This document shows, piece after piece, positions 1 through 64,000 of a stretch of DNA of 64,000 bases. The first letter of the stretch is position 1. Every line of letters begins with the position of its first letter. Under the pieces are notes generated by a model. That model had not been told where the DNA came from, searched no databases, and was given only the letters and a program-made list of their open reading frames with translations. Source of the stretch: Minisyncoccia bacterium (GTDB lineage Bacteria; Patescibacteriota; Minisyncoccia; Phycocordibacterales; SBAW01); the NCBI GenBank assembly GCA_049997855.1, contig JBEKSG010000003.1, positions 4,154-68,153 on the forward strand. The letters run 5' to 3'. Position numbers and translations under genes: made by a program.

Positions 1-48
1 TCTCGATGACTAAATCATGTAGGCAGTATAGCACTTACCCGCGTGGCT

Positions 49-1023
49 TTATACGCTGGCTTTGCCGGTAGGTTTGTTGTCGAGGCTTCGGAGACCTGCC
101 ACGGTGAACTCGGCTTTAATCGACGGGTGCGGGTCATAGCCCACGAGCGTCACATGCTCGGGACGAAAGGTGGCGAGACTCGTCACTTCGTCGCTGATGA
201 CAATTTTTGGAAACGGTTTTGGCTCGCGCTCGAGTTGCTGCCGTATTGCTGTTTCATGGTCTTCATAATAGTGAACATCGCCAAAGGTATGCACAAAATC
301 TCCAGCTTCGCGCCCGACGATTTTGGCGATGATCATGCATAGCAGCGCATAGCTCGCGATGTTAAACGGCACACCAAGAAAGATGTCGGCGCTTCGCTGG
401 TAGAGCTGGAGCGACACTTTGCCGTGCTTGATGTTGAGCTGGTACATGTTGTGGCAAATAGGAAAATGGCTGACCTCCTTCGGCTTCGCCATCGAGTAGA
501 GATACTCCGGATTCCACGAGGTTACGATGGCGTTGTGGCACGAAGGGTCGCTTGTGAGCTCGTCGACGACCCACTGGAGTTGGTCGATCTGACGGCCGTC
601 TTTGGCGGGCCAGCGGCGCCACATCTCGCCGTAGATGCGCGGTAACTCGCCATACTCGCGCGCAAACTCGGCGTCGGTTTTTATTTTTTCGATAAACTCC
701 TCCTTGCTCATCTCGCTTACCTCGCCCGCTTTTGCAAGCTCGGCATACAGGCGGTATGGATAGTCGTCCCAAATGTGCACCTCGTTTTGCACCAGGTAGC
801 GGATGTTTGATTGCCCGGAGAGAAACCAAAACAGCTCGTGTAAGACGCCTTTCCAGTACACTTTTTTGGTGGTAAGCAAGGGGAAGCCTGCAGACAAATC
901 GAAACGCATCTGCCGTCCAAACACGCCGATGGTGGCTTTGCCGTGTCCGGCATCCACTTGCCTGTCTCCCTTGTCGAGAAGCTCCTGCATCAAATCGAGA
1001 TATTGTTTTTCGGGATGCGCCAT
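49..1023 (-). CDS. thyA: thymidylate synthase
   Basis: The 324 aa ORF shows the ThyA signature around the catalytic Cys (FPICHNMYQ) and the conserved C-terminal region; a CDS with 4 nt spacing to dcd. Confidence 0.88.
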   Translation of the reverse strand: MAHPEKQYLDLMQELLDKGDRQVDAGHGKATIGVFGRQMRFDLSAGFPLLTTKKVYWKGVLHELFWFLSGQSNIRYLVQNEVHIWDDYPYRLYAELAKAGEVSEMSKEEFIEKIKTDAEFAREYGELPRIYGEMWRRWPAKDGRQIDQLQWVVDELTSDPSCHNAIVTSWNPEYLYSMAKPKEVSHFPICHNMYQLNIKHGKVSLQLYQRSADIFLGVPFNIASYALLCMIIAKIVGREAGDFVHTFGDVHYYEDHETAIRQQLEREPKPFPKIVISDEVTSLATFRPEHVTLVGYDPHPSIKAEFTVAGLRSLDNKPTGKASV

Positions 1024-1024
1024 A

Positions 1025-1588
1025 TTATTTTTTTATTTTTTTAACCTTGGATTTAGCAGTAAAATTGTTTTTCCAATTGTCACCGACAAAACGCCCGGTC
1101 TCTTTGTAACTTTTGCGGGTAGGAGACGACAACCTCGAGAACGTAAGTTGGGCGATCTCCATGCCGGGGCGGAGAATAATGGGCACGTTGTTGAGATTGC
1201 ACAGCTCAAAGGTAATATGCAAAAAATGTCCGGGATTAATGAGCCCCGCCGTGTTGTGTATCATAAGCCCGATGCGCGCCAACGACGACTTCCCGCCTAC
1301 CTGAATGAGGAACTTGTCGGAGCCGAAATATTCTTTGGAGACGCCCAGCACCGACACGCCGGGGTGTAATACAAACACGCCGCCATCTTCGACGATAATC
1401 TCGTGGCTTTTGGCGTACACTTTTTTTACCGGGTCGATAAAAAGCGTATTGTTTTCGTCATTGACGACAAATTTATTGCCGAGCAAAATATCGTAGCTCG
1501 CGGGCTGGAGCCGCTCTTCGACAAACGGCTCGAGCGTGATCGAGCCTTTTTTAATTTCGGTAAGAATGTCTACATCGGATAAAAACAT
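1025..1588 (-). CDS. dcd: dCTP deaminase
   Basis: The 187 aa ORF carries Dcd/dUTPase-fold motifs (ASYDILLG, GLINPGHFLHIT) and lies next to thyA in a nucleotide-metabolism cluster. Confidence 0.82.
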   Translation of the reverse strand: MFLSDVDILTEIKKGSITLEPFVEERLQPASYDILLGNKFVVNDENNTLFIDPVKKVYAKSHEIIVEDGGVFVLHPGVSVLGVSKEYFGSDKFLIQVGGKSSLARIGLMIHNTAGLINPGHFLHITFELCNLNNVPIILRPGMEIAQLTFSRLSSPTRKSYKETGRFVGDNWKNNFTAKSKVKKIKK

Positions 1589-1642
1589 ATGATTTAGTCG
1601 AAATCATGTCGCGCAACGTCCATTGAAGCGCAACGCTTATAA

Positions 1643-2317
1643 TCAGCGAACAGTAAATACTTTGTCGGTACCGTAATACTCGCCCCAGTGCGCGTTGTAA
1701 AACGCAAACATTCTTTCCAATCGATCCTGCTGGAGCTCTTGCACGCCGCACTGCTCCATCAGCGCGCGCACTTCTTTGCGTGCGAGATCGAGTTCCCTCT
1801 CGTCTTTTACCACTCTTTCAAACTCGGCGAGCCAGCCATAGCCCGCGTTTTTGTCGAGCGTCACCGCAACACCTCGGCAAAGATACTCCTCGCGCTCGCG
1901 CGACCATTTGGCTTGATACACACATCCCGCATCGAGCAGCAGCTGGTCAAGCTCATCGAGCGAGAGCGATACCTCCTCCTCAAACTCCATCCGCGTGATG
2001 CCGTTCTGGCTCGTGGTGTTGTCGACCGATGCTTTGACGACCAAAAAAACTTTGCCGTCTTTGTCTCTGGTCCTAATCGAAAATTCTTTTCCTTTTTGTA
2101 AGATATCTTCGAGCTTTTTATATGTTTCGCCGGAAAAATACGGCTTCACCTGTTTGGCAATCAAAGAAGGAATACTGTTCATAAAATAGTGATTAAGCTG
2201 TTTGTTGCGAGCCGTGAGCACAGTGGCAGAGTCGACATGCTTCATCCGCTCGCGCAAAGTTTGAGCTGCCTCCTCGTTTCCCAAAAGCGACTTAACTTCT
2301 ACCTCAAAGGTTTGCAT
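1643..2317 (-). CDS. CYTH-domain (triphosphate tunnel metalloenzyme-like) protein
   Basis: N-terminal EVEVKSL, an internal IRTRD...GKVFLVVK stretch and later acidic motifs fit the CYTH/CyaB-ThTPase pattern; otherwise uncharacterised. Confidence 0.4.
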   Translation of the reverse strand: MQTFEVEVKSLLGNEEAAQTLRERMKHVDSATVLTARNKQLNHYFMNSIPSLIAKQVKPYFSGETYKKLEDILQKGKEFSIRTRDKDGKVFLVVKASVDNTTSQNGITRMEFEEEVSLSLDELDQLLLDAGCVYQAKWSREREEYLCRGVAVTLDKNAGYGWLAEFERVVKDERELDLARKEVRALMEQCGVQELQQDRLERMFAFYNAHWGEYYGTDKVFTVR

Positions 2318-2382
2318 AGTGCTATTTTAGCTCGGGACACCGCTCGCTTCCAGCTTTTGACGCAAGGGGTTAATATTACGCA

Positions 2383-2883
2383 ATGGTAAGCATCATTGCC
2401 GCAATAGGCCACAACCGCGCACTGGGTAAAAATAACGAGCTTTTGTGGCGCATCCCCGACGATCTTAAACGCTTCAAAGCATTGACGCTTGGCCACCCGG
2501 TTATCATGGGGCGCAAAACATTTGAGTCGTTGGGCAAGTCCTTGCCCGGGCGCACCAATATTGTGATTATGTATGCCGATGAATATCACGCGGACAATCT
2601 GCTTTATAATGTTGAAAACGTAATTGTCGCCTACTCGCTTGAGGAAGCAATCGAAAAAGCAAAGACATTGGATAACAAGGAGATTTTTATCGGCGGAGGC
2701 GCTCAAATTTATACACAGGCTTTGCCGCTGGCAGACCGTTTGTACCTAACATTGATTGATGACAAAAAAGAAGCTGATGTCTACTTCCCCGAATATGAGC
2801 GCTTGTTTACTAAAAAATTATCTGAAGAGCGCCGCGAATATAACGGGCTGAAGTATAAATGGATTGATCTGGAACGGGAGTAA
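2383..2883 (+). CDS. folA: dihydrofolate reductase
   Basis: The 166 aa ORF has the classic DHFR N-terminus (IIAAIGHNRALGKNNELLWRIPDDLKRFK) and a GGGAQIY motif. Confidence 0.9.
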   Translation: MVSIIAAIGHNRALGKNNELLWRIPDDLKRFKALTLGHPVIMGRKTFESLGKSLPGRTNIVIMYADEYHADNLLYNVENVIVAYSLEEAIEKAKTLDNKEIFIGGGAQIYTQALPLADRLYLTLIDDKKEADVYFPEYERLFTKKLSEERREYNGLKYKWIDLERE

Positions 2884-3624
2884 TCATTGTTTTCCTCCCT
2901 TCTTCCACTTCGTTTTTGTAAGAAATTGGGCGAATAAATCTTCTTTCAAGGGCACCACAAATTTATTCCATTTTCCCTTACTCTTCCGTTTGTGCCATAT
3001 CTTTTCTGCAACCCCGCGGATGACAACCAACGGCGTTTGTTCGCCACCCTCGCCCATTATTACTACTGCCGCAGCTGCCAAAGCATCCGCTACGTTTGCT
3101 TGCTCATATTGCAAAGGCCGTCCGAATACATCTTTGATTCCTCTATAATCCGAGAGAGGCTCAAACCCAGTCCACGCCAGCGCAAATCCAATTGCTCCAC
3201 GCCGCAGTGGCGTGCTTATCGAGTCGGTAATAATGACTCCTAAGCGAGACAGTTTATACTCTTGCATCAATTTTTTGCGCAACAAAGCTGCTGAACGTTG
3301 GGGGTTATGAGGCCAGAGAATATAGTGGCCGTTCCCGTTGCTTTCATCTATGCCTGCGGCACGGATAAGCACACCCTTGGTGATAGTAAAAGAAGATCCC
3401 CATTTTGGTTTTTCATTTAAATACAAAGAAGATTCCCGACGAGCGAGCGCTTCCTTTTTTATAGAACCTACACGCACACATCGGCCTTCATTGATACTTA
3501 CTACTTTAGAAGTAACAGCAATAATATCGCCATCTTTGGGCTTAAGAGACGAAGCAATAATTTTATGAACCAAATCGTCCTTTGGAGGCACTAAGACACC
3601 TATCTTTATTGGTTTGATATTCAC
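2884..3624 (-). CDS. CofE/FbiB-like gamma-glutamyl ligase family protein
   Basis: The 246 aa ORF matches the N-terminal pattern of F420-0:gamma-glutamyl ligase homologues (KDGDIIAVTSKVVSINEGR); it is embedded between folA and folB. Confidence 0.5.
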   Translation of the reverse strand: MNIKPIKIGVLVPPKDDLVHKIIASSLKPKDGDIIAVTSKVVSINEGRCVRVGSIKKEALARRESSLYLNEKPKWGSSFTITKGVLIRAAGIDESNGNGHYILWPHNPQRSAALLRKKLMQEYKLSRLGVIITDSISTPLRRGAIGFALAWTGFEPLSDYRGIKDVFGRPLQYEQANVADALAAAAVVIMGEGGEQTPLVVIRGVAEKIWHKRKSKGKWNKFVVPLKEDLFAQFLTKTKWKKGGKQ

Positions 3625-3637
3625 GAATGTATCTTAT

Positions 3638-4000
3638 CTAATTTTCTCTACTTCGAACAATAGTTACTCCCGGCACGCCGTTTTGCCACACTTCGGGTTT
3701 TTGGATTGTCACTTCAACTGTTTGTATGCGTTTGTCCTCCAGCACTTTGTGAGCAATTTCTTCGGCCAACGTTTCTATCAAAAACCTGCTGCTGCCTTTT
3801 ATCACCGCTCGGATTTTATCTTTTACTTCACTGTAATTTACTGTGTCAGCAAGATTGTCGCTTTGTGCCGCGTTGCTGGTGTCAACGCCAAGTTTGACCG
3901 ACAAGGCGAATTCCTGCTCAATGCGGCGCTCTTTTGCAAAACAGCCGTGCTTGCCGCGAAACACCAGGTTGTCGATGTGGATGTAATCCATGAGCCCCAT
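3638..4000 (-). CDS. folB: dihydroneopterin aldolase
   Basis: The 120 aa ORF has the FolB signature IHIDNLVFRGKHGCFAKERRIEQEF. Confidence 0.85.
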   Translation of the reverse strand: MGLMDYIHIDNLVFRGKHGCFAKERRIEQEFALSVKLGVDTSNAAQSDNLADTVNYSEVKDKIRAVIKGSSRFLIETLAEEIAHKVLEDKRIQTVEVTIQKPEVWQNGVPGVTIVRSREN

Positions 4001-4057
4001 ACTATACCAATAAAAAAGCCCGGGAATTACTCTAGAGGCCTTTTCTGCAATCCAAAT

Positions 4058-4480
4058 TTATGTAACGTCCACGCCCATGGAGCGGGCGCTGCCGGCTATT
4101 GTTTTCATCGCTTGCTCGAGGTCGTTGGCGTTGAGGTCAGGCATCTTGCGCTCGGCAATCTCCTTAACCTGCGCCTTAGTGAGGGTGCCAATCTTAGCCG
4201 TGTTAGGCTTGTCGCTCCCTTTTTCTTTACCCAAGGCCTTTAAAATGAGGCTCGATACCGGCGGAGTCTTGAGGACAAAGGTATAGGTACGGTCCTCGTA
4301 GACGCTGATTTCGGCAGGCACCATGTCGCCACGCATATTCTTAGAGGCATCGTTAAACTTTTTTACAAACTCGCCGATGTTGATGCCAGCGGGGCCAAGC
4401 ACTTGGCCCATGGCCGGCGTGAGCGTTGCCGCACCGCCTTGCGCGATGATCTTTATTTTTTTGACTATTTTCTTTGCCAT
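4058..4480 (-). CDS. rplK: 50S ribosomal protein L11
   Basis: The L11 motif is present and the start is placed at MAKKIVKK (internal Met of the table ORF). Confidence 0.9.
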   Translation of the reverse strand: MAKKIVKKIKIIAQGGAATLTPAMGQVLGPAGINIGEFVKKFNDASKNMRGDMVPAEISVYEDRTYTFVLKTPPVSSLILKALGKEKGSDKPNTAKIGTLTKAQVKEIAERKMPDLNANDLEQAMKTIAGSARSMGVDVT

Positions 4481-4605
4481 GTGATGCTTCATCACCCTGT
4501 CGAGGGTAGGTTTGGATATTACATTAATTTTATATTTTATGCCAGTTTTTTCTTTCTACCCCTCGCAAGGCCTCGGGGTCAAAGAATTTATAGTCGCTTT
4601 GCTCC

Positions 4606-5157
4606 TTAAATTCTTTTGACCTGCAAAAAGTCGAGCTCCACCGGCGTTTCGCGGCCAAACATCGCCACCAGCACCTTAACCTTGCCGCGGCTCTCGTCTA
4701 CCTCGCCCACTTTGCCGTCGAGATCCTTAAACGGGCCGTCGACAATGACTACCTGGTCGCCAACCGCCATATCAATGGCGTGTTTGACACTGCCCTCGGC
4801 CGCGTGCATGCGGCTCAAGAGCTCATCTACTTCCGATTGTTTAAGCGGCACCGGATTGACGCCGGAACCGACAAAGCCGGTGACGCGCGGCGTGTTGCGC
4901 ACGACAAACCACGACTGATCGTCAACGATCATGTCTACCAACACGTAGCCGGGGAATACCTTCTCTTCCTCCTCGACGCGGCGGCCGCCTTTGATTTTGA
5001 CCGTATGCTCGGTGGGCACGATAACGTTAAAGATTTTTTCTTGGAGGCCGAGGCTGTCGATGCGTTGTTTAAGATTGCGGGCAACGGCGTTTTCGTATCC
5101 GGCATAAGTGTGTATCGCATACCACGCGCGCCCGACCGATGTGTCTTGTTTGCTCAT
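4606..5157 (-). CDS. nusG: transcription termination/antitermination factor NusG
   Basis: NGN and KOW domains are present (WYAIHTYAGYEN; GDQVVIVDGPFKDLDGKV), in the conserved secE-nusG-rplK order. Confidence 0.9.
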   Translation of the reverse strand: MSKQDTSVGRAWYAIHTYAGYENAVARNLKQRIDSLGLQEKIFNVIVPTEHTVKIKGGRRVEEEEKVFPGYVLVDMIVDDQSWFVVRNTPRVTGFVGSGVNPVPLKQSEVDELLSRMHAAEGSVKHAIDMAVGDQVVIVDGPFKDLDGKVGEVDESRGKVKVLVAMFGRETPVELDFLQVKRI

Positions 5158-5258
5158 ATATACGAATGTTACGAATTATTACGAATACTACGAATTAAAC
5201 CAAATAAGTCCTAAATGAATGCTGCAAATTTATTCGATCTTACTTGTAGGATTCGTAG

Positions 5259-5429
5259 TTAAATAATGTATTTTACAACTGCGTCAAACACATAATCGAG
5301 GAGGCCGAGGTACACGGCGGTTGCGAGAGACACGGCAATTACCACGATGGTGTATACGATCGCCTGATTGCGCGTCGGCCAGGTAACGTGTCTCATCTCC
5401 GCGCGAACTTCCTTAAAATAGTTTGGCAT
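5259..5429 (-). CDS. secE: preprotein translocase subunit SecE
   Basis: Hand-translated 56 aa ORF (MPNYFKEVRAEMRHVTWPTRNQAIVYTIVVIAVSLATAVYLGLLDYVFDAVVKYII) matches SecE; it sits immediately upstream of nusG and is below the 60 aa cutoff of the ORF track. Confidence 0.7.
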   Translation of the reverse strand: MPNYFKEVRAEMRHVTWPTRNQAIVYTIVVIAVSLATAVYLGLLDYVFDAVVKYII

Positions 5430-5558
5430 AAAAATTTTGGCAATTTTAAAACCCCTCCCGGGGCCTGTTATAAACCAATCCTAGCGCCTTTTTTGTCTAG
5501 TGTCAATGCATCAAAAACGGGAACTATATATAATCACCCAATGTCGGACACGATGTGT

Positions 5559-5593
5559 AAAACGCCCTGCGCAAATCATTGCAAGGCGTTTTT
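5559..5593 (-). terminator. hairpin terminator after hypothetical gene 5592..5972
   Basis: A 12 bp near-perfect stem (aaaacgccctgc / gcaaggcgtttt) is followed by a U-run. Confidence 0.4.
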
Positions 5594-5972
5594 ATGCATT
5601 TTCCTTACGGACGTTATGGAAGTATGTTTGAAACTTCCTCCCATTTCTTTCAAAGAATAGTTCGACGCCGCAGATGACCGTTGAAGGGGTAGTAGCTGGA
5701 TCCCTATATATGGGTTGAAAGCCTACATTTTCCTTCGTGTCCATGATCATTGCCTGATATCGAGGTTTGCCAGCAAAGTTCTCATTGGTTATCACGACTC
5801 GCCACTTTTGCCACGAGCCTCCTTTGACCAAAGGCGGCATTGGACGCTCAAGAGTATAGACCTTACCCACGACAAGGTTTGGCAGGACCATGTCCCAGGA
5901 TTCTAGGAATGGTATCTTCATACAGTCTCCTTTCACCCGACTTAGCAGAGAGACAATAACAGCCTCCTCCAT
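5592..5972 (-). CDS. hypothetical protein
   Basis: The 126 aa ORF shows ordinary codon usage and is followed by a terminator hairpin; no recognisable family. Confidence 0.3.
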   Translation of the reverse strand: MEEAVIVSLLSRVKGDCMKIPFLESWDMVLPNLVVGKVYTLERPMPPLVKGGSWQKWRVVITNENFAGKPRYQAMIMDTKENVGFQPIYRDPATTPSTVICGVELFFERNGRKFQTYFHNVRKENA

Positions 5973-6016
5973 AACCTTAGAACATTGGCAGGAAAAAGCT
6001 ATTCCTGTTGTTTCAA

Positions 6017-6901
6017 CTATTTAATCTCGTAGGTGATGGTGACGTCGTCGGTCGTGGTGTTTTGGCCGGGCGAAATGACCGGAGCTGTTGCGGCATTGCC
6101 GCCGCTACCGGCCGCCATGGAGTACGCCACCGGCTGCGGGTAGCTGCCGCCCGCGTTTTCACTAAAGGAAACGACGCGCACCAATGTCACACCAAGCTGC
6201 TGAGCAAGCGCTTCGGCTTTGCTCTTGGCATCGGCAATTGCTTTGTTGCGCGCCTCGGTTTGCACGGCTGTTGGATCGTCAAAGGTAAAGGTGAGACCGG
6301 AAACTTCGGTAGCGCCTTTGGAGCCGACACCCGCAAGCAGGTCACCCGCTTTGCTGGTGTCGCGTACTTTAACTGTCGTGCTCTGGCTCACTTCGTAGCC
6401 GGTGAGCGTCTGCTTGCCGGGCGGACAATATACTATCGCGCCCGAGGAAGTGCCGGAGCCGGACGAGCCGCCGGAGTTTACAACCACATCGGGGGTCGGC
6501 GCGGTCGGCACTTGTCCACTCATTGGGCACGCCGCGTTTTGGTAGGTGTATTGTGGCTCTATGGAGTAGCCGCTCGTTTGTATGTCTTTGGTATCTACGC
6601 CTGCACCGGTGAGATAGGCGGTAATGGCGTTGGCCACGGCGGTGGCGTCGGCTTGCGCACCGGCAACGGTTGCTTCGTCGGAGACGACGCTAAAGCTAAA
6701 GGTGGCGATGTCGGGCACAGCCAGATCCTCGCCGTGGCCGGAGACGCTGATGGTGTTGGCGGCGGCAACGCCGGTGCCGATGTAGCGAAGCCCCACGAGT
6801 GCGCTCATGGTCTGTACCAGCAAAAACGCGGCGAGCAACACAACCGCCGAGATAATCCCCCAACGCAACCACACTCCTTCCCTTCCTTCAAATATATTCA
6901 T
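6017..6901 (-). CDS. SIMPL-domain (BP26/OMP28-like) membrane-anchored protein
   Basis: An N-terminal TM helix precedes a SIMPL/DUF541-like domain of repeated beta units ending ...DVTITYEIK. Confidence 0.65.
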   Translation of the reverse strand: MNIFEGREGVWLRWGIISAVVLLAAFLLVQTMSALVGLRYIGTGVAAANTISVSGHGEDLAVPDIATFSFSVVSDEATVAGAQADATAVANAITAYLTGAGVDTKDIQTSGYSIEPQYTYQNAACPMSGQVPTAPTPDVVVNSGGSSGSGTSSGAIVYCPPGKQTLTGYEVSQSTTVKVRDTSKAGDLLAGVGSKGATEVSGLTFTFDDPTAVQTEARNKAIADAKSKAEALAQQLGVTLVRVVSFSENAGGSYPQPVAYSMAAGSGGNAATAPVISPGQNTTTDDVTITYEIK

Positions 6902-6924
6902 AGTAACGAGTGTTAGTTAATAAT

Positions 6925-7644
6925 TTACTGACCTGCTTGTGCTTGAGCGATGACCGCCTGTATCTGCGCGAGCGGCAATGCGCCCGAAATCGGGTACTGC
7001 TTGCCGGTTTTGGTGTTGATGACAACCGTAAAAGGCGTGCCATTGCCGCCATTGCTCTCCGCATCGGCAGTCTCGGTTTGGATTTTGCCCAAGTAGGTGG
7101 AACTTGCGATGCATGAGTTGTACAAAGTCATGTTGGCGCCAAATTGCTTGGCAAGCGACGCCGAGTAACTTGCGCTCAAGCTCGACTGATTGTTAAACAC
7201 CGCATCGGCATACTCCCAAAAGCCGGTGTTGCCGAGCTGTGCCGCAATGCACTCGGCGGCGTTGGCGGCCGGCATGGCTTGCGGATGTATCTGGTACAGC
7301 GGAAACTCACGCATGACCCATGCTACTTGTCCGTTTGATTGGCTCACGATTTGCTTGAGTGAAGGATAGATCATCTGTCAGTACGGACATTGAAAGTCGG
7401 AGTACTCCACGAGCACGATAGGCGCGGAGGGCAAGCCTATGATGTGGTCGCTCACCGAGGGTGCGGGCACGTTGGCGCTTGTGGTAACACCTTGCGCGAC
7501 TGCCGCGGTAGCTCCCGTAGAAGGCGCCGGATGTTGGTTGGCAAAAATAATGGCTCCGGCAATGATGACACCCGCAATAATGATAGAGACCGACGGAGTG
7601 AGTTCAATCGAGGGGAGCGTGTGATGTTTTTGTTCTTCAGGCAT
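6925..7644 (-). pseudogene. DsbA/BdbD-like thiol:disulfide oxidoreductase interrupted by an in-frame TGA at the second Cys of the CPYC motif
   Basis: ORFs 7378..7644 and 6925..7374 are in the same frame. The reading is EYSDFQCPY-TGA-Q-MIYPSLKQ...; an N-terminal TM helix is followed by a thioredoxin fold. Confidence 0.7.
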
Positions 7645-7656
7645 ATAGGCAGTGTA

Positions 7657-8037
7657 TCACTTTTTGAGCAAATCGCGGATTTCGATCAGCAATTTTTCCT
7701 CCGGGCTTTGTTTGGGCGCCTCGGGCGGACCTTTAAAACGCGCCGTGAGTTTATTGACCGGTAATACGACAAAAAAATAAATAGTGACGGCTACGATAAA
7801 AAATGAAACGAGCGCGTTGATAAAATCGCCATAGAGAAACTGGCTGCCGTTAAGGGTAAAAACAAGCTTCGAAAAGTCGGGCTGCTTTACAAGCGCGGCG
7901 ATAAAGGGGGTCATAATATCTTTAACCAAGGAGGTAACCACCGCGGTAAAAGCGGCGCCGATCATAACGCCCACGGCTAAGTCGACAACGTTGCCGCGCA
8001 ATATAAAATCTCTAAATCCTTTTGTCACTTTTGTCAT
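7657..8037 (-). CDS. mscL: large-conductance mechanosensitive channel
   Basis: MscL signature (GNVVDLAVGVMIGAAF, two TM helices); the start is placed at MTKVTKGF. Confidence 0.85.
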   Translation of the reverse strand: MTKVTKGFRDFILRGNVVDLAVGVMIGAAFTAVVTSLVKDIMTPFIAALVKQPDFSKLVFTLNGSQFLYGDFINALVSFFIVAVTIYFFVVLPVNKLTARFKGPPEAPKQSPEEKLLIEIRDLLKK

Positions 8038-8106
8038 GTGCCGCCATTGTAACACTTTAAAGTGAGCGGTATAGTGCGGGCGGATAAAGTTCATGGGAGG
8101 CGCGCT

Positions 8107-8691
8107 ATGCGCGACGGTATGCGTTACGGCTTAGTGATTGGTATCACTTTTGTAACTGCCGTCGCCGAAATCATTGGCTCCGGCACAACAGACAGCAATA
8201 GTCTCCTTTCGGATGCGCTACATCTGTTGGGAGATGGCATCCCGTTTGTGTTGGGGTTTGCGCTCGGGATCGGCTTAATGCAGGATGAACAGACAAAAAG
8301 ATTCGTCGAGTGGATGATTACTTTGCTCAACACCATCTTTCTTGTCGGAGCCGCGCTTTACATAGGCTATCGCGGTATCTCTAGGCTTTATCATCCAGTT
8401 GGAATAGAGCCGGTCATGCTATGGTTTGCGCTCGCAGGGCTCGCGGGCAATACGGCACAACTGTGGTTCGCGCGGGGGCTCAAGCACGCACATAAACATG
8501 CCGGCACGTATCGTGGGTTGATGCTTCATCTTGCTGCCGACTTGATGGCAAGCATCTTCGTCGTATTAGCTGCGAGTGTGATTATGACAACCGGTTATGT
8601 GAGAGCCGACAGTATTGCTTCGCTGATCGTGGCGGCCATCACCGCTGGTGCGGCATGGCAATGCTACAAAGAACTCCGGTATGGTGAATGA
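8107..8691 (+). CDS. cation diffusion facilitator family transporter (short form)
   Basis: A CDF HxxxD motif (SDALHLLGD) and a second HLAAD motif in TM helices; the cytoplasmic C-terminal domain appears absent. Confidence 0.65.
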   Translation: MRDGMRYGLVIGITFVTAVAEIIGSGTTDSNSLLSDALHLLGDGIPFVLGFALGIGLMQDEQTKRFVEWMITLLNTIFLVGAALYIGYRGISRLYHPVGIEPVMLWFALAGLAGNTAQLWFARGLKHAHKHAGTYRGLMLHLAADLMASIFVVLAASVIMTTGYVRADSIASLIVAAITAGAAWQCYKELRYGE

Positions 8692-8699
8692 AATGCCAA

Positions 8700-8728
8700 G
8701 CGCGGCCCTCAAAGGGCCGCGCTTTTTT
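8700..8728 (+). terminator. rho-independent terminator
   Basis: gcgcggccc-tcaaa-gggccgcgc followed by TTTTTT. Confidence 0.7.
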
Positions 8729-8745
8729 CTTTATCTATTTTTTCT

Positions 8746-9087
8746 CTACGCGCTCATGTCGGCGTTGATGCTGTTGACCGACGATTGGATGGCTTCTGTA
8801 GTCCATACATAGGCAAGCCATATCGTGATAAGTGTTGAGGCTGTCAAAATAATAATAGCGATGGTGCCGATAGACTTTGCCTTTGGGTCGCTCGATTTGT
8901 AGTACGTTATACCCGGCCACTTGGATACCATGATAAAAAGAATCATGGGGAGGATGGCGCTAAAAGCGTATATCCACGCTTGCGTTTCGAAAGAGGTGGA
9001 GAGCGGCGCCGACGTGAGCTTGGTACCGCAGTTGGGGCAAAAATAATAGCTCGGCAATACCGGCTGATGACAATACGGACATATCAT
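8746..9087 (-). CDS. zinc-ribbon membrane protein
   Basis: N-terminal CPYC...CPNC zinc ribbon followed by TM helices. Confidence 0.4.
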   Translation of the reverse strand: MICPYCHQPVLPSYYFCPNCGTKLTSAPLSTSFETQAWIYAFSAILPMILFIMVSKWPGITYYKSSDPKAKSIGTIAIIILTASTLITIWLAYVWTTEAIQSSVNSINADMSA

Positions 9088-9090
9088 ATT

Positions 9091-9471
9091 CTAGACAAAT
9101 CCGAAGTACAGTAAAACCACACCAACAATAAAAGCAACGATGCCGCCAAATAGGAGCACACCGTCTTTATTGCACTTCCGGTACAGCGCGATTGCAGGGC
9201 CGGGAAAAAGGAGAAGAAAAGCTCCTTTTATGAGAGTCAGCCAACCGAGGATCGTAATGAGCAACGCAAGGCCGGACGTCCAAGAATTGTTCATCACAAC
9301 GATCACGGCACCCATGGACAAAATAAGAAAGCCCCACAACCACAGAAACCCACGATCCTGACCTATCTTGTCGAGAGCAACTGACACATTCTTTCTATCG
9401 AAAATTACCGATAAACCCATTATTGCGAGAACTAACCCCAATACTTGAGCGATAGCGATTGAAGCATTCAT
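9091..9471 (-). CDS. hypothetical membrane protein
   Basis: Four predicted TM helices; the start is placed at MNASIAIAQ. Confidence 0.35.
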   Translation of the reverse strand: MNASIAIAQVLGLVLAIMGLSVIFDRKNVSVALDKIGQDRGFLWLWGFLILSMGAVIVVMNNSWTSGLALLITILGWLTLIKGAFLLLFPGPAIALYRKCNKDGVLLFGGIVAFIVGVVLLYFGFV

Positions 9472-9783
9472 GCTGTTAACATTATTAATGATAATCAAAC
9501 AGATTCGACCTCTCGCTATTATTATAACCCCGCGATTGAGTTTCATCACAACACTCACTTCAGCGGTGATATAATGCAGCGCATGATTAAGCGTCTTCCG
9601 CTCTCCGTGTATGCCGTCGGTGTCCTCGTCGCGTGGGCGATTGTTCTGTTTGTCGTGTCGCAATTTAGCCCAACAAACTTCGAGACAGCCATCGTTCTCT
9701 GCACCGGTTTCTTTCTGGGTGTGCTGTATATGTATCTCCGTATACGCGTATCACACCTCGATAAGTGAGGAGCCGAAAAAACG

Positions 9784-9857
9784 GGGTGCCTACTGGGAAT
9801 CGAACCCAGATTGCGAGTTCCACAAACTCGAGTGTTGACCTTTACACCATAGGCACC
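9784..9857 (-). tRNA. tRNA-His (anticodon GTG)
   Basis: Hand-folded cloverleaf with anticodon loop TTGTGGA, T-loop GGTTCGATTCC and no encoded CCA. Confidence 0.8.
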
Positions 9858-9932
9858 ATGTGCGCGCCAAAAAAATCTAGCGCTAGGCTCTATATATATC
9901 TTTTTTAAGGTTAAAAGTCGAGACCGGTTTAT

Positions 9933-10979
9933 TTACGGGTGGAAGAAAAACGCGACTGCAATGATGGCGTACGCGGCGAGGAGTTGCACGCCCTCAAACC
10001 AGTTGCTCTCACCGTCTTCGGCAACGGCGTTGACGATAAACACCGAGAGGATGATAGCCGCAAGCTCGAACGTGTTAAACACGAGCGCCATGTGCTCGGT
10101 AAACAAGAGGCTCGCGAGCACCAAGACGGGCGCGGCAAACATAGCTATCTGGATGGCCGACCCTATAGACACTTGGAGTGCGAGATCCATGCGGTTTTTG
10201 AGCGCAACCGTTATTGCCGATACGTGCTCGGCAGCGTTGCCGATGATAGCGATAAAAATAACACCGATAAACAACTCGCTCCATCCCCACGCTGCCACTA
10301 ACGGCTCGATGGCGCCAACCAATAACTCACTCATGTATGCAACGGTGATCGTTGATACAAAAAGTATCACAATGCTTTCGGTAACGCTCCATCGTGGCTC
10401 ATATTTGGTAACCTCCTCTTCGTACAAATGTTTATGTGTGTGGAGCGTAAACCAAAGGTTGGCAACATACGCCGCTATCATAATAATGGCAACAATGATC
10501 GAAAGTTGCTCGACAATAGCCGGCGAAACGGCGTTGGACGATTGCAAAAAGATGGCCGGCATCACGAGCGCGATAATTGCAAGGAGGAGTGTCGAGCCGG
10601 CTGCCTTGGCGGCTGTTGCGTTAAACGTTTGCTTGTTCTTTCTCCACCCGCCAAAAAGGATTGCCGTGCCGAGCACCAAGAGTAAGTTGCCCACAATGGA
10701 GCCGGTGATAGACGCTTTAACCACCTCGATGAGTCCCGCGCGCAAAGCAAAGATGCCGATAATGAGCTCGGTCGCGTTGCCAAATGTTGCGTTTAAGAGT
10801 CCGCCGAGTGCGGGATTGGTGCGGCCAGCAAGTTCTTCGGTTGCCTCGCCGATATATTTGGCGAGCGGCACGATGGCAAGCGCCGAGAGAAAAAACACCG
10901 CTTGTGGCGCAACTCCCGCATAGTAGGCCAGCACGGTTACTGGCACAAACACGAGTAGACCCAAAAAAAGTTTGTCCAT
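9933..10979 (-). CDS. Ca2+/H+ antiporter (CaCA family)
   Basis: 348 aa with about 10 TM helices and two alpha-repeat signatures (GNATELIIGIFALRAG; GNAAEHVSAITVALKN). Confidence 0.85.
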   Translation of the reverse strand: MDKLFLGLLVFVPVTVLAYYAGVAPQAVFFLSALAIVPLAKYIGEATEELAGRTNPALGGLLNATFGNATELIIGIFALRAGLIEVVKASITGSIVGNLLLVLGTAILFGGWRKNKQTFNATAAKAAGSTLLLAIIALVMPAIFLQSSNAVSPAIVEQLSIIVAIIMIAAYVANLWFTLHTHKHLYEEEVTKYEPRWSVTESIVILFVSTITVAYMSELLVGAIEPLVAAWGWSELFIGVIFIAIIGNAAEHVSAITVALKNRMDLALQVSIGSAIQIAMFAAPVLVLASLLFTEHMALVFNTFELAAIILSVFIVNAVAEDGESNWFEGVQLLAAYAIIAVAFFFHP

Positions 10980-11003
10980 ATATATGCCTAGCTTATCAAG
11001 CTA

Positions 11004-11312
11004 TTGTACAATACAAAGGTCATGCAATACTTCCATCAAGCAACTTATGGTAATGCGGGCAGCGTGCACACGCGACAGCCGCAGATGGTCATGCAAGGCA
11101 ACGCCGTATACAACACGCGCTATAACCCCGCCGGCGCCTCGGCGCATCCGGTGTATATGGTGCACGGCGGTCAGATGTATCGCACCGCGTTTCATCCGGA
11201 GGGAAAAAGTGAGCATCCGCTCTATGAAATCCGCGGCGACAAAGTGCACACCACGGTGTTCCACCCCGAACACAATCCAAGCCAGCATGTGTTTGAGCTG
11301 CGTTCAAAATAA
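11004..11312 (+). CDS. small His/Pro-rich repeat protein
   Basis: 102 aa with about three 22-aa repeats of the pattern S-x-HP-x-Y...FHPE; unknown family. Confidence 0.35.
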   Translation: MYNTKVMQYFHQATYGNAGSVHTRQPQMVMQGNAVYNTRYNPAGASAHPVYMVHGGQMYRTAFHPEGKSEHPLYEIRGDKVHTTVFHPEHNPSQHVFELRSK

Positions 11313-11457
11313 AAAATTGTATTTGGTCACAAATAACTTTTTGCCGTCGCAAAAAGTTTTTGCGACCCCGACTCGCGGTTCCGCTTGCTAGCGGAACATC
11401 GCTCCGTCCCACAAAAAGCAGAAAAACCCGCTCAAGCGGGATGTTTCTGTCTTTTTG

Positions 11458-11539
11458 TGCCCGGGAGAGGACTTGAACCTCCATGCCTTGCGGCACATCC
11501 ACCTCAAGGATGCTTGTATACCAATTTCAACACCCGGGC
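11458..11539 (-). tRNA. tRNA-Leu (anticodon GAG)
   Basis: Hand-folded cloverleaf with a long variable arm and anticodon loop TTGAGGT. Confidence 0.8.
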
Positions 11540-11548
11540 AGGTATTTA

Positions 11549-12037
11549 TTATGCCTCAGACTTTTCGGTTTGAGGAGCGTCTGAAACTTCTGCTTCAACA
11601 ATCGGAGCTACCTCATCGTCAATAACGGCAACACGCGGAGCGACGGCTTGCTGGCGGCGCATTGCGCGCTTAACCTCGCTCGTGGCTTTTTCGCGGATAA
11701 AATAAAGCTTGGCGCGGCGCGTGCGGCTGCGGCGCAAAACTTCTATGGAGTCTATCATCGGCGAATAGAGCGGGAAAATTTTTTCGACTCCTACGCCCGA
11801 AGAAACTTTGCGGACGGTAAACATCGCGCCCGGCTCGGTGCCGTGCTTGACCGCCAATACCAAGCCCTCAAAAGCTTGTTTGCGGATGTTTTTGGTCGTG
11901 ACCATTTTTTTGTTGGCGCCCTTGCCCGTTTTTAGCTCCTCAATTTTTTGCCAGACGCGCACGGTATCGCCCGAGCGGAGACGCAGGCTTGCGCGTTCCT
12001 TTATATCAACAGGAGTGTGTTTTACGCCGGATTTCAT
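11549..12037 (-). CDS. rplS: 50S ribosomal protein L19
   Basis: L19 core (RSGDTVRV...FTVRK...GVEKIFPLYSP) with an acidic C-terminal extension. Confidence 0.85.
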   Translation of the reverse strand: MKSGVKHTPVDIKERASLRLRSGDTVRVWQKIEELKTGKGANKKMVTTKNIRKQAFEGLVLAVKHGTEPGAMFTVRKVSSGVGVEKIFPLYSPMIDSIEVLRRSRTRRAKLYFIREKATSEVKRAMRRQQAVAPRVAVIDDEVAPIVEAEVSDAPQTEKSEA

Positions 12038-12049
12038 TGCTCAAAGACT

Positions 12050-12805
12050 TTAACATATAAGGACAAACAGTGCAAAACTCTCTTTTTTTCTTAATGCAAT
12101 GTTAGCCGAAAGTAGTTTCTCAGCCCGTATAAAATCCTCCGGCAAGGGCGCCTCAAACTTCATCTTCTTGCCGTTAGGATGGGTAAAAACGATAGAGAAT
12201 GCGTGCAGTGCCAGCCGCTCGAAACCTAAAATTTTAGGGCGGCTCAGCGCGTAGAGTTGGTCGGCAACAATAGGATGCTGCACCGCGCTCAAGTGCACGC
12301 GTATCTGGTGCGTGCGCCCGGTTTTTGGGAACACCTCTATCTCAGTAGCAAGAGTAGCTCTTGCTACGACGCGATAGGCCGTGGTAGCCTCGCGCACGGT
12401 GCCATGCGGCAGCTTTGCCGAGCGCGGCCCGCGGCCACCACGGCTGCTGCCTATCGGTTTGTCGATGACTCCCCTGTCTTTGGTAATCGAGCCGTATACA
12501 AACGCGCGATAGGTTTTTTGTATCTCGTGCTCGGCAAATTGCTTTTTTAAAAACTCATATGCGGCCTCGGTCCGCGCCACCACCAATACGCCTGATGTTT
12601 CTCGGTCGATGCGATGCACAAAATGAAAGCCTGCCTGCGCAGGCAGGTTGCCTACACCATATTTTTTTTCAAGCCAATAACTCAAAGCCGGGTACTCATG
12701 CTTGCCGTCGGGATATACAATCATCCCAGCCGGTTTGTTGATGATCAGTATCTCGGCATCTTCATACATAATTTTAGGCTCCTGCATATTTATATATTCT
12801 CCCAT
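12050..12805 (-). CDS. RluA-family pseudouridine synthase
   Basis: Catalytic motif HRIDRETSGVLVVA; no S4 domain. Confidence 0.8.
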   Translation of the reverse strand: MGEYINMQEPKIMYEDAEILIINKPAGMIVYPDGKHEYPALSYWLEKKYGVGNLPAQAGFHFVHRIDRETSGVLVVARTEAAYEFLKKQFAEHEIQKTYRAFVYGSITKDRGVIDKPIGSSRGGRGPRSAKLPHGTVREATTAYRVVARATLATEIEVFPKTGRTHQIRVHLSAVQHPIVADQLYALSRPKILGFERLALHAFSIVFTHPNGKKMKFEAPLPEDFIRAEKLLSANIALRKKESFALFVLIC

Positions 12806-13002
12806 TCGTTACTTGAAATACCGGCTTGACGTAAAATCTCTGACAGTAAAGAGGATGAGATATCATTGTGATGTGGATTGGGAATATGGATTTTAAGAGT
12901 ATCGCGAACCATAAAAAGATGCCGACCTCCCGAGTAGGGGCCGTCAAAACCGAGCCGTCTAAACTTTTGAACTAGTTTTCGCCAAGAGATGCTCCTAGCC
13001 AT
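12790..13002 (-). CDS. hicA: HicA toxin (mRNA interferase)
   Basis: 70 aa with a HicA/YcfA pattern (WRKLVQKFRRLGF...IPNPHHNDI...LLSEILRQAGIS). Confidence 0.75.
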   Translation of the reverse strand: MARSISWRKLVQKFRRLGFDGPYSGGRHLFMVRDTLKIHIPNPHHNDISSSLLSEILRQAGISSNEWENI

Positions 13003-13240
13003 TCTTAACCAACGAGCGACGATCGGTCTTTATTTGAAAGCCGGGGACCACTTCTCTGCTCTGCACTTTGAGAAGGAGCCAATCCTCAAGCACTTCACGG
13101 AGTTCAACCCGACAAGCAACCAAAGTGCGCGCATTGGCCCACACGCCGCGCACGCCGGAAATCTCACCAAAATAGCTACCGTCTTTGAGGCGCTTATAGC
13201 GAGCTTGTTTGAGTTTTTTGGAGAGAAATTCGGTCAACAT
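12995..13240 (-). CDS. hicB: HicB-like antitoxin
   Basis: 81 aa ORF overlapping the hicA start by 8 nt, with a HicB-like EVLEDWL motif. Confidence 0.6.
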   Translation of the reverse strand: MLTEFLSKKLKQARYKRLKDGSYFGEISGVRGVWANARTLVACRVELREVLEDWLLLKVQSREVVPGFQIKTDRRSLVKNG

Positions 13241-13288
13241 GATGTAGCCATCATAACAAAAAAGGTCCGCGCAGGCAACGACACAGAC

Positions 13289-13702
13289 CTAGTCAAGCTG
13301 TTTTATCAAGTCAACAACTTTTTCTTTTATTAAATCACGTATATTTGCATGAAAGAGCGCGCCAGTGCCGCCAGCGTCCGAAACATCCCAAAGTTCAAGT
13401 TTTGGTGAGCGAAGTAAATAATCGGGGAGCTCCTCCTTGGCGTTTAAAGCAATCACCTTATCTGCTTTTGCGACCAGTGCGGGCGTGAGTTTATTTCTCA
13501 ATTTTTTTCTTACATCAATCCCCACATCGTCCATTGCCGCAATTACTTTTTCTGTAACGTTTGATATGGGTTGATTTTCCTCCTCTAGCTCAACATGCGT
13601 GCCTGCGCTAAAGGCTTCGTGCTATGGCGCAAGATCAGCCAAAAACGCCTCCGCCATTTGGCTACGTCCGACATTTGCTTTACAGATAAATAAAACTTTC
13701 AT
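13289..13702 (-). pseudogene. low-molecular-weight protein-tyrosine-phosphatase / ArsC-family protein interrupted by an in-frame TAG
   Basis: Hand translation gives MKVLFICKANVGRSQMAEAFLADLAP-TAG-HEAFSAGTH..., which runs in frame into ORF 13289..13534. The CX5R(S) P-loop is intact. Confidence 0.6.
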
Positions 13703-13703
13703 G

Positions 13704-13776
13704 TGCACGCTGCAGGACTCGAACCTGCGACCATCCCGGTGTAAACGGGGCGCTCTACCAACTGAGCTAAGCGTGC
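13704..13776 (-). tRNA. tRNA-Val (anticodon TAC)
   Basis: Hand-folded cloverleaf with anticodon loop TTTACAC and T-loop GGTTCGAGTCC. Confidence 0.8.
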
Positions 13777-13857
13777 AACGCGCACTTTAATGCACGCCTT
13801 TATTTATACCCGTTTTTGAATGATTGTCACTGCATGCGAGCCAGAGGCGAAACCTCC

Positions 13858-15996
13858 TTACCACCCCCAATACCACCCCCAAGAGGAAGAAGCCTTAACC
13901 ACGACCCTTACCCACTGTGAAGATGGCAACCATCTGGCTGTGGGATATTGATTTGTTCTAGTAACCGGGAGGAAGTAGTACGTCCCGGCAGTTGTAGGTG
14001 TAAAGGTAAAGTTGAGCGGATTCTGCACGGCGGTGCCTACATCCGAGCCGGTTTCCAAACCGATGATTTCAGCGGCAGGAGAAGGAGGAATTTCGTTGAT
14101 GGAGTCCATGAGGAGCTGGTCGCCCGTGCCGGGAGTAAATGTTGCGTGGATGGTAGTCGATTGGCCGGTGTACAGGGTAGTTGCACCTGCCGAGATGGTC
14201 ATCGTGGGCGGAGCTGCCGGAGTAGTCGGGGTCGGAAACACCTTGGGCGAGCCAACGAGAAGCGTCATAACTGTCGGATCGCTTAGGTCTATGCCATAGG
14301 CATAGAGCGTGTGCGAAGCGGTCAGATACGATGCCGGCAATTGATACACGAATCCGTGATTGCCCGTGACATGCATGACACTATCCACATCAGGCCGTGA
14401 GGTGTTGGCAGGGATTGTGGCAACCAGTGTCCCGACACCCTTCGGGCCATCCGCATAGATGGCGACATTGACGGACGTGGAGGATGCATTGGGATCAAGC
14501 GACCATCCCGAGAGGACTCCTGCACTGCTTACAGAGTCAAAAAAACCGATAGGGGGGATGTTGTTCGGTGCAACGACGCTTACTGTAACTTGAGCGGTAT
14601 TGGAACCTTGTGCATTGGATGCAGTGAGGGTGTAAGTCGTCGTCTGCGACGGAGTAACTTGCACCGAAGTGCCGGTTACCGCGCCGATGCCGGATATGGA
14701 GAGCGACGTCGCTCCCGAAACAGACCATGAGAGCGTGATGCTTTGACCTTGGGTGACCGATGCGGGCGTTGAAACGAATGATGAGACGGTGGGAAGTGGA
14801 GGTGCGAGATTGGCAGAGCAATTAATACTTGGCAGGGTAACTCCCTTCCATGCCGCAACCGCTTGTTGCACGGCAGCCATCGGACCGCAGCCGAGCGCGA
14901 CAGACGGCTCGAGATCGTTGGAGAAGTTTGTCGTGTCTTGGTCGGAATGGATCCACTCGTTAAACTGGGTCAGGATGATGATTTCCGGATTATAGCTTAT
15001 GGCGGTGCTCCATTGCTTGTTGAAGGTAACCGCATAGTTGGAGGCCGTGCTCGAAGCATTTGTCGTGCCGTCGCGGCCTGCCAGCGTTGGGACACCGTCA
15101 TAGGTAGCAGGACAGCCAGCAGTAGTCCATCCGCAACCCGGATACGCTTGAGTCACGGTTATCGCCTCGACGCTGCCACTGCTATTGGAAGGCCGCGGAT
15201 TGCGGTCTTCCCAGCTCCAAATATCGCTGTTGCCCAAACCTTTTAGATACGGCTGTTCAAAAACCGACACGAACCTCACGGTAAAGCGCGAATCGTTCCA
15301 TGCCGGATTGATGACGCTTCCTTTAGCAGTAGGAATCCCGGTATACACAAGGAGCAGCGGTTTGCCGTTGAGTGAATAATAGATGTTGGGATATTGCGTG
15401 TACATCTGGTATGCGTAATCCGCTTCATTTTGGAGAATTGACTCACCGTTTAATTGGGGGAATTTCGTATTGATGACTTGGCTTTGGGTTATGCTGCCTT
15501 CGTCTTGCGCTGCCAGTGTTATCGCGATTCTCGGATACGGCTTGCCCTCATTTAAGAGGTTTTGATACTCGGTGAACAGAACGCTGGTATTTGTGCGCGA
15601 AATAGTTTCGGGCGATGTATTGCCCGCAACATAATTTGCAGCGCTATTGGTCCAGTCAAGGATGACGAAGTTTACGCCAAGATCGTTCAGCCATTCCGCA
15701 TGCTTGTCGATAATAGCCGTATTGGTCGAGGTGTAATCGCCGAGAAGCGGCGTGCTCCATGTGCCCCAATTAGGGTCAGTCCATAGGTTACCATTGCCTA
15801 GTGACGGGAACCATATTTCGTACTCCATCGCGATGCACTTTGATGTGCAGTTTGGCGTTACCGCGGAGAGTGCCACTGCCGCGCTCTGAGAAGCATTATT
15901 ACGTACATAAAATACACCGAACGCGGCGACTGCCAAGACAATCACAACAACTATTAAAAGCAACCATGTGTTGCGTCCCCATGTAAATTTCTTCAT
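13858..15996 (-). CDS. secreted multidomain protein with glycoside-hydrolase-like TIM-barrel region and Ig-like domains
   Basis: 712 aa with a signal anchor, an N-terminal region suggestive of a glycosyl hydrolase (DLGVNFVILDWTNS..., EW...QFNEW) and C-terminal beta-sandwich repeats. Confidence 0.4.
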   Translation of the reverse strand: MKKFTWGRNTWLLLIVVVIVLAVAAFGVFYVRNNASQSAAVALSAVTPNCTSKCIAMEYEIWFPSLGNGNLWTDPNWGTWSTPLLGDYTSTNTAIIDKHAEWLNDLGVNFVILDWTNSAANYVAGNTSPETISRTNTSVLFTEYQNLLNEGKPYPRIAITLAAQDEGSITQSQVINTKFPQLNGESILQNEADYAYQMYTQYPNIYYSLNGKPLLLVYTGIPTAKGSVINPAWNDSRFTVRFVSVFEQPYLKGLGNSDIWSWEDRNPRPSNSSGSVEAITVTQAYPGCGWTTAGCPATYDGVPTLAGRDGTTNASSTASNYAVTFNKQWSTAISYNPEIIILTQFNEWIHSDQDTTNFSNDLEPSVALGCGPMAAVQQAVAAWKGVTLPSINCSANLAPPLPTVSSFVSTPASVTQGQSITLSWSVSGATSLSISGIGAVTGTSVQVTPSQTTTYTLTASNAQGSNTAQVTVSVVAPNNIPPIGFFDSVSSAGVLSGWSLDPNASSTSVNVAIYADGPKGVGTLVATIPANTSRPDVDSVMHVTGNHGFVYQLPASYLTASHTLYAYGIDLSDPTVMTLLVGSPKVFPTPTTPAAPPTMTISAGATTLYTGQSTTIHATFTPGTGDQLLMDSINEIPPSPAAEIIGLETGSDVGTAVQNPLNFTFTPTTAGTYYFLPVTRTNQYPTARWLPSSQWVRVVVKASSSWGWYWGW

Positions 15997-16060
15997 GTCT
16001 TTAGTATAACATGCCTAAAAAGCATAGGGGGAGTATACGCCTCCTCAAGCGGCTCATTGG

Positions 16061-16132
16061 TGCCCCCGCGAGGAATCGAACCTCGAATAGCGGCTTAGAA
16101 GTCCGCAGTTATATCCATTTAACTACAGGGGC
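16061..16132 (-). tRNA. tRNA-Arg (anticodon TCT)
   Basis: Hand-folded with anticodon loop CTTCTAA. Confidence 0.75.
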
Positions 16133-16194
16133 GTAGGTGCTATGGGTGCCAAACACTGGCACAATACCATAGTACCGCTATTATTACGTGACAT

Positions 16195-16689
16195 ATGTTT
16201 TTGCGCGAATCGTATTGGCACGAACTTTTTGAAACGGGCGTTTTGCTCAAGGCTTTTAACAGCGCGTGGGAAATTACGGGCGGTTTTCTCCTCCTGGCCA
16301 ACGTGCGCGGCTGGTTCCCCCACTTGTTTGTGTTGCTCACGCGCGCAGTGTTTTTGGGCGGCCACGGCGGCTTGGTGCTCAATATTGTTAATGCTCATGT
16401 GCACAACCTCGCACCCGGCACGCAGCTTTTTGTCGCCGCTTACTTGCTCTTCCACGGCATGATGAATCTCTTTCTTTCTTACAACTTATACAAAAACCAT
16501 CTATGGGCATATTCTTTTACCGCGGTGTTTACGAGCACGTTCCTTATATATCAGGTGTATCGTCTCGCACATACCCACTCGCTGGTGCTCTTTATCGTAA
16601 GCATCCTCGACTTTATCTTTATCATCCTCACCTGGCACGAGTACAAACATCAACTCGCTAAAGCAACACGCCATGCATCTCACGCTTGA
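16195..16689 (+). CDS. DUF2127-like membrane protein
   Basis: 164 aa polytopic membrane protein with several predicted TM helices. Confidence 0.35.
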   Translation: MFLRESYWHELFETGVLLKAFNSAWEITGGFLLLANVRGWFPHLFVLLTRAVFLGGHGGLVLNIVNAHVHNLAPGTQLFVAAYLLFHGMMNLFLSYNLYKNHLWAYSFTAVFTSTFLIYQVYRLAHTHSLVLFIVSILDFIFIILTWHEYKHQLAKATRHASHA

Positions 16690-17272
16690 CCCGCTCGCGA
16701 TTATCACGACGCTCGGCTATGTTGGGCTTTTGGCAATTATATTTGCAGAGTCGGGGCTTTTTTTTGGATTCTTTTTCCCCGGCGACAGCCTCCTTTTTAC
16801 TGCGGGGCTCCTTGCAGCCACGCATGTGCTCAACCTTCCTGTGCTTTTGGTGCTGGTGCCGCTCGCTGCAATCCTCGGCGACTCGGCGGGTTACGCGTTT
16901 GGCGCATGGATCGGTCCTAAGATTTTTACCAAAGAGGATTCGTTTTTCTTTAACAAGCGGCACATCGAACGCTCCGAGGAGTTTTACGAAAAATACGGCG
17001 CGCGAGCGCTTGTGTTGGCACGTTTTGTCCCGGTGGTGCGCACCTTTGTGCCGATAGTCGCCGGCGTGGGCAGGATGGCTTACGCCACTTTTATCATCTT
17101 CAACGGCATCGGCGGCCTTTTGTGGGGCTTGAGCATCACGCTGCTCGGTTACTTTTTAGGCAATGCCTTCCCTGCCACAGAGAATTATTTTACGCCGATT
17201 ATTGTGCTTATCGTTTTTATATCAATCCTGCCCATCGTGCGCGAGCTCTGGCTCGCGCACAAAAAAACATAA
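16673..17272 (+). CDS. DedA-family (SNARE-associated) membrane protein
   Basis: DedA signature (FFFPGDSLLF...ARFVPVVRTFVPIVAGVGRM). Confidence 0.8.
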   Translation: MHLTLDPLAIITTLGYVGLLAIIFAESGLFFGFFFPGDSLLFTAGLLAATHVLNLPVLLVLVPLAAILGDSAGYAFGAWIGPKIFTKEDSFFFNKRHIERSEEFYEKYGARALVLARFVPVVRTFVPIVAGVGRMAYATFIIFNGIGGLLWGLSITLLGYFLGNAFPATENYFTPIIVLIVFISILPIVRELWLAHKKT

Positions 17273-17300
17273 ACAAAACAATGAGCGTTAAGTACCATGG

Positions 17301-17756
17301 TTAATCAATTTCATAATTTTTATGATTTTTTATCCGATCAAGATAACTTTGTAATATCACCGCCGCCGCCGAGGCATCGAGCTTTGACTCCGACGCTTTG
17401 GTCGGAGCCCCGACCCTTTCAGGGCGTCGGGGTTGGCTATAGTCATGGTACTGCCGCGCGGCGGCAGCGCTGCTTAAAAATTCTGCCTCGTACACCACCG
17501 GCACACCTGCAACCTCCTCTAAGTCTTTTTTAAACCGCTCGATGTCCTCCATCACTTTGTTGGCCTCGCCCTTAAAATTGCGTGACTCTCCCAAAATTAT
17601 TTTTTGCGCGCTTTCTTTTTGAGCTATCGCGGCTATCTCGCCCACCGTATGCGGCCCGGCGACAATAGTAACGAGCGGGAAAGCGATTGAGCCGCTCTCA
17701 TCGGAGCGGGCAAGCCCAATGCGTTTGGTGCCGTAGTCGATGCCAATATATTTCAT
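17301..17756 (-). CDS. ruvX: Holliday junction resolvase-like protein YqgF/RuvX
   Basis: MKYIGIDYGTKRIGLARSD N-terminus; the start is placed at the internal Met because the upstream extension overlaps tRNA-Ser. Confidence 0.8.
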   Translation of the reverse strand: MKYIGIDYGTKRIGLARSDESGSIAFPLVTIVAGPHTVGEIAAIAQKESAQKIILGESRNFKGEANKVMEDIERFKKDLEEVAGVPVVYEAEFLSSAAAARQYHDYSQPRRPERVGAPTKASESKLDASAAAVILQSYLDRIKNHKNYEID

Positions 17757-17808
17757 TGCCCCCTTAGCATAGCCAATAAAGCACAAAAAGTGTATTGTTT
17801 CGTTTATT

Positions 17809-17896
17809 GGAGGGGTGCGTGAGTGGTTGAAACGAACAGTTTTGAAAACTGTCATACCGCAAGGTATCGAGAGTCCGAATCTCTCCCCCTCCGCCA
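17809..17896 (+). tRNA. tRNA-Ser (anticodon TGA), CCA encoded
   Basis: GGAGGGG acceptor stem, anticodon loop TTTGAAA, long variable arm, T-loop GAGTCCGAATC and a terminal GCCA. Confidence 0.85.
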
Positions 17897-17965
17897 GAGC
17901 AAAAGGAAGCGAGTGATCCGAGAGCTTCGGCAAAATTCTCCTGACCGCATCAAAAGGACTTGTTG

Positions 17966-18031
17966 GGGGTTGGCCTCAAACCTCTGAATCCTGACTAGCT
18001 CGCAGTCAGACTTTTGTATCGGACCAACCCC
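17966..18031. other. structured intergenic element (long hairpin)
   Basis: An 8 bp closing stem (GGGGTTGG / CCAACCCC) encloses a nested 6 bp hairpin (CTGACT / AGTCAG); function unknown. Confidence 0.25.
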
Positions 18032-18322
18032 GCGGCCTTAGAAGCGAAGGTGCAACCTTGAGGGTTGTTTGGCTTAGATAGAAAAAACCCAGCGTCGACT
18101 GATGACGTTGGGTGTCAGGTGAGCAATCAGCCTTGGAACAGATGGATGAGGCCGCCTATTATTGCGATGAATAAGCTGCTGTACGCCACCACATTCAGAA
18201 TTGGAATCCATCGCTCTGCGAAACGATGTGACTGCTCGCTGCGAGCATATGCATCCGCAATTGCTGTTGCGTATGCGGCTTTATCTTCCTCAGATAGACT
18301 CATTGGTATCTCCTGGGTTGCG

Positions 18323-18685
18323 TTACTTGAAGAGAAGATAACCGTTGTAGCACAGCGCGATAATCCAAAACCCGATAATGATCGCGGCGAGGGGTATGAA
18401 TGAGAACCGCGTTGACCATTTGCTCCGGCGCTTATTGCCAAAATCGGGATCACTGAATATGCGAATACGGACTCTGTTCGTTTCAGAATCGGTATCGAGC
18501 CCCTCAAGCGCCGCCGATTTTCCATCCAAATAATCTGTCCATTCATTGGCACGAATCGCGCCGAGCAAGACAGCGTAATGGACAAGAATGCCCACAAGGC
18601 TCAGCAATGACTTCACTCCCGAAGATTGTGAGCTAGCCAGCACGATAGGTATCGCAATGGCATTAAATGTTAGAAACAATTGCAA
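18323..18685 (-). CDS. hypothetical membrane protein
   Basis: 120 aa with TM helices at both ends; an overlapping alternative-frame ORF (18127..18597) is mostly low-complexity. Confidence 0.3.
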   Translation of the reverse strand: MQLFLTFNAIAIPIVLASSQSSGVKSLLSLVGILVHYAVLLGAIRANEWTDYLDGKSAALEGLDTDSETNRVRIRIFSDPDFGNKRRSKWSTRFSFIPLAAIIIGFWIIALCYNGYLLFK

Positions 18686-19096
18686 CCGGGCCCATTGTCC
18701 TTAAACATAACCGTTACGCAAGGTCGCAAGAGCGGCATATATACTCGGTTCGCCGTTTTGCATCGAACTCTCCTGTGATGACCTATTCCGAGTCCATTAT
18801 ATCATAATTCAGAACTTAAATCAAAAAACTGTACTCGTCCACCACATTTGGCACTCAGACGCTGTTAATGTACTCACAATATACTGCAACGGGAAGCGCA
18901 TTCCAAGGCTCTCATGCGGGCGCTCTCTAATACCCTTTCTTGCAATATTATTAGTTTGGTATAACTTTTTAAAGAAAATAAGGCGAGCTCCTCCGAAGGA
19001 GCCCGCCTTTATTTACACATGGAACAGCTACTACGGTCGCTCACGTGGAGGCTTTTTTATTTATTTACCTGCGGGTTATACTTCGAGCTGGAAGTC

Positions 19097-20473
19097 ATGA
19101 AAAGTATTTTAGAAAAAACTGCCGAGGAGCCCGCCGTACTTTTGGAGGAGAGCGTCGAGGAGGCGACCTGGCTCGAAAAAAAGTTCATCGGCAAGCGCCC
19201 CTTTAAGCGCGCCGAGGAATATTGGGAGACGCTCGGCCCCGGGCTCATCACCGGCGCCTCCGACGACGACCCCTCCGGCATCGCCACCTACTCGCAAACG
19301 GGCGCGCAATACGGATTTCAGCTTTTGTGGCTCGCCGCGTTTACGTTTCCTCTCATGGCAATCGTGCAGGAAATGTGTGCGCGCATCGGCGTTGTTACCG
19401 GCAGAGGTCTTGCCGCAAACATACGGCGCCATTACTCGCGGCCGGTGTTGTACGCAATCACTGTGCTCCTGTTTGCCGCCAACACGTTTAACATCGGCGC
19501 CGACTTGGGCGCCATGGCGCAAGGCACGCGCTTGCTTGACCCAAACCTCAGCGTTCCTCTGCTCATCATATTGTTTGCGTGCGCCAGTTTGCTGCTCCAA
19601 ATTTTTACCACCTACGCGCGCTATGCAAAATATCTCAAGTATCTTGCGCTCGTGCTGTTTGCCTACGTGTTTTCCGCATTGCTCAGCCATCTCGATTGGC
19701 ACGCAGTCGCGTTTCATTCGCTCATACCGTCTTTGAGTTTTACCAAAAGCCAAATATATCTCGTGTGCGGCATACTCGGCACCACCATCTCGCCCTATTT
19801 GTTTTTTTGGCAGACTTCGCAAGAAGTTGAGGAGGAAAATCTCCGCAACGGCAACAACCACGCCGAAAGCCCAGAGCTTCACCAACATCCGGCGAAAAAA
19901 GGTCTGCGACGCTTGAGGATAGATGTGTGGTCGGGCATGTTTTTTTCCAACGCGGCGATGTTTTTTATCATCGCCGCCTGCGCGGGGACGCTCTTTGTGC
20001 ACGGCATAACCAACATCACGACGGCTGCCGATGCGGCGGCCGCTCTGCGGCCACTCGCGGGCGACGGCGCATACTTCCTTTTTGCTATCGGCATCATCGG
20101 GACAGGCTTGCTTGCGATACCGGTCTTGGCGGGTTCAACCTCCTACGCCATTTCCGAAAGCTTTGGCTGGAAGCACGGCCTCTATCGCAAACTTAAAGAG
20201 GCGTACGCGTTTTACGGCGTGATCATCATCTCGATGCTGTGCGGTATTGTCCTCAACTTTATCGGCCTCGATCCTATCAAAGCACTTATCTATTCTGCGG
20301 TTGGGAACGGCCTGGTGGCGCCGGTGGTGCTCGTGCTTATCGTCCGCATTAGTGGCAACAAGCACATCATGGAAAACTACGTTAATAATCCGGTCATCAT
20401 CTGGCTTGGATGGTTGGCAACAGGGATCATGGCATTAGCGGGCGTGGCAACTATCGTATCGCTGTTTTTCTAG
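19097..20473 (+). CDS. mntH: NRAMP-family divalent metal (Mn2+/Fe2+) transporter
   Basis: NRAMP signatures (GPGLITGASDDDPSGIATYSQTGAQYGF) and about 11 TM helices; the start is placed at MKSILEK, downstream of a palindromic hairpin. Confidence 0.85.
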   Translation: MKSILEKTAEEPAVLLEESVEEATWLEKKFIGKRPFKRAEEYWETLGPGLITGASDDDPSGIATYSQTGAQYGFQLLWLAAFTFPLMAIVQEMCARIGVVTGRGLAANIRRHYSRPVLYAITVLLFAANTFNIGADLGAMAQGTRLLDPNLSVPLLIILFACASLLLQIFTTYARYAKYLKYLALVLFAYVFSALLSHLDWHAVAFHSLIPSLSFTKSQIYLVCGILGTTISPYLFFWQTSQEVEEENLRNGNNHAESPELHQHPAKKGLRRLRIDVWSGMFFSNAAMFFIIAACAGTLFVHGITNITTAADAAAALRPLAGDGAYFLFAIGIIGTGLLAIPVLAGSTSYAISESFGWKHGLYRKLKEAYAFYGVIIISMLCGIVLNFIGLDPIKALIYSAVGNGLVAPVVLVLIVRISGNKHIMENYVNNPVIIWLGWLATGIMALAGVATIVSLFF

Positions 20474-20503
20474 ACATCGCACGTAGATATCCGTTGTATA
20501 CTA

Positions 20504-20983
20504 TTGGTAATGCCGCAAACGGAGGGACATAACATCTCCTGGGACGTGGTGACGCACGTACACAAAGAGCGCAGCAACGATTGGTATTGGGCGCTCGGTC
20601 TTGTTGCGTTTGTGGGCGCCGCACTCTCTTTCTGGCTTGGAGACATTCTTTTTTCAATCATCATTATTATTGGTGCCGGCTCACTCGGCGTGCTTGCGGC
20701 CCGCGGGCCGCGTGAGCATGGCGTGCATATAAGCGACAAAGGCGTCGCGATAGACGGCACGTTGTACGACTATCGCTCGATCAAATCGTTTTGGGTCGAC
20801 AAAAATCCCGATCGACCGCGGCTGTATCTCATGACGCACGGCATCGTGGCGCCGCACATTACCCTGCCGCTTGAGAGCGTCTCTCAGGCCGACCAGGTGC
20901 GCTCGTTTTTGCGCAGCAAAGTTGAGGAGGTTGAACAAGAGCCGCATTTTGGCGAGCACTTCTTAGAGCTCATCGGGTTGTAA
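20504..20983 (+). CDS. hypothetical membrane protein
   Basis: 159 aa with two TM helices and a soluble C-terminal domain. Confidence 0.3.
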   Translation: MVMPQTEGHNISWDVVTHVHKERSNDWYWALGLVAFVGAALSFWLGDILFSIIIIIGAGSLGVLAARGPREHGVHISDKGVAIDGTLYDYRSIKSFWVDKNPDRPRLYLMTHGIVAPHITLPLESVSQADQVRSFLRSKVEEVEQEPHFGEHFLELIGL

Positions 20984-21025
20984 CAAGCTTTACTAAAAAC
21001 GTTTTTTAACGTATTTTAGTTGGAC

Positions 21026-21097
21026 GCTCCCGTCGTTCAATGGATAGGACGTATCCTTGCGGAGGATATGATGTAGGTTCGATTCCTACCGGGAGCA
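21026..21097 (+). tRNA. tRNA-Arg (anticodon GCG)
   Basis: Hand-folded 72 nt cloverleaf with anticodon loop TTGCGGA; its 3' end abuts the stop codon of the serine recombinase. Confidence 0.7.
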
Positions 21098-22669
21098 CAC
21101 TATAGGATTTTTGGAGTAGATTTCTTCAAAATCTGTTTGTTTCATTGTGTTTCTTACAGGTTCTAACCGTTCGTGAATACCTTGCACTTCGTGTGCTAGT
21201 GATTTCATAGGCAAGAGCGTTTTTTCCGTGTCCATAAAGAGTTCCTGGAGACTAAGCACGAGGTTCGAGCCGAGTGCGAGTAGGATGGCTTTTTGCTGGT
21301 TTTTCGGGCCTTTCTCAAACCTGTCTTTGGCTTGGGTCACAAACTCAAAGGCGCTTTGCATGTTGTCGGCCCAACTCGTGATACGCCCATCCATGTCGTT
21401 GAGTAGATCGTTGAGTCGCACTTTTTCTTTGAGGGCGGCGTCCTTCTTCTCGCGGTATTCTTCCTCGGTTAACTCTTCCCGGGCCCGCATCTCAAGATAC
21501 CGGTCTAATTTTCTTACGGTGTCATCGTATGCTTTGCGTTGCAAAAAAAGAGTAGCATCGCGTGTACGCGCTTCTTTCGTATTTTCCTGTTCGATCCATT
21601 TCATTGCCCATTGATGAAACTCATCGGGTATTTCCAGCTCATTGAGCCGTTTCAATCCCTGGTTGATGATATCTTTTTCTTTAACAGACTTCTGGCTGCA
21701 TTTCATTTGGCTACGTTTTGAACAATGGTAGTAAGTGTAGCGGTGCACGTTGCCATTTTTTTGCGTCTTGATCTTTTCCTCCGCTGTTATTGCCATGCCA
21801 CACTCTGCACAACTCATGGTGCCTGTAAAAGCAAAAGTGCGAGTTTTGGGCCGGGGCCGGCCTTTTCTACCGAGTAGCACTTGTACCTTGTCATACTCCT
21901 CCATCGTTATCATCGGCTCGTGTGCCCCTTGATACCACTCTCCACCCCACTTAAATGCCCCGTAGTAGAACGGATTGGCAAACATGTGATATACATTGCT
22001 CAGAGAGAGCTTTAACCCGCTTCTAACACGTAAACCCCACTGCTCGGTGGCCATTTCGTGTATTTGATGAGGTCTATATGCCCCGGTGAGCATCATGTCC
22101 CACATTTTGCGCACTAGGTCGTAACGCTCTGGATCTTTGTAGATATCGTTACTGCCTTTGCTTTTTATTTTACTGTTGAGGTAGCCGAGAGGAGGTTGCA
22201 CGGGGTACCAGCCCATCTCCGCTTTCTTTTTCATCCCACGGGTTACATTGACCGACAAGTCGCGCGAATACTGGTTGGCTACGCCAAGCTCCAGACTCAT
22301 CAAGAGCACGTTATCTTGGGGATAATAACTTTTATCAAAAACACGGATGTGTTGGATAACGCCTGTTTGGAGCATTTGGATTATGCCACCACCGTCGATA
22401 AAGTTGCGGGCAAGGCGGTCAAGTTTCCAACACAAGATACCCTGCGCCTCTCCCTTTGAGATACGCTCCAACATTTTGGCGAATATGGGGCGGCCGAGCG
22501 TCTTTGCTGAGCGGGACTCTTGAAGCACATCAATTATGGTCAGCCCTTCCTGGTCGGCAATTCTTTTTAGCTCATCAATTTGGGACTCGATTGAAAGAAC
22601 TTGCCGATCTTCCGACTCGGTAGATTTGCGGGCATACAAGATATATTTTATTTTCGTTTCCTTTTTCAT
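21086..22669 (-). CDS. large serine recombinase (resolvase/invertase domain + recombinase domain + zinc ribbon)
   Basis: N-terminal catalytic motif (YARKSTESEDRQ), a recombinase domain, a CAEC...YYHCSKR zinc ribbon and a C-terminal coiled coil; the start is placed at MKKETKIKY. Confidence 0.85.
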   Translation of the reverse strand: MKKETKIKYILYARKSTESEDRQVLSIESQIDELKRIADQEGLTIIDVLQESRSAKTLGRPIFAKMLERISKGEAQGILCWKLDRLARNFIDGGGIIQMLQTGVIQHIRVFDKSYYPQDNVLLMSLELGVANQYSRDLSVNVTRGMKKKAEMGWYPVQPPLGYLNSKIKSKGSNDIYKDPERYDLVRKMWDMMLTGAYRPHQIHEMATEQWGLRVRSGLKLSLSNVYHMFANPFYYGAFKWGGEWYQGAHEPMITMEEYDKVQVLLGRKGRPRPKTRTFAFTGTMSCAECGMAITAEEKIKTQKNGNVHRYTYYHCSKRSQMKCSQKSVKEKDIINQGLKRLNELEIPDEFHQWAMKWIEQENTKEARTRDATLFLQRKAYDDTVRKLDRYLEMRAREELTEEEYREKKDAALKEKVRLNDLLNDMDGRITSWADNMQSAFEFVTQAKDRFEKGPKNQQKAILLALGSNLVLSLQELFMDTEKTLLPMKSLAHEVQGIHERLEPVRNTMKQTDFEEIYSKNPIVCSR

Positions 22670-23034
22670 AGTAGTTTCGACGTCGAAACGCCGAACGGGC
22701 ACCCTTGTGTTGACCCACGCTTGCTCACGAGGTGAGTAGTTTGCGGCAAGGATGCCCGTACGGCCCACAAAAGGCACAAAAATGCCTCGTGAATACGAAC
22801 GCGGGTCAACATGGTAATTGTACTCCTCAAAGGATGAGTTGCAATTCGAGTTGCAATCCTATACCCCCTCGACTTCGGAGAAGTCGAGAAGTTAGTTTTA
22901 GTCTCCTTAACCATTCGTCTCATTAGTCTGGCCAATATGGCATCTATACTACTGGAGTATTTACCCACGACCTGCTGGAATTTTCTTCCAGTTGTACTGG
23001 AAATTTTAGCATTGTTAGTTTTAGTCATTATCAT
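22666..23034 (-). CDS. hypothetical basic protein (element-encoded)
   Basis: 122 aa ORF sharing ATGA start/stop overlap with the recombinase and overlapping the upstream gene, which suggests an operon. Confidence 0.25.
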   Translation of the reverse strand: MIMTKTNNAKISSTTGRKFQQVVGKYSSSIDAILARLMRRMVKETKTNFSTSPKSRGYRIATRIATHPLRSTITMLTRVRIHEAFLCLLWAVRASLPQTTHLVSKRGSTQGCPFGVSTSKLL

Positions 23035-23446
23035 TTTTGGGTTTTGTAAATGGATTGTTTGGATTTGGCTTTAATAGATCATCGTCGAAACTTCGATGCC
23101 AGAGAGCGTCGTCTTCATCGATATTTACGCGGTAGTAAAGACGGTAGTAGACTCTTTTGTTTTTATTATGGAATTTCTCCAGTGAACCTTTTTCTTGAAG
23201 ACGCCTTGTCATTTTAGATATGTAGTTTACGTCCTTTACGCCGAGCAAAGCGGCTATCCGTTCTCTACCAGGAAAAATTTCACTTGTGGCTTTGTACTGA
23301 AACCCGGCCAAAGTAATCCACAACGACTTTTCTTGCGGCGTTAGTGCATGGTCGACAAGAAATTTTCGTGGCACCATTACAAATTTTGCTCGGTCGGTTT
23401 TCGTGGACGCTAAAAAACTCCTATATGATGCCATTTTTCTCGACAT
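23021..23446 (-). CDS. winged-helix DNA-binding protein (possible replication/regulatory protein of element)
   Basis: 141 aa with a wHTH-like region (FVMVPRKFLVDHALTPQEKSLWITLAGF...GRERIAALLGV). Confidence 0.35.
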   Translation of the reverse strand: MSRKMASYRSFLASTKTDRAKFVMVPRKFLVDHALTPQEKSLWITLAGFQYKATSEIFPGRERIAALLGVKDVNYISKMTRRLQEKGSLEKFHNKNKRVYYRLYYRVNIDEDDALWHRSFDDDLLKPNPNNPFTKPKNDND

Positions 23447-23773
23447 GATTTTCTTTCAAGACCACTCTGTATAGATTCAGAAGATTTGCCGCGCGAAAAG
23501 CAACCTCCTCGTCAGAGAGTTCGACCCCATATATCTCTCGATATATCTCTCGATATTCTTTTAAGGCTTCTTCCGGCAACATAAATTTGCGCGGAGGGCA
23601 AAACAAAAGCCACTGAGAACGCGACGAAGCACCTCAGTGGCTTTTATTTCGTCGCGTATCAGATTTTTGTTGCTCTCCTACAAACTTGTGCTGACATCTC
23701 AGCGAACAAAGAAAAAACTGTTGTTCCCCAACGGGTTAGTGTTTCTTATTATGCTATTTGCAGCAGACATTTT

Positions 23774-24604
23774 TCAGTCTTTATCCCCTAAAGGGGTCTC
23801 GTACTCAAGTTCTTCATTGAAAGACATACCCGAACGTCGCAACTTTTCTTCTCGTAGTTCCGGCTCTGGTCTTAGCTGGAAGCGCGGTTTATATATGCCA
23901 CCTCTTGGGTCGCTCTTGTAAGAGGATATAGGGTCATCATCTAGCCCGAAAATTTCACGCAGGGCGTGGCCTAGATTCTTTTTTATTTGGTGTACTGCCG
24001 TGTTGTTCTTAAGTTTTAGTGCGTTTCGGATCCCTGTTACTGGAAGCCCGTCAGATAGCTGGAGTAAATTTGCAAACAGTCGGAGAAGTTTCCATTGAGC
24101 ATCAGGAGTTTTTGATGCTGTGGTGGCTTTGTAAAAGCCTAGCATGTCAGCATCATATTTGCCTATAAGTTTTTTTCTCACACTTATCTGGATACTCTGC
24201 GGGCCAACAAACGAAATGAGCACATCTCCCCATCTAAAATCTTTTGGGAGGCCCGGCAGGAGGGTGAATCTTTTGCCGGTTATCTTTTTCAGATAGTTTT
24301 CAATGTTAGCCAGTATTTTTTCTTTATCCCCCTTAACCTGTATGGGAGTGCCCCACATATTTTTGTGGAATGTAACACCCTTTATTGCAGGGATGTCTTT
24401 CCGTAAATTATTGATAGTCGTATACAGCCATTTATTGTCCGCATCATGATATAGATACATAGTGCGTTCGGAAATACCTATACTGAGCCACTTTCTACCG
24501 GGTACGGCGTTTGTTGGGCTTTCGTTTTTAAGGCAATACCGCAGTATCTTAACGGCAGCTATTGCTGCATCCTCGTCGCGCTTCATAGACAAAGTGTAAC
24601 GCAA
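23774..24604 (-). CDS. hypothetical protein (element-encoded)
   Basis: 276 aa AT-rich ORF with no recognisable family. Confidence 0.3.
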   Translation of the reverse strand: MRYTLSMKRDEDAAIAAVKILRYCLKNESPTNAVPGRKWLSIGISERTMYLYHDADNKWLYTTINNLRKDIPAIKGVTFHKNMWGTPIQVKGDKEKILANIENYLKKITGKRFTLLPGLPKDFRWGDVLISFVGPQSIQISVRKKLIGKYDADMLGFYKATTASKTPDAQWKLLRLFANLLQLSDGLPVTGIRNALKLKNNTAVHQIKKNLGHALREIFGLDDDPISSYKSDPRGGIYKPRFQLRPEPELREEKLRRSGMSFNEELEYETPLGDKD

Positions 24605-24850
24605 ATAGAAGGTTGCAACGACCTCCTAAGCGTTGTACTGTTTCTTTGTACAACTGAATAGTGCGAAGGACCTAACCCGTCAGTAATGGCGGCAAGGTCG
24701 AAAAGTCTCACACCTGAATACTAACCCCCGTGTTAGCGACTCAGGTGTGAGCCATACCCCGAAAGAGGCATGGGGCCGCAAGGCCTAAAGCTAGCGCGGG
24801 GCTTAGTGCGTTTTAACCCCGCCGCTGGATTATTTGATAACGCCAGTGGT

Positions 24851-25993
24851 ATGAAAAGACTCTCGATACCAATTTTTATTATCCTCAGTTTTCTAATTGT
24901 TTCTCCCGCGTTCGCTACCTCCGGTGCGTGCTCGTATCACAGCGGCGTAAACTGCACTCTCGGCCCTGCCACGAATGGTGACGCGATTTGCAATGATGGC
25001 ACCGATAGTGCGACTAGCTACTATCTAACGCAGGAGTGCCAAGTAAACATCTGCGCACCGCAATTTGCCAGTACCACCTACCAGGCTTATGTAACCTCCA
25101 ACGCGTCTTGGCGCAGCAGTTTGAACACAATAATTAGCAGTCTCATCAGCTCCCTGCAAAGCGTGGTCGCGAGTGATCAAGATAGTGAGAAAGTAGCAGT
25201 CGCGGCACTCACACAGTCTTACAACGAGGCTATACAGCAGATTCAACAAGATGAAGATGCGGCAGAAGCAGAGTCTTGTGTCTCAGGCTGTCTTGGAGGT
25301 AATGCTTCTGCTGCACAGTCCGTTCAAAGTACCTATCAAGGCTACATAGCTGAAGCCACAGCCTCGTACAATGCGGCGGTAGCACAAGCGGAAGCGGGTG
25401 ATAATGCATCAGTTGTTCAAGCTTGCATCAATCTTTGGACAAGCACCCAGACTAAAATGACCACGGCCGAGTCATATTGCACCAACACCTACGGACCAAA
25501 CAGCGCACCGCTTCCTAGCAATTTACTTTCGTGTGCTTGCGGTAGTGGGGACACCCTCCAAAACGGTGAGTGCGTTAGCTATTTAAATGCTTGCCAGGAC
25601 ATTTATGGCCAGAGCGCTTTCGCAAACAACGACGGGTCTTGCGCTTGCCCGATAGGATTTAACCCCGACGCTACAAATCACACCTGTGATTATGTAGGAC
25701 AAACTGCTACGCCATCTACTCCTGCACCGGTAGCAATGCTCACGCCTGCTCCTGCGTCCGTCTCAGTCGCTCCAGTATCTCAACCTATCAGGAACACTAC
25801 AGCCAGCATTGCAGTCAAGCCAGAGCGAACAATAGAGCCTGCGAACAACACAGCGTTTCGGGTCCCAACGACCACTGCGGCTTCAAGCGTTCCTCCAGTA
25901 ATAAGTGACAACGCACAATCCCGGGCTTCTGTTTGGCAAACAATAGGCGGCTGGCTTTTGAAGCTCAATCCGTTTTCGTGGTTCACTCACTAA
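24851..25993 (+). CDS. secreted Cys-rich protein
   Basis: Signal peptide MKRLSIPIFIILSFLIVSPAFA, many Cys-containing segments and a Pro/Thr/Ala-rich C-terminal region. Confidence 0.4.
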   Translation: MKRLSIPIFIILSFLIVSPAFATSGACSYHSGVNCTLGPATNGDAICNDGTDSATSYYLTQECQVNICAPQFASTTYQAYVTSNASWRSSLNTIISSLISSLQSVVASDQDSEKVAVAALTQSYNEAIQQIQQDEDAAEAESCVSGCLGGNASAAQSVQSTYQGYIAEATASYNAAVAQAEAGDNASVVQACINLWTSTQTKMTTAESYCTNTYGPNSAPLPSNLLSCACGSGDTLQNGECVSYLNACQDIYGQSAFANNDGSCACPIGFNPDATNHTCDYVGQTATPSTPAPVAMLTPAPASVSVAPVSQPIRNTTASIAVKPERTIEPANNTAFRVPTTTAASSVPPVISDNAQSRASVWQTIGGWLLKLNPFSWFTH

Positions 25994-26002
25994 ATCAAAA
26001 CT

Positions 26003-26332
26003 ATGGAAACAATACTACTTTCATTTATTGCAGGGGCGCTGTCGGCGGCTGGTTTAGCATTTTTGTCTTCTGACGAAGACTATGCCGCTCTGATTCTTTT
26101 TTTTGGTGTTCCTATTTTAACCGTGGTATTCTTTTTTGCCTCCTTTTTCCTGTGGAGATATGAGTATGTAATGCTAGGTGCACTCAGCGGTTCCACAACG
26201 AGTATTTCGCAAGAAGGAGACGCTCGCATGTTCGGTAAGACGGTATATGTGTTGTATAACGGTCAGTGGATCATCCCTAACGGATATACAGCGACACAAT
26301 TGGAACAAGCAGGAGTACCAAAGAAACCTTAA
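26003..26332 (+). CDS. small membrane protein
   Basis: 109 aa with two TM helices. Confidence 0.3.
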   Translation: METILLSFIAGALSAAGLAFLSSDEDYAALILFFGVPILTVVFFFASFFLWRYEYVMLGALSGSTTSISQEGDARMFGKTVYVLYNGQWIIPNGYTATQLEQAGVPKKP

Positions 26333-26337
26333 TTTCT

Positions 26338-26643
26338 ATGGGTTATATTGCTCTATTAGGCCTGTTGGTTCCCATGATTGGCTATCTTCTGTACGGCCTT
26401 TGGGGCTTTGCTATTGGTTTTTTTGCACAGTGGTTCATTATAGAATTACTATTTGAGCGCGAGGCGTATCTTGAACTTTCTCGCAAGGACAATGCCCCAA
26501 AGGTATCTTTTGCGTGGACACTTTTTGGTCCGCCTTTCTTTCAACTTATTGCTTTGTATGGGGTATATACGTACTACGGAATTTTTGCCGTACTGGCGGT
26601 GGTGGGATTGATGTATCTGACCCATCTATACGTCATGTCCTAA
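26338..26643 (+). CDS. small membrane protein
   Basis: 101 aa with three TM helices. Confidence 0.3.
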   Translation: MGYIALLGLLVPMIGYLLYGLWGFAIGFFAQWFIIELLFEREAYLELSRKDNAPKVSFAWTLFGPPFFQLIALYGVYTYYGIFAVLAVVGLMYLTHLYVMS

Positions 26644-26680
26644 GTGACAGCGAGCATTTAAAACAAGCTACAATCATCCC

Positions 26681-27451
26681 ATGAGCCGCGACTCGCTTTT
26701 AATACTCTGTGCTACAGGAATTGCGCTCATACTGATTTGCGGCAGTTACTTTCTGTGGCACCAACAAAAAGAAATACAAGCCCTTACGCTTGAAGCGGCG
26801 GTGGCGGGCACAGGGGATGCCTCTTTGGTTGCAGAATGGACTCCGATAGTTGTCCAGGTCGATTGCAGTTGGAAAGACTCTTCGCAGGATGGCGGCGGTA
26901 GCGGTATCTTATTAAAGCGTTCAAATGGTAATTTTTATATCCTCACCAACGCTCACGTCGTTACTGATAACACAGGAAAGAGGATAGCTCAGTCGTGCGA
27001 CACCGTGTTCCCGGATGCGGTAAGCACCACCTATACGGTTGATCATAAGAACATAACGACCGACCCAAATGGTGCGGATGCATCACTACTACAACTTCCT
27101 GAGGACTCATATCTCACGGGGCTAGTATCTACCAATCAAAGGAAAATCTGCACTACACCTCCCGCCATCGGGGACGACATGCTTTTGCTTGGCTACCCGG
27201 ATGCAGGCTCAAGCAACGGCATCACGGTTACCGATGGTATCGTTGCCGGTGATGAGGGATACGATTACGTTTCGTCGGCAAAGATAGACGGTGGAGATTC
27301 GGGCGGCGCGGCTATCGACGTGAAAAACGACTGTTATTTTGGGATACCTTCTTACACGATTGATGGCGACTACACAAATCTGGCTAGAGTTCTGAAATGG
27401 GGCACAATGTTTATTGATGACCCCGGCAAGCTATCTGAGGCGAGGTTGTAA
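26681..27451 (+). CDS. secreted trypsin-like (S1 family) serine protease
   Basis: Signal anchor plus a catalytic triad context (TNAHVV ... DASLLQL ... GDSGGA). Confidence 0.65.
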   Translation: MSRDSLLILCATGIALILICGSYFLWHQQKEIQALTLEAAVAGTGDASLVAEWTPIVVQVDCSWKDSSQDGGGSGILLKRSNGNFYILTNAHVVTDNTGKRIAQSCDTVFPDAVSTTYTVDHKNITTDPNGADASLLQLPEDSYLTGLVSTNQRKICTTPPAIGDDMLLLGYPDAGSSNGITVTDGIVAGDEGYDYVSSAKIDGGDSGGAAIDVKNDCYFGIPSYTIDGDYTNLARVLKWGTMFIDDPGKLSEARL

Positions 27452-27742
27452 TATGCCCCACAAGGCTACATGCGCTGTTTAAGGCTTCAAATTCTGCACG
27501 ATAGGGCTCATGTCGCTCTAAGCGCTAAGAAACACCACCACACCCTTCAGAAGAGCCATATCTGCCTTATTCTGTACTGTATCTAAGCGCGTATATGCTA
27601 TTTCTTTATAGCTCTCCCTCTGATGTGGGTGGCCAAAAACGATAGGGACGGCACAAAAAGCCTTACGCCGTTTCGACGTCGAACATAACGATATGATAAA
27701 CGATATATTGTGAACGAAATGTGATAGTATTTTTACGCGTCT

Positions 27743-28219
27743 ATGACACAGTTTTCAATTGAAATAACAGCCAATGCAGTTGCGTGGTATGGGGCAATCG
27801 TGGCCACTATCGGCATTATTATTTCCCTTCTTAATTTCGGTTTAAATTTCTGGAAGGAACGCGTGCGTATAAAAATAAAGGTAACTCAAGGATTTCATAC
27901 GCTAGGAGGTCCAGTCAGCGAGATATGTCTTTTTGTTGAGGCCATGAATGTAGGTTGGAGACCTGCCACCCTTAATACAGCTGGTTTTGAGCTGGACGAC
28001 GGAAGCAATCTTATCCTCACTCGAACGGCTGGGGAACAGCTACCTTACGAGCTGCGAGAGGGTAAGTCCCACATGAGTTATGTTGAGAAAGAGAAAATAG
28101 TCGAAACTCTGAAGGAGTCCGGAAGAAAATTAACGTACGCATGGTATACGACTGCAACTGGGAAGATATATAAAACAAGGAAAAATGTTGCAGCGATTAT
28201 GCTGAAAAGCAAAAATTAG
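27743..28219 (+). CDS. hypothetical membrane-anchored protein
   Basis: 158 aa with an N-terminal TM helix. Confidence 0.3.
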   Translation: MTQFSIEITANAVAWYGAIVATIGIIISLLNFGLNFWKERVRIKIKVTQGFHTLGGPVSEICLFVEAMNVGWRPATLNTAGFELDDGSNLILTRTAGEQLPYELREGKSHMSYVEKEKIVETLKESGRKLTYAWYTTATGKIYKTRKNVAAIMLKSKN

Positions 28220-28926
28220 GAGAGGGGTGGAAATTCAAATTTATATAGATAGGAAAATATTTCGGTCTGATTGCCCTTTTTGTGTAGATCTAGGAGAAGT
28301 GCCCCGGGTATTTGCCCTTTGTTTTCAAGCACCAATGCCTTGAGGGAAAAATCACAGCCTATTTTTGGCGTTCCCATGCTGAAAAGGGCCTGCCAACCAT
28401 CGCCCTTGTTGGCAAGCGTTGCAGTCATCCAAGCCTCCATAATGGGCAACCCTTGTTTCTGAATCTCGGCATACTCCGCGTCCATATCTACGGCGATATC
28501 CTTCTTGGCATGGACCAAAAGAATAAAATGAAATGGGTAAGCCTTCCCCGCGAGTTTGTTTTTGACACGTTCGCTCAGAGTCTCTTTGCTGTGAGCCTCC
28601 CAATCGGTAACTTCGATAAAATATTGCACCGTCTGCTGGCCATCGGGGATATCAGGGTGCGGTTGGAATCGGTAAGCATAGACGTCCGGCACTTCATCGT
28701 AAGAAGGTGCGAGCCAGTACTTTTCGTTGCCCACCACTAGTTTACTTCGGCCCAATAGAAAAATTGCGGTCGCGTGCATTTCCCGCGCCTTCTGAAAACG
28801 TCTATCTGTCAGTACTAAGTCTTTTCCGTAGAACCTCACTGCTCCCTCAAAGCGCTCGATTACAACGTAAGGGGTAAGCAGTGGACTTTCGGGGAAAAGC
28901 AGTTTTTCAAATTTAGTTGCAGCCAT
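28216..28926 (-). CDS. hypothetical protein
   Basis: About 236 aa, start placed at MAATKFEK; unknown family. Confidence 0.3.
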   Translation of the reverse strand: MAATKFEKLLFPESPLLTPYVVIERFEGAVRFYGKDLVLTDRRFQKAREMHATAIFLLGRSKLVVGNEKYWLAPSYDEVPDVYAYRFQPHPDIPDGQQTVQYFIEVTDWEAHSKETLSERVKNKLAGKAYPFHFILLVHAKKDIAVDMDAEYAEIQKQGLPIMEAWMTATLANKGDGWQALFSMGTPKIGCDFSLKALVLENKGQIPGALLLDLHKKGNQTEIFSYLYKFEFPPLS

Positions 28927-28927
28927 A

Positions 28928-29461
28928 TTACCTGGTGCTATGAACACGGAAACCGCACGCACGGCAAATACCGTTGGTGTGCGAATAGTTGACGAAATAT
29001 TCAAATTTCTCTGCCTTACATACCGGACACATAACGCGCCCGCTCTTTTTTCCGGATTCTTCAATAGTTTTAAACACGCTCCGAACATTGAGCACGTACC
29101 CATTTATCTCATCCCTGTTGCCGAGATAACCTTTCACCCACAGATCGGTCGTGATCCGTCCGGCAGAAGTTTCTTTATACAAAATTTTTCCTTCATTCAG
29201 AAGTTTTTCCCAATACTGCCGTGAGTTACCATATGTTGCGGCAATATCTCGAGAGGACATCAGACGCGCATTAAAGGGAATATAGCCCTGGTGCTCCATG
29301 TGTTTGTATATCTCCTTCAGGCCTTCGGCAAGCAACGCCTCCTTTTGCTTTTTAGTGAGACCTCCTTCATAGCTCAGATCCATGCTCAACGTGCCTCCGC
29401 TGCTTGACGTGGCACTCCAATAAAATTTCAGTGGCGGTTCTTTCATGCGCCCAGTATACAC
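28928..29461 (-). CDS. putative HTH regulator with C-terminal zinc ribbon
   Basis: HTH-like segment (SSRDIAATYGNSRQYW) and C-terminal CPVC...CRAC. Confidence 0.35.
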   Translation of the reverse strand: MYTGRMKEPPLKFYWSATSSSGGTLSMDLSYEGGLTKKQKEALLAEGLKEIYKHMEHQGYIPFNARLMSSRDIAATYGNSRQYWEKLLNEGKILYKETSAGRITTDLWVKGYLGNRDEINGYVLNVRSVFKTIEESGKKSGRVMCPVCKAEKFEYFVNYSHTNGICRACGFRVHSTR

Positions 29462-29888
29462 GAAGTGGTTGCTTTTGGCAACCTGTTCATTTAGTTAACT
29501 AAAGACGCCCTGTGGCCCGGATATCGCGACTGGCATCTCACAGTCCGACATTATGTGAACCCCGGAGATGGTGGGGTACTGCACCTGGGCCGCTTATCTC
29601 AAAAACTCCTTATTTTACTTGCCAACTTTTAACAACCGCGACTAAAGACGGGGTCGGTGACAGCATAAAAGCAGTTCTAACGTCGTATAATAGGGAGCAC
29701 TAGGTTGAAAAAGCAAACTGCTTTGCTTTTTCATACACTTGTGCTGGGCGGAACGCTGCCCTGCAATTGCAGGGCCGTGAGCCGGGGTCGCGAGTAAATT
29801 TTGCGACGGCAACATTTAATTTGTGACCACAGACACAAAGCGAGCAAGGTCGACTTATGGCCACAAGATGTGTACAGTTGAGTTGATC

Positions 29889-29960
29889 GCTCTCGTAGTT
29901 TAATGGATAAAATACCTCCCTCCGAAGGAGGCGATGCAGGTTCGATTCCCGCCGGGAGCA
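29889..29960 (+). tRNA. tRNA-Arg (anticodon CCG)
   Basis: Hand-folded 72 nt cloverleaf with anticodon loop CTCCGAA. Confidence 0.8.
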
Positions 29961-29972
29961 CAAACAAAATAG

Positions 29973-30239
29973 TTATACCTTAAGAGCTCGGGCGACTTTT
30001 GCTTTGCGCCTTGCGGCGGTATTCTTTTTTATAAGTCCGCGTTTGGCGGCTTTGTCTATTGCTTTATAGGCGGCGGCAAGCGCCTTAATTTTGTCATTTA
30101 CACTGAGCGAAGTCGAAGCGTCAGAGGCGCTCCGCACGGCTTTAAACCCCTCGCGGAGTGCTTTGCGGCGGGCGTCGTTCATCGCGTGTTTGCGCTTGCT
30201 TTGGCGGATCGCTTTTTTAGCTCCTTCGGTTATTGCCAT
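29973..30239 (-). CDS. rpsT: 30S ribosomal protein S20
   Basis: 88 aa basic alpha-helical protein with an S20 pattern. Confidence 0.85.
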   Translation of the reverse strand: MAITEGAKKAIRQSKRKHAMNDARRKALREGFKAVRSASDASTSLSVNDKIKALAAAYKAIDKAAKRGLIKKNTAARRKAKVARALKV

Positions 30240-30316
30240 AGGTAAAAAGATACTAGCACAATACAGGCAATACGCACAACATTGTTTAGCTGAAGCGACC
30301 GTTCTACTATAGAGCC

Positions 30317-30916
30317 ATGATAGGCAAACTTACCGGCCGGTTTGGAGGCACTACCCCCGAGGGAGCCGTGATAGTGGAGGTGGGCGGCGTGGGGTATGTG
30401 GCGCGTGTGCCGCTTTTTGCCCTGACGACGCTGCAGGAGCAGGCTTTTGGTGAGATATCTCTTTTTATACACACCTCCGTGCGCGAGGATGCGCTCGACC
30501 TCTACGGCTTCCCCACCGAGGACGAGCTCTCATTTTTTAAACAATTGATGAGCGTTTCCGGCATCGGCCCTAAAACCGCGCTTGGTATTTTAAATGTCTC
30601 CGATGTGGCAACACTGCGTCGCAATATCGCCGCTGGCGACGCGGCCGCGCTTACCAAAGTGTTTGGCATCGGCAAAAAAAGCGCCGAGCGCATCGTGGTT
30701 GAGTTGCGCGACAAACTGGCAAAGGAGCAGACGGCGCGCGGCGAACGTATCGAGGGTGACGATGCCGAGGTTATCGAAGCGCTCACGGCGCTCGGCTACT
30801 CGCTTGCGGAGGCACGCGGTGCGCTCAAGCTTGTCGACTCTTCCAAGAAACTCGGGATAAACGAGCGGATATCGGCGGCGCTCAAAGCGCTCGGCACCGC
30901 TCCCGCACTTTCATGA
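30317..30916 (+). CDS. ruvA: Holliday junction DNA helicase RuvA
   Basis: RuvA N-terminus (MIGKLTG...GVGY) and HhH motifs (GIGPKTALGIL; GIGKKSAERIV). Confidence 0.9.
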   Translation: MIGKLTGRFGGTTPEGAVIVEVGGVGYVARVPLFALTTLQEQAFGEISLFIHTSVREDALDLYGFPTEDELSFFKQLMSVSGIGPKTALGILNVSDVATLRRNIAAGDAAALTKVFGIGKKSAERIVVELRDKLAKEQTARGERIEGDDAEVIEALTALGYSLAEARGALKLVDSSKKLGINERISAALKALGTAPALS

Positions 30917-32187
30917 TGTATCGCATTAAATCTTGGCTCAGGTCGCTTATGCCCGCTTCGGTGCTTGATCGCTATCATTACACCATGGCGATGGCGGGTG
31001 CATTGTATTATCGCTTCCCCTCCCGCCAACTGTTTGTTATCGGCATCACCGGCACCAAGGGCAAGTCGACTACCGCCGAGCTTGTGGCGGCCATGTTAGA
31101 GGAGGCCGGTTTTACCGTAGCGCTTGCCTCCACGATACGGTTTGCTGTGGGCTATGAAAGCGAGCCGAATCTTTTTAAGATGACGATGCCGGGCAGGTTT
31201 TTTTTGCAGCGCTTTTTGCGCAAAGCGGTGCGCAAGGGTGCCACGCATGCAGTGGTCGAGATGACCTCCGAAGGCGCCAAGCAGTATCGGCACAAAGGCA
31301 TCGCGTTTGATGCGCTTATTTTTACCAACCTCCAGCCCGAGCATCTCGAGAGCCATGGCGGCATGCAAAAATATGCCGAAGCCAAGCTTTCTCTGGCAAA
31401 ACATTTGGAAAGTTCGCCTAAGCGCCCGCGCTACGTCGTAGCTAATGCCGACGACGCATACGGTAAGGATTTTTTGGCAGCCGAAGTCGAGGTGTGTGCG
31501 CCGTTTAGCCTGCATGATGCCGAGCCGTACAGCACCGACGAAAAAAGCGTGCGCTTTGTGTGGCGCGGCGGCAATTTGTTTACCGTACCGCTGCCCGGCG
31601 TATTTAATATCAAAAATATGCTGGCGGCGCTTACGCTCGGCGACGCGATGGGCATCGACGAGCAGATTATGAAGCGGGCGCTTGAGCATATCAAGCCGAT
31701 AGCCGGTCGCGCCGAGCGCGTTGAAAAGAGCCAACCGTTTACGGTGGTAGTCGACTACGCGCATACGCCTGACTCTTTGCGCGCGCTTTTTGAAACGTAT
31801 CGCGGCTCCATACGCGCGCACCAAAAAATAATCGGCATCATCGGCTCTACCGGTGGCGGCCGCGACACGTGGAATCGTCCCGAGAAAGGCAAGGTCGCCG
31901 ACGAATTTTGCGACATCGTGTTTATCACCAACGAAGATCCGTACGACGAAGACCCGCAAAAAATCGTGGAAGCTATAGCAAAGGGTTTTACAAAAAAGAA
32001 GCCGCTTATCATACTCGACCGCCGCCAAGCCATACGCGAGGCGCTTAAAGAAGCTAAAGAGGGCGATGCGGTGCTTATTACCGGCAAAGGCACCGACCCG
32101 TACATCATGCTCGCATACGGAGCAAAAGAACCATGGGGTGACAAAAAAGTTGCCGAGGAAGAATTGATAAAATTAGGGTATCATTAA
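30913..32187 (+). CDS. Mur ligase family protein (MurE/MurT-like)
   Basis: P-loop GITGTKGKSTT and a Mur-ligase central and C-terminal domain (DYAHTP); 424 aa without a long N-terminal domain. Confidence 0.6.
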   Translation: MMYRIKSWLRSLMPASVLDRYHYTMAMAGALYYRFPSRQLFVIGITGTKGKSTTAELVAAMLEEAGFTVALASTIRFAVGYESEPNLFKMTMPGRFFLQRFLRKAVRKGATHAVVEMTSEGAKQYRHKGIAFDALIFTNLQPEHLESHGGMQKYAEAKLSLAKHLESSPKRPRYVVANADDAYGKDFLAAEVEVCAPFSLHDAEPYSTDEKSVRFVWRGGNLFTVPLPGVFNIKNMLAALTLGDAMGIDEQIMKRALEHIKPIAGRAERVEKSQPFTVVVDYAHTPDSLRALFETYRGSIRAHQKIIGIIGSTGGGRDTWNRPEKGKVADEFCDIVFITNEDPYDEDPQKIVEAIAKGFTKKKPLIILDRRQAIREALKEAKEGDAVLITGKGTDPYIMLAYGAKEPWGDKKVAEEELIKLGYH

Positions 32188-32422
32188 CGCATGGCAGATG
32201 AAAAACCCGAAGGTTCCGGCCCCCTCAGCGATGCTATTTTTATCCTCGGCGTCATTGTGGTGCTCATTGTGCTGTGGTTTGCACAGGGCGCGCACAAAGC
32301 AGCCAACCTCGAAGGCATCTTTCTTCATCCGCCGGCGCCGGTTGGCCAGGGAGGGTCCTATGGCCCAACCATCGGCACCACGAGCGCCACATTGCAACAA
32401 AATTAATCGATAATCCAACCAT

Positions 32423-32803
32423 ATGTTAAACGTATTTCCTTCCTTGCTTGACTACTCGTTTTTTGCGCCGACACTTTTACGCATTACGGTTGCATTGGTT
32501 TTGTTTTCTCTTGCCTACCAACAATGGCAAAGGCGGAGCGAGATTGCTCACCTTCGCTCGGTCGGATTTCCTGCACTTTCCATTATCTTCAATGTCGTCG
32601 TGGGAGCTGCACTGTTTGTCGGCTACTACACGCAACCGGCCGCGTTATGTGCGATTGCAGGATTTTGCATCGGACTTTGGGCAAACCGCCGTTATCCGCA
32701 GGTGGTTATCATACCCGGCTCGACGGTTGTCGTGTTGATAGTCATATTAATTAGCATTCTCTTTACCGGAGCCGGTGCGTTTGCGTTTGATTTGCCACTC
32801 TAG
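32423..32803 (+). CDS. DoxX-family membrane protein
   Basis: 126 aa with four TM helices and a DoxX-like pattern. Confidence 0.55.
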   Translation: MLNVFPSLLDYSFFAPTLLRITVALVLFSLAYQQWQRRSEIAHLRSVGFPALSIIFNVVVGAALFVGYYTQPAALCAIAGFCIGLWANRRYPQVVIIPGSTVVVLIVILISILFTGAGAFAFDLPL

Positions 32804-32916
32804 TAGCGTAAAAACGAAAACAAAAGTTGGTGAGAAAAAGTCTGGAAGCCTACAGCGAGGCTTTGCGAGGTGAGGCGGCCCGAGGACTTTTTTGAGGCAA
32901 TTTTTGTTGGAGAAAC

Positions 32917-33423
32917 ATGCTTACACTCATCCTCCACAACATCCGAAGCGTACACAACGTAGGCTCTATTTTTCGCACGGCCGATGCGGCTGGCGTATCC
33001 AAAATTATTTTGAGCGGCTATACGCCAATGCCGCTTGATAGATTTGGCCGCGAACGCAAAGATTTTGTTAAAGTATCGCTCGGTGCTGAACAGTCGGTAC
33101 CATGGGCACATGTTAAACGACCCGCATCCGCGCTTACTAAATTAAAAAAAGAGGGCTACACGCTGGCGGCGTTGGAGCAAGACAAAAACTCAACGCCGCT
33201 CTTTGCGTATAAATCTATAAACAAAAAGATAGCACTTATCGTGGGCAACGAGGTACGCGGTGTCTCCCCCGCTCTACTTAAAAAAGTTGATGCGATTTTA
33301 GAAATCCCCATGCGCGGCGCAATGGTTCGACAAGCTCACCATCCTCGCAACAATAAGCGAGGAAAAGAAAGTTTAAACGTGAGCGTTGCCGCCGGCATAG
33401 CGCTCTTTGCGCTGCTTAGATAA
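32917..33423 (+). CDS. TrmH/SpoU-family RNA 2'-O-methyltransferase
   Basis: SPOUT motifs (NVGSIFRTADAAGV; ALIVGNEVRGVS; LEIPM). Confidence 0.75.
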   Translation: MLTLILHNIRSVHNVGSIFRTADAAGVSKIILSGYTPMPLDRFGRERKDFVKVSLGAEQSVPWAHVKRPASALTKLKKEGYTLAALEQDKNSTPLFAYKSINKKIALIVGNEVRGVSPALLKKVDAILEIPMRGAMVRQAHHPRNNKRGKESLNVSVAAGIALFALLR

Positions 33424-33430
33424 AGAAAAA

Positions 33431-33456
33431 GAGCGCCGATGAGGCGCTCAGTTTTT
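33431..33456. terminator. bidirectional terminator
   Basis: gagcgcc-gatga-ggcgctc hairpin flanked by an A-run upstream and a T-run downstream. Confidence 0.6.
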
Positions 33457-33469
33457 GGGCTTGAGCCCG

Positions 33470-33619
33470 CTAGTTGTTGACGGACTCGGACGTCTCCGAG
33501 ACGGGGATTTGAGAGTCCTTGTCCGCCTTCGTGCCGATGACCGACAGAGAAGCGATGATGAAAATCGCGATGAGCGCCGCGATCAACGCGTATTCGATGC
33601 TCGAAATTTTCATAACCAT
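33470..33619 (-). CDS. Flp/Fap-family type IVb pilin
   Basis: Signature KISSIEYALIAALIAIFIIA with a short polar tail; an orphan (no tad locus in the window). Confidence 0.55.
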   Translation of the reverse strand: MVMKISSIEYALIAALIAIFIIASLSVIGTKADKDSQIPVSETSESVNN

Positions 33620-33795
33620 GCCCTCTTTTGGCGAGTTTGGGAGACCATCCCCCAAACCAAACTTTCTATAAAATTATACTCTTAAAGACGCCTCCTGTCA
33701 AGTCGACACCACCCCTTTACGCATGGCAGGGTTTTTGCCTTTATTTTATGGCTCATTTTTGATATAGTGCGCTCAATCGCCCGCATGGCGTGTTT

Positions 33796-33868
33796 GCGCC
33801 CATAGCTCAGTCGGTAGAGCGGCTCCCTTTTAAGGAGAAGGTCGTTGGTTCGAATCCAACTGGGCGCA
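33796..33868 (+). tRNA. tRNA-Lys (anticodon TTT)
   Basis: GCGCCCATAGCTCAGTCGGTAGAGC..., anticodon loop CTTTTAA and T-loop GGTTCGAATCC. Confidence 0.85.
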
Positions 33869-33878
33869 CAACGTTGTT

Positions 33879-34508
33879 ATGAACCCCGGCGACTCAATAC
33901 TTGAAAAATCAGATGCGGAGATACTTGCCATCGCGCACCAGCTGCGCGTCGCTTACAAAATGAAGCGCACTTTGCGCTACGGTACCACGCGCGACTTTGC
34001 CGTGCACAGCGAGTCGGTGGCCGAGCACGTGTTCGCGCTTATTTTTTTGGCAACATATTTTTTACCGCTCGAAGAGGTTGGTACCTCGCTCGACAAAGTA
34101 AAAATCTACGAGATACTGCTCTACCACGATTTTGGCGAGATCATCCATGGTGATGTTTTAACCTATCACAAAACGGAAACCGATAGAGAAAGAGAAGCGG
34201 CCGACGCAAAAAAAGTTTTTGCTTCGTTGCCGGCTTCGTTGCAAAAAGTTGGATATGAGCGTTGGTGCGCATATGAGGAGCAGACCTGTCCTGAAGCTCG
34301 TTTTGCCTATGCATTGGATAAAGTTGAACCTGTCTTTGAATTGCTCGATCCGATAAACGAACTCTCAGTTAAGCGTTTTAAAATTACTTACCTCCGGCAC
34401 TTAGGACACAAACTTGAAGCAGCTGAGGCCTATCCCGTAATGAAGCGTTTTGCCAACGTTATCTCCAACGACATGCGTGAGCGTGGCGTCTTTTGGCCAG
34501 AAAAATAA
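33879..34508 (+). CDS. HD-domain phosphohydrolase (YfbR-like)
   Basis: HD motifs ESVAEHVF and HDFGE. Confidence 0.7.
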   Translation: MNPGDSILEKSDAEILAIAHQLRVAYKMKRTLRYGTTRDFAVHSESVAEHVFALIFLATYFLPLEEVGTSLDKVKIYEILLYHDFGEIIHGDVLTYHKTETDREREAADAKKVFASLPASLQKVGYERWCAYEEQTCPEARFAYALDKVEPVFELLDPINELSVKRFKITYLRHLGHKLEAAEAYPVMKRFANVISNDMRERGVFWPEK

Positions 34509-34576
34509 AAACAAAAGTCTGATTTTGCTCCACTTGGCAGCTCGCAGCGCTCGCAAAATCAGACTTTTGTTTTTAC

Positions 34577-35209
34577 TTAGAACGTAAGTGCAAAGCGCTC
34601 GAGCAACAACTCCAAACTGCCCGCGCCGCGGTGCGAGTCGTGATACATAAAGGTAAGCGTGCGCGAGAGTTTGATGTTGCCCATCTGGCGAGCCTTCCAT
34701 GCCAAGAGGCTGGCTATGGCCTCGGCTCTTTCTCCCTCGGCAAGTGCAGCGGTAAGGTTAAGCCACAACTTTTTTTTGTCGTACGCGCCAAGCGCAACGG
34801 TAAGGCCAAATGGATCGAAGCCTCTTTCTTTTACGGCAGCTTTTTTAGTCACCTCGATGTGTGCGCCTGCTTTTTCGAGCGTCACTGTAGGCGCTTTTAA
34901 CAACTTCTCTTCTTCAAAAATAAACGTATGCGGCGACTCGGCAAGCTCTTTGGCGATATCTAAAAATTCTTCCTGCCGCTCGCTATTTAACGCACTGACC
35001 AACAAAAAAGTTTGTGCTCCGCCAAACATGCTCTCCGTTGAAGCAAGCGAGAGCAGTTCGTCAGTGCTTATATCTTGCCACTTTAGTTCCTCAGGCGGAG
35101 CAGAAAACTTTTTATGAAATAGTCTGGGAGCCGCCGAGGACTTTTCAGAAAAAGTTTTCTGTGCAACTTCTACAACAACATGTATCATATCTTTTTCATC
35201 TCGCCCCAA
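34577..35209 (-). CDS. DNA polymerase III delta subunit-like protein
   Basis: Weak HolA-like pattern; overlaps the polA start and so is probably co-transcribed. Confidence 0.35.
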   Translation of the reverse strand: MGRDEKDMIHVVVEVAQKTFSEKSSAAPRLFHKKFSAPPEELKWQDISTDELLSLASTESMFGGAQTFLLVSALNSERQEEFLDIAKELAESPHTFIFEEEKLLKAPTVTLEKAGAHIEVTKKAAVKERGFDPFGLTVALGAYDKKKLWLNLTAALAEGERAEAIASLLAWKARQMGNIKLSRTLTFMYHDSHRGAGSLELLLERFALTF

Positions 35210-37569
35210 TTTTTGCCTACTTTTCCTTCGGTAATAAACGGAATGCCGCGTGTCTCCTTCTCCGGTATTACACCCTCCATGAGCGCTTTTATTTGGGGCG
35301 CGAGCTCATCAACGACGCTCTCCTCTATCTCAAACACCAGCTCGTCGTGCACTTGGAGCAGCTGAAAGGCGTGGCCTTTCGCTTCCCGCTCGAAGAGCTC
35401 GTCTATTTTTATCATCGCGAGCTTAACCACGTCGGCTACAGTACCCTGCATTGGCGCATTGATCGCCATACGCTCGGCCGCGGCGCGTACAAACGGTATC
35501 GGTGAGCGGATGCCATCAAAGTAGCGGCGGCGGCCAAAAAACGTTTCAACATAGCCCTCCCGCGACGCGTCGGCTTTTATCTCATCGAGGTAGGCGGCCA
35601 AGCGCGGAAACGCCGCAAAGTATTGATGATAAAACTCCTGCGCTTCGGCGCGGCTCGTGCCAAGCGCCGCCTGCAAAGCCGTCACCCCCATGCCATAGAG
35701 GATGCCAAAGTTGATGACCTTGGCGCGGCGACGCTGCTCATAGTTGACCTCGTTGTCACGCACATGAAAGACACGCGCGGCAACCTCGGCATGTACGTCG
35801 CGTCCGTTTTTAAAAATATCTGCGAGTGCTTCATCGTGCGAGAGGAGCGCCGCGACGCGTAATTCGATTTGCGAGTAGTCGAACGACACGAGCATAAAGT
35901 TTTTGTCGGCGATAAACGCGCGGCGTATGGCGCGCCCGAGCTCGGTTTTAATCGGGATATTTTGCAGGTTTGGGTCTTTGGAAGAGAGGCGCCCGGTTGC
36001 CGTGCCTGTTTGCACAAACGAGGTGTGTAAGCGGCCGTTGTTGTCGAGAAGCGCGGGGATGACATCAATGTATGTGGAGAGCAGTTTTTGCAGCTCGCGA
36101 TACGCCAAAATGTCGTCAACGATCGGATGGAGCGCCTTCATCTTTACGAGCTCCGACTCGCGCGTTGAGCGCGCTCCGCCTGCCGTCTTTTTTTGTTTTT
36201 CGGGCGTGAGACCAAGCCTGTCAAACAGCACTTCACCCAATTGTTTTGGCGAGTTGATATTAAACTCGCCGCCCGCCGCTTTATAAACACGCTTGGCAAT
36301 CGCGCCGAGCTCTTTGGCGTACTCTTTGGAAAGGTGCGCAAAAAAACTTTTGTCTATCAACACGCCGCGACGCTCCATTTTGCGCAACACCGGCGCGAGC
36401 GGCACCTCGATGTGTTCGTACACAAACCCGAGCCTGCGCTCTTTTATCTCCGCCAGGATATGGTTAAACGCTTCGTCAAATTTTTCGGACTTCCCCATCC
36501 GATGTATGTCGTCGAGCGTGGGCTCGGTAACGTTCGAGTCGAGAAGCCACACGGCTATCGCGGCTTTGTTGAGCTCATCCTCATCAACTGCCTCGCGTGG
36601 CGTATTTTCAAACAAACCGTTGGCTTCAACCTGTTGTGTATCACCCCCTTTCACATCAAGCAGGAGCTTAACGCGCGGCACGAGCGATCGAAACTCAAAC
36701 TCGGCAAGCATGTCGAGCGCTTTTTTTGTTGAGACGTTCTCTTTCCACTCTTTTTTGGGCAGTGCAAAATCTATCGGCGCGTCGCGCCGTATTTCGGCCA
36801 GCATTTTGGAAAACGCTGCGTCCTCCTCGCCCGCTGAGAGCTTTGCAATGACTCCCTCTTTAATGCCCGCTTTTTTAAGAGCGTTGGGATTTTTTTTGAG
36901 TGTTTTATACAAATCTTCTATCGAGCCAAAGGAAGCAATGAGTGCGCTTGCGGTTTTCTCGCCAATGCCTGTCACTCCTTTAATGTTGTCGGAAGCGTCG
37001 CCGCGCAAACCTTTGTAGTCGGGTAAAAGGTTGGAGGCAAAGCCAAACTCTTCTTTGAACGTACTTTCGCCATAGAGCACCATGTCGGTGATGCCCTTGC
37101 GCATCCGAAATACGCGCACATGATTATTGTCGAGCAACTGGAGCATGTCCATGTCACCCGATGCGACCACCGTGTCCACTGTTTTACTTTTGCGCATCTT
37201 TTCCACTATCGTGCCGATGATGTCGTCGGCTTCAAACCCCGGCGCCTCGTAGTGCGGGATGCCAAACGCGTCGAGCACTTCGCGGCTTTTGATAATCTGT
37301 GCCACCAAAACGTCGTCGGTTTTTGCGCGTTGTGATTTGTACTCTTCATAGGCCACGTGGCGATAGGTGGGACCGGGCAAATCGTAGGCCGCCACAATGT
37401 AGTCGGGTCCCAGGTCGGTAATGATGCGCACGAGCATCGAGACAAGCCCAAACAAAGCGCCGGTTGGCTCGCCCTTGCTCGAGCTAAAGTCGGGCAAAGC
37501 GTGATAAGCGCGGTGCAAAATCGCGTGCATATCGAGTATTACCAAACGTTTATGGGTCTTTCCCTCCAC
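35185..37569 (-). CDS. polA: DNA polymerase I (5'-3' exonuclease + polymerase domains)
   Basis: 794 aa with an N-terminal FEN domain (RLVILDMHAILHRAYHAL), polymerase motif A (DYSQIELR) and motif C (VHDE). Confidence 0.9.
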   Translation of the reverse strand: MEGKTHKRLVILDMHAILHRAYHALPDFSSSKGEPTGALFGLVSMLVRIITDLGPDYIVAAYDLPGPTYRHVAYEEYKSQRAKTDDVLVAQIIKSREVLDAFGIPHYEAPGFEADDIIGTIVEKMRKSKTVDTVVASGDMDMLQLLDNNHVRVFRMRKGITDMVLYGESTFKEEFGFASNLLPDYKGLRGDASDNIKGVTGIGEKTASALIASFGSIEDLYKTLKKNPNALKKAGIKEGVIAKLSAGEEDAAFSKMLAEIRRDAPIDFALPKKEWKENVSTKKALDMLAEFEFRSLVPRVKLLLDVKGGDTQQVEANGLFENTPREAVDEDELNKAAIAVWLLDSNVTEPTLDDIHRMGKSEKFDEAFNHILAEIKERRLGFVYEHIEVPLAPVLRKMERRGVLIDKSFFAHLSKEYAKELGAIAKRVYKAAGGEFNINSPKQLGEVLFDRLGLTPEKQKKTAGGARSTRESELVKMKALHPIVDDILAYRELQKLLSTYIDVIPALLDNNGRLHTSFVQTGTATGRLSSKDPNLQNIPIKTELGRAIRRAFIADKNFMLVSFDYSQIELRVAALLSHDEALADIFKNGRDVHAEVAARVFHVRDNEVNYEQRRRAKVINFGILYGMGVTALQAALGTSRAEAQEFYHQYFAAFPRLAAYLDEIKADASREGYVETFFGRRRYFDGIRSPIPFVRAAAERMAINAPMQGTVADVVKLAMIKIDELFEREAKGHAFQLLQVHDELVFEIEESVVDELAPQIKALMEGVIPEKETRGIPFITEGKVGKNWGEMKKI

Positions 37570-37626
37570 AACGGTCAGTATAACACTGGCGGCTTTTTAC
37601 CCTGAGCTGTGTCGAAGGGTGGGTTT

Positions 37627-38007
37627 TTACTTCAATAACCCCAGCTGGAGTTTGAGTATATATTCAACGTCGGTAAGTTCGCTTGCAGAAATACTTCCTA
37701 TCCTCTTATCTAATCGCAACTTTGAAACAGTGGTAATTTGTTCCGCAACAGCTTTGCTTTTTTTGCCGAGCACGCTAACAATCGTTTGACTTGGATACAC
37801 AGGCATAATAGTGCCCGTAAGCGGCACTACTTGTATTTGTTCTGATAATTCGTTGGCATCATCATTACTTACCACGATGGCTGGACGTGTCTTTTGTATC
37901 TCGGTACCCATAGACCTATCAAACGATACCCACCAGATTTCGCCACGCAAAGGGTAGCCGTCTTTTTTGCTCATATATCGAGGTCGCCAATCATTGCCTC
38001 GCTCCAC
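37627..38007 (-). CDS. mazF: MazF/PemK-family toxin endoribonuclease
   Basis: PemK signature (GEIWWVSFDRSMGTEIQKTRPAIVVSND). Confidence 0.75.
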   Translation of the reverse strand: MERGNDWRPRYMSKKDGYPLRGEIWWVSFDRSMGTEIQKTRPAIVVSNDDANELSEQIQVVPLTGTIMPVYPSQTIVSVLGKKSKAVAEQITTVSKLRLDKRIGSISASELTDVEYILKLQLGLLK

Positions 38008-38204
38008 TCATGAGCCTCGCGGCAGTACTCTTTATCAGCTGCCATCGCTTTATATCCTTCACGCAACGCTTCCCGCGACAAAAGATGCGGCCGGGCCACA
38101 TCGCTTAAAAAGCGGCCGATATTCCCCCGCCCCACTTGCTTTTGCAGAGCACGATAAACATCCGCTTCGACAAGAATAGTCAACTTTTTTGTTGTGGTTG
38201 CCAT
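37971..38204 (-). CDS. antitoxin (RHH/MazE-like) of MazF pair
   Basis: Small ORF overlapping the mazF start; begins MATTTKKLTILVEADVYRALQ. Confidence 0.5.
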   Translation of the reverse strand: MATTTKKLTILVEADVYRALQKQVGRGNIGRFLSDVARPHLLSREALREGYKAMAADKEYCREAHEWSEAMIGDLDI

Positions 38205-38339
38205 ATACGTACAATTATACATACAATATATTTTGGTGCAAGCACCTCCGCGGCATAGCAAGGTGAAACCTTGATGTCTTAAATTGTGGATAAGAATGTG
38301 CGGACATAGTAACTATAGTAATATACTAAACCCATACTC

Positions 38340-40965
38340 ATGAAGGGCACAGCTGGCACTGCGGGGGGGGGTACGACGAGCACTGTCTGTAGCTCTCCTC
38401 TTTTGTAGTGCTCTCCTTCTTTTCTCTAACGCGATTCCAGCATCTGCCGCCATCTTTACCCGCCCCCTCTACCTCGGCACCAAAGGGAGTGACGTCTCTG
38501 CTCTCCAGCAGTTTCTTAAATCAAAAGGCTACTTTACCTATCCAACCATCACCGGCTACTTTGGTGCCGTTACGGTAAAAGCAGTAGAAGCCTATCAAAA
38601 AGCAAACAACCTTGAGCCGGTAGGCAACGTAGGACCCAAAACCCGTGCACTGCTCAATACCGCGCTCACCACTACTACCCCTGCATCCTCAACCCCCCCA
38701 ACCTCTACCACCACGCCAACCACCAGCACCACAACCATTCCCTGCATCCCTGGTTGGTGCACGCTGCCAGGTTACGCACCAGGGCAGTTTGTTGGGGGAG
38801 GAGGAGCTAATCGTGATATCACGCCACCGAGTGTCTCCCTTACTACACCCACCAGTGGCACCACCGTCGCAGGCCCGGTCACGCTTACCGCCTCTGCTTC
38901 TGACAATGTGGGGGTCACAAGCGTACAGTTCAATGTCGATGGTACAAGTATCGGGTCTCTCTCTTCTGCTCCGTACACCACTACATGGAACAGTGGGAGT
39001 GTTGCTGACGGTTCACATACCCTCACGGTCACAGCTCAAGATGCGGCAGGTAATACCACCACTAGTGCAGGCGTTGCTATTACCGTACGCAATACACCCC
39101 CTATTATTACCGCCATCGCCTCAAGCTCTATTGCTTCCACGACACAGACTATTACGTGGACTACTGATGAGCTTGCTACCTCGACCGTCTACTATGGCAC
39201 TACTACAAGCTATGGTAGTGCTTCATCTTCAGCCATCCTCACCACGAGCCACTCAATTACACTTACCGGTCTCACTGCCTCAACTACGTACAACTTTGTT
39301 GTTACCTCCGCAGACGCTTCAGGCAACATTGCCTCTTCCACCAACCAATCCTTTACCACTGCGGCCTACACCTATTACGTGGATAGTGTAAATGGTAGTG
39401 ATGCGAATCCTGGCACATCTCCGTCCTTGGCACTCAGAAACATCACAGCACTTCCTACCATCACAGCAGGGCAGGGTGTTGGATTGGCGTATGGGTCGCA
39501 TTGGAGACAGCAGCTTACTATCAATGCAGCGAACGCAACTGTTATTGGCTATCCTACAACATACAACTCAACCAATTTACCGATTCTTGATGCGTCAGAT
39601 GTCATACCCAATGCAAATTTTGTCGCGGCTACCGGAGGTAACACCGGCGCGTACTACACAAATAGTGCCCTTTCCTTTCTAAGCGCTGGTTCAGGAGCAG
39701 GATGGATCAATGTGTTTGAGACTGGCGGTCCGGGCGATTCCACTACAGGACGATTTCTGACGAATGTCGTTAGTGAAGCCTTAGTGGCGTCTACACCTTG
39801 TAGTTACTACGTTCCTGGCATATCTCAAGGATCTGCCGTCCCTGCAAGCGGAGTTATTTACCTTCATTCTTGCGATGATAGTTCGCCAATTACTAATGGA
39901 TATTTATATGAATTTAGCAATCGTGCCACCGCCCTTACTATGAACGGCTATGGAGGTAAGGTAAGCAACCTAGAGGGCCGCAAAAATTCCTCTGAAAGCG
40001 GCGCAATTGTTCTTTCCGGAGATGGTAACTCCTACATTGTAAATAACATAATCGCGCGCGATGGGAATGACCATGTGATGTTTGTGCCATCTGGTACGAC
40101 CATATCAAATTCACAATTCATTAATGCCTATTGGGGGCCAAACATCTTTAACAATTTACTGGTCGTTTATGACGCAAATGGAACCGGATTGCCTTTCAGT
40201 TCATCTAACAATATTTATCAACAAGACCAAAATATGAGCGATTCCGTTTATGGCGTTATTGCTTTGATGCAGCACACTAACGGCGGTACGAGTATTGGTA
40301 ACGTGACCTCTACTGGCGATTGGTTCATCGGAAAGAACGGTGCCATTATGACGGCCTTCGGTGTCAGCAATACTCCATCACTTATAATGAACAACAATTA
40401 CGCGAGCCAAGTTGCACATATGGTCTCGGTAACAACGTCGGTGGTTGACAATGGATCACAATTTGTAGCGAGTGGGGGTGATTTTCTAGAATACGCTGCC
40501 GCAAATCAGACAGTCACTCTTAATAACACTCTTATTTGTACAACTAATAGCCCATACGGCGGGCCGTTGAATATTGAGAACGCTGCAAACAGCACGCTTA
40601 ATATTAATGGCGGCGTAACGTATTTAGACACCGGAAAGGGCTGGAACGTAATCTCCGATAACAACGGCGAAGGCACCGCGAACGTGCATCTGAACATCAA
40701 CAACCATATCTTTGGTGGCCCAGGTCAATACTCAATGAACGCGTATGATTTCACTGGTAGCGGTGGAGTATTTACGGGCGGAACGGCAGGAAACGCAAAT
40801 TCCTATTCGACCGGCTTTGGATTCATGATCTTCAACAACGTGCAATATAACAGTCTTGCGGCATGGAAAGCGGCGGTTACCCCGCAAGACGCAGTGGCTG
40901 TCTCTATTGCACCAACTGTAGGGCAAAGTGCCTGCACACTGCCGACTATACCTACAGTAAATTAG
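38340..40965 (+). pseudogene. large cell-surface protein (signal peptide, peptidoglycan-binding domain, T/P-rich linker, Ig-like and FN3-like domains, right-handed beta-helix) disrupted by frameshift in G9 tract
   Basis: The ATG at 38340 is in frame +0 and is followed by a G9 run at 38363..38371. The long ORF continuing to 40965 is in frame +1 and has no start codon of its own until 38908. Removing one G yields MKGTAGTAGGVRRALSVALLFCSALLLFSNAIPASAAIF... (a signal peptide) fused to a PG_binding_1-like segment (LYLGTKGSDVSALQQFLKSKGYF). Confidence 0.6.
38363..38371 (+). repeat. homopolymeric G9 tract at 5' end of surface protein gene
   Basis: Direct count in the sequence (c-ggggggggg-t); candidate slipped-strand phase-variation site. 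Confidence 0.8.
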
Positions 40966-40968
40966 TTT

Positions 40969-41454
40969 TTATTTTTCCACCTCCACACTGCGCTCGCCTT
41001 CTTGCATCCCTTCGGACGAAAAGTTTATCACGAGGTCGGGTTTGGGGAGCTCGCACTCTACCCTCTCGGGCCATTCTACACACACGAGTATTTTTGGGTC
41101 TTGCAAAAACTGCTCCGGCTTAATTGCGGCAAATTGTTTTGGATTTTCTAATCTGTAGGCGTCGATGTGCACTAATTTATTAAAAGGCGTCGCCTTAACA
41201 CCAGGGCTCTTCAAGGCAACGCCTTGGGGGATGTCGTAGCTCTTCATCAACACATACGTGGGGCTTTGCAGCGTTTCGGTAACACCAAGCGCTTTTGCGA
41301 GCGCTTGTACAAACGTGGTTTTGCCCGAGCCCAAATCGCCTCGCAACGCAACAAGCGTTGCGTGCGGCTTGTTTTGCTCAAGCGACTGCAAAATATCCAA
41401 CACTTTTTGTGCAAAAGCATCCACGTTGGCGAGCGGTACCGTCTCCATACTCAT
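40969..41454 (-). CDS. tsaE: tRNA threonylcarbamoyladenosine biosynthesis ATPase TsaE
   Basis: P-loop GDLGSGKTTFV; about 160 aa. Confidence 0.75.
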   Translation of the reverse strand: MSMETVPLANVDAFAQKVLDILQSLEQNKPHATLVALRGDLGSGKTTFVQALAKALGVTETLQSPTYVLMKSYDIPQGVALKSPGVKATPFNKLVHIDAYRLENPKQFAAIKPEQFLQDPKILVCVEWPERVECELPKPDLVINFSSEGMQEGERSVEVEK

Positions 41455-41486
41455 CAGAGTACCAAAAGGCGTTGTACAATACGAGC

Positions 41487-43172
41487 ATGGCCGGACAATT
41501 TGATGAAGCGGAGTCGGCAAAGCGGCTCGACTTTTTGCGCAAACGCGAAGAGGAGGAACTTGCGCAAATGCTCTCGAGCAGATATGGCGTCGAGTATGTC
41601 GACCTTTCGCTTGTGGCTATCAACAGCGACGCTCTGCGCATTATTAGCGAGGAAGAGAGCCGCGCCGTGGAGGCGGTGGCATTTGGACGTGTTGGTAAAA
41701 GGCTCTCGGTTGCCGTGCGCGCGCCCGGCAAAAACGAAGTTAAGGCGCTGATGCAAAAACTCACCGAGCAAGGCTACGAAGTCACATTATTTATTTGCTC
41801 CGAAGAAAGTTTGAAGCGTGCCTATGCGCGCTATGCCGACCTCTCCTATGCCACCGAGTCAAAAGCGGGCGTCTTTGAACTTTCCAACCAGGAAGTTGAG
41901 GACCTTGCCGAAAAAGTTAAAACGCTCGAGGACATCGGTGCGCTCATCAACGATGCAATAGAGATGAAGCGTGCCTATCGCATCACGCGAATCCTCGAAG
42001 TTATTTTGGCAGGCGGTCTCTCAACAGGCGCCTCGGACATCCACTTTGAGCCCGAGGAGGTGGCCGTGCGTTTGCGGTACCGACTCGACGGCGTGCTTGT
42101 TGATGTGCTCACCTTTGACCACGAAACCTATCGGCTTACGCTCTCACGCCTCAAACTGCTCTCGGGATTAAAGCTCAACGTGACCGACGAGGCGCAAGAC
42201 GGCCGCTTTAGCATAAAAATAAAAGGCGATGAGATAGAGTTGCGCACCTCGATACTCCCTGGCAACTATGCCGAAACGCTGGTGCTCCGTATTTTAAATC
42301 CTAAATCGATCGGCGTGCCGCTCGAAGATCTCGGCATCGAAGAAAAATTGCGTCTGCGGATTGAAAAAGAGATTGCAAAACCCAACGGCATGATACTCAC
42401 CACCGGCCCAACTGGCAGCGGCAAAACCACCACGCTCTACGCGTTTTTGCGCAAGATAAACGACCCGGGCACCAAGATTATTACCATCGAGGACCCGGTG
42501 GAGTATCACCTGCCCGGCATCGTGCAAACGCAGGTTGATAAAAAAACGTACACTTTTGCGGCAGGCTTGCGCTCGGCCCTGCGACAAGACCCCGACATCA
42601 TCATGGTCGGCGAGATCCGCGACGACGAAGTGGCCGCGACCGCCATCAACGCGGCACTTACCGGACACCTCGTGTTCTCAACGCTCCACACCAACGATGC
42701 GGCCGGGGCTTTCCCCCGCCTCATCGACCTCGGTGTGTCCGAAAAAGTGTTGAGCTCGTCCATCAATGTTGCTATCGCTCAGCGCCTTTTGCGCAAACTC
42801 TGCAGTGCGTGCAAAGTACAACGCGCGCCAACGGGAGATGAGCAAGCAATAATCGACCGCACGATTGCAGGCATTGTCGATAGATCGTTCGTGCCCGCTA
42901 CCACCAACGTGCTGTGGGGCGCGTTGCCCAAAGGATGCCCCGAGTGTCACGGTCGCGGATACAAAGGCCGTATCGGCATCTTTGAGGCAATATTTATGGA
43001 CGCAAAAATTGAGGAAGTACTACGCACCAAGCCAAGCGAGCGCGAGGTGGCCGAGGCCGCCAAGCCGCAAGCAATACCCACCATGGAACAAGACGGTGTC
43101 TTAAAGGTCCTCCGCGGCGTGACTTCATTAGAAGAGCTCGGCCGCGTTGTTGATTTAACGGCAAAAATATAG
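41487..43172 (+). CDS. pilB: type IV pilus/type II secretion assembly ATPase (PilB/GspE family)
   Basis: Walker A (TGPTGSGKTTT), Asp box, His box and a tetracysteine zinc motif (CSAC...CPEC); the start is placed at MAGQFDEA. Confidence 0.85.
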   Translation: MAGQFDEAESAKRLDFLRKREEEELAQMLSSRYGVEYVDLSLVAINSDALRIISEEESRAVEAVAFGRVGKRLSVAVRAPGKNEVKALMQKLTEQGYEVTLFICSEESLKRAYARYADLSYATESKAGVFELSNQEVEDLAEKVKTLEDIGALINDAIEMKRAYRITRILEVILAGGLSTGASDIHFEPEEVAVRLRYRLDGVLVDVLTFDHETYRLTLSRLKLLSGLKLNVTDEAQDGRFSIKIKGDEIELRTSILPGNYAETLVLRILNPKSIGVPLEDLGIEEKLRLRIEKEIAKPNGMILTTGPTGSGKTTTLYAFLRKINDPGTKIITIEDPVEYHLPGIVQTQVDKKTYTFAAGLRSALRQDPDIIMVGEIRDDEVAATAINAALTGHLVFSTLHTNDAAGAFPRLIDLGVSEKVLSSSINVAIAQRLLRKLCSACKVQRAPTGDEQAIIDRTIAGIVDRSFVPATTNVLWGALPKGCPECHGRGYKGRIGIFEAIFMDAKIEEVLRTKPSEREVAEAAKPQAIPTMEQDGVLKVLRGVTSLEELGRVVDLTAKI

Positions 43173-43204
43173 CCTGCCGCACGATGCGATTGAGTGTGCC
43201 CTCA

Positions 43205-43460
43205 AAACACAAAACTCCCGCTGGTCAATCTAGCCGATTGGCCAAACGGGAGTATTGTTAAGGGAGTTTGGAGTAGTACACCCTCAAGCAATGCACAGAT
43301 TCGACTAGCGAATAAGCGGAAGCCGCTTCTGAGGATAGCCCCCGCGGCTATGTATAAAACATGGTGCCGGAGCATCCTTGGAGCGGTCCCAAAGCGATTA
43401 AGCCGCACTGCTTGAGGGTGTACTCTTCCCAACAAAAAATCCCCCATGCAAGGGAAGAGC
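43205..43460. other. highly structured non-coding region (candidate ncRNA)
   Basis: Nested hairpins: ACTCCCG/CGGGAGT; a 16 bp perfect inverted repeat 43275..43290 / 43409..43424 enclosing GC-rich sub-hairpins; CTCTTCCC/GGGAAGAG. Confidence 0.3.
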
Positions 43461-43493
43461 AATGCTGGGCGTATCTTAGCATACCATTATTTT

Positions 43494-44516
43494 ATGTCAA
43501 GCCTCTCGAAAGACCCTAGCCAAGAGCTCAAAAACGAGGCGCATCTCGACCAAACGTTGCGCCCGGCCTCTTGGAGCGAGTATATCGGGCAAGAGAGCAT
43601 TAAAAACAACCTCCATATTTTGATTAGCGCCGCCAAAGAGCGTTCGACTCCGCCGGAACATATCCTTTTTTACGGGCCGCCGGGTCTCGGCAAGACAACG
43701 CTCGCGCATCTCATTGCGCACGAGCTTGGTGGAGCGTTGCGCGCAACCTCCGGTCCCGCTATCGAGCGCGTGGGCGACTTGGCTGCACTACTCACCAACC
43801 TCAATCCGGGCGACATTTTGTTTATCGACGAGATACACCGGCTTAGCCATGCCATTGAGGAGGTGCTCTACCCTGCCATGGAGAGCAGCTCGCTCAACAT
43901 CATCATTGGCAAGGGGCCGAGTGCACGCACGCTTGATTTGCCGCTGCCGCCGTTTACCTTAATTGCCGCTACGACACGCGTGGCCGACCTCTCGGCGCCA
44001 CTGCGTTCGCGGTTTTCGGGCGGCGTCTTTCGCCTCGAGTTTTACAGCGAGGATGATATCGCGCACATCGTGAGGCGCTCGGCAAAAATACTTGGCGTTG
44101 ATATCGAAGAAGGCGGCGTTGCCGAGATCGCCAAACGCGCGCGCGCGACACCGCGCACCGCCAACTATCTCTTAAAACGCGCGCGCGACTGGGCGCAGGT
44201 CAAAAAAATCCCGCTCTCGGCAAAAGCGGTGAGCGACGCGTTGGCCATGCTCGAGGTAGATGAGCTGGGCTTGACCCCGCTTGATAGAAAACTGCTTGAG
44301 GTGCTGATAGAGCGCTTCAACGGCGGCCCGGCGGGCGTTTCGGCACTGGCGGCAGCGCTCGCCGAAGAGCCGACCACGATAAGCGAGGTGCACGAACCAT
44401 TCCTCCTCCAACTCGGTTTGATTGAAAGGACTCCAAGAGGTCGCGTAGCCACCGTTAAGGCCTATGAACATACAGGCAAACAAGCTCCCTTCAACTTAAA
44501 CGAAAAGCTTTTATAA
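43494..44516 (+). CDS. ruvB: Holliday junction DNA helicase RuvB
   Basis: AAA+ motifs ([15 protein letters not shown]; DEIHRL). Confidence 0.9.
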
Positions 44517-44544
44517 TTTTAGAAAAGAGAGGTATAAATCTTAT

Positions 44545-45075
44545 ATGTCAGGACACAGCAAATGGGCAAAGCTCAAGCACACCAAAGGTAAGACTGATGC
44601 CGAGAAGGCCAAACTTTTTAGCAAGCTCGTGCGCTTTATCACTATCGAGGCAAAAAAAGCCAAGGGCGACCGCAATGCGCCCGGCGTGCGTGTCGCCATT
44701 GAGAAAGCCAAGGAGGCCAATATGCCTGCCGATAACATCGAACGCGCGCTGAGCCGTGCCTCAAGCGACGACATCGAGATGGAACAGGTTACCTATGAGG
44801 CTTACGGCCCCGGCGGGTGCGCAATTATTGTTGGGGGCTACACCGACTCGCGCAATCGCACCAATCAGGAAATTAAACATCTGCTCGCGCTCCATGGCGC
44901 CACGCTTGCCACGCCGGGCGCAGCCATGTGGGCGTTTACTAAAGGAGCCGACGGCAAGCTCGAGGCAACCGTGCCGGTTGAGCTCAGCGACGAAGACGCA
45001 CGAAAAATGGCGCAGCTTAGCGACGCGCTCGAAGACCACGACGACGTGAGCGAGGTGTACACCAACGCTGCGTAA
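44545..45075 (+). CDS. yebC: YebC/PmpR-family transcriptional regulator (short form)
   Basis: MSGHSKWAKLKH N-terminus; the conserved ruvB-yebC-ruvC context. Confidence 0.8.
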   Translation: MSGHSKWAKLKHTKGKTDAEKAKLFSKLVRFITIEAKKAKGDRNAPGVRVAIEKAKEANMPADNIERALSRASSDDIEMEQVTYEAYGPGGCAIIVGGYTDSRNRTNQEIKHLLALHGATLATPGAAMWAFTKGADGKLEATVPVELSDEDARKMAQLSDALEDHDDVSEVYTNAA

Positions 45076-45116
45076 TCTCTTTTTTCTTATTTTACTGTGA
45101 TTGCTATACTGCATCT

Positions 45117-45599
45117 ATGCGAGTGCTAGCTTTTGACCCGGGGTTTGAGCGGCTCGGCGTTGCCGTGGCTGAAAAAAACAACGGCAAGGAAACTGTCCTA
45201 CACTCCGAGTGCGTGCGTACTGATGCCTCGCTCCCCTTTAGCGAGCGGCTCCTCACGCTCGGCACAGCCGTTGAGGCACTCATAAAAAAGTTTAAGCCCG
45301 ATGTAATAGCGCTTGAAGAGATCTTTTTCGGCAAAAATGCAAAAACCGGCGTACAAATAGCCGAGGTACGCGGCATGCTTACTTATATTGCCACAAAAAA
45401 GGGGCTTACTGTATATGGCTACACACCGCTTGAGGTTAAAATAGCTGTTACTGGCTATGGTAAGAGCGACAAAAGTGCCGTCGCAATGATGGTGCCGCGT
45501 CTGGCGAGCTTGCCAAAGCGTCGGCGTCTTGACGATGAGCTGGACGCTATCGCGATAGGGCTCACCTGCTTGGCCTGCGAAGCTCACGGAGCAAAGTAG
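45117..45599 (+). CDS. ruvC: crossover junction endodeoxyribonuclease RuvC
   Basis: MRVLAFDPGFERLGVAV N-terminus with catalytic acidic residues. Confidence 0.85.
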   Translation: MRVLAFDPGFERLGVAVAEKNNGKETVLHSECVRTDASLPFSERLLTLGTAVEALIKKFKPDVIALEEIFFGKNAKTGVQIAEVRGMLTYIATKKGLTVYGYTPLEVKIAVTGYGKSDKSAVAMMVPRLASLPKRRRLDDELDAIAIGLTCLACEAHGAK

Positions 45600-45736
45600 G
45601 CTCTTGCGGAGCGTGCGTTTGGGTTACTATTATCCACAGTCGATGCGCCCAAAACGGTTTGCAAAACGTATTAGTTTTGTTACAACACAATGCATCGGAG
45701 CCATCACTATAATTACAAGATATAAAGACGCGCTTT

Positions 45737-45889
45737 ATGAACGACGAGTACGAAACAGAAGGTTTTTTGCTTAGCGAAAGTGACCCGGACGATGAGGATA
45801 CGGACGACACTGAGGGTGACGGTGCAGAATTAGAAGAAGAGGAGGAAGAAACCTCCGGTGTCATTGGACTTGATGGGGAGGAGGAATAA
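45737..45889 (+). CDS. small highly acidic protein (50 aa)
   Basis: Hand translation MNDEYETEGFLLSESDPDDEDTDDTEGDGAELEEEEEETSGVIGLDGEEE, followed by a strong terminator. Confidence 0.3.
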   Translation: MNDEYETEGFLLSESDPDDEDTDDTEGDGAELEEEEEETSGVIGLDGEEE

Positions 45890-45914
45890 GTTGTTGCAAG
45901 TTAAGAAATAAAAT

Positions 45915-45975
45915 AAAAAAGGCTTCGTGTAGGAGTTTCTCGTTTATCTCTCAGGAGCGAAGCCTTTTTTATTTT
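45915..45975. terminator. bidirectional rho-independent terminator
   Basis: aaaaaaggcttcg...cgaagcctttttt. Confidence 0.65.
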
Positions 45976-47170
45976 ATTTTACGATTATTTTTAAGAAGCG
46001 GTGTTTGCCTATGCGCAGAGTTATATCTCTTGTAACGGACGCAAGGGCTTCTGTTATAACTTCTCCGTCAACTTCACTTATAGACCCTTGTTGAAATAGT
46101 CTCCGAAAATTTGATTTCGATTCACCGAAAGCACTAGCGAGTACATCAATGTACGGTATACCTGCAGCACTATTAACTTCTTTGATATCTTTTGGTATGC
46201 CGCCTTCACTAAACGTGCCGACCCAATCTTGCTCGGCTTCCTCTGCGTCTTTTTGAGAGTGGTACATCGCCACTATCTCGCGTGCAAGGCGCATCTTGGC
46301 CTCTTTAGGATAGCCTTGCATGACGCCCGCAACTTCATCCATTGGTATGCGTGTGCACAGGATAAAATATCGCCCGACAAGTTCATCTCTAACCGACATG
46401 ATCTTGCCGTACATATCCTGTGCCGCATCGAGAATATTCACTACGTTCCCCCACGACGAGCTCATCTTCCGTCCATCGGTACCCTCGAGAAGCTCAAGCG
46501 TCATGACATCCTGTGGTTCCTGCTTATAGAGCTTTTGAATATCTCTGCCTGCCAAGAGGTTAAATCGTTGGTCGGTGCCGCCAAGTTCAACGTTTGAACA
46601 TACAGCAACCGAATCATAGCCTTGCATGAGCGGGTACAGAAGTTCGTGGAAGGATACACGCTGGCCGGCATCCATCCGTTTTGCGATAAGTTCGCGAGAT
46701 GCAAATTCGTTGAGCCCGAAGAGGCTCGCCATCCTGGTCAATTCAATAAAACCGAGTTTGCTTAACCATTCGGAATTGTGGTGCGTTTCAGTCTTATCTG
46801 GATCGAGTATCTTGAAAGCTTGCTCAAAGTACGTCTGCATATTTTTCTCGACCTGCTCTTGGGAGAGCATAGGTCTTTCCGCTTCCTTGTCGGATGTGTC
46901 TCCAACAACTCCTGTTGCGTCTCCGATTATAAAGACCGCAGTGTGCCCAAGATCTTGAAATGCCCTGAGCTTCCAGAGCGCTATCGCACGGCCAATGTGG
47001 AGGTCGGGCGACGTTGGGTCGATGCCGAGTTTAACGCGCAGGCGCCTGCCGGAGAGCAACTTTTCGCGCAGTTTTTCTTTAACAATAACCTCGGCAACGC
47101 CGCGCGAAAGCAGCTCGTCTATTGCTTTTTGGTCGGTCGAAACGGCCGGTGTTTTGGTAAACAACCCCAT
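45974..47170 (-). CDS. tyrS: tyrosyl-tRNA synthetase
   Basis: Class I HIGH-like (HIGR) and KMSKS-like (KMSSS) motifs with a C-terminal S4-like domain. Confidence 0.8.
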   Translation of the reverse strand: MGLFTKTPAVSTDQKAIDELLSRGVAEVIVKEKLREKLLSGRRLRVKLGIDPTSPDLHIGRAIALWKLRAFQDLGHTAVFIIGDATGVVGDTSDKEAERPMLSQEQVEKNMQTYFEQAFKILDPDKTETHHNSEWLSKLGFIELTRMASLFGLNEFASRELIAKRMDAGQRVSFHELLYPLMQGYDSVAVCSNVELGGTDQRFNLLAGRDIQKLYKQEPQDVMTLELLEGTDGRKMSSSWGNVVNILDAAQDMYGKIMSVRDELVGRYFILCTRIPMDEVAGVMQGYPKEAKMRLAREIVAMYHSQKDAEEAEQDWVGTFSEGGIPKDIKEVNSAAGIPYIDVLASAFGESKSNFRRLFQQGSISEVDGEVITEALASVTRDITLRIGKHRFLKIIVK

Positions 47171-47197
47171 GCATTTACTCTATGCTAAAATGAGCCG

Positions 47198-49393
47198 ATG
47201 CGCCAACGCTTAACTCACCATCCTCACAAGATATGGCGGTGGGTAAAAAAACACAAAGTAAAAACGCTGCTGTACGCACTTGGCGTGTATTTTGTGCTCA
47301 TGGGCATCCTCTTTTTGTGGGCGGCAACGCTCCCCTTGCCCGACTTAAACTCGCTCTCGCAAATACGCGTTGACCAGTCGGTTAAACTCTACGATCGCAC
47401 GGGGCAAGTATTGCTCTACGATATCAGCAATAACAACATACAGCGCACCAGTGTGACGCTCGACCAGGTCTCGCCCAACATTCAAAACGCAGTCATTTCT
47501 ATCGAAGACCCTAACTTTTATACCAATAACGGTGTCGAGTTTAAGGCAATCCTGCGCGCCATTTTTGTCGATATCACACACGTGGGGCTCGACCAGGGCG
47601 GTTCGACCATCACCCAGCAGGTGATTAAAAACACCGTGCTCACCAATGACAAAAGCATTGTGCGCAAGCTTAAAGAGTGGATATTGGCGCTTAAACTCGA
47701 ACAGGTGCTTACCAAGCAGCAGATTTTAACGCTCTATGTTAACCAAGTGCCTTACGGCGGCACGATGTACGGCGTTGAAGAGGCCTCCGAAACTTTTTTT
47801 GGCAAGCATGCAAGCGAGGTCGACCTGGCCGAGGCCGCCTATCTGGCTGCAATCCTCCCTGCGCCGAGCTACTACTCGCCTTATGGACCCAACAAAACCG
47901 ATCTAGACGCGCGCAAAAATCTCGTGCTCGACGAAATGTACACGCACGGTTACATTACCGCCCCCGAGCGCGACGATGCCAAAGCCGAGCAAGTGGTGTT
48001 TATTCCACAACAAAGCAGCTCGATACAAGCGCCGCACTTTGTGTTTTATGTCGAGCAATATTTAGAGCAAAAATACGGCGAGGATGCGATACAAACGAGC
48101 GGTTGGAAGGTCACCACGACGCTCGATGCCAACATGCAAGCCGAAGCCGAGTCGATAGTAAAAGCCGGAGCGCTCAGCAACACCTCCAAATTTAACGCAA
48201 GCAATGCCGGCCTTATCGCACTCGACCCCACAGACGGACAAATCCTCAGCATGGTGGGCTCGCGCAACTATTTCGACACTCAAATAGATGGCGCATACAA
48301 CGTGACGCTCGCCAACCGTCAGCCGGGCTCGGCGTTTAAACCCTTTGCCTACGCCGAGGCGTTTATCAAGGGCTACACGCCCGACACCGTGCTGTGGGAT
48401 GTGCCAACACAATTTTCCACTAGCTGTTCGGGGAGTAACTTTAGCAACGTTGCGCCGTGCTACTCGCCGGTTGATTATGACAACAAATTTAGAGGTCCGA
48501 TGACGTTGCGCGACGCCATCGCGCAGTCTATTAACGTGCCGTCGGTTAAGGTGCTCTATCTCGCCGGCATTGCCGACACGCTCCAACTTGCCAAGTCGAT
48601 GGGCATCTCGACACTCGGCAACGCCGACCAATACGGCCTTACCCTCGTGCTCGGCGGCGGCGAGGTAAACTTGCTCGACATGTCGAGCGCCTACGGAACC
48701 TTTGCCACCGACGGCACACACTACCAACCGACGGCGATACTAAAAATTGAAGATTCAAACGGCAACGTTATCGAAGACGACTCGCAACCAACCGGTACGC
48801 AGGTGTTGCAGCCGCAGATAGCCGAAGAAATAAACGACGTACTCTCCGATCCGGTGGCGCGCGCGCCCTTGGGCGAAAACGAGTATCTCCAATTCCCCGG
48901 TTACGATGTGGCGGTTAAAACCGGTACTACCAACAACTATAAAGACGCGTGGACCATTGGCTATACGCCAAACCTTGTGGTAGGCATTTGGGCCGGCAAC
49001 AACGACAATAGCCCCATGACGCACAACGTGTCGGGCTTTATCGTCGGACCGATGTGGAATCAGTTTATGCAATACGCATTGCCTACGCGCCCCACGCAAT
49101 ACTTTACGCGCACCATAGTAAACGAGAGCGGCCTCAAGCCGATATTGCGCGGCGACTGGCAAATCCCGGGCAGTGACGGCGCACTGCATGAGATACTCTA
49201 CTGGCTCAACAAAAACGACCCCACAGGCCCGACACCGCCCGACCCAACCGACCCGCAATATAGTTTGTGGGAAACAGGGTTAAGCCTGTGGCTCACACAC
49301 AACACGCCCGCCGGTCTCTCAACAACACCAAATTCGGGCCAAGTACAAACATCAGGAGCACCAATGATCCCTGTTGGCCCCGTGACGCAATAA
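47198..49393 (+). CDS. class A penicillin-binding protein (transglycosylase + transpeptidase)
   Basis: GT51 motifs (EDPNFY; GGSTITQQ), TPase motifs (SAFKPF; KTGT) and an N-terminal TM helix. Confidence 0.85.
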   Translation: MRQRLTHHPHKIWRWVKKHKVKTLLYALGVYFVLMGILFLWAATLPLPDLNSLSQIRVDQSVKLYDRTGQVLLYDISNNNIQRTSVTLDQVSPNIQNAVISIEDPNFYTNNGVEFKAILRAIFVDITHVGLDQGGSTITQQVIKNTVLTNDKSIVRKLKEWILALKLEQVLTKQQILTLYVNQVPYGGTMYGVEEASETFFGKHASEVDLAEAAYLAAILPAPSYYSPYGPNKTDLDARKNLVLDEMYTHGYITAPERDDAKAEQVVFIPQQSSSIQAPHFVFYVEQYLEQKYGEDAIQTSGWKVTTTLDANMQAEAESIVKAGALSNTSKFNASNAGLIALDPTDGQILSMVGSRNYFDTQIDGAYNVTLANRQPGSAFKPFAYAEAFIKGYTPDTVLWDVPTQFSTSCSGSNFSNVAPCYSPVDYDNKFRGPMTLRDAIAQSINVPSVKVLYLAGIADTLQLAKSMGISTLGNADQYGLTLVLGGGEVNLLDMSSAYGTFATDGTHYQPTAILKIEDSNGNVIEDDSQPTGTQVLQPQIAEEINDVLSDPVARAPLGENEYLQFPGYDVAVKTGTTNNYKDAWTIGYTPNLVVGIWAGNNDNSPMTHNVSGFIVGPMWNQFMQYALPTRPTQYFTRTIVNESGLKPILRGDWQIPGSDGALHEILYWLNKNDPTGPTPPDPTDPQYSLWETGLSLWLTHNTPAGLSTTPNSGQVQTSGAPMIPVGPVTQ

Positions 49394-49416
49394 AAAAGGC
49401 TACCGTTTTGAATATG

Positions 49417-51516
49417 TCACGACAACTTATTCTCCAATCGAAATTTGGTAGGACGAATTTTAATTGCAAGTTGTAGATTCAATTCTTTCGCCAAAGCAAA
49501 ACAAAAATGACAAAGCCGCTTCGAGTCAAAATTAGTGAGTAGCCATAAGCCGTTTTTCAATTTTTTTCTAAGTTTTGCTTCATCACTAGATTCGAGAACG
49601 TCTTTTATTAATAACTGTCTGTCACCCCCATCGATAAAACTAAGGGTGCTTTCGGTCAAGACAAATGTTTTTGAATACAATTCAACTAGGATAACAAACA
49701 GTTCAGACCACGTCCCCCCTTCTTTGAATTTTTGGCCACCTAACGAATAACTTTCTGGCTTCGTGTATCTAAGATCACCATACTTTGCATAATTACTTGT
49801 GTTTAGTTCAGATTTATATTCTAGCTTTTCACCAAAAGAAGAGTGACGTAATTTATCTAGAGAAGACGGAGATTTAAAGAAATATTGATAATTGTTGAAA
49901 GTTGGATCTTGTCGTTGAGTCGCCATTGCAACACTAAGAAGATTCATGACTCTCTCGCTGTTTTTCTCAAATTCTTTTTTTATCTTTTCTAACGAACCCT
50001 CTTTTGTAGCCATTTCTTCGAGAATAATACCTTCTGGTATTAACACCCACAGCTTAAAGAGTGTCAACAAATGCAAAAGACCGGTACTAAACAAACTTAA
50101 TTCATCTAAGGAATAATTAGGTCGATTTTTCTTCAGTTTCTGCTTGAACCATTCGAGAAGTTTGAAACTTATCAACAAAGAGTGCGCACTAATTTGATTA
50201 TGAAAAATAGTCGTGTAATACGCATTATATATTTCAGCTTTTTTATTCTTTGCCTCAGATGGCCTCTCAAGAAAAAGTGACATGTACGCTTGGGCAGCTT
50301 TTTCAAGATCAATGATTTTTTCTTTTTTTACATTTCCATCGTTAGTGTATAATCCCCTTTTCCTTTGGTAAAAATATCCAAGGGAATTAAATTGGGCCTC
50401 GAGTTGTTTTTGTATATCATCTTCACTAATTAGGTCTCTATTGTTTACCGTCGATTGTGTGTTTGATGCTTTGATAATTGCCTCTTTTAGTTTTGGATCG
50501 GAAGATTCAATTATCCGCACCAACACGTGTCCGGTATTTTCTTCAATTTTCCCAAGTTGATAAACGTCTCTTATTGTACTCGCAGTTTGGCAACCGTTGA
50601 TTAAGGATGGATTTGTTAACTCAACAATTTCATTACCAACCTTGATTTGATAATTATCGCAGAGAATGGTAATTCCATTATTTAAGTAGATAAATGTTTC
50701 TATTGCTTCCTTGTCTAACAAAGTTTTCTTTATTTGATCGTTTATTTTATTTTCACCAAGGTACCCGCGGACATTAGCGTTAAATATGTTTGGTTTGTCC
50801 TCGACTAATTTAGCAATCTCGAATACGTCGACACGTACAACCTTTCCTTTTGAATGATTAATATCCGGTAGATCTAAAAAAGTTTTTGCACCAGCGCCCG
50901 TATCTTTAACAACTTTGATAGATACCTTACCCACAGGTTTCGTTGAGGGAGGTAATATCAATTCTGCTACGTCCTTTTCAGTAAGAATTTCATAGTTGAC
51001 CTGCTTATCGCTTTCATTTGAAAATCTTTCTAATTCCTCGTAGAGCGAAGCTTGCGGTCTTTTGCCATTAGTTAGAAAGAGAAGTTTTATTTTATCGATT
51101 TCCCCTGATTGAAAGGAGTTTCTGGCCGATTCTATACGAGGTTTGAGTTTAGGATTCAAAACATTTGTGGGAGCATCACCTAATACATAATTCCGAACAG
51201 TTTCGACCATTAAAGTTTTAGCTGTTTCGTCTAGCGAATTATTTGGGTTCTGTGCAAAATATTTTGACTGCACAATATAAAGAATATTATTTCCATTCTC
51301 GTCGACCTGGATGAAAATAGCATCAATCCCCTTATCGTTGCCGCCATCGGTTATCGCTTCTTCAACTTCTATCTCATCGAGCCCGTAAATATTTTGAAGA
51401 CAAAAAATTATGAAAGCTGTTGACGGCTGACAACTAAATTCTTTTGCCGTCTCTTGAACTCTTGCAGCTAGAGTGCTTTGAATACGTGGGTTTGACATAT
51501 TTTTAATAATACTCAA
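49417..51516 (-). CDS. AIPR-family abortive infection protein
   Basis: 699 aa with an AIPR-like core (IYLNNGITILCDNY...INGCQT); markedly AT-rich; begins 8 nt after the dnaN stop. Confidence 0.75.
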   Translation of the reverse strand: MSIIKNMSNPRIQSTLAARVQETAKEFSCQPSTAFIIFCLQNIYGLDEIEVEEAITDGGNDKGIDAIFIQVDENGNNILYIVQSKYFAQNPNNSLDETAKTLMVETVRNYVLGDAPTNVLNPKLKPRIESARNSFQSGEIDKIKLLFLTNGKRPQASLYEELERFSNESDKQVNYEILTEKDVAELILPPSTKPVGKVSIKVVKDTGAGAKTFLDLPDINHSKGKVVRVDVFEIAKLVEDKPNIFNANVRGYLGENKINDQIKKTLLDKEAIETFIYLNNGITILCDNYQIKVGNEIVELTNPSLINGCQTASTIRDVYQLGKIEENTGHVLVRIIESSDPKLKEAIIKASNTQSTVNNRDLISEDDIQKQLEAQFNSLGYFYQRKRGLYTNDGNVKKEKIIDLEKAAQAYMSLFLERPSEAKNKKAEIYNAYYTTIFHNQISAHSLLISFKLLEWFKQKLKKNRPNYSLDELSLFSTGLLHLLTLFKLWVLIPEGIILEEMATKEGSLEKIKKEFEKNSERVMNLLSVAMATQRQDPTFNNYQYFFKSPSSLDKLRHSSFGEKLEYKSELNTSNYAKYGDLRYTKPESYSLGGQKFKEGGTWSELFVILVELYSKTFVLTESTLSFIDGGDRQLLIKDVLESSDEAKLRKKLKNGLWLLTNFDSKRLCHFCFALAKELNLQLAIKIRPTKFRLENKLS

Positions 51517-51523
51517 GCTTAAA

Positions 51524-52621
51524 TTACCGGTTCATTGGCATGGCTAGGTAGAGGAAGCTCTCGTCGGCGGCATCTTTGATGAGGAGCGGTTTGCCTGCGC
51601 CGTTGGCGCGTATGCGCACGCTGTCTCCTGTGATTGCCTGCAAGCTGTCGGCGAGGTAGCGGCCGTTAAAGTTCATTGTGCAAGGCTCGCCCGATATGGT
51701 GGCGCGCACGGTTGAGATTTGCTCACCCACGTCCGGGTTGCGTGACGAAAGAAAGATTGCCTTTTTTGCCGGGTCTATCGTAAAAGTAACCTGCGCAAAC
51801 TTGTCGGCAAACACCGAGAGCGATTTGAGCGCCGCCGAGAAATCCTCGCGCAATACCACTGCCTCAGAAATAAATGACTTGGGGATGATTTGACGATAGT
51901 TAGGAAACGCGCCGTCGATAAGGCGGCTCGTGTAATACACGTCTCCCACGTGGGTGGAAATTTGGTTGTCGTTGTAATACAACTCAACCTCGACGTTTGC
52001 CGTCTCTACAATGCGCATGAGCTCGGCCGCGTTGCGCGCCGGCACAAGCAAATGTGCCACACTGCCGCCGGAGCGGAGCGGAATGCTCTTTTCGGCAAGC
52101 CGGAAGGAGTCGGTTGCTGCGGTGGTAACCTTGCCTGCTTCACCAAACAGCAGGACGCTCTGTTGCTCGGGTTTAATCGCCGAAGTCGAGGCACAGTAAG
52201 CCACACTCCTAATGGCGCGCGTGAGATCGCCTGATTTAACCGTAAACGAGCGCTCAGCCGACACGTGCGGTAAAATCGGGAAGTCGTCATGCAGGATGGT
52301 TTTGATCGAGGCCGACGCGCGCTCGGTTTCGATTTTAAACAACTCACCCACCAACGCCGCTGAAATATTTTTACCCCGTGCGTTCGACAAAAACCCAAGC
52401 AACACTCCTCCAGGCACAGCCGCAACGCCATCGTGTAAAACTTTTGCCGCAAAGGTTACCTCAACACCACACTCAAGGTTGGTGGCCCGCAGTACTATCC
52501 GCCCACCATCAGCTGTTATCAAAATACTCCCCAACACCGGCAGATTGGCTTTGCGCTCAACAAAACGGGCGGCAGTTGTCACTGCTTTAAGAAGTTGTTC
52601 GGTTGTGCATTCAAACTTCAT
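51524..52621 (-). CDS. dnaN: DNA polymerase III beta sliding clamp
   Basis: 365 aa with the three-domain clamp pattern, downstream of dnaA. Confidence 0.9.
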   Translation of the reverse strand: MKFECTTEQLLKAVTTAARFVERKANLPVLGSILITADGGRIVLRATNLECGVEVTFAAKVLHDGVAAVPGGVLLGFLSNARGKNISAALVGELFKIETERASASIKTILHDDFPILPHVSAERSFTVKSGDLTRAIRSVAYCASTSAIKPEQQSVLLFGEAGKVTTAATDSFRLAEKSIPLRSGGSVAHLLVPARNAAELMRIVETANVEVELYYNDNQISTHVGDVYYTSRLIDGAFPNYRQIIPKSFISEAVVLREDFSAALKSLSVFADKFAQVTFTIDPAKKAIFLSSRNPDVGEQISTVRATISGEPCTMNFNGRYLADSLQAITGDSVRIRANGAGKPLLIKDAADESFLYLAMPMNR

Positions 52622-52832
52622 ATGTTCTTTATAAAAAATCTATTACTACTATTAAGGGTGTGAATTGGTGGAAAAGTGACGGTAAGGATTGCGTTGTAAG
52701 AGTTTGTTGTTGGAGCGATGTTTGCATACGCGGTGGATAACTAAGCGCTCATATGTTTGGTATGTATTGATTGGTTGATTTTACACACTTGTCCACAACA
52801 CTGTCCCCTTCTATTACTACCACTTATCCACT
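52622..52832. promoter_or_regulatory. dnaA-dnaN intergenic region with DnaA boxes (oriC component)
   Basis: DnaA-box-like 9-mers: tggataac (52734..), ttgtccaca (52789..) and ttatccac (52824..). Confidence 0.5.
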
Positions 52833-54176
52833 TCATTTCAACATGAGACGGATTTGGTGCATTTCTTGATTGAGCGCGCTGTCGGTGTGTAGGTCGGTTT
52901 TTATTTTTTCGCACGAATGAATGACGGTGGTGTGGTCGCGGCCGCCAAGCTTCTCGCCAATGGTTGGAAAGGAGATGTGGAAGTCCTCGCGTAGGAGATA
53001 CATGATGACCTGGCGCGGCCGTACCACCTCTTTGCGGCGGGTTTTTTCATAAATGCTGTTTTCCTCGACACCATAAAAGCCGGAGATTGCTTTGACTACA
53101 TCTTGCACCGACACGGCTTTTTTAGTCGAACTGCTCGCGCTCCGGAGGAGCGCTTTAGCGTCGTTAATAGTGAGAGGTTCACCGCGCATCTCAAACTGTA
53201 TAAGGAGCATGTTGAGCGCGCCCTCAAGCTCGCGGACATTGCCCTCAATAGTGGCTGCTAAGTACTCAAGCACCTCGTCGGGGAGCATTACATTATGGAC
53301 GGCGGCTTTTGCGCGCACGATGGCGAGGCGCGACTGGTGGTCGGGCGGCGTTACTGCGACGACCATCCCCGCCGCAAGGCGCGACTTCAGTCTGTCCTCG
53401 AGGTTTTGGATCACATTTGGGTGTTGGTCGGACGAAAAAACAAGTTGCTTGTTGTTGTCGTGGAGATAGTTAAAGAGATGAAAAAATTCCTCTTTTATTT
53501 TATCGCGACCCGCCAAAAACTGCACGTCGTCCATGATGAGGAGGTCATACTGGCGGTACCGCTCTTTAAAGTTTTGCACTTTGTCCGCTTGGAGGCTCGA
53601 TACGTAATCCATCGAAAACTTTTCCGACGTGACATAAAACACCTTACGCTCAGGCGTTTGTGTCCGAAAATAATTGCCGACAGCTTGTATAAGGTGCGTT
53701 TTGCCGAGGCCGGTTGGCCCGTATACCAAAAGCGGGTTGTACGCGATGCCCGGTTTACGGATAACCGCCTGCGCCGCGGCGTGTGCAAGCTCATTAAACG
53801 GCCCAACCACAAATGATTGCAGGGTAAAGCGCGGGTTTAAGTTTGTTTTGGCGTGCACGGTTTCGAGAGGCAGCTCCGCAGACGCGGGGGGTACGATGTG
53901 CGGCGGTTCCTCGACCGTTTTTTTGACTCCACGCGATATGACATACTCGACCGCGCGCACGCTGTCGGAGAGACCGCGCAAAGAGCGTAAAATGTCTTTG
54001 TGGAATTTTGTTGAAAGCCAGTCGCGGGCAAACTGGCTCGGCACGCCGAGCGCTACGGTGCCGTCCTCGACGCGCACGATATGCGTGTCTTTAAACCACG
54101 TATTAAAATTGGGTTTTGAAATAGTCAGTTCCAGTTCCACCAATGCATTTTCCCAGAGCTCTTTCGTGGTAGTCAT
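52833..54176 (-). CDS. dnaA: chromosomal replication initiator DnaA
   Basis: AAA+ motifs ([10 protein letters not shown]) and a C-terminal DNA-binding domain. Confidence 0.9.
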
Positions 54177-54276
54177 AGTACGTTTCTCCCAGCATACGCG
54201 TGCGCGGCCTCTCCGTCAAAAACGGCATACCAGTGCATAAGTTGTGGAGAAACTGTGGATACAGTATATTTGACGC
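54177..54276. promoter_or_regulatory. rpmH-dnaA divergent intergenic region with DnaA boxes
   Basis: ttgtggaga (54242..) and tgtggatac (54255..). Confidence 0.5.
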
Positions 54277-54414
54277 ATGTCACAAACCTACCAGCCTAAA
54301 AAGCGTAAACGCGCGCGTGCACACGGTTTTCTTACAAGGAGCAGTACGCCCGGTGGGCGCGCAACGCTTAAGCGTCGCCTTCACAAAAGGCGCGCCCGCA
54401 AATCAGTAGTATAA
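54277..54414 (+). CDS. rpmH: 50S ribosomal protein L34
   Basis: Hand translation [45 protein letters not shown]. Confidence 0.85.
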
Positions 54415-54427
54415 GTAAACGTATGTT

Positions 54428-54781
54428 ATGCTCAAAAAGCGCCTGCGTCTGCGTGCAGAAGAGGTAAAAGAGGTGCTGAAAGCCGGCCGCTCGGCGCACT
54501 CGTCTCATATGCAGGCCAAGTGGATTGTTGCCGAGGAGCCCCTGCGTAGCGCGGCGGTAGTTGCAAGGTCGGTGGCGCGCAAAGCCAACGTCCGCAACGC
54601 ATTGCGCCGCTCCATATATCGCGCAATTGCCTCGGTCAGCACTACCGCTCCTCTCCCACGCGCTCGGGCGGTGTTCTTTCTCCGGGTTATACCGAGAGAG
54701 CGCTCGGGTACGATACTAAGAGAAGAGATTTCCTTCTTGCTTTCCCAGATAGGCAGGCCCTGGCCGGGCAGGCAAAAATAA
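54428..54781 (+). CDS. rnpA: ribonuclease P protein component
   Basis: Basic 117 aa protein immediately after rpmH. Confidence 0.8.
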   Translation: MLKKRLRLRAEEVKEVLKAGRSAHSSHMQAKWIVAEEPLRSAAVVARSVARKANVRNALRRSIYRAIASVSTTAPLPRARAVFFLRVIPRERSGTILREEISFLLSQIGRPWPGRQK

Positions 54782-54788
54782 TATATGT

Positions 54789-55511
54789 ATGTTTGAGACC
54801 ATCCTCATTGCGCCGCTCTATAATGCATTTATATTTTTAATCGGCATTATGCCGGGCGGCAGCGTAGGTCTTGCCATTATCGCAATGACCATCGTCGTGC
54901 GCGCGGTGTTTTATCCGGCATTTAGCGCCTCCATACGCACCCAAATGGCCATGGCGGCTATACAGGGCGACCTCGACGCAATAAACAAAAAATACAAGGA
55001 CAACCCGGACGAAAAAGCCAAGCAAACCATGGAGCTCTTCAAAACAAAAGAGGTCCGTCCATTTGCCGGTTTTGTGGCCATCTTGGTCCAAATCCCTATA
55101 TTTATAGCACTTTATTATGCGCTCATACGCGAAGGGTTGCCGCACATCGCCACGCGCCTTTTGTACCCTTTTGTGTCCGTGCCCGCGACGGTTAACACCA
55201 ATTTTTTTGGGCTAATAAATCTGCTCGCGTCACACAATATCGCGTTGGCGCTTGTGGTAGCAGGCCTCCAATATGCCGTGGTTAAACTTTCGCTCGTGCG
55301 CACTAAGCGCGTTACCACCGTGCCGCTTGCACCCGAAAAAGCGCAAGCTCAGGCGATGCAGCAGAATATGATGCTCTACGCCATGCCCGTGCTGTATATT
55401 TTTATTGTTTATTCTTTTCCTGCCGCCGCTGGGCTTTATTTTGCAACCAGCAACATTATTTCGCTCGGACAAGAGTTCCTGATCCGCCGAGAATTGCAAA
55501 GCGCAAAGTAG
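54789..55511 (+). CDS. yidC: membrane protein insertase YidC
   Basis: Short monoderm-type YidC with five TM helices. Confidence 0.85.
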   Translation: MFETILIAPLYNAFIFLIGIMPGGSVGLAIIAMTIVVRAVFYPAFSASIRTQMAMAAIQGDLDAINKKYKDNPDEKAKQTMELFKTKEVRPFAGFVAILVQIPIFIALYYALIREGLPHIATRLLYPFVSVPATVNTNFFGLINLLASHNIALALVVAGLQYAVVKLSLVRTKRVTTVPLAPEKAQAQAMQQNMMLYAMPVLYIFIVYSFPAAAGLYFATSNIISLGQEFLIRRELQSAK

Positions 55512-55528
55512 TGGAGTAGGCTGGGCGT

Positions 55529-56002
55529 ATGGACGCCCAAGAACTCACCGATTTTGTCTCCGAGCTTCTTGCCGCGCTTAGCGCCTCTTTTGAGAGTGTA
55601 ACCGTTACCACAGGCCACCGTACAGTTGTTGCTGTCAAAACGGCCGAGCCCGAGCGCCTGATAGGCCCGCACGGCGAGCATGTGCGCGCGCTTACCCTGC
55701 TTGCGCGGCGCATAGTCGAACAAAAGTATGGCGAGGATGCCTCAAATTTCCTTATCGACATCAACGGCTACCAGGAGGCCCAGCTTGAGGGCGTGCGCCA
55801 ACAGGCGCGTATGCTGGCACAGCGCGCCCGCCTATTTAAACACGAGGTGGAGATGCCGCCCATGAGCTCATACGAGCGTTTGGTGATACACGAGCTTTTT
55901 GCCGATGATCCGGAGATAAACACGGAGTCGGCAGGCGACGGCAAGTTTCGCCATATAGTGCTCAAATATAACAGCGGCTCGCCTTCTATTGAGCAAGCCT
56001 AA
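55529..56002 (+). CDS. Jag/KhpB-family RNA-binding protein (KH + R3H)
   Basis: R3H-like C-terminus; the conserved yidC-jag context. Confidence 0.7.
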   Translation: MDAQELTDFVSELLAALSASFESVTVTTGHRTVVAVKTAEPERLIGPHGEHVRALTLLARRIVEQKYGEDASNFLIDINGYQEAQLEGVRQQARMLAQRARLFKHEVEMPPMSSYERLVIHELFADDPEINTESAGDGKFRHIVLKYNSGSPSIEQA

Positions 56003-57227
56003 CACCCCACAACTCGCGGGTGCCTTTGGTAGTAAAGGAGAGGTAGTGTTCGTCCGGCGAAAGCGCCATTTCTAAAATATCGGAAGCAACACCGCCGTCT
56101 GTACCTCCCGGCGAGGCAACAACGTTTTCAGCGGCAAGATTTGTATATATCCTAAAAATATTATCAGCAGAACTGGCAAGCCCTTGATGCCAAAGGTCAA
56201 GGTAATTTGCCGGGACGGATTGTATAGGTGCCGCGCAGTACATCACGGTATTTGTAATGTTGTCCCAAATACATTGTTCAGGAGACGGATTTATAGGAAG
56301 AAGCGCATTAAGTCCGCTTTTCACATCATGTAAATATGAGGTTTTGGTTGTGCCGTCAGATATCTGATATAGGAGCATAGAGAAAGCAGAATTAGCCGTT
56401 GCCGTCAGCCCCTCTGCATATACCAGTGGCGTTACTGCCCCGCTTTTTGCATCGACTGAAAATACTATACCCGGTACTCCCACTGACAATTTGCTTTGCA
56501 CTAAAAGAGTGCTTGGTGCCGGCCAGGAGACAAGCACTTGTGCAAGCGGAAGGGAAAAAAGTTTTTTAGCGCCGATGCCGTCGGATTTTGCAATGTAGCC
56601 GCTTGAGCCGTCTGATGTTTTGAGCAAGTAGGCAACGTTTTTGCCGTCAGGAGAGGCGGCGAGGTCGATGATATTGTCAGGCAAAAATTGTATGCGCGTT
56701 GCCGCAAGTTGAGTGCTCGTGGTCGCTGCGGGCAATCCGAGATATACGCTTTTAACCGTTGCTCCGTCGGTGTCGATATATTGCAAAATCGCGGCATTGC
56801 CCTGCTCAAGCCACACCACCTGCTCAATGCCCGGGATCGTTACATCAGAGACAACACGCGGCACGGCGCCCGGCACATCAAGAGGCGCATCATACACGTG
56901 GCCATCCTCCTGGTTTACATATCGCGCGAGCGTGGTGGTCGGGTGCAATGTTTGTATAAGCGTCGCTCCCGCAATTGGGCCGCCATTTATTTCAAATATT
57001 TTTTGCGTTGCCGATTGCGAAGCTGGCAGCGTGCCATTGGTTGCGGTGTTGGTGTTGGTGTTTGTGTTAGGCGTAGCCGTTGTAGTGTTGCTTGTCGAAG
57101 TGCCAAATAATGCGGTAGTTGATATAGTTGATGTGGCAGAAGAGCGGAAAAAGAAAAACCAAATAATTAACACCGAGAATGTTACAATCCCCACAAGAAT
57201 TAAACTTAATTTAAGTGTTTGCGTCAT
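55986..57227 (-). CDS. membrane-anchored beta-propeller-like protein (T4SS-cluster associated)
   Basis: N-terminal TM helix, a T/N-rich linker and a repeated beta-strand region. Confidence 0.35.
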   Translation of the reverse strand: MTQTLKLSLILVGIVTFSVLIIWFFFFRSSATSTISTTALFGTSTSNTTTATPNTNTNTNTATNGTLPASQSATQKIFEINGGPIAGATLIQTLHPTTTLARYVNQEDGHVYDAPLDVPGAVPRVVSDVTIPGIEQVVWLEQGNAAILQYIDTDGATVKSVYLGLPAATTSTQLAATRIQFLPDNIIDLAASPDGKNVAYLLKTSDGSSGYIAKSDGIGAKKLFSLPLAQVLVSWPAPSTLLVQSKLSVGVPGIVFSVDAKSGAVTPLVYAEGLTATANSAFSMLLYQISDGTTKTSYLHDVKSGLNALLPINPSPEQCIWDNITNTVMYCAAPIQSVPANYLDLWHQGLASSADNIFRIYTNLAAENVVASPGGTDGGVASDILEMALSPDEHYLSFTTKGTRELWGVRLAQ

Positions 57228-58249
57228 TGTTTATAGCAATATTGTTGCCAAATCCACGGTGCCCATTTATATCCCGCGTTTGCGCCTGTAGCATCTGTAG
57301 CATTTGTGCAGCTTTCTGGTGTTGTATAAGCTGGCAAATAACAATAAGCTCCACTGCCAGAACCAATACTTGAACCCTGAGTCCAGACTGCTCCTTGTCC
57401 TAAATTCGAACATGCTTGCGCAGCTGCTTCGTCAGAGTTTCGCAAACATGTAGTAGTCCATATGCCGGCATTGGTTATGTTACCGCAGTACTGAGCCGTA
57501 CCACAACCTTCCGGAAAATCGCCGCAAGGTGGTGCTGTAGCTTGCGCAGGGTTGTTAGAGTTATTGTTTGAGGTGTTTGAGTTTGCCGTAACTGTACAAA
57601 GTCCTTGTTGTTGCATGTCTTGCGTGCACGGATTTAAATTAAAACTAAGCAATTTAGGATTAATAGTGTTAAGGATAAGCCACGAAGCTGCGATGAGCAC
57701 TATTCCCCACAATGCAGCTTGTGCTCTTTTAAGACCTTCTTGTTTTGTCTTAATTGTGCTGGAAACCATGTACTCGATGCCGCCGACGGTGAGCATGAGT
57801 ACTGCAAGCAATGCGCCGACACTGATGAGGATAGTAAAAATGGCGTTCACAATAGTCGGCAGATTGCCAGGATTGGTAAGATCGGGGTTGGTAGTAAGCC
57901 CTGGTATAGGCTCAAGCGCCTGGTATGGCAGGTTAGTACCAGTATTTGCAGGCGCTGTTGCTGCCGGAGTTGCTGGAGCTGTCGTCTCTCCTCCTGTAGT
58001 TTGAAATTGATTCATAGGATAGCTGGTCACGGTAGGACTCGCTCCGTTAAGATTTGCTCCTCCTGTCGCAGAGTTAACGCCAGCTGTCGGCGCCGTGTAG
58101 GAATTTCCGCTGGTATCAATTGGTTGAGATGTCAAAGTAGGCGCAGCAGTAGTGTTGACCGGCGCTAGTGTGCCGTATTGTGCATTCGCAACGTGCGGAA
58201 TGCCCAGTATTACGCTAAAAAAGATTAGAAAGAGTAGATTTTTTTTCAT
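57224..58249 (-). CDS. pilin-like protein with two-TM hairpin and Cys-rich C-terminal domain (possible VirB2/TrbC analogue)
   Basis: Signal peptide, low-complexity region, two adjacent TM helices and a Cys-rich C-terminus. Confidence 0.3.
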   Translation of the reverse strand: MKKNLLFLIFFSVILGIPHVANAQYGTLAPVNTTAAPTLTSQPIDTSGNSYTAPTAGVNSATGGANLNGASPTVTSYPMNQFQTTGGETTAPATPAATAPANTGTNLPYQALEPIPGLTTNPDLTNPGNLPTIVNAIFTILISVGALLAVLMLTVGGIEYMVSSTIKTKQEGLKRAQAALWGIVLIAASWLILNTINPKLLSFNLNPCTQDMQQQGLCTVTANSNTSNNNSNNPAQATAPPCGDFPEGCGTAQYCGNITNAGIWTTTCLRNSDEAAAQACSNLGQGAVWTQGSSIGSGSGAYCYLPAYTTPESCTNATDATGANAGYKWAPWIWQQYCYKQ

Positions 58250-59280
58250 AGTCCAAAGAGGCCGCTGCTCGACGATTGCGTGCCAAAGATTATTTGGAGC
58301 GCGGCATTAGCTGCTTGTACCAGCTTGTCGGTATCGTTGTTTTGGAGTGACACGCCAAGCGTGGCGCTGCCGCTCCCCGAGCCGGATTGGAGCAAAGTGA
58401 GCTCTCCGTTTTCGGCGTTTGGCCCGGTGGTGTCGTTGCCGTTGAGCGTCCATGCATAAGTGAGCGCACCGTTTACCAAACTGCTGTTAGAAAAAAAGTA
58501 TGGTACGGCCTGCACGGTGAGCTCGTTGCCGTTGAGCGAAATCCCGGCGGGCAGTGCCGAGTCAAAAATGATTCCGCGCAGGGGGTCTTTGTCGTAGAGT
58601 ACGAGCTCCGGGTCGGTGGCAGGTATGACCACCGAGCCTGTGCCCACTTTGTTGGCGCCGTAATACACGTCTACCGACACGTCCTCCTCTTTTTGGAGTT
58701 GGCTGCCGGTAAAGGTGAGAGAGTTTTGACCAAGTCCCGACTGATCTGGCAGAGGGTCGCTGTCGAGCGTCCATTGAAACGAGAGAGCGCTTACAGAAAA
58801 GCTGCTGCCATTAACCGCGATGCTCGGGAACGCGACCACTTTAACATCCGAGCCACCGCTGTAGAGTGCTTTGCCTTTGTAGAGCGGCGGCACGGTAGTA
58901 TCCGCCTCCCATACGAGATTGATTGATGAAGGGATAAACGTCCAACTGTTGGTGAGCGTGCCCTGTGTTGCAGAATTAACCGTTACTTTTATCTGTGTCT
59001 CGGTGCCGATTGACCCCGTAGTAAAAGTAAAGTCGCGCTGGCCAACGCCTTGTGACACTACCGTGCCGTTTTGGCTCCAGGTGATGGTTGAATTGCCGAC
59101 AAAGGTGCCAACGCCTTGCACCTCGATGGTTACTTGCGTATTTGGTCCCGGTGTTTCGGGCGAGACGACATATTGTATAGGCGCAGGCACAACGCCCGAT
59201 GTTTGGGCGTGTGCCGCTCCCCCCGCACAAAGCAATGCGGCGCAGAGCAAAAAAAGACACTTAAGCGGCTTTTTGTACAT
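58246..59280 (-). CDS. secreted beta-rich protein (T4SS-cluster associated)
   Basis: Signal peptide MYKKPLKCLFLLCAALLCAGGAAHA. Confidence 0.35.
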   Translation of the reverse strand: MYKKPLKCLFLLCAALLCAGGAAHAQTSGVVPAPIQYVVSPETPGPNTQVTIEVQGVGTFVGNSTITWSQNGTVVSQGVGQRDFTFTTGSIGTETQIKVTVNSATQGTLTNSWTFIPSSINLVWEADTTVPPLYKGKALYSGGSDVKVVAFPSIAVNGSSFSVSALSFQWTLDSDPLPDQSGLGQNSLTFTGSQLQKEEDVSVDVYYGANKVGTGSVVIPATDPELVLYDKDPLRGIIFDSALPAGISLNGNELTVQAVPYFFSNSSLVNGALTYAWTLNGNDTTGPNAENGELTLLQSGSGSGSATLGVSLQNNDTDKLVQAANAALQIIFGTQSSSSGLFGL

Positions 59281-59815
59281 AGGGTTTAAAATTGTCGTTG
59301 GCGGCCCTCGTAATGCCGTCAAAGTTTTTCGTTTGGAGTGTTGGGCGTGTGTGCTCTTGCGGAGTTTCACTGTCGTTTGCGGGAGCCTGTGCGATGGTTA
59401 CCGGTTTTGTGCTCAGTGTTGTGTTTTTTATGCCTTGCACGGTTCCTGTTACATTACCGCTTGCAGCAGCGGTAGCAGTCTGCACCAGTCCAATGGCTTT
59501 CCCCGCGAGACCTCCTTCTTTGCTCATATCCTGTACAATCCCCGCGATAACAATGCCTAACCAAAATGGTAAAAAGTCGAGACCGGGGATAAGGCTGCCA
59601 ATAAATCCTGCCGGACCCCATGTGGGATGATACATGCCGTTTGTTACTAAAAGCAGCATGAGCCCGCTACCCATAGTGACATTGATACAAAAACTAAATA
59701 CCAAAGCGAGCGCAATACCGACGCCGGGGATTAACACAAGTCCTGCCGAGACACCGCACGTAAGGCCTGTGATGAAAAGAGCGTAGAGAAGAAGAAAAAT
59801 ATACAAAGGCTTCAT
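59261..59815 (-). CDS. polytopic membrane protein (T4SS-cluster associated)
   Basis: Five TM helices; start placed at MKPLYIFLLL. Confidence 0.3.
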   Translation of the reverse strand: MKPLYIFLLLYALFITGLTCGVSAGLVLIPGVGIALALVFSFCINVTMGSGLMLLLVTNGMYHPTWGPAGFIGSLIPGLDFLPFWLGIVIAGIVQDMSKEGGLAGKAIGLVQTATAAASGNVTGTVQGIKNTTLSTKPVTIAQAPANDSETPQEHTRPTLQTKNFDGITRAANDNFKPYVQKAA

Positions 59816-59819
59816 AGCG

Positions 59820-61679
59820 TTATTGTACCGCGTTTGGCGGAGTTCCCGATTGTGCATCGGCGAGGTCTGCGCGCTGTTTGCGCAAGGCCAGTACCTGGCT
59901 CGGGTCGGAGGTAATAATCTGATCTTCGGTGTAAGAGGCTATTACTTTGATGGCCACATGTTTGAGCCCGGCAAAAAATATTCCCTCCCCCACGTCGCTC
60001 TCGAGGAGCAAAAACTTTTCTTCGTCCGAGAGGTTAAAGGTTTTTTGCAGATTGTCGATGGTGGTCGGCGATTGCTTGAGCAAAATTTGTATCGATGAGT
60101 TGGTAATCATCGGCAAACCGTACGGCGACTTTAAAAAGTCATCGACGTCTTGGGTGATGGTTGCAAGGCCGAGATAATATTTACGGCCGCGCTTTGCCAT
60201 GCTGTAAAGAAAGCTCGCCGTGTCGTCGCTTTTCATCATCCACCACGCCTCGTCAATAACCAGAAGGCGCTTTTTAAGATTTTTGCGGACCGTGTTCCAT
60301 ATAAAGTGCGTGATGATGTACATGGCCACAGGCTTCAAGTCATCCTCCATGTCGCGCACCGAGAAGACGACGAACTTTTTGTTGATATCGACGTTGGTTG
60401 GTTGGTTGATAAATCCGCTCCACGTGCCCTTGGTATATTTTGAGAGGCGTTGTACCAAACTCTCACTCCCCTCCATTCCGGCCAACACAAGCTCAAAGTC
60501 GGAGAGGAGCGGCGGCTCTATCTCGGCAAAGTTGCTGTCGACCGTAATATCCTTGAGCGCGTACGTTTCGGTGATAGCGCGGTCGATGATGGCATCTTCC
60601 TCGGGCGTGAGACCACCAAGCATGATGCGAAAGAGGCCCACGAGCGCCACGATGTTGCTGCGCAAGATGTCGGCCGCGCTTTCGTCCTCGCGCGGTGGCG
60701 CCAAGTCAAACGGGTTAATGTGGTGTTCGGAGTTGAGAGAAATGTTAAAGTAGCGCCCGCCGACCGCTTGCGCCAAAAACTCGTACTCGCGCTCCGGATC
60801 GATAACGATAACCTCGGTATCAAACATAAGCGTGCGCAAAATCTCAAGCTTGGTCGCGTAGCTTTTGCCGGAGCCCGACTTGGCAAAAATGACCGAGTTG
60901 TAGTTTTCCAAGCTAAACCGGTCAAACAACACCAGGCTGGCATTGTGGCGGTTAACGCCGTAGAGGATGCCTTTGTCGCTCGTGAGGTCGAACGAAACAA
61001 ACGGGAAGATTGAAGAGAGGGGCGAGGAATTTAATTTTGAGTTGACGTTGAGTTCGTCGAGACCGATGGGCAACACGCTTTTAAAACCCTGCTCCTGCTG
61101 GAAGAGCGCCGGTTTGACATACACAAGCCTGCTCTCGAGCATCGACTTAATCTCGCTCTCGGCCTTGTCCAAATCCTCGGCGGTTTTGTCATAGATGGTG
61201 ATATATACGCCGACATCGAAAAGTTTTTCCTGCGCCTGTTGGAGCTGGTCGCGCAAGTTCTCGAGGTCTTGGTAGGCGGTGTCGAGCACCGGGTCGCGCA
61301 CCATGCCCTTTTCTTCTCGCACCATAATCTGGCTTTGCACCTCGGCCACCTTTTTTTGGAATTTTTTGAGCATGTCTGCCGAATCGAGCGGATGGATAAA
61401 AATGGAAATATCAAGCACGCGGTCGAGATTGATGACAGGCGCAAACCAGCTGTCGGTGAGGATGCGCGGGTATGACATGACAAAAAACGTGCGCGCGATT
61501 TTGTCGCCCAGGTTTATCTCGCGCGGCGTTATCTTAAGCGCGGAGGGCGCGATGACATCTTGAAGCTCGAGCACGCCCTCTTTGTATATTTGCTCGGGCA
61601 AAATGGGCGCCACCGGCACGGCGGCCGGAGTTTGTTTTGTCTTTAAAAAGTCGAGGAGTGCCATAGTGTTATTGGGCAA
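59820..61679 (-). CDS. VirB4/TraC-family type IV secretion ATPase
   Basis: Walker A (FAKSGSGKS), Walker B (LVIDEAW) and a Gram-positive-type VirB4 N-terminal domain. Confidence 0.85.
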   Translation of the reverse strand: MPNNTMALLDFLKTKQTPAAVPVAPILPEQIYKEGVLELQDVIAPSALKITPREINLGDKIARTFFVMSYPRILTDSWFAPVINLDRVLDISIFIHPLDSADMLKKFQKKVAEVQSQIMVREEKGMVRDPVLDTAYQDLENLRDQLQQAQEKLFDVGVYITIYDKTAEDLDKAESEIKSMLESRLVYVKPALFQQEQGFKSVLPIGLDELNVNSKLNSSPLSSIFPFVSFDLTSDKGILYGVNRHNASLVLFDRFSLENYNSVIFAKSGSGKSYATKLEILRTLMFDTEVIVIDPEREYEFLAQAVGGRYFNISLNSEHHINPFDLAPPREDESAADILRSNIVALVGLFRIMLGGLTPEEDAIIDRAITETYALKDITVDSNFAEIEPPLLSDFELVLAGMEGSESLVQRLSKYTKGTWSGFINQPTNVDINKKFVVFSVRDMEDDLKPVAMYIITHFIWNTVRKNLKKRLLVIDEAWWMMKSDDTASFLYSMAKRGRKYYLGLATITQDVDDFLKSPYGLPMITNSSIQILLKQSPTTIDNLQKTFNLSDEEKFLLLESDVGEGIFFAGLKHVAIKVIASYTEDQIITSDPSQVLALRKQRADLADAQSGTPPNAVQ

Positions 61680-62337
61680 TCTGTGTTACCTGCAAAGGCT
61701 TTTCGAGCTCGCCCGGATTAAAGAGCTTGTAAAACAACTCTATCACCTCCTCGGTGCCGAGGTTCACGATGCGCACGCCGGTGCGCACCAGCCCTTGCTC
61801 GACAACCGAGACGCGCTGCTCAAGCTGGGTGCGATATTGCTCAAACTGCTCGTTCGTAAGCGTGGCTGAGCCGCCCGAACCGGAAGGAAACAGTGAGCCA
61901 ATCGCGCCGCCGATGCCGCCTCCGCGCACCATAAGCGCCGGGTCGTACGGCACCACGATAAAAAAGTTTTTGGTCATGATATTTGCGCGCGAGGTAAAGT
62001 CTTTGATAAACGCCATATACTCGCGTATTTGTATCTTCATCAAATCGTCGAGCTCTTGCGCATAGCGGTCTTCGAGGAGTGCGATGTACGGGCGGATGTC
62101 GAGGTCGCGGCTTTCGATAAAAAATTGCACGGTAAACTCGAGCGAGTTTAAAAAGTTTTGAAACTGTCCGATAATCGCCTGCTGTTCGTCGGCGCCCTTG
62201 AGCGCGAGGTTGATGGATGATGCCATGAGTATCGAGCGCAGAGAGCCATCTTTAAGTATGACAATACCGTCGCGTACCTCCTTGATGGGTACAAATTCCT
62301 GTGTGGCCTGCGCTTTTATCGGGATGTTGGTTGGCAT
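61669..62337 (-). CDS. T4SS-associated protein resembling VirB4 N-terminal region
   Basis: Pattern IKEVRDGIVILKDGSLRSILMASSINLALKGADEQQAII; overlaps the virB4 start. Confidence 0.35.
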   Translation of the reverse strand: MPTNIPIKAQATQEFVPIKEVRDGIVILKDGSLRSILMASSINLALKGADEQQAIIGQFQNFLNSLEFTVQFFIESRDLDIRPYIALLEDRYAQELDDLMKIQIREYMAFIKDFTSRANIMTKNFFIVVPYDPALMVRGGGIGGAIGSLFPSGSGGSATLTNEQFEQYRTQLEQRVSVVEQGLVRTGVRIVNLGTEEVIELFYKLFNPGELEKPLQVTQIAQ

Positions 62338-62348
62338 ATCTTTGGCAC

Positions 62349-62795
62349 TTATATTTCAAAACCCGTGGGTGTGGTATCGACCACACCCATCGTGCTCCTG
62401 TCTTTTATATTGAGCGACCAAGCCAAATCTTTGAGCTTGCTGTTGGAAAGTTTAGGCACGCCGAGCGTGGTCATAGCCGCGGCGGGAGCCTGCGCGACCG
62501 CCGAGGGAGTTTTTGCGCTGTGCTGCCTCCACAAATAGAGCTTGTGGCCAAAAAAGTAGCCAAACGCATGTTCGAGTACCACGATAAACGGCCGCCCATT
62601 AACCTTGTAAAATGCAAGCGCGAAACCGAGCGCGATAAAAGGGAGCATACAAAGCACCGCGATGTAGAGCGGCAGCAGGGTAAAAAACAAAAGGCATATG
62701 CCGCCCGCGCCCGCGAGATAAATAAACTGCTTGAAAGTAAGCGGCCCAAATATCTTGTCTTCGATTTCGATAAATTGAGGGACCTGATAGCGCAT
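62349..62795 (-). CDS. PrgI-family (VirB3-like) T4SS membrane protein
   Basis: N-terminus QFIEIEDKIFGPLTFKQFIYLAGAGG followed by two TM helices. Confidence 0.5.
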   Translation of the reverse strand: MRYQVPQFIEIEDKIFGPLTFKQFIYLAGAGGICLLFFTLLPLYIAVLCMLPFIALGFALAFYKVNGRPFIVVLEHAFGYFFGHKLYLWRQHSAKTPSAVAQAPAAAMTTLGVPKLSNSKLKDLAWSLNIKDRSTMGVVDTTPTGFEI

Positions 62796-62836
62796 TAGCT
62801 ATAGTATATCGCAAAAATATCGCCACTCTCCCCTTT

Positions 62837-63505
62837 TTAGTCGATAGGTTCGCGATACGGATCGGCTTTGTATGCGGGAGCCGGATTTATTTTGGGCGCA
62901 ACCGGCGCAGGCATTGCTCCCGTATCAACTTTTTTAACTTCGCCCTCGGGTGATTTAGCGACCGGCGGCAAACTCACCGTCGGCTCGCTCAACATCACAT
63001 CGGCTTCGGGCATTTGAGGTGCAGGAGTAGCTGCTTTTGCCGGAGCCGAAGTTGCAGGCGCATCAATTTGCATATCAGTGGAGAGAGGAGCGGGCGCAGG
63101 GGTTGGTGCAATTGGAGCGCTTGGAGCACCGGCAGGAGCTGCCGCAGAAGCTGCCATAGCCGAAGACACGATGACAGACTTTCCGTTATCGGTTTTTTTC
63201 ATTGCATCGCGGATTTTATCGAGCAGTAATAGATTAATATCTGCGACAATGGCATTGCTTTTTGTCATATCAACCTCCAATGTGTCGCTAATATTTTGCG
63301 GTAACTCTTGCAGCTGGCTAATACCAATCATGGCGGCGGCCACTTCGCTCTCCAACTCGCCAATTTGGTCTATGTGCAACTGATGTTTGGTGCCGATTTG
63401 CTGTATAACAGCATCCATCTGCGGGCTGTAGAGCAATGCTTTAACCTCTGGCGGCAAAGCGTCTATAAGCTTTTGTATTTCGTCTGAATTTGTGGAGTCA
63501 GCCAT
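62837..63505 (-). CDS. hypothetical protein with Pro/Ala-rich C-terminus
   Basis: 222 aa. Confidence 0.3.
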   Translation of the reverse strand: MADSTNSDEIQKLIDALPPEVKALLYSPQMDAVIQQIGTKHQLHIDQIGELESEVAAAMIGISQLQELPQNISDTLEVDMTKSNAIVADINLLLLDKIRDAMKKTDNGKSVIVSSAMAASAAAPAGAPSAPIAPTPAPAPLSTDMQIDAPATSAPAKAATPAPQMPEADVMLSEPTVSLPPVAKSPEGEVKKVDTGAMPAPVAPKINPAPAYKADPYREPID

Positions 63506-63517
63506 ATGATCATTATA

Positions 63518-63988
63518 CTACTTCCCTTCAACTTTAAACTCACCCTCATTGTTGGTGCCGCCGACATCTTTAGGGATGTCTTTAACTTGTTCTTCGAGCT
63601 TGGTAATTTTCTCGAGAGCTTTTTTAAGTTGTTTGGCGGCTAGGCCCGCTCGTGTCCTTTCCGCTCTTTCTGCGGGATCATTCATGTTGAGCGTTTTATC
63701 ATCTCGAATTTTTTCCTGCTCTTCTAGGGAGTCTTCAATTTCTTTCTTCATCTTTTTCGCCGAACCTAAATTGACATTGAAAGTTGTGCCATGAACTGGC
63801 TTAACGGCGGAACCAAGCGTTTTTAGATCGACATGGAGCGTTTGGAGCTGTGTATGGAGCTCTCCTAGTTTTTTAAGTTGCTCCTTTGACTCGCCCAAGG
63901 GCGCTTTTGTGGACGTCTCGTTCCACTTACGTTCGAGTGTCTCCTTTTCCGTTCTGTTGTATTTAAGACTTTCCTTAATTGCCTTCAT
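63518..63988 (-). CDS. coiled-coil protein (may extend beyond window)
   Basis: Charged heptad-like sequence. Confidence 0.3.
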   Translation of the reverse strand: MKAIKESLKYNRTEKETLERKWNETSTKAPLGESKEQLKKLGELHTQLQTLHVDLKTLGSAVKPVHGTTFNVNLGSAKKMKKEIEDSLEEQEKIRDDKTLNMNDPAERAERTRAGLAAKQLKKALEKITKLEEQVKDIPKDVGGTNNEGEFKVEGK

Positions 63989-64000
63989 TTGTTTGTCGGA

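Follow-up and report, generated by a model that had tools for sequence, protein, structure and literature searches.

The window, by which we mean the whole 64,000-nt stretch of DNA analysed here, carries on its minus strand a gene of the DsbA family with an in-frame stop codon. Two minus-strand ORFs, 7378..7644 (88 aa) and 6925..7374 (149 aa, starting with MIYPSLKQIV), lie in the same frame, and nothing separates them except the TGA at 7378..7380 and one CAG codon. Joined over 6925..7644 they read ...LVEYSDFQCPY-TGA-QMIYPSLK, with the TGA at the second Cys of CPYC, exactly as a preliminary description made from the sequence alone had reported. The ORF pair is not a chance juxtaposition but one gene that is interrupted by one stop codon. 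The following features were assigned to the gene.

6925..7644, minus strand: complete DsbA-family gene of 239 codons plus stop, broken at codon 89; identified by translation, by the Pfam matches Thioredoxin_4 and DSBA, and by 100% identity to an intact 239-aa protein (P0124) except at codon 89.

7378..7380, minus strand: in-frame TGA at the resolving Cys, C89, of CPYC; the sole mismatch to the sister assemblies in the 720-nt gene and in the 64,000 nt.

7378: variant base, T on the plus strand of the window and G in the sister assemblies, corresponding to TGA versus TGC on the coding strand.

7387..7389, minus strand: intact TGT codon of the first, nucleophilic active-site Cys, C86.

7378..7644, minus strand: N-terminal fragment of 88 aa, NCBI entry MGC9602365.1, 'hypothetical protein', locus tag ABSE76_01300.

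7540..7596, minus strand: single N-terminal transmembrane anchor, residues 17-35, PSVSIIIAGVIIAGAIIFA, predicted from the top Kyte-Doolittle 19-residue window (2.42).

6925..7374, minus strand: C-terminal ORF of 149 aa, NCBI entry MGC9602364.1, 'thioredoxin domain-containing protein', with an internal Met start two codons past the TGA.

7033..7038, minus strand: Thr203-Pro204, corresponding to the conserved Thr-Pro ('cis-Pro') loop located opposite the active site of DsbA-type enzymes.

7111..7251, minus strand: second invariant Cys pair, C132 (7249..7251) and C178 (7111..7113), located in the helical insert.

The 88-aa fragment comprises a predicted cytoplasmic tip and transmembrane anchor, a linker rich in Ala, Ser and Thr, the first beta strands and the residues C-P-Y. 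In the AlphaFold model of an 89%-identical orthologue, the anchor region is predicted as a helix spanning residues 17-37. The 149-aa ORF has neither the anchor nor a CxxC motif. The two NCBI entries stem from a MAG of Minisyncoccia (Paceibacterota/CPR), in which they are encoded on a contig of 98,843 bp.

The neighboring genes encode MscL (7657..8094, minus strand), a SIMPL/DUF541 protein (6017..6901, minus strand) and a cation-efflux protein (8062..8691, plus strand). The MscL gene ends in TGA (7657..7659), and the ATG of the dsbA gene (7642..7644) lies 12 nt downstream in the same frame (...KK-TGA-YTAY-MPEEQ). This shared frame is most likely a coincidence, for which the chance is 1 in 3. 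On the plus strand, a 302-aa ORF (6008..6916) runs antisense to the SIMPL gene and is nearly co-extensive with it; it is a shadow ORF in a G+C-rich gene and not a gene itself. A tblastn search of the window yielded no paralogue of the dsbA gene, and thus no local back-up copy is present.

The gene was compared with other assemblies of the same genome. P0124, a 239-aa protein with Cys at position 89 and otherwise identical to the window product, is encoded in the metagenome assemblies JGI 3300037843 (contig Ga0427918_0000070, 258,149 bp) and Logan SRR12951267 (contig SRR12951267_1908), and the 88-aa fragment clusters with it. At the DNA level, the 720-nt gene of the window and that of the sister assemblies differ in one base, TGA versus TGC. 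The sister contigs from both sources cover positions 1..64000 of the window fully and are 100.000% identical to it except at base 7378. The same clonal genome therefore has an intact CPYC gene in two other assemblies. This bears out the earlier proposal that a single-base change had produced the TGA and, since both sister assemblies read TGC, points to a one-base mutation or an assembly error and not to a selenoprotein. Protein look-ups revealed no other contig that encodes the 88-aa or the 149-aa split product, which is mild evidence that the TGA allele does not occur in other assemblies. Exact scans of the metagenome_contigs and genome_contigs collections for the 41-mer around the codon, with the variant base set to N, gave no match; as these scans missed even the JGI contig, they carry no weight for or against the allele.

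For the assignment of the protein family, profile searches were performed with the 239-aa product in which Cys was put at the position of the stop. The Cys-restored product matched Thioredoxin_4 (PF13462; E 2.4e-22, 80.3 bits, cutoff 23.2) and DSBA (PF01323; E 5.7e-14, 52.8 bits, cutoff 25.6), the latter over profile positions 2-190 of 191. A homologue search returned more than 500 sequences, and the nearest full-length ones (about 230-245 aa, at most 89% identical) stem from MAGs of Paceibacterota, Minisyncoccia and Patescibacteria. The 239-aa product aligned with the full-length orthologues from end to end and with no frameshift. The AlphaFold (AF2) model of the 89%-identical orthologue P0001 (pLDDT 87.7) consists of an anchor helix and, after a disordered linker, a thioredoxin fold into which a helical domain is inserted. 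When this model was used as a Foldseek query, DsbA structures were matched with E values between 1e-11 and 1e-8. The top PDB matches were Wolbachia alpha-DsbA1 (E 1.2e-11), Salmonella BcfH, C. diphtheriae TsdA/DsbA and P. aeruginosa DsbA2, with B. subtilis BdbD further down. By sequence, the closest solved relative was DsbA2 (4N30, E 2.3e-11 in a phmmer search against PDB sequences). The Pfam, phmmer and Foldseek results agree with the DsbA/BdbD-like assignment of the preliminary description.

The window protein shares the thioredoxin fold with helical insert, the C-P-x-C motif and the Thr-Pro loop with Wolbachia alpha-DsbA1 (3F4R), P. aeruginosa DsbA2 (4N30), B. subtilis BdbD (3EU3) and C. 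diphtheriae TsdA/DsbA (7UNN, 4PWO), although its identity to the solved DsbA structures is only 18-25%. For Thr203-Pro204, the family suggests a cis conformation. The second conserved Cys pair, C132/C178, aligns with that of alpha-DsbA1 in the phmmer alignment, and in PDB entry 3F4T this second pair of alpha-DsbA1 is mutated (C97A/C146A). C132 and C178 probably form a structural disulfide. As in several of the DsbA relatives, the window protein is predicted to be extracytoplasmic and N-terminally tethered. By analogy with these relatives, the wild-type product would be an ordinary membrane-anchored extracytoplasmic DsbA-type thiol:disulfide oxidoreductase with an N-terminal anchor and a flexible linker. 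Its active site would be formed by C86-P-Y-C89, together with the Thr-Pro loop and the second Cys pair. The profile match, the thioredoxin fold with an inserted helical domain and the Thr-Pro loop, all features of the DsbA family, are present. The intact CxxC is found in the sister assemblies (CPYC), whereas the window assembly reads C-P-Y-stop and, in contrast to the DsbA relatives, has TGA as the codon of the resolving Cys; a VKOR or DsbB partner was not identified in the window. The gene thus belongs to the DsbA family, but its product as written in the window assembly would not be a functional member.

The preliminary description had proposed a comparison of the affected codon among orthologues. 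C86, C89, C132, C178 and Thr203-Pro204 were invariant in 64 aligned full-length orthologues, and in this alignment the TGA takes the exact place of C89, the second Cys of C-P-[YF]-C. For the analysis of codons, 80 GTDB loci were retrieved with seeds that excluded the second Cys. These 80 species-level genomes provided 83 instances of the motif, in which the second Cys was encoded by TGC (52 instances) or TGT (31 instances) and in no instance by TGA. The proposal that the TGA is a nonsense mutation or a sequencing error is in line with both comparisons, as the two assemblies of the same genome carry TGC and every orthologue examined carries TGT or TGC.

Because the in-frame UGA lies exactly on the column of a redox-active Cys, the gene had also been proposed to encode a CxxU selenoprotein, in which UGA would be decoded as Sec by SelB and tRNA-Sec with the help of a SECIS hairpin just downstream. 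DsbA-like and DsbG-like selenoproteins do exist, and the best NCBIfam match of the window protein was indeed a '(seleno)lipoprotein' family (NF041057, Rcas_1661/DsbG-like (seleno)lipoprotein; E 1.8e-22). However, the score of 80.1 bits is below the cutoff of 190, and the window protein is therefore not a member of this family. The RNA downstream of the UGA, where a SECIS would have to be placed, was folded and compared with dinucleotide-shuffled sequences. The 69 nt from the UGA gave -6.5 kcal/mol compared with a mean of -11.1 kcal/mol for the shuffles (z = +1.89), and 198 of the 200 shuffles folded at least as well. For the 46-nt stretch from the UGA, a z value of +0.96 was obtained. Only 4-bp helices were predicted downstream of the UGA, no better than in shuffled sequence, which confirms the earlier impression that only a weak hairpin and no convincing SECIS is present. 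A permissive Rfam scan of positions 7200..7500 (E <= 10) gave no relevant match. Since nearly all shuffled versions of this RNA fold at least as well as the RNA itself, we conclude that no SECIS is present.

The machinery for Sec incorporation was likewise absent from the window. ARAGORN detected eight ordinary tRNAs in the 64 kb, with neither a tRNA-Sec nor a UCA anticodon among them, and the Rfam search of the window added only tRNAs and a LOOT RNA. No SelA, SelB or SelD domain was found among the genes called on the sister contigs and the remaining ORFs scanned in the window. Among the papers of the library searched, none reported Sec use in Patescibacteria or Parcubacteria, which is a weak negative. 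The sole Parcubacteria paper found deals with Cys-tRNA synthesis by SepRS/SepCysS and not with UGA recoding (PMC5424206).

The position of the UGA within the motif also differs from that in related selenoproteins. Like the window protein, the DsbA-like selenoproteins (PF01323, form 1) and the DsbG-like ones (NF041057) combine a DsbA-type thioredoxin fold with an in-frame UGA inside the redox motif. However, they are UxxC proteins, in which Sec replaces the first, nucleophilic Cys (PMC1088965, Table 3; review table in PMC13188914) and a SECIS follows the UGA, whereas the window gene has its UGA at the second Cys, the fourth position of the motif, and no SECIS. The CxxU motif belongs to the SelW-like, AhpD-like and CMD families (PMC1088965, Table 3; review table in PMC13188914). 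These share the position of the UGA within a CxxC-type motif with the window gene, but they are unrelated families, none of which was matched by the window protein in Pfam or NCBIfam, and they depend on a SECIS and on the Sec machinery, neither of which was found in the window. The earlier statement that thioredoxin-fold proteins with CxxU are known in bacteria is thus true in general, as the SelW-like and AhpD-like proteins illustrate, but it does not apply to the DsbA family. An alternation between Cys and Sec in otherwise identical genomes would need a SECIS that already exists in the Cys allele. None is there, and the Sec reading is accordingly unsupported. The window gene is a member of no selenoprotein family, as the tests for a SECIS, for conservation of the codon and for the family cutoff all failed. 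Together with the TGC codon of the two sister assemblies, whose downstream sequence is otherwise identical, and with the use of TGA as a normal terminator described below, these results exclude selenocysteine, leaving it a vanishingly small probability at most. A Sec at this site, which the evidence rules out, would have made the protein the first DsbA of the CxxU type and would have pointed to Sec use in CPR bacteria.

Some CPR lineages have reassigned UGA. A sense reading of UGA in the window genome, as Gly (code 25, Gracilibacteria/Absconditabacteria), as Trp (code 4) or by a dedicated suppressor tRNA, was considered on this ground, and the dsbA gene is otherwise perfectly intact. The stop codons of the 63 complete genes called on the sister contigs were TAA (38 genes), TAG (14 genes) and TGA (11 genes), and none of the genes contained an internal stop. 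Because TGA ends 11 of the 63 genes, it is an ordinary terminator in this genome, and the reassignment of UGA was rejected. The window genome shares with the code-25 lineages that it belongs to the CPR and has an in-frame UGA, but it differs in using TGA as terminator, in having no other in-frame TGA and in its lineage (Minisyncoccia/Paceibacterota). None of the eight window tRNAs has a UCA anticodon, and the sister assemblies carry TGC. Moreover, even if Gly or Trp took the place of the invariant catalytic Cys, the enzyme would be inactive. An altered code is thus of negligible probability.

With a probability of about 95%, the locus is best explained as a normal gene for DsbA with one C-to-A difference that is confined to this MAG and would be a nonsense allele of very recent origin or else an error in the consensus or base calling. 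The change from TGC to TGA on the coding strand (G to T on the plus strand at 7378) would cause the ribosome to stop at this codon. The product would be an 88-aa membrane stub with the lone Cys86, accompanied at most by a 149-aa cytoplasmic fragment re-initiated at the ATG two codons downstream. The latter would miss the anchor, the first strands, the start of the helix and the CxxC motif. Neither the stub nor the fragment would be expected to act as an oxidoreductase. About 3.8% of random substitutions in the genes of this genome create stops, and 5.7% of C>A changes do so; one such event is thus unremarkable for a mutation and for an error. The dsbA gene shows zero further differences from the sister copy and no other sign of decay. 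This fits a very recent mutation and an artefact alike, which makes the gene at most a candidate pseudogene in the evolutionary sense.

On the sequence alone, the two forms of this explanation stand at roughly 50:50. If the allele were real, TGA would be dominant in the sampled population and the strain would just have lost its membrane-anchored DsbA. Bases are seldom invented by assemblers, and the MAG contig (98,843 bp) was assembled independently of those from JGI (258 kb) and Logan (15-41 kb). Selection would not yet have filtered new mutations in a population that is otherwise uniform over 64 kb. However, two other assemblies of the same population read C at this position, and neither the 88-aa nor the 149-aa product is encoded on any further contig on record. 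In addition, C89 is invariant in every orthologue examined, so its loss should be strongly counter-selected. On balance, the probability of a real allele falls slightly short of one half. The same weight is given to an assembly or sequencing artefact, in which the organism would have TGC and the A would be a consensus error or a low-frequency damaged-base call that was fixed by the assembler. The variant is the sole difference in 64,000 bases from two other assemblies, and the lack of the split products in any other assembly on record would be explained as well. G>T changes are typical of oxidative (8-oxoG) library damage, and the plus-strand change from G to T is of this class. Positions that create stops make up 4-9% of random errors and are rarer among surviving natural variants. 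On the other hand, consensus errors are rare where coverage is good, and the local context has no homopolymer or repeat that would favor an error.

If the allele is real, the stop could also be leaky. A C directly after UGA is regarded as weakening termination, and UGA is a near-cognate codon for tRNA-Cys. In the window, C directly follows the stop (TGA-C), and read-through by a near-cognate tRNA (Cys, Trp or Arg) would yield a small amount of full-length, partly functional DsbA. Since such read-through presupposes a real allele, and no stimulatory structure and no conservation of the TGA in orthologues were found, the chance of a leaky stop is very slim. There is also a small outside chance of a more consequential event, namely that the TGA is genuine and dominant and that the membrane-anchored DsbA has only just been lost from a Minisyncoccia population that is otherwise clonal, either adaptively or with buffering by near-cognate Cys read-through of UGA-C. 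If the loss were adaptive, surface or pilus proteins that need disulfides, for example, could no longer serve as targets for phages or for host contact. Phase variation and diversity-generating retroelements were considered separately and rejected, as the site lacks repeats and homopolymers and the difference is confined to one base.

The gene itself is an ordinary representative of the DsbA family, in which a premature stop or a base error would be nothing new. A defect of one base that two further assemblies of this genome lack carries little biological weight. It does call for caution with the annotation, as two separate CDSs are entered in the public record for this one gene, one named 'hypothetical protein' (88 aa) and the other 'thioredoxin domain-containing protein' (149 aa). 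Selenoprotein screens would also flag exactly such a pattern, with a TGA in frame at a catalytic Cys. Here, the question of Sec was settled without reads, by comparison of independent assemblies of the same population.

Several further features were observed elsewhere in the window. A possible mobile island extends over 21015..29962. Two tRNA-Arg genes (gcg, 21026..21098; ccg, 29889..29961) bracket about 8.8 kb of lower G+C content (0.45-0.48), and the 85-nt stretches that include them and their flanks are 75% similar. The gene for a large serine recombinase (21086..22777, minus strand; Resolvase, Recombinase and Zn_ribbon_recom domains) overlaps the first tRNA-Arg gene by 13 nt. The island further holds an HTH_36 protein, several ORFs without domains and the LOOT RNA motif (RF03000), which gave a full-length Rfam match at 24669..24786 on the plus strand (68.5 bits, gathering score 46.4). 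The 3' end of the LOOT RNA overlaps the ATG (24770) of a 407-aa ORF without a Pfam domain. The island is possibly an integrated mobile element.

The region 49417..57227 is the neighborhood of the chromosomal replication origin and contains jag/R3H, yidC, rnpA, dnaA (52833..54176, minus strand) and dnaN (51524..52621, minus strand). A gene for an AIPR (abortive-infection-type) protein of about 693-699 aa (49417..51516, minus strand) directly adjoins dnaN. Beside the origin region, a cluster resembling type IV secretion and conjugation systems starts at 57224 and extends to 64000 and beyond; it encodes a T4SS pilin (57224..58249), a TraG/VirB4-like P-loop ATPase (59820..61679), and TraC-like and PrgI-like proteins. 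A PemK/MazF-type toxin gene (37627..38007, minus strand) is preceded by a small ORF (77 aa in the JGI gene calls) that presumably encodes the antitoxin, and the two are located between the gene for DNA polymerase I and that for a large Big_7/PG_binding surface protein.

Follow-up and report, generated by a model that had tools for sequence, protein, structure and literature searches.

A putative 8.6-kb integrative element of a Patescibacteria genome, with a serine integrase gene split at a tRNA-Arg 3′ end

The window analyzed here is a 64,000-nucleotide stretch of a Minisyncoccia bacterium genome (GCA_049997855.1, JBEKSG010000003.1:4154-68153) in which two tRNA-Arg genes, gcg and ccg, lie 8.8 kb apart, at the places where an initial annotation had put them. 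The interval that they enclose holds the following features, including those that define a probable insertion:

21026..21097/8, + strand: host tRNA-Arg(GCG), the likely integration target, supplying the left arm and core of attB
21086..22669, − strand: large serine recombinase, integrated and C-terminally truncated form, 527 aa, ending in ...NPIVCSR and a stop codon
21091..21098, no strand: attL core GGGAGCAC, tRNA positions 67-73 plus one trailer base
22666..23034, − strand: basic hypothetical ORF, 122 aa, overlapping the recombinase start by 4 nt; uncertain as a real gene
23021..23446, − strand: HTH_36 winged-helix protein, 141 aa
23421..23606, − strand: p61, small helical protein, consensus MLPxEAxKEFKDIY...RRANNLLxLYRAVL
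23774..24604, − strand: p276, hypothetical 276-aa protein, first gene of the recombinase-side operon; no family match
24669..24786, + strand: LOOT RNA (Rfam RF03000), located between divergent genes and encoded opposite to the recombinase
24851..25993, + strand: Cys-rich protein with a signal-peptide-like N terminus and a Pro/Thr/Ala-rich C-terminal region; no family match
26003..26332, + strand: predicted membrane protein, 109 aa; no family match
26338..26643, + strand: predicted membrane protein, 101 aa; no family match
26681..27451, + strand: trypsin-like serine protease, membrane-anchored
27743..28219, + strand: p158, hypothetical, with an N-terminal TM segment
28216..28926, − strand: p236, hypothetical
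28928..29446, − strand: p172, hypothetical, with a C-terminal CxxC...CxxC zinc ribbon
29481..29453, − strand: promoter-like site
29610..29699, − strand: displaced recombinase 3′ end, encoding CSLLYDVRTAFMLSPTPSLVAVVKSWQVK and a stop codon; also the P arm of attP, with the T-loop-like GTTAGAAC
29693..29700, no strand: attR core GGGAGCAC, marking the element's right end
29701..29888, + strand: host spacer outside the element, 188 bp before tRNA-Arg(CCG)
29889..29960/1, + strand: host tRNA-Arg(CCG), tandem partner of tRNA-Arg(GCG) in relatives; no att site

The ORF adjoining tRNA-Arg(GCG) encodes, as initially proposed, a large serine recombinase with resolvase, recombinase and zinc-ribbon domains (Resolvase PF00239, 2.2e-20; Recombinase PF07508, 9.6e-9; Zn_ribbon_recom PF13408, 3.1e-8), and it matches the integrases of phrog_95 (1.5e-65). 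In the long ORF, the Resolvase catalytic domain, with its nucleophilic Ser, spans residues 46-189. The YARKST catalytic motif hardly varies among 28 homologs, four Cys of the zinc ribbon are conserved in the homolog alignment, and the stretch of about residues 380-470, long, charged and helical in appearance, aligns with the C-terminal region of SprA. The ORF had been thought to end 5-10 nt from the tRNA, which is wrong: its TAG stop codon (21086-21088) sits in the T-stem, the ORF and the tRNA 3′ end overlap by 12 nt, and the last 12 nt and stop codon of the integrated gene are antisense tRNA sequence (Arg-stop).

Comparison with relatives defines the empty site. The two tRNA-Arg genes stand in tandem, 8-32 nt apart and free of the element, in at least seven relatives (L012, L016, L017, L020, L022, L024 and L028); the closest relative, L008 (86% MurE identity), is colinear with the window to 21099 and then again from 29889; no element gene has a homolog in any of 80 syntenic loci, and the same gene order without junction repeats was not encountered. 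The tRNA-Arg interval is itself a variable hot spot, with unrelated genes in L010, L011 and L013. The sequence of tRNA-Arg(GCG) is identical to that in L008, L012 and L024, and the gene is thus intact after integration. We placed the ends of the element by the exact stop of empty-site homology, at 21099, and by an in-frame displaced recombinase tail; the resulting 8,602 bp are bounded by the 8-bp direct repeat GGGAGCAC, identical at all eight positions of its two copies (21091-21098 and 29693-29700). The repeat is the 3′ side of the acceptor stem in tRNA-Arg(GCG), the attL copy comprising six of the seven acceptor-strand nucleotides, the discriminator and one trailer base, so that the tRNA is regenerated unchanged.

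The initial annotation instead drew the element, at about 9 kb, from one tRNA to the other, with the similar tRNA 3′ ends (GGTTCGATTCC..CCGGGAGCACA) as attL and attR. The insertion itself stands; its right boundary does not, because the true end, at 29700, is 188 bp short of tRNA-Arg(CCG). The tRNA similarity is real (23/25 nt) and is the longest repeat flanking the region, but it is equally present in tandem-tRNA relatives that lack the insert; moreover, the last 188 bp hold a host RNA motif seen beside tRNAs in many relatives, and the displaced integrase tail and 8-bp core put the element end at 29693-29700. We regard the tRNA-to-tRNA extent as extremely improbable and reject the shared 3′ ends as att repeats, the empty-site comparison identifying them as ordinary isoacceptor similarity. 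The 420-440 nt before tRNA-Arg(CCG), described as noncoding, turn out to hold the displaced recombinase 3′ end, the attR core, a hairpin with an 11-bp stem (29707-29732) and, at 29739-29835, a conserved host motif of structured RNA that follows tRNA genes in many Paceibacteria.

The integrase ORF is cut after ...NPIVCS, and its other 27 codons lie at the opposite end of the element, where the minus strand from 29699 encodes CSLLYDVRTAFMLSPTPSLVAVVKSWQVK and a stop codon in frame with ...NPIVCS once the element ends are joined. Circularization thereby yields a 553-aa integrase ORF whose tail is homologous to those of family members without an adjoining tRNA. An HMM of the tail, built without the window sequence and searched against a six-frame translation of the whole window, finds the displaced fragment alone (E = 1.2e-5; next best, 0.3). 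The predicted attB contains …CCTACCGGGAGCACTAGGTTGAAAAAGC… and the predicted attP …CGTCGTATAATAGGGAGCACACTATAGGATT…. From sequence comparison, 21099-29700 is very probably an 8.6-kb integrative element that entered this Minisyncoccia/Adlerbacteria-like (Patescibacteria) genome by serine-integrase recombination between an attP in the 3′-terminal part of the element's integrase gene and an attB at the 3′ end of tRNA-Arg(GCG).

The element is also compositionally distinct from its flanks: among all 277 windows of this size, which average 50.0% GC (sd 1.4%), its 8.6 kb have the lowest value, 46.5%, and the GC3 of its genes is 0.39-0.54 versus 0.48-0.68 in adjoining host genes, a strong difference that suggests recent arrival. 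Could the block be ancestral host DNA lost in relatives, its recombinase being a resolvase or invertase that has nothing to do with the block being there? L008 is the sole close relative available, and more distant ones could have lost the block, but such loss would have to be base-precise at the tRNA 3′ end in at least eight lineages and would not account for why the ORF is split, why an 8-bp repeat flanks the block, why its composition is foreign or why the same architecture occurs at 12 other tRNA species; we give this reading a negligible chance. Somewhat more credible, though still unlikely, is that the integration is real and the element now an immobile fossil, its truncated integrase inactive and the block a strain-specific island. 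The integrase in its integrated form is missing a tail whose protein-level conservation extends well past the att half-site, myxophage Mx8 IntX is less active after a C-terminal swap (PMC4701971), and the variability of the tRNA-Arg interval fits such an island. The identity of the two cores argues against decay, as do the uninterrupted tail ORF, with its stop at the same position as in homolog P0002, the full-length integrase, p61 and HTH genes, and the compositional sign of recent entry.

Within the integrated element, the winged-helix protein, the trypsin-like protease (Trypsin_2, 1.1e-12, with a GDSGG motif) and the Cys-rich secreted protein had all been recognized at first reading; the last carries 16 Cys behind its signal-peptide-like N terminus, counted from M28 of an ORF open from 24770. 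The HTH_36 protein weakly matches the phage replication initiators of phrog_270, an HTH_36 gene also lies upstream of the recombinase in L003, L006, L007 and L125, and together with p276 it forms a putative regulation/replication module. The 122-aa basic ORF has no homolog in related elements. p61, by contrast, is common to all 10 delimited family elements and is the sole such gene besides the recombinase; its co-occurrence makes it a candidate directionality factor or regulator, a role that is a guess. The LOOT RNA scores 68.5 bits against a gathering score of 46.4, matches the full-length model (1-121) with the consensus structure, and recurs at the same position and orientation in four other family elements. 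The secreted Cys-rich protein, the two membrane proteins, the protease and three hypothetical proteins probably constitute cargo without an assigned role. No replication, transfer or packaging genes were identified with confidence in the window's element, which has no relaxase, coupling protein or type IV secretion genes, and the tyrosine-recombinase Phage_integrase domain is absent from all its ORFs.

The element could alternatively be a small prophage or a satellite of a phage, perhaps of a filamentous, inovirus-like kind, with the serine integrase serving lysogeny and the small membrane and secreted Cys-rich proteins acting as virion or morphogenesis components. In its 8.6-kb size, its series of small membrane proteins and its secreted protein, the element recalls inovirus structural modules, the integrase matches a PHROG family named “integrase,” and inoviruses, some with serine recombinases, have reportedly been found in the Candidate Phyla Radiation, which we count in favor of this idea. 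We nevertheless consider it quite improbable. PHROG and Pfam scans of all ORFs found no capsid, terminase, portal, Zot-like pI ATPase or rolling-circle Rep, the integrase and one weak replication-initiator-like protein being the only phage-type matches. Phage kin are distant: sequenced phages and plasmids include no close relative, an IMG/VR scan found only one relative, a distant one (25%), and the best phage match is 27.8% identical. Related elements carry CBASS defense systems, an AAA_25 protein or TraG-like genes, and no virion genes; one relative, L088, combines an intact integrase tail with a TraG/DUF87-like protein and toxin-antitoxin pairs.

The integrase belongs to a large, uncharacterized serine-recombinase family in which tRNA targeting is the rule. 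Among 85 homologous loci, the integrase ORF runs into a convergent tRNA in 42 (12 anticodons), a further 9 have tRNA-antisense tails, and the tail is intact in 23; these last were taken as unintegrated attP forms, several of them on long contigs (L125, 57 kb; Bradyrhizobium, 193 kb). To call a serine recombinase beside a tRNA unusual, as the initial annotation did, is fair for the literature searched, in which we found no published description, but does not hold for the family itself. The same architecture recurs in L002, a 6.7-kb element with a 10-bp repeat at tRNA-Ile, and in L111, L118 and L157, with repeats of 7, 6 and 7 bp. L007 and L006 have a common 9-bp core; the recombinase-side junction of L007 reaches the contig end, and its attL side was taken from L006, which encodes the same integrase. 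Cores across the family span 6-10 bp.

Alignment on a conserved Tyr codon reveals a displaced motif, T[N]GAA[C/A]. Of 31 tRNA-joined copies, 28 have its first base at +36; of 19 intact-tail copies, 16 have it at +41, which places the T-loop-like motif exactly 5 bp farther out in the intact (attP) form. There it coincides with an invariant Val-Arg-Thr of the tail, most frequently encoded by GTTCGAACC (10/23). Natural attP/attL pairs diverge at offsets 25-28 and their cores start at 18-21, which brackets the crossover to offsets 21-25. The dyad symmetry of attP is weak (inner TCC/GGA pair centered at 22.5, outer motif at 23.5), one candidate crossover dinucleotide in the window is the palindromic GC, and the host B′ arm has no well-placed T-loop-like motif.

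Among known systems, the best PDB sequence matches are the A118/LI integrase (PDB 4KIS) and SPbeta SprA (PDB 9DXH), which have the same domain order and about 25-28% identity over part of the protein. In the A118/LI model, the zinc-ribbon motif is shifted 5 bp inward in attB versus attP, that is, a distal 8-9-bp motif moves 5 bp outward in attP, as it does here (PMC3783163). Both proteins use protein-coding targets and an attP outside the int gene, whereas here attB is a tRNA 3′ end, the int ORF itself contains attP, and it is the tRNA T-loop that forms the distal motif. Gene splitting has precedents elsewhere. The attP of Mx8 lies within the gene for its integrase, IntP, and integration at tRNA-Asp swaps the C terminus for a short new one (PMC4701971), much as the integrase 3′ end is exchanged here (527 aa integrated versus 553 aa reconstructed), but Mx8 Int is a tyrosine recombinase, unrelated in protein family and chemistry. 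ICEs at Streptococcus rumA do encode a serine integrase with one att site in its own gene, so that 3′ ends are exchanged and the integrated form has another C terminus than the excised one; their direct repeats measure 2-21 bp (PMC4701971). Unlike the present element, they are large conjugative ICEs with a protein-coding target and neither T-loop logic nor a multi-tRNA range. Tycheposons of Prochlorococcus, likened here by description only and as far as the searched text of the preprint goes, are likewise small, cargo-bearing and integrated next to tRNA genes, in a host with a streamlined genome; they belong to a different host phylum and mostly carry tyrosine recombinases, 27 of 937 encoding a large serine recombinase, and that text contains no split-gene or T-loop mechanism (bioRxiv 10.1101/2020.12.28.424599).

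Classical tRNA islands integrate at tRNA 3′ ends, keep the tRNA intact by identical replacement and have an integrase gene adjoining it, all as in the present element. Those islands and prophages use tyrosine integrases and reportedly fall into the sublocation classes of Williams 2002; the element has no tyrosine-recombinase domain and displays serine-integrase half-site geometry, and family repeats, confined to the acceptor strand, are 6-10 bp versus the usual tens of base pairs.

We posit that the integrase zinc ribbon recognizes, in attB, the TTCGAA-like T-loop on the tRNA arm and, in attP, a T-loop mimic, GTT[C/A]GAACC, that lies 5 bp farther out and encodes the Val-Arg-Thr of the tail. 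Strand exchange would occur at a 2-bp crossover within the core, at about tRNA positions 70-72. The variable acceptor-strand core would choose the tRNA, letting the clade hop among 13 or more anticodons; all tRNAs carry a T-loop at a constant distance from the 3′ end, so core change alone could take the family from one tRNA species to another. Since attP lies inside the integrase gene, integration clips the conserved C-terminal peptide, which could serve as a built-in switch between integration-competent and resident forms of the integrase. Excision would require the integrase and a directionality factor, the strongest candidate being p61, which accompanies the integrase in every delimited element; this protein and the orphan LOOT RNA may be dedicated maintenance or directionality components of family elements. 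Taken jointly, as a serine-integrase clade that treats the tRNA as a modular landing pad, with a shifted T-loop mimic, a tRNA-setting core, a C-terminal switch and dedicated accessory components, this scheme is one that we advance tentatively, its prospects being a little short of even.

Serine integrases are major genome-engineering tools whose main limit is fixed target specificity. The T-loop is present in every tRNA of every organism, and a clade that combines this constant half-site with changes in a 6-10-bp core would, if the scheme is true, be a natural example of modular retargeting. The model of a 5-bp zinc-ribbon shift came from a single crystal structure, and the dozens of natural attP/attL pairs lend it independent comparative support. 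The locus also shows a reduced Patescibacteria genome with a mobile element that seems intact and whose ends are exactly placed, and elements of this family give the orphan LOOT RNA a genomic home. Family elements carry defense systems (CBASS) and secreted or surface proteins, and a 61%-identical integrase homolog in cultured Bradyrhizobium isolates offers a tractable system.

The large serine recombinase (LSR) studied here drives an integrative element of 8,602 bp, whose principal features in the window are these:

21026-21097, plus strand: tRNA-Arg(gcg), called by ARAGORN and Rfam
21086-22669, minus strand: LSR ORF with Resolvase, Recombinase and Zn_ribbon_recom domains, between both tRNA-Arg genes
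21091-21098: first copy of the 8-bp repeat GGGAGCAC
23421-23606, minus strand: p61, a 61-aa protein
24669-24786, plus strand: LOOT RNA (RF03000, Rfam)
27743-28219, plus strand: p158, a hypothetical protein
29693-29700: second copy of GGGAGCAC
29889-29960, plus strand: tRNA-Arg(ccg), called by ARAGORN and Rfam

The initial annotation had the recombinase ending short of the tRNA; instead, its ORF enters the tRNA and crosses the antisense of the acceptor strand, ending ...N-P-I-V-C-S-R-stop with the stop codon in the T-stem. Alignment of 28 homologues, which also sets the true start at MKKETK (22669) and the length at 527 aa, revealed two kinds of C terminus beyond a conserved ...IY(S/A)xxPxV: short tails (LDSNQRP, LESNQRP, QGSNLRP) that are antisense translations of the tRNA T-arm, and a conserved tail of 20-35 aa, ...L(Y/D)xxRT(V/W/C)(F/I)...P.(Y/F).... 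Read leftward from 29699, the minus strand encodes CSLLYDVRTAFMLSPTPSLVAVVKSWQVK and a stop codon, a tail of the conserved kind. An HMM of 29 tails, built with the window's own sequence left out and run against the six-frame translation of the whole window, returned this fragment as its sole significant match (E = 1.2e-5; next best, 0.3). The displaced tail begins at the second copy of GGGAGCAC, exactly 8,602 bp from the first, the repeat being the 3' acceptor strand of the tRNA plus the discriminator. Joining the right end to the left yields ...CGTCGTATAATA-GGGAGCAC-ACTATAGGATT... and an uninterrupted ORF of 553 aa, ...SKNPIVCSLLYDVRTAF...WQVK-stop. Because the displaced tail, the 8-bp repeat and the restored ORF coincide, the element is placed at 21099-29700, with a predicted empty host site (attB) of GGTTCGATTCCTACCGGGAGCACTAGGTTGAAAAAGCAAACTGC and a predicted excised-element site (attP) of AACGTCGTATAATAGGGAGCACACTATAGGATTTTTGGAG. 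Empty sites continue after the tRNA as ...GGGAGCA-CAAA..., and the window as ...GGGAGCA-CA followed by CTATAGG. The right boundary had been set at tRNA-Arg(ccg), but the 188 bp from 29701 to that tRNA are host DNA, and the tRNA 3' ends that had been taken as possible junction repeats show the same 23/25 similarity in relatives with tandem tRNAs and no insert. In a k-mer repeat search of the tRNA junction against the remainder of the region, the sole match was the 3' end of tRNA-Arg(CCG), and in other loci the search returned mostly chance 7-9-mers because the cores are too short; ends were located with the tail HMM instead.

Comparison with relatives shows what the site looks like without the element. 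With the neighbouring Mur ligase as query against species-representative genomes, we collected 80 syntenic loci (L numbers denote compared loci from other genomes or metagenomes). In L012, L016, L017, L020, L022, L024 and L028 the tRNA-Arg pair stands in tandem, 8-32 nt apart, without an insert, and the closest relative, L008 (MurE 86% identical), is colinear with window 19364-21099, its alignment restarting at 29889. The gene immediately upstream of tRNA-Arg(gcg) is conserved beside that tRNA in relatives. Element genes have no homologues in the 80 loci, save one weak match to the protease in L013. No other 8.6-kb segment of the 64 kb is as poor in GC as the element (46.5%; mean over such segments, 50.0%; sd, 1.4%), and GC3 of its genes is below that of host neighbours. 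Given the tandem tRNAs, the absent homologues and the low GC and GC3, the insertion therefore shows neither a gene order shared by all relatives nor a composition homogeneous with its flanks, either of which the initial annotation would have read against a mobile element; the type of object had been recognized correctly. We are confident that the element is a real integration event with the boundaries given. An element-borne or hybrid origin of tRNA-Arg(CCG) was rejected, as this gene stands in tandem with tRNA-Arg(GCG) in relatives. Its T-stem, GCAGG/CCCGC, has an A·C mismatch where the relatives examined are all fully paired (CCTGC or equivalent), which a point mutation or a sequencing error could explain.

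Other inserts lie between the two tRNA-Arg genes in L010 (4481-8952), L011 (1605-9009) and L013 (2239-4956); they encode large glycine-rich proteins, an Lnt-like protein and a Trypsin_2 protein, with no recombinase in any, and the two tRNA genes are on opposite strands in L010 and L011. This interval is a hot spot of variation. Another variable stretch between tRNA genes is window 9857-11456: tRNA-Leu(gag) and tRNA-His, separated by 18 nt in L024, stand 1.6 kb apart here, with a copy of the tRNA-trailer RNA motif described below and a 348-aa membrane protein resembling a cation antiporter between them. Window 49000-51000, with a GC fraction of 0.35-0.43, far under the window mean, may be another foreign segment.

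The split gene recurs across the integrase family. On contigs with homologues 60-64% identical, the recombinase ORF enters a convergent tRNA-Ile(tat), tRNA-Lys(ctt) or tRNA-Lys(ttt). L002 carries a 6.7-kb element between 10-bp repeats, TGTCCGCCCT (tRNA-Ile acceptor strand), and its far end encodes LSALLYDARTIFIE...; cores of 6-9 bp and displaced tails occur likewise in L111, L118, L157 and across L007/L006, a pair encoding one and the same integrase, in which the LSR-side junction of L007 runs into the contig end and L006 supplied the attL side. Another 80 loci came from a profile-based metagenome scan, and the census below covers 85 family loci.

C-terminal state of the integrase gene in the family census (85 loci)
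Called tRNA over the ORF 3' end, 12 anticodons: 42
tRNA-antisense tail but no tRNA called (group I introns or contig ends in some): 9
Intact tail: 23
Partial: 5
Other: 6

Targets include tRNA-Asn-gtt (16), His-gtg (9) and Trp-cca (4), and also Ser, Gln, Tyr, Ile and Lys tRNAs. Some target tRNAs escape calling because group I introns (RF00028) lie in or beside them, as in the tRNAs abutting the integrase in L113 (11624-11894) and L094 (12480-12724). In intact-tail copies, the core position has 7-11 nt matching the acceptor strand of one particular tRNA: tRNA-Asn copies for L098, tRNA-His for L133, tRNA-Trp for L121 and tRNA-Ile for L088. In L093, L115, L126 and L127 the integrase 3' end adjoins only the 3' half of a tRNA, with divergence at the anticodon loop, which suggests either tandem arrays or insertion into tRNA remnants that other elements had left behind. 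L088, a plasmid-like contig with an intact tail, has its tail-coding segment (~7984-8079) duplicated at ~8794-8880, ~800 bp downstream of the gene. L170 (Bradyrhizobium sp. JR18.2/RT3a, JBEPQX010000017) encodes a 61%-identical integrase with an intact tail and no tRNA nearby, in low-GC (50-58%), defence-rich surroundings (type I R-M, SAVED-HNH, ubiquitin-like Bub genes, IS66), and shows that the family is present in a cultured alphaproteobacterium.

The geometry of the att sites suggests how a tRNA could be recognized. Measured from the conserved Tyr codon, the point of divergence in natural attP/attL pairs is at offsets 25-28 and the start of attL/attR cores at 18-21; strand exchange therefore falls within about five base pairs. 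The motif T[N]GAA[C/A] starts at +36 from that codon in 28/31 tRNA-joined copies, where it is the antisense T-loop, and at +41 in 16/19 intact-tail copies, where it encodes an invariant Val-Arg-Thr. The coding sequence of this tripeptide is GTTCGAACC in 10/23, and because its third codon positions are fixed, the pattern points to a constraint acting on DNA. In the window, the counterpart motifs are TTCGA in attB and GTTAGAAC in attP. Exactly this layout, a distal 8-9-bp motif lying 5 bp farther out in attP than in attB, has been proposed for the zinc-ribbon domain of serine integrases on the basis of the A118/LI integrase-attP structure (PMC3783163); when our motif is put at the published positions (16-24 in attP, 11-19 in attB), both arms give the same centre in the core. 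We posit that the attB zinc-ribbon motif would be the universal tRNA T-loop, that attP would carry a T-loop mimic, and that the family could retarget by altering the core, a recognition model to which we give slightly better than even chances. Dyad symmetry of attP is weak overall, its inner and outer symmetric elements centring 1 bp apart with no unique centre, and in the host-side B' arm no motif is well placed. Outside the att half-site, conservation of the tail is at the protein level (e.g., WIMxNL(E/D)xFxxPSF, with differing codons), and integration therefore removes a peptide that is probably functional. Its loss may modulate integrase activity, as described for Mx8 IntP/IntX.

Parts of this arrangement have precedents. 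The att site lies in the integrase gene, and the C terminus is swapped on integration, in the case of the Mx8 tyrosine integrase (tRNA-Asp) and of the serine integrases of rumA-targeting streptococcal ICEs (PMC4701971); tycheposons likewise include a few tRNA-adjacent elements with LSRs. The closest solved structures to the LSR, which matches PHROG 95 "integrase" at 1.5e-65, are SPbeta SprA and the A118 integrase, and the closest characterised phage integrase is phi105 Int (27.8% identity). The best plasmid match is 32%, no entry in the phage and plasmid databases exceeds 32% identity, and an IMG/VR scan gave a single distant match. LSR-driven integrative elements are already known, and that of the window is another; the features that set its family apart are tRNA targeting as the rule, the gene-embedded attP and the putative T-loop mimicry with the canonical 5-bp offset. 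The literature searched, of incomplete coverage and perhaps lacking catalogue-level mentions of any of these, describes no clade of serine integrases specialised on tRNA 3' ends, no attP T-loop mimicry and no LOOT RNA carried by such elements, and Durrant et al. 2022 nowhere mention tRNA.

An all-against-all comparison of ten delimited elements found only the recombinase and p61 common to all, which singles out p61 as the leading candidate for a role as directionality factor or regulator. The LOOT RNA lies on the strand opposite the recombinase, in a divergent intergenic region, and recurs at the same position and orientation in L002 (7386-7505), L111 (6291-6409), L101 (7355-7476) and L141 (6899-7030), while the genes downstream of it are not conserved between elements; this orphan RNA is a recurrent passenger of the elements of this integrase family. 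Cargo elsewhere comprises CBASS (L007 and L125), an AAA_25 protein (L002), TraG-like and toxin-antitoxin genes (L088) and, around the Bradyrhizobium homologue, restriction-modification and other defence genes. The window's element further encodes a basic 122-aa ORF, an HTH_36 protein, a 276-aa ORF, a Cys-rich protein (16 Cys) with a signal-peptide-like N terminus, two small membrane proteins, a membrane-anchored Trypsin_2 protease and three more hypothetical proteins, one with a C-terminal zinc ribbon. Pfam and PHROG identified no virion, relaxase or clear replication gene among the element ORFs, tandem-repeat and repeat scans no iterons, and PADLOC only generic protease matches in the cargo, which is best described as secreted or surface proteins plus a protease, with no further function assignable. 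The recombinase has an exact match at NCBI, annotated as a Minisyncoccia MAG protein, and the genes flanking the element are nearest to those of "Adlerbacteria"/Paceibacteria MAGs. Two exact copies of GTTTCGACGTCGAA, at 22674-22687 directly upstream of the integrase start and at 27670-27683 in the intergenic region before p158, each form with the adjacent base a perfect 14-bp palindrome, TTTCGACGTCGAAA, which may be an operator.

A structured RNA motif of ~100 nt, without a match in Rfam, occurs at window 29739-29835 (plus strand) and 11318-11417 (minus strand), at L008 2256-2353 and in ~20 more copies in Paceibacteria loci, with several copies per genome. Copies follow tRNA genes on the same strand, at a distance of 7-140 nt (typically ~40 nt); the invariant parts of the motif are GAGxCGGGGTCG and TGAC, and RNAalifold on 17 copies gave 31 pairs with compensatory changes in 24. 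A 57-bp segment preceding tRNA-Arg(CCG) that matches L008 downstream of this tRNA could be read as a rearrangement; that reading was rejected, the segment being this multicopy host RNA motif.

Follow-up and report, generated by a model that had tools for sequence, protein, structure and literature searches.

The question raised by this locus is whether a large surface-protein gene that is closed in the assembled sequence has been lost, or whether it can be opened again by a change in the length of one run of guanines. In the window, by which we mean the whole 64-kb stretch of DNA analysed, an ATG codon at 38340..38342 (all coordinates are on the + strand) is followed by nine G (G9; 38363..38371), as the initial annotation had described; the run lies 23 nt 3′ of the ATG. 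Translation in frame 0 yields only the 22-aa peptide MKGTAGTAGGGTTSTVCSSPLL (38340..38408); we counted 22 sense codons before the TAG at 38406-38408, and not the 24 given previously. The main open frame (38344..40965) lies in +1 relative to the ATG, is shut at its 5′ side by TGA 38341-38343, and comprises 873 codons and the TAA at 40963-40965, so that the long ORF reported to reach 40965 is indeed open. It contains no ATG, GTG or TTG ahead of GTG 38908..38910, the same position from which a start had been noted earlier and the one adopted by the public annotation (JGI, P0001). The 685-aa truncated product of this GTG lacks the signal peptide and the peptidoglycan (PG)-binding domain, as anticipated, and also the first part of the Big_7 domain. 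Removal of one G joins the ATG to the signal peptide and the PG-binding domain, in agreement with the proposed repair, and gives a protein of 874 aa (not 875) whose N-terminus is MKGTAGTAGGVRRALSVALLFCSALLLFSNAIPASA followed by AIF. Thus, G8 or G11 versions of the gene encode a protein of 874 or 875 aa, and the G9 version encodes 22 codons and a stop. The homology search that the initial annotation had suggested for the repaired protein revealed full-length homology of the main frame to intact orthologues of 866-917 aa. The identical sequence, again with G9, came from an independent assembler (Logan, SRR12951267); the window allele is known from three records (JGI, Logan and an NCBI MAG), which may derive from one sample.

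No Shine-Dalgarno (SD) sequence precedes ATG 38340. Among the 38 window genes with an ATG start, an SD-like 4-mer was found in just four, and a TANNNT motif 4-14 nt upstream of the ATG was found in 17 (background: 11%). At the tract gene, the -10-like hexamer TATACT (38322..38327) lies 12 nt 5′ of the ATG and is conserved in three related loci (L003, L008 and L014). A generic sigma-70 scan called no promoter at 38322, the nearest call being at 38198-38227. The argument for a -10 box and a leaderless start therefore rests on the window-wide TANNNT pattern and on the conservation of TATACT. The scarce SD usage together with the frequent -10-like box 5′ of ATG codons favours the 5′-proximal ATG as start, suggesting that the gene has a leaderless or short-leader transcript. 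In two related loci (L011 and L014), the tract is G8 and the ATG reads directly into the main ORF.

Of all homopolymers in the window, G9 is the longest, and it is the sole G/C run of more than 7 nt; a background count of G/C tracts of at least 8 nt, as proposed in the initial annotation, returned G9 alone across the 64 kb. The number of G/C runs drops about 5.6-fold per extra base, which gives an expectation of 0.036 runs of at least 9 nt for 64 kb. After G9, the window's longest G/C run is a C7 in a Thr/Pro-rich linker of the same gene (38693..38699); it is absent from L003. In each of the fetched tract-bearing loci, the poly-G tract is likewise the only G/C run of at least 8 nt. Therefore, the locus shows two characters of homopolymer contingency loci, namely a long G/C run (about 7 nt or more) in the 5′ coding region and the over-representation of this run against the background.

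Six diverged loci carry a poly-G tract at one and the same site: it lies in the signal-peptide n-region, 17-24 nt 3′ of the ATG, and measures G8, G8, G9, G9, G9 and G10. By frame arithmetic, only tracts of 8 or 11 G join the ATG to the main frame in all six. Two of the loci are ON (in frame) and three OFF (out of frame), the state of the sixth being ambiguous. Besides the window, the OFF loci are L003 (the same as L009; ATG 3997, G9 4020-4028, main ORF in +1) and L008 from a Paceibacterota MAG (ATG 3238, G9 at 3261). The PolA encoded next to the L003 tract gene is 89% identical to the window PolA, indicating a related but distinct lineage; the L003 and L009 records may come from one sample. 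The three G9 loci share a leader composed of ATGAAGGGCACA, 6 nt, ACTGC, G9 and T. Their frame-0 tails (29 aa in L003 and 32 aa in L008) are not conserved. Of the ON loci, L011 (ATG 4001, G8) reads MHKSVAGGVLV..., and L014 shows TATACT, 6 nt, ATGATGCAGAAACAGCTGC and G8, with a GH5 cellulase at the C-terminus in place of the beta-helix. In L012 (G10), a GTG or ATG further upstream and in frame could also serve as start, which makes its state ambiguous. Where orthologues lack the tract, its position is taken by a stable G4 (L004: AGC GGGG CT), and the gene starts in frame in the ordinary way. MEGAHIT-style assemblies of short reads (with contigs named k119_ and k141_) include both G8 and G9 tracts, and the length difference thus does not track the sequencing platform. 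The contig name of L011 has a style that suggests a long-read assembly; homopolymer errors were suspected there and rejected, as the split uvrB gene is due to a 26-nt palindromic insertion that involves no homopolymer.

Protein homology searches revealed no ON (G8/G11) copy of the window, L003 or L008 alleles. A degenerate codon pattern of the signal peptide gave no matches in metagenome and genome contig collections, which also lack the source contig, and a protein search with the N-terminal module returned mostly short PG-binding fragments without tracts. P0033 was left out because the gene is cut by the contig end, and the NCBI MAG protein P0121 because it is recorded without its contig. 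P0008/L013 seemed N-terminally truncated, but its upstream start is intact and it lacks a tract; the truncation is an annotation choice. The L005 orthologue has an in-frame TAG and another frameshift within the PG-binding domain. Variation in tract length and the occurrence of both ON and OFF states were thus observed between lineages, rather than between strains of one species.

The OFF alleles are under purifying selection and not decaying. In the comparison of the window with L003 (both G9), the two 2.6-kb ORFs are free of stops, and dN/dS was 0.17 at dS 0.67 over 176 aligned codons 5′ of the annotated GTG. It was 0.11 for the Ig and FN3 domains and 0.09 for PolA. The main ORF is intact in all three G9 lineages. 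The amino acid identity of the beta-helix domain is just 47% between genomes with 89% identical PolA. A surface or receptor-binding module would be expected to diverge in this way, far faster than PolA.

By inspection, the remainder of the signal peptide 3′ of the tract is VRRALSVALLFCSALLLFSNAIPASA (38371..38448), with an A-S-A cleavage motif that ends at 38448; orthologues have an equivalent N-terminal signal peptide. It is followed by a PG-binding domain (PG_binding_1, PF01471; 38485..38655, aa 48-104, E = 3e-15, 56.6 bits against a cutoff of 23), a bacterial Ig-like domain (Big_7, PF17957; 38827..39030, aa 162-229, E = 2e-21) and an FN3-like or purple-acid-phosphatase-N-like beta-sandwich (39100..39360, aa 253-339, PF16656, E = 1e-6; fn3 families were below cutoffs). 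A structure model of the C-terminal 534 aa (39361..40962) predicts a right-handed parallel beta-helix, which places this domain by its modelled fold in the pectin-lyase-like superfamily. The initial annotation had named the Ig-like, FN3-like and pectate-lyase-like parts in this order, which is consistent with the Pfam matches and with the model. The beta-helix has no Pfam or NCBIfam match and ends in the family-conserved motif ACTLPTIPTVN. Solved structures (3vst, 7w1c, 6kfn, 7chu, 8egr and 3zpp) were 8-15% identical to it, with a best TM-score of 0.55. The domain is therefore like right-handed beta-helix polysaccharide lyases and hydrolases, phage tailspike depolymerases and beta-helix adhesins in its predicted fold, at an identity of just 8-15%. 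It also has invariant acidic and His residues, which are only suggestive of a predicted catalytic activity. The protein probably interacts with surface glycans of other cells. Since the organism belongs to Parcubacteria/Minisyncoccia, the glycan-bearing partners may be host cells. The gene product is thus of the surface or host-interaction type usual for contingency loci, as far as its function can be judged from its domains.

Taken together, these features make it likely, on the sequence evidence, that the locus is a genuine simple-sequence-repeat contingency locus operating by the known slipped-strand mechanism. Gain or loss of one unit would toggle the gene between a full-length ORF and an early stop. 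An mRNA with a short leader or none would be translated from ATG 38340, and the G-run 23 nt downstream would encode Gly-Gly of the signal-peptide n-region. Slipped-strand mispairing at replication would add or remove G's. A tract of 8 or 11 G's would connect the ATG to the 874-aa precursor (ON); at 9 G's, the state of the assembly, translation would end after 22 codons and no protein would be exported (OFF). The sequenced population would then be mostly OFF. The ON product would be a Sec-exported, peptidoglycan-binding protein with Ig-like and FN3-like spacers and a C-terminal beta-helix of lyase, hydrolase or tailspike type. The initial annotation had recognised in the 5′ poly-G tract the architecture of slipped-strand phase variation, and this view gains support from the conserved site, the lengths of 8-10 G, the presence of both ON and OFF states, and the signature of selection. 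The unexpectedness of this kind of tract in a lineage with small genomes, which it also invoked, is a poor argument. Small-genome, host-associated bacteria, among them Haemophilus, Neisseria, Campylobacter, Helicobacter and Mycoplasma, typically have contingency loci. The new element may thus be the phylum, not the mechanism.

A point that speaks against this reading is that exactly G9 is found in three of the six lineages. This recurrence raises the alternative that G9 is the normal state and is recoded, either by RNA-polymerase slippage, which would yield mRNAs carrying 8 or 11 G's, or by a +1 ribosomal slip of tRNA-Gly on GGG GGG, in which case the gene would never be truly off. The same +1 offset together with a strongly conserved leader in three diverged lineages, the purifying selection on the "OFF" alleles and the failure to find an ON copy of the three G9 alleles are all compatible with recoding. 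Runs of at least 9 identical bases can cause transcriptional slippage, although this is best documented for A/T runs. However, L011 and L014 are directly in frame with G8 and L012 has G10; the out-of-frame arrangement is therefore not obligatory. If lengths of 8-10 are equally likely, three G9 tracts in six lineages are also statistically ordinary. Further, the run is followed by no frame-0 stop or rare codon and accompanied by no SD-like stimulator, and no significant or covarying RNA structure was detected around the tract (z = -0.75; 0 compensatory pairs). The in-frame relatives and the absence of these signals distinguish the locus from prfB-type programmed +1 frameshifting, and we regard recoding as unlikely. 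The conserved leader bears also on a non-canonical start, since the three G9 loci share the CTG found in the window at 38359, before CGG GGG GGG GTA. Initiation there would give fMet-Arg-Gly-Gly-Val-Arg-Arg and the signal peptide with G9 in frame, and the upstream ATG would be irrelevant. The resulting 7-aa n-region matches the length in orthologues, and AAGGG (38342-38346) is weakly SD-like. CTG is, however, a very poor initiator in bacteria, and the genome does not use SD sequences, its starts appearing leaderless and requiring a 5′-terminal AUG. Moreover, in L011 and L014 the protein demonstrably reads in frame from the ATG, L012 has CAG in place of CTG, and the conserved ATG and -10 box would be left unexplained. 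Non-canonical main-frame starts in general were rated unlikely, and CTG 38359 in particular seems highly improbable.

Two other explanations hold that the tract does not switch. Homopolymers are the commonest sites of indel errors, and the JGI, Logan and NCBI MAG records may share the same reads, so that the true tract could be G8 and the gene intact. Against such an error, G9 was obtained by two different assemblers, and two other lineages from other projects have G9 and one has G10, while G8 was called in a comparable short-read assembly. The other long genes of the window are intact, and runs of up to T8 are present in it without visible breaks. An error is accordingly quite unlikely. Alternatively, the frameshift could be real and recently fixed, the gene being a decaying pseudogene. 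Every record of the window allele is out of frame, and the lesions of L005 indicate that members of this gene family do get inactivated; a very recent, separate event in each lineage would also be compatible with the data. The lesion is nevertheless confined to this one tract in every case, the long main frame (873 codons in the window) is kept free of stops in the three G9 lineages, and dN/dS between the window and L003 (0.11-0.19 at dS 0.6-1.3) indicates constraint. The values of 0.17 and 0.11 are far from the dN/dS near 1 of a pseudogene, and the intact ORFs show none of the further lesions expected of one. We consider decay very unlikely.

If the slipped-strand reading is correct, a conserved hypermutable tract in an exported, peptidoglycan-anchored and glycan-active protein family suggests stochastic switching as in small-genome pathogens, and tract-length distributions would provide a testable handle on it. 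To our knowledge, almost nothing is known about how ultra-small bacteria of the CPR control the surface proteins that they use for attachment or attack, and they encode few regulators. One tentative possibility is a conserved CPR cassette made of a leaderless promoter, ATG, poly-G, signal peptide and PG anchor, with interchangeable beta-helix or GH5 heads. Such a cassette would allow episymbionts a population-level on/off bet-hedging of the proteins that interact with host surfaces. In a stronger variant, the recurrent G9 would be decoded by polymerase or ribosome slippage, and expression would be tuned, not switched. The annotated products of tract-type genes are truncated in JGI and NCBI records (685, 715, 681 and 936 aa). 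As this automatic truncation removes the signal peptide and the anchor, surveys of CPR surface proteomes miss these proteins.

Genes whose frameshift is rescued by transcriptional slippage, such as IS-element and dnaX-type genes and genes with poly(A) tracts in insect endosymbionts, resemble the window gene in having a 9-base run, in a reduced genome, that is out of frame in DNA yet conserved. They differ in that their A/T runs are fixed out of frame, whereas the window has a G run with related loci in frame. The literature searched contained no report of phase variation in CPR/Patescibacteria, and the only CPR locus found there for which slipped-strand mispairing was discussed is a hypervariable PTD-repeat gene of Gracilibacterium (Sieber et al. 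2019, PMC6851277). This gene also encodes a probable extracellular protein of host interaction, but its in-frame 9-nt repeat array alters the length and sequence of the protein and is not a frameshifting on/off homopolymer. The 5′ poly(A) of Listeria monocytogenes inlA, studied along with homopolymeric tracts as a general means of 5′ gene inactivation (Orsi et al. 2010, PMC2831843), similarly follows the start of a gene for a cell-wall-associated surface protein by a few codons. There, too, the frameshift is reversible in principle, and the peptide that it leaves is very short, with 8 aa in inlA and 22 aa in the window. The tract of inlA is poly(A), against poly(G) in the window, and its switching frequency was measured. 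The locus also closely resembles the poly-G/C loci of Neisseria, Haemophilus, Campylobacter and Helicobacter, including the poly-G tracts within the ORFs of hmbR/hpuAB (PMC3786947) and the G/C tracts of Campylobacter (PMC8355987). These loci likewise have 8-10 G in a row within the 5′ part of the coding region, a choice between full-length and prematurely ended forms of a surface-exposed protein that depends on its length, and a conserved site with lengths varying among lineages in a fast-evolving gene. In contrast to these animal pathogens, the window comes from an uncultured member of Parcubacteria/Minisyncoccia (CPR) in an environmental metagenome. The tract gene is of the leaderless type, with the G run in the signal-peptide n-region, and in its family one module of leader, tract and export signal is placed on varied glycan-active C-terminal domains, either a beta-helix or a GH5 cellulase.

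The 5' region of the surface-protein gene (ATG 38340 to TAA 40963-40965) reads ...TATACTAAACCCATACTC ATG AAG GGC ACA GCT GGC ACT GC-GGGGGGGGG-TACGACGAGC..., with a run of nine G at 38363-38371, as described in the initial annotation. The frame of ATG 38340 gives MKGTAGTAGGGTTSTVCSSPLL and ends at TAG 38406-38408 after 22 codons, not the 24 first counted. The +1 frame is closed upstream by TGA 38341-38343 and then stays open for 873 codons up to TAA 40963-40965, with GTG 38908 as its earliest ATG, GTG or TTG; the third frame contains many stops. Deletion of a single G joins the ATG to the long frame, as had been proposed, and yields an 874-aa protein whose N-terminus is MKGTAGTAGGVRRALSVALLFCSALLLFSNAIPASA followed by AIF. 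A background count of long G/C runs was carried out within the window: the G9 tract is its longest homopolymer and the sole G/C run above 7 in 64 kb. Because run counts in the window drop about 5.6-fold with each added base, about 0.036 G/C runs of at least 9 are expected per 64 kb. The second-longest G/C run, a C7 at 38693-38699, lies in the Thr/Pro-rich linker of the same gene and is not conserved in L003, the syntenic locus of a related genome.

The window sits within a 258-kb JGI metagenome contig (3300037843, Ga0427918_0000070) of a Parcubacteria/Minisyncoccia (CPR) bacterium, and the annotation of that contig places the gene's start at GTG 38908, for a product of 685 aa. Across 6.7 kb the sequence matches a Logan assembly of SRR12951267 at 100% identity, G9 included, and an NCBI MAG ("Minisyncoccia bacterium") encodes a protein at least 90% identical to the target, annotated at 715 aa and therefore truncated too; these three records of the allele possibly all represent one sample. 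Homology searches found intact orthologues of 866-917 aa in other Parcubacteria; these share the architecture of the target and carry a normal signal peptide. Since they align with the +1 frame of the window from the signal peptide on, the public 685-aa call is a truncation, and the sequence 5' of GTG 38908 is real coding sequence.

Pfam matches comprised PG_binding_1 (aa 48-104), Big_7 (aa 162-229) and an FN3-like domain (aa 253-339). No family match was found for the C-terminal 534 aa, including in the Pfam search, and this part was modelled, using a 26-sequence alignment, as a right-handed parallel beta-helix (pLDDT 89.9, pTM 0.91). The Pfam domains and the confident model thus bear out, at the fold level, the domain order first sketched from the sequence. 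Nearly all family members, including P0004-P0013, P0123, P0124 and others, carry A-C-T-L-P-T-I-P-T-V-N at their extreme C-terminus (window 40930-40962), with or without N-terminal Ig, FN3 or PG-binding modules. The motif might serve as a signal for sorting, anchoring or processing.

A Shine-Dalgarno signal was present in 4 of 38 window genes (background 9.5%), and a TANNNT hexamer was found 4-14 nt 5' of the ATG, mostly at 6 nt, in 17 of the 38 (background 11%). The hexamers are TATACT- or TATAAT-like (for example, at 13997-14021, 45092-45116 and 63506-63530). The near absence of the former and the enrichment of the latter suggest that leaderless or very short-leader mRNAs are widespread in this genome. 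In the target gene, TATACT lies 12 nt upstream of ATG 38340, and the block TATACTAA..C.TAC.C-ATGAAGGGCACA is kept in L003 and in L008, another related locus, despite different signal peptides. Together with the in-frame ATG of two further loci (L011 and L014), this supports ATG 38340 as the probable start. The same evidence argues against main-frame initiation at the conserved CTG (38359), a non-canonical start codon.

Six loci carry the tract at the same site. In the window allele (JGI 3300037843) and in L003 (JGI Ga0181520_10000085, the same as L009 from a Bin Chicken MAG; ATG 3997, G9 at 4020-4028, main ORF in +1) and L008 (Paceibacterota MAG DATKGU010000004.1; ATG 3238, G9 at 3261-3269), the ATG is out of the main frame (OFF). 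L003 and the window share their gene order here (polA, gene, tsaE, pilB-like ATPase). In NCBI, the L009 gene is a truncated 681-aa protein, and the L008 protein starts at a GTG within the signal peptide. L011 (ENA ERZ25039529; ATG 4001, G8, MHKSVAGGVLV...) and L014 (ENA ERZ27294217, k119_547333; TATACT, 6 nt, ATGATGCAGAAACAGCTGC, G8) are in frame (ON); in the L014 protein the shared module of signal peptide, PG-binding domain and Big_7 is followed by a C-terminal GH5 cellulase. L012 (Logan SRR31245132) has G10, out of frame with adjacent ATGs, and is ambiguous. In all six sequences the ATG reaches the main frame with 8 or 11 G's only, and the tract is the sole G/C run of at least 8 in each fetched locus carrying it. 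Orthologues without the tract, such as L004, have G4 at the homologous site (AGC GGGG CT) and begin at an ordinary ATG in frame with the protein. Upstream of the L012 tract (743-900), start options occupy different frames, with ATGCATATG in one and a GTG or far-upstream ATG in the main frame, so a product might be possible from more than one tract length.

An assembly error at the tract is disfavoured, as G9 was obtained by two assemblers and in three lineages, and a comparable assembly reports G8. Both lengths also occur in contigs named as short-read assemblies, so the difference is independent of platform. Programmed recoding of the G9 message is similarly disfavoured: the G8 loci are directly in frame, one locus has G10, the site lacks a stop, rare codon or SD, and RNA structure around the tract is neither significant nor covarying (z = -0.75). 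The comparative data instead favour slipped-strand phase variation, as originally proposed, and we regard switching of this gene at the DNA level as fairly likely.

The window and L003, each with G9, were compared for selection. The region upstream of the annotated GTG (176 aligned codons) gave a dN/dS of 0.17 (dS 0.67) and Ig plus FN3 (180 codons) 0.11 (dS 1.26), with 0.09 (dS 0.74) for the neighbouring PolA (794 codons), and neither 2.6-kb frame contains a stop codon. The low ratios and stop-free frames indicate that these OFF alleles are not dead and that the protein, including signal peptide and anchor, was expressed and selected while the lineages diverged. This fits an OFF state that is reversible or leaky rather than decay. 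The beta-helix (window 39361-40962, L003 5000-6574) shares 47% amino acid identity with saturated synonymous sites (pS 0.81), against about 80% for the N-terminal half and 89% for adjacent PolA, a contrast suggesting that the glycan-facing head has been exchanged as a cassette or is under diversifying selection. True inactivation also seems to occur in the family: the L005 orthologue looks like a genuine pseudogene, with an in-frame TAG in its PG-binding domain (AGF*TYPTITGYFG) followed by a frameshift (1061-1300).

Between polA and the target, the window encodes a PemK/MazF toxin and, upstream of it, a putative antitoxin in a small ORF (37627-38261, minus strand). In L003, polA directly abuts the surface gene, with 32 nt separating their start codons, so the pair appears to be an insertion in the window or a deletion in L003. 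An AIPR (abortive-infection-type) gene (49417-51516, minus strand) lies in the lowest-GC stretch (50001-52000; GC 0.40 versus about 0.50) and is a candidate defence gene that may have arrived by horizontal transfer. The end of a tRNA gene (21026-21097) is overlapped by the gene for a large serine recombinase with Resolvase, Recombinase and Zn_ribbon domains (21086-22777, minus strand), and the overlap may mark the edge of an integrated element. The window also contains a TraG/VirD4-like P-loop ATPase gene (conjugation or type IV secretion coupling protein; 59820-61679, minus strand) and a LOOT RNA (Rfam RF03000; 24669-24786, plus strand; 68.5 bits, gathering score 46.4) overlapping the start of ORF 24770-25993. 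In L011, a 26-nt perfect palindrome (aactcggaggtgtcacctccgagttt; about 8713-8738) divides uvrB into two ORFs, and its removal restores ...RPVTGGQVQDFL...; similar hairpins (cttgggagttcaactcccaag) occur in intergenic DNA of L008 and L011. Either a tiny mobile palindromic element or an artefact of assembly could account for the insertion.

The tract had been called unexpected in a small-genome lineage, an unsound argument because contingency loci are commonest in small host-associated genomes. The anatomy of the gene matches classical homopolymer contingency loci, such as the poly-G tracts of Neisseria hmbR/hpuAB (PMC3786947), the G/C tracts of Campylobacter (PMC8355987) and, in Listeria inlA, a 5' poly(A) tract (PMC2831843). 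No report of on/off switching by simple sequence repeats in CPR/Patescibacteria was found in the literature searched, the nearest CPR case being a Gracilibacterium array of in-frame 9-nt repeats (PMC6851277). The proposed mechanism is a known one, in a lineage with no report in that literature, and the family has an extra feature in that one leader, tract and export module is joined to different enzymatic heads.

Follow-up and report, generated by a model that had tools for sequence, protein, structure and literature searches.

What does a single AT-rich gene next to dnaN in the origin region of a Minisyncoccia bacterium encode, where did it come from, and how might its product act? We addressed these questions in a stretch of 64,000 nucleotides of contig JBEKSG010000003.1 (assembly GCA_049997855.1), hereafter called the window. 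An earlier note, made from the sequence alone, had proposed that an abortive-infection gene of the AIPR family was inserted directly downstream of dnaN at this site. Part of that interpretation stood, since the gene belongs to the AIPR family, is foreign and is a single gene, whereas its account of the C-terminal half and of an insertion between dnaN and recF or gyrB did not. The protein already carries an AIPR annotation from NCBI, and the basic claim of a horizontally acquired AIPR defence gene is ordinary. What appears new is the architecture: sequence profiles and a structure model resolve the predicted protein into three modules, namely an N-terminal Mrr-type PD-QxK nuclease, a central AIPR domain and a C-terminal module of about 140 aa.

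An intact AT-rich gene follows dnaN in the origin region

We confirmed an intact AIPR-like ORF downstream of dnaN and on the same strand. The gene, its spacers and its neighbours are as follows.

49417..51516, reverse strand: AIPR/AbiU-family ORF, 699 aa from TTG, intact
49417-51498, reverse strand: probable AIPR/AbiU CDS, 693 aa from the ATG at 51498
51499..51523, reverse strand: 25-nt spacer between dnaN and the AIPR ATG, with a -10-like TATTAT inside; left breakpoint of homology with relatives
49394..49416, no strand assigned: 23-nt spacer between the convergent AIPR and PBP1A stop codons; right breakpoint of homology with relatives
51524..52621, reverse strand: dnaN, core flank, with the closest relatives 93-96% identical in amino-acid sequence
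47198..49393, forward strand: class A penicillin-binding protein (PBP1A), convergent core flank, 92-94% identity to the closest relatives
52833..54176, reverse strand: dnaA

The TTG that opens the 699-aa ORF lies 7 nt downstream of the dnaN stop codon (51524-51526). However, translation more likely begins at the ATG at 51498, because at least 90% of 102 homologues share Met7 of the ORF and the database copy of the protein (P0001) is 693 aa long. With this start the protein would measure 693 aa instead of the 699 aa given earlier, and the distance to dnaN would be 25 nt instead of 8 nt. No terminator-like site is found in the 25-nt spacer, so read-through from dnaN, and with it co-transcription and high expression of the AIPR gene, is plausible. 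There is no Shine-Dalgarno sequence upstream of the gene, and most AIPR homologues also lack one.

The predicted origin region is marked by dnaA, by clusters of DnaA-box-like 9-mers at 52732-52832 and 54243-54262, and by a cumulative GC-skew minimum at about 51-52.5 kb of the window. Here, as the note had described, a single gene is wedged among core genes. It is the sole ORF between dnaN and the PBP1A gene, with no integrase, transposase or partner gene; the nearest tRNA is at 33.8 kb, and the gene is not flanked by meaningful direct repeats or att sites. We also considered a 9-nt terminal inverted repeat at the two gene ends (AATATGTCA/TGACATATT) as a transposon-like end and rejected it, because one of its arms coincides with the start codon region, and the locus of the closest homologue lacks the other.

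The AT-richness relative to the flanking core genes is borne out by GC, GC3 and k-mer comparison. The AIPR gene has a GC of 0.356 and a GC3 of 0.317 in a window of about 50% GC, compared with 0.544 and 0.623 for dnaN, 0.525 and 0.629 for dnaA, and 0.536 and 0.654 for the PBP gene. No other 2.1-kb stretch of the 64-kb window is as poor in GC (z=-5.8), and the gene is also the top tetranucleotide outlier, with a distance of 0.54 against a median of 0.24. The nearest homologues share 84-87% protein identity and 80% nucleotide identity, the latter limited to the ORF, and are located in other gene contexts on Patescibacteria contigs of 32-41% GC. Together, these data show that the gene came from outside this lineage and that its best available homologues are those of low-GC Patescibacteria. 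The family is under purifying selection (dN/dS = 0.034 between the window gene and the homologue L023), and the window copy is intact. Base changes on the window lineage run 31 AT>GC to 7 GC>AT, against 14 to 5 on the sister stem; amelioration toward host GC is only suggestive, since the window branch is not clearly different from the sister branch.

The gene replaced ybjQ in a variable slot

We compared the locus with 18 related genomes that retain the dnaN-PBP1A neighbourhood, and none of them has the AIPR gene at this junction. In nine the slot is empty; ybjQ occupies it in the three closest relatives (the outgroup L003 among them), and six hold other cargo, including oxidoreductase and Ham1 genes. 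At least five different cargos occupy the slot across the 19 genomes. Homology at the DNA level with the closest relatives, L001 and L002, ends exactly at the two flanking stop codons. The absence of AIPR from all 18 genomes, the presence of ybjQ in the three closest and the breaks at the stop codons show that the AIPR gene precisely replaced ybjQ, and did so recently, after the split from the closest sequenced relatives, in a recurrently variable slot.

The event was thus a replacement and not the simple insertion first envisaged, and the usual neighbour of dnaN in this lineage is the convergent PBP1A gene or ybjQ, not recF or gyrB. Horizontal acquisition itself holds: the gene is compositionally foreign and missing at the dnaN 3' junction in 18 of 18 syntenic relatives, and the lineage-wide presence with native composition that would have told against it is not seen. 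Because the slot also takes non-defence cargo (ybjQ, oxidoreductase, Ham1), location alone is no sign of defence. The locus is a clean natural example of single accessory-gene exchange in streamlined Patescibacteria genomes; the exchange was ORF-precise and without an integrase, and its site is an origin slot where two core genes converge.

The protein is an AIPR/AbiU variant with a predicted nuclease domain

We interrogated the protein with profile searches and a structure model in order to define its modules.

50797..51498, reverse strand: N-terminal domain (residues 7-240), Mrr-type PD-(D/E)xK (PD-QxK) fold, predicted effector
51259..51348, reverse strand: predicted catalytic motif DGGNDKGIDAIF...LYIVQSKY, with D65, Q83 and K85
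49942..50784, reverse strand: AIPR domain (PF10592, residues 245-525), Pfam match
50584..50598, reverse strand: NGCQT core motif of the AIPR domain (residues 307-311), from homologue conservation
49840..49941, reverse strand: helical linker (residues 526-559), holding the model's only low-confidence loop
49420..49839, reverse strand: subfamily-specific C-terminal module, putatively SeqA-C-like (residues 560-699)

The AIPR assignment was confirmed with the Pfam model PF10592, which matches residues 245-525 over model positions 1-302 of 308 (E=1.4e-43) and at 150.2 bits lies well above the cutoff of 25. The PADLOC model of AbiU matches residues 18-498 over positions 8-483 of 537 (E=6.1e-69). The two motifs quoted in the note were located as well: ILCDNY occupies residues 284-289 and NGCQT residues 307-311. 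Within the AIPR domain N248, R250, N259, F275, G281, N307, G308, Q310 and N352 are invariant, and the window protein keeps all invariant residues of the family. The AF2 model reaches a pLDDT of 92.7; searches of PDB sequences with the single sequence and with profiles gave nothing useful. A relationship of the AIPR core to DndB, DGQHR and ParB-like proteins has been claimed (PMC3506569), and a ParB/DndB-like core found no HMM-level support here.

AIPR proteins have been stated to carry an N-terminal HEPN domain (PMC3506569). We found no match to a HEPN family in this region, and Mrr_cat was matched instead: 7 of 44 family members match it (best 1.1e-5, 26 bits against a cutoff of 21), one more matches Mrr_cat_2, and no Pfam family other than the Mrr type recurs for the N-terminal region among the 44. 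In sets of 102 and 44 homologues D65 is invariant, and at least 90% of the members keep Q83 and K85; PD-QxK is the catalytic signature of Mrr (PMC11037411). The top PDB matches from Foldseek, which are weak, are the PD-(D/E)xK nucleases N.BspD6I and Card1. Previous work predicted AbiUi to be a nuclease and placed AbiU-1 in the PD-(D/E)XK superfamily (PMC13064643, PMC13099982). The Mrr-like PD-QxK domain is the probable effector, judging from profiles and fold. The note had looked for a novel effector in a domainless C-terminal half of about 350 aa; instead, the AIPR domain spans residues 245-525, and the parts without a Pfam match are the first 240 and the last ~170 aa.

The C-terminal module resembles the DNA-binding domain of SeqA

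Residues ~560-699 have no counterpart in 42 canonical AIPR proteins of ~560-590 aa. The window protein does not conform to this two-module architecture, having 693 aa and the extra C-terminal residues, and is therefore a variant of AIPR/AbiU. It is about 120 aa longer than the canonical proteins, a difference that is due to the C-terminal module. We found no description of a class of ~690-aa AIPR proteins in the literature searched.

On the window C-terminus, no Pfam family, SeqA included, was matched at E<=10 (residues 527-699) or at E<=1 (residues 545-699). RAMA was matched neither by the window C-terminus (E<=10) nor by any of 41 copies of the domain (E<=1). We searched 1.84 billion proteins with a profile of the module and found it in other architectures, in up to seven copies per protein, and together with the HSDR_N nuclease domain and with MTaX1. 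The HSDR_N nuclease fusion P0119 was found at E=3e-10 in this set of 1.84e9 proteins, and one of its module copies matches Pfam SeqA_C above threshold (35.8 bits against 25.5). Among the 41 domain copies, six match SeqA (best 5e-8), and no other Pfam family recurs.

A direct comparison of the module with SeqA by hhalign gave E=4.5e-5 and a probability of 69%, with a SeqA profile of low diversity (Neff 1.3) because the homologues found with E. coli SeqA as query were all enterobacterial and at least 82% identical to it. The alignment pairs segments of the module with the DNA-contact segments GRTR and WVITNTN of SeqA, the latter part of the N150/N152 loop (PMC2691817).

49519..49548, reverse strand: LWLLTNFDSK loop (residues 657-666), aligning with the DNA-binding loop YWVITNTNTG (N150/N152) of SeqA
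49615..49632, reverse strand: DGGDRQ (residues 629-634), aligning with HGRTRV of SeqA

At least 90% of the subfamily keeps the arginine of DGGDRQ (R633). The T661-N662 pair is conserved and aligned with SeqA, but in the N152 position the window protein has Asp (D664) and not Asn, and homologues have S or N. From the predicted structure of the C-terminal region, which the note had proposed as a check, a PDB fold search placed the SeqA-DNA complex (3fmt) at rank 1, with a score that is not significant (E=0.66, TM 0.36). SeqA is not listed among the matches of the module profile to PDB sequences, and the top viral fold matches include a giant-virus 'methyltransferase'. These results provide moderate evidence, from profiles and the model, that the domain family of the C-terminal module and the C-terminal DNA-binding domain of SeqA are related. 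Residues ~560-699 look like a SeqA-C-like DNA-binding or reader module, not like an effector.

Homologues often adjoin adenine methyltransferases

AIPR/AbiU members are often embedded in restriction-modification or defence loci (PMC3506569, PMC2292703). Consistent with this, at least 13 of 33 subfamily loci adjoin N6-adenine methyltransferases, namely a Dam-D12 + N6_N4 module, MmeI-like enzymes or HsdM, and the defence island that holds one homologue also contains OLD/UvrD and a reverse transcriptase. Family members also occur on phages and plasmids; the window protein is at most 30% identical to these, and none of the matches spans its C-terminus. Unlike the members in restriction-modification loci, the window gene has only core genes, dnaN and PBP1A, as neighbours at the origin, and shows no restriction-modification or defence association there. 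A crude motif scan of the 64-kb window, as distinct from an HMM scan of every ORF, detected no methyltransferase motif, so the window gives no evidence of self/non-self discrimination by methylation in this host.

A stand-alone anti-phage nuclease is the favoured reading

We consider it probable that horizontal transfer brought in a stand-alone anti-phage nuclease gene of the AbiU/AIPR family that works broadly as follows. Its expression would come by read-through from the dnaA-dnaN operon, with the -10-like element, carried along with the gene, possibly helping. The C-terminal module would dock the protein on DNA, guided by the state of adenine methylation or by sequence; coupling or regulation would fall to the AIPR domain, and the PD-QxK domain would cut nucleic acid. 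Phage development might then be blocked in one of two ways, through direct restriction of phage DNA or through abortive damage to the infected host cell. In lactococci, protection by AbiU is only 10- to 100-fold (PMC13064643).

A real but lesser chance falls to a modification-dependent type IV enzyme, DpnI- or Mrr-like and not abortive, in which the SeqA-like module would recognise adenine-methylated phage DNA, for example Dam-modified, and the PD-QxK domain would cut it directly; host DNA, lacking the adenine mark, would be spared and the cell would live. The Mrr signature of the active site (PMC11037411) and the known type IV design of reader and nuclease fusions (PMC11037411, PMC4738411) fit such an enzyme, as do the solitary gene, the window without a methyltransferase motif and the strong avoidance of GATC in host DNA (O/E 0.49, z=-9.8). 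The adenine methyltransferases beside many homologues would, however, be awkward for an attacker of m6A DNA unless the specificities differ, and known type IV enzymes have no counterpart of the central AIPR domain.

We regard as unlikely a classical AbiU-like abortive infection triggered by a phage protein or process, with the C-terminal module serving in interaction or oligomerisation and its SeqA likeness being fortuitous. The long PADLOC AbiU match (residues 18-498) and the delay of phage transcription by AbiU (PMC13064643) are in keeping with this idea, and so are the non-significant SeqA fold match and the lack of a direct Pfam SeqA match to the window sequence. A fortuitous likeness is nevertheless hard to reconcile with SeqA alone recurring among the 41 domain copies and with conserved residues aligning with the DNA-contact segments of SeqA. 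The occurrence of the module with HSDR_N and MTaX1, the giant-virus 'methyltransferase' fold match and the adenine methyltransferases next to many homologues also count against it.

Quite improbable is a passenger without function in this host: neutral, recently landed and possibly silent or decaying. Its very recent arrival with a barely ameliorated composition, the lack of a partner methyltransferase nearby and the missing Shine-Dalgarno sequence would suit such a gene. However, the 693-codon ORF is intact with every invariant family residue kept, the spacers are tight (25 and 23 nt) between undamaged flanking genes, and most homologues do likewise without a Shine-Dalgarno sequence. Moreover, streamlined Patescibacteria genomes rarely retain 2 kb of junk.

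An assembly or binning artefact, with an AT-rich foreign fragment joined between dnaN and PBP1A in a chimeric contig, is hardly credible. In its favour, the contig belongs to a metagenome-assembled genome, there is an abrupt change of composition at either end of the gene, and an exact-match scan of a metagenome contig collection gave no match to the dnaN-AIPR junction. But a chimera would have one breakpoint, whereas here exactly one complete ORF is present and both flanks resume at stop codons, dnaN and PBP1A are syntenic neighbours in 18 relatives, other cargo occupies the same slot in relatives, and the identical protein is on record from NCBI, JGI and Logan.

Implications and relation to known systems

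The pairing of an Mrr-type nuclease with a probable SeqA-like reader of DNA state yields a testable hypothesis of methylation-state-dependent binding and cleavage. Through such a module, the long-noted association of the family with adenine methyltransferases would be tied to a molecular function. Bacteria, phages and plasmids commonly encode AIPR/AbiU proteins. A bolder proposal, which we offer as speculative and rather doubtful, is that the ~690-aa AIPR proteins are distinct defence nucleases whose SeqA-like module reads m6A or hemimethylation, such that rapidly replicating or foreign DNA licenses Mrr-type cutting, and that the module, which other large proteins contain in up to seven tandem copies and which also occurs in nuclease fusions, represents a widespread family of m6A-state readers. 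If true, the long-mysterious AbiU/AIPR family would gain a concrete sensing mechanism, and an AIPR reader would have landed beside oriC, where SeqA-type reading matters most.

With AbiU of Lactococcus lactis (AbiUi/AbiU-1) and the AIPR family, the window protein has in common a PD-(D/E)xK-like N-terminus followed by an AIPR domain, and both AbiU and the window gene are single-gene systems. MzaE of the Mza system (PADLOC) shares the AIPR core in a weak partial match (E=3.4e-6, residues 242-379); no other Mza genes are present at the window locus, since its flanks are dnaN and PBP1A. The combination of a mark reader with a PD-QxK nuclease is the design of type IV and m6A-sensing fusions such as the DpnI-like winged-helix and RAMA-Mrr proteins (PMC11037411, PMC4738411). 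In contrast to these, the putative reader is neither a winged helix nor RAMA, and the AIPR domain sits between nuclease and reader.

The C-terminal domain of SeqA (PF03925) is a reader of hemimethylated G(m6A)TC. In the C-terminal module of the window protein, a GxxR segment and a W-x-x-T-N loop with a helix after it align with the GRTR segment and the N150/N152 DNA-binding loop of SeqA (PMC2691817). The window protein lacks the N-terminal oligomerisation domain of SeqA. Instead, its module is fused to a predicted nuclease and elsewhere forms tandem arrays of up to seven copies, and the function of the module is presumably defence and not origin sequestration.

A foreign AIPR gene between dnaN and a convergent penicillin-binding protein gene

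We examined the AIPR gene in its setting next to dnaN, where it faces a class A penicillin-binding protein (PBP) gene:
47198..49393, plus strand: PBP gene, convergent with the AIPR ORF
49417..51516, minus strand: AIPR ORF, 699 codons counted from TTG
52833..54176, minus strand: dnaA, which precedes dnaN

The AIPR and PBP stop codons are 23 nt apart, and the dnaN stop codon (51524-51526) lies on the same strand, 7 nt upstream of the TTG. More probably, the real AIPR start is the ATG at 51498, because Met7 of the ORF is kept in at least 90% of 102 homologs and the database copy of the protein (P0001) has 693 aa. With this start the dnaN-AIPR spacer would be 25 nt, rather than the 8 nt of the earlier note. 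The same note had placed the gene at the replication origin, and it is indeed origin-proximal: in addition to the dnaA-dnaN adjacency, 9-mers resembling DnaA boxes cluster both upstream of dnaA and between dnaA and dnaN, and the cumulative GC skew has its minimum at about 51-52.5 kb of the window.

AIPR family membership, an ILCDNY/NGCQT core and an AT-rich composition had also been proposed, and all three were borne out. Pfam AIPR (PF10592) matches residues 245-525 (E=1.4e-43), the PADLOC AbiU model matches residues 18-498 (E=6e-69), and the two motifs occupy residues 284-289 and 307-311. The gene has a GC content of 35.6% and a GC3 of 31.7%, against 52-54% and 62-65% for dnaN, dnaA and PBP; no other 2.1-kb stretch of the window is lower in GC (z=-5.8), and none deviates more in tetranucleotide usage. 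Public annotation already makes the AIPR call: NCBI lists the identical protein under the name 'AIPR family protein [Minisyncoccia bacterium]'. Acquiring a defense gene horizontally is ordinary.

The dnaN-PBP junction is a recurrent accessory-gene slot

We compared the junction in 18 related genomes that each contain both dnaN and PBP; the dnaN relatives are Paceibacterota/Adlerbacteria-type Patescibacteria MAGs. The order dnaA-dnaN, convergent PBP, tyrS, ruvC is conserved in these genomes, and none of the 18 carries an AIPR gene at the junction, which argues against a conserved lineage-wide presence.

dnaN-PBP gaps in the 18 related genomes
0-49 bp: no gene; 9 of 18 genomes
398-442 bp: YbjQ-family gene; 3 of 18 genomes, the closest relatives
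378-558 bp: other sequence, unknown inserts; 4 of 18 genomes
2.2-2.3 kb: unrelated cargo; 2 of 18 genomes, L012 (GFO/IDH/MocA oxidoreductase and a 121-aa ORF) and L013 (aspartyl protease, Ham1 and small ORFs)

The junction is a recurrent accessory-gene slot in these loci (L001-L020). In concatenated DnaA+DnaN+PBP, the window and its relatives L001 and L002 share 93-94% identity, with L003 as an outgroup at 85.5%. Because these closest relatives, including the outgroup, carry ybjQ, the gene was ancestral to the group, and the window lineage swapped it for AIPR after its split from L001 and L002. No ybjQ was found elsewhere in the window. Nucleotide homology to L001/L002 ends precisely at the stop codons of dnaN and PBP, and no integrase, tRNA or flanking direct repeat was found at the AIPR locus. 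The two ends of the gene carry a 9-nt inverted repeat, which was considered as an element end and is taken as chance, since the closest homolog locus lacks it. Relative to the literature searched, an integrase-free, ORF-precise exchange slot at the dnaN/PBP junction of Patescibacteria appears to be new.

A native gene is excluded by the divergent composition and the absence from the junction in the 18 relatives. An assembly chimera is very unlikely: an exact-match scan of metagenome contigs did not independently re-find the dnaN-AIPR junction, but the insert is ORF-precise and sits between syntenic neighbors. Horizontal acquisition, as the earlier note suggested, is supported by the foreign composition, the absence from all 18 relatives and the homology break at both flanking stop codons.

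The closest homologs come from Patescibacteria-type metagenomic contigs of 32-41% GC, with protein identities of 87%, 87%, 86% and 84% and a DNA identity of about 80% that is confined to the ORF. Their contexts differ, either adjoining xseA or lying in an island that also carries NYN and Fic genes. Genes of this AIPR subfamily are always AT-rich (24-36% GC across 33 loci), often well below their neighbors, as is typical of mobile defense genes. A dN/dS of 0.034 against the closest homolog points to strong purifying selection on the family, and the saturated synonymous sites indicate that the sampled homologs are not the immediate donor. Polarized substitutions in the window lineage (31 AT>GC vs 7 GC>AT) are only suggestive of amelioration, because the sister stem likewise favors AT>GC (14 vs 5). 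The window gene, of foreign origin, is intact and evolves under purifying selection; that it is a functionless passenger is possible but disfavored, given its intactness.

A three-module protein with conserved nuclease residues

An AlphaFold2 model built from 102 homologs is confident (pLDDT 92.7, pTM 0.83), and sequence and predicted structure together show a three-module architecture with conserved nuclease residues. Residues ~1-240 contain DGGNDKGID65...IVQ83SK85, with an invariant D65 and near-invariant Q83/K85, and the three residues lie on consecutive beta strands after a helix. This predicted arrangement corresponds to the 'PD-QxK' signature of Mrr-type nucleases (PMC11037411). Of 44 family members, 7 match Pfam Mrr_cat, one of them above threshold, and it is the only family that recurs; the top Foldseek PDB matches of the region, although weak, are the PD-(D/E)xK nucleases N.BspD6I and Card1. 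The nuclease reading agrees with recent literature, in which AbiUi is modeled as a FokI-like nuclease and AbiU-1 is placed in the PD-(D/E)XK superfamily (PMC13064643, PMC13099982), and disagrees with an older remark on an N-terminal HEPN domain in AIPR proteins (PMC3506569). The AIPR domain (residues 245-525) has invariant N248, R250, N259, F275, G281, N307, G308, Q310 and N352, and HMM searches revealed no relationship to DndB or ParB-like families.

The earlier note had described the C-terminal 350 aa as lacking a domain and as a possible novel effector. The extent was wrong, since the AIPR domain spans 245-525 and only residues ~560-699 lie beyond canonical AIPR proteins (~560-590 aa), and the role was probably wrong too, given the conserved nuclease residues in the N-terminal region. 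Residues ~560-699 are confined to a subfamily of ~690-aa proteins that share at least 38% identity with the query; phage and plasmid AIPR homologs (at most 30% identity) never cover them.

The C-terminal module is probably homologous to the SeqA C-terminal domain

Pfam assigns no family to the C-terminal module, even at E<=10. We built a profile from 29 C-termini of the subfamily and searched 1.84 billion representative proteins with it; of the 50 proteins matched, 44 do not belong to the AIPR family. The ~100-aa core occurs singly or in tandem, with up to 7 copies (P0116, 1252 aa). In P0119, two copies accompany a type I HSDR_N nuclease domain, and Pfam calls one of these copies a SeqA C-terminal domain (35.8 bits vs a gathering threshold of 25.5). 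When 41 copies were scanned singly, SeqA alone was matched repeatedly (by 6 copies, best E=5e-8). Comparing the alignment of the domain with a low-diversity SeqA alignment in hhalign gave 69% probability (E=4.5e-5, 74 columns), and the single-sequence version gave P=2e-4. In the alignment, window G-G-D-R633 lies opposite SeqA G-R-T-R118, and W658-L-L-T661-N662-F-D664 opposite W146-V-I-T149-N150-T-N152; SeqA contacts hemimethylated GATC through a DNA-binding loop formed by N150 and N152 (PMC2691817). When the module was modeled separately with AF2 (pLDDT 81.5), DNA-bound SeqA (3fmt) ranked first among the PDB matches, at a non-significant E=0.66 and TM 0.36; in a viral structure library, a Hokovirus protein and a 'methyltransferase' of Bodo saltans virus match best (E~4e-3, TM 0.46-0.48). 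The resemblance may be fortuitous and the protein simply a long AbiU homolog; we consider homology to SeqA-C probable, though not proven.

As far as Pfam shows, the SeqA-like module is an uncharacterized domain family. It is present in many otherwise unannotated large proteins (P0116-P0159) in 2-7 tandem copies, and it co-occurs with an MTaX1 domain (P0120). Both the distinct AIPR subfamily with this tail and the wider domain family appear new relative to the literature searched.

Adenine methyltransferases neighbor part of the subfamily

We surveyed 33 loci of the long-tailed subfamily. In six, a conserved four-gene module comprises a Dam-family (D12-class) adenine methyltransferase, a 174-aa protein that weakly matches PD-(D/E)XK_11, AIPR with the SeqA-like tail, and an N6_N4 methyltransferase (for example L022 6494-10829, L027 4508-8825, L031 and L045); the set may resemble two-methylase GATC systems like DpnII. 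About 7 have a large MmeI/Eco57I-type adenine methyltransferase directly upstream of AIPR, and one lies in a defense island with OLD-TOPRIM, UvrD, HsdM and reverse transcriptase. The window copy and its closest clade are solitary. The loci beside adenine methyltransferases fit the long-noted association of AIPR with restriction-modification systems (PMC2292703, PMC3506569) and make a job related to adenine methylation plausible for the SeqA-like module. Among the domains known or proposed to discriminate m6A in systems of this kind are SeqA, RAMA, HARE-HTH, ASCH and winged-helix domains (PMC4738411, PMC11037411).

Outside 49417-51516, the most avoided 4-bp palindrome in the window is GATC (104 observed vs 213 expected under a Markov model, O/E 0.49, z=-9.8); GGCC (O/E 0.73) and CTAG (O/E 0.61) are likewise depleted in host DNA. 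Within the AIPR gene GATC shows no clear avoidance (6 vs 7.3 expected). The host depletion may reflect long-term GATC-specific restriction pressure, which would be relevant to a SeqA-like reader.

We infer that the C-terminal module would place the protein on DNA by methylation state or sequence, the AIPR domain would couple sensing to activity, and the PD-QxK domain would cleave. The outcome could be direct, type IV-like restriction of marked or unmarked phage DNA, or abortive damage.

Expression of the AIPR gene

Expression through read-through from dnaA-dnaN seems likely, because no terminator-like site was found in the 25-nt spacer. Within the spacer (51499-51523), a -10-like TATTAT lies 8 nt upstream of the AIPR ATG, the closest homologs (L023, L029, L030) have TATAAT 7 nt upstream, and most subfamily members lack a Shine-Dalgarno sequence. 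Speculatively, the hexamer may add a minimal promoter of the gene's own, possibly with a leaderless start. Two terminator-like hairpins on the minus strand (49217-49229 and 49129-49141), 190-290 nt downstream of the AIPR stop and antisense within the PBP 3' end, could end the dnaA-dnaN-AIPR transcript.

Other features of the window

The window tyrS (45974-47170, minus strand) is 61% identical to L001 tyrS and 28% to L002 tyrS. The PBP and ruvC beside it are 85-94% identical to those of L001/L002, and tyrS has a lower GC3 (51%) than its neighbors. Close relatives (L001, L002, L007, L013, L016, L020) seem to have different TyrRS types at the same syntenic position, which suggests xenologous replacement.

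Two further regions of the window:
21026-21098: tRNA-Arg(gcg), abutting the recombinase gene
21086-22777, minus strand: large serine recombinase (Resolvase + Recombinase + Zn_ribbon_recom)
57224-61679, minus strand: type IV secretion pilin-like gene and TraG/VirB4-like P-loop ATPase gene

Beyond the recombinase, a lower-GC stretch (44-47%) holds ORFs without Pfam matches, and 21026-26000 is probably an integrated element unrelated to the AIPR gene. The pilin-like and ATPase genes are found a few kb past the origin region.
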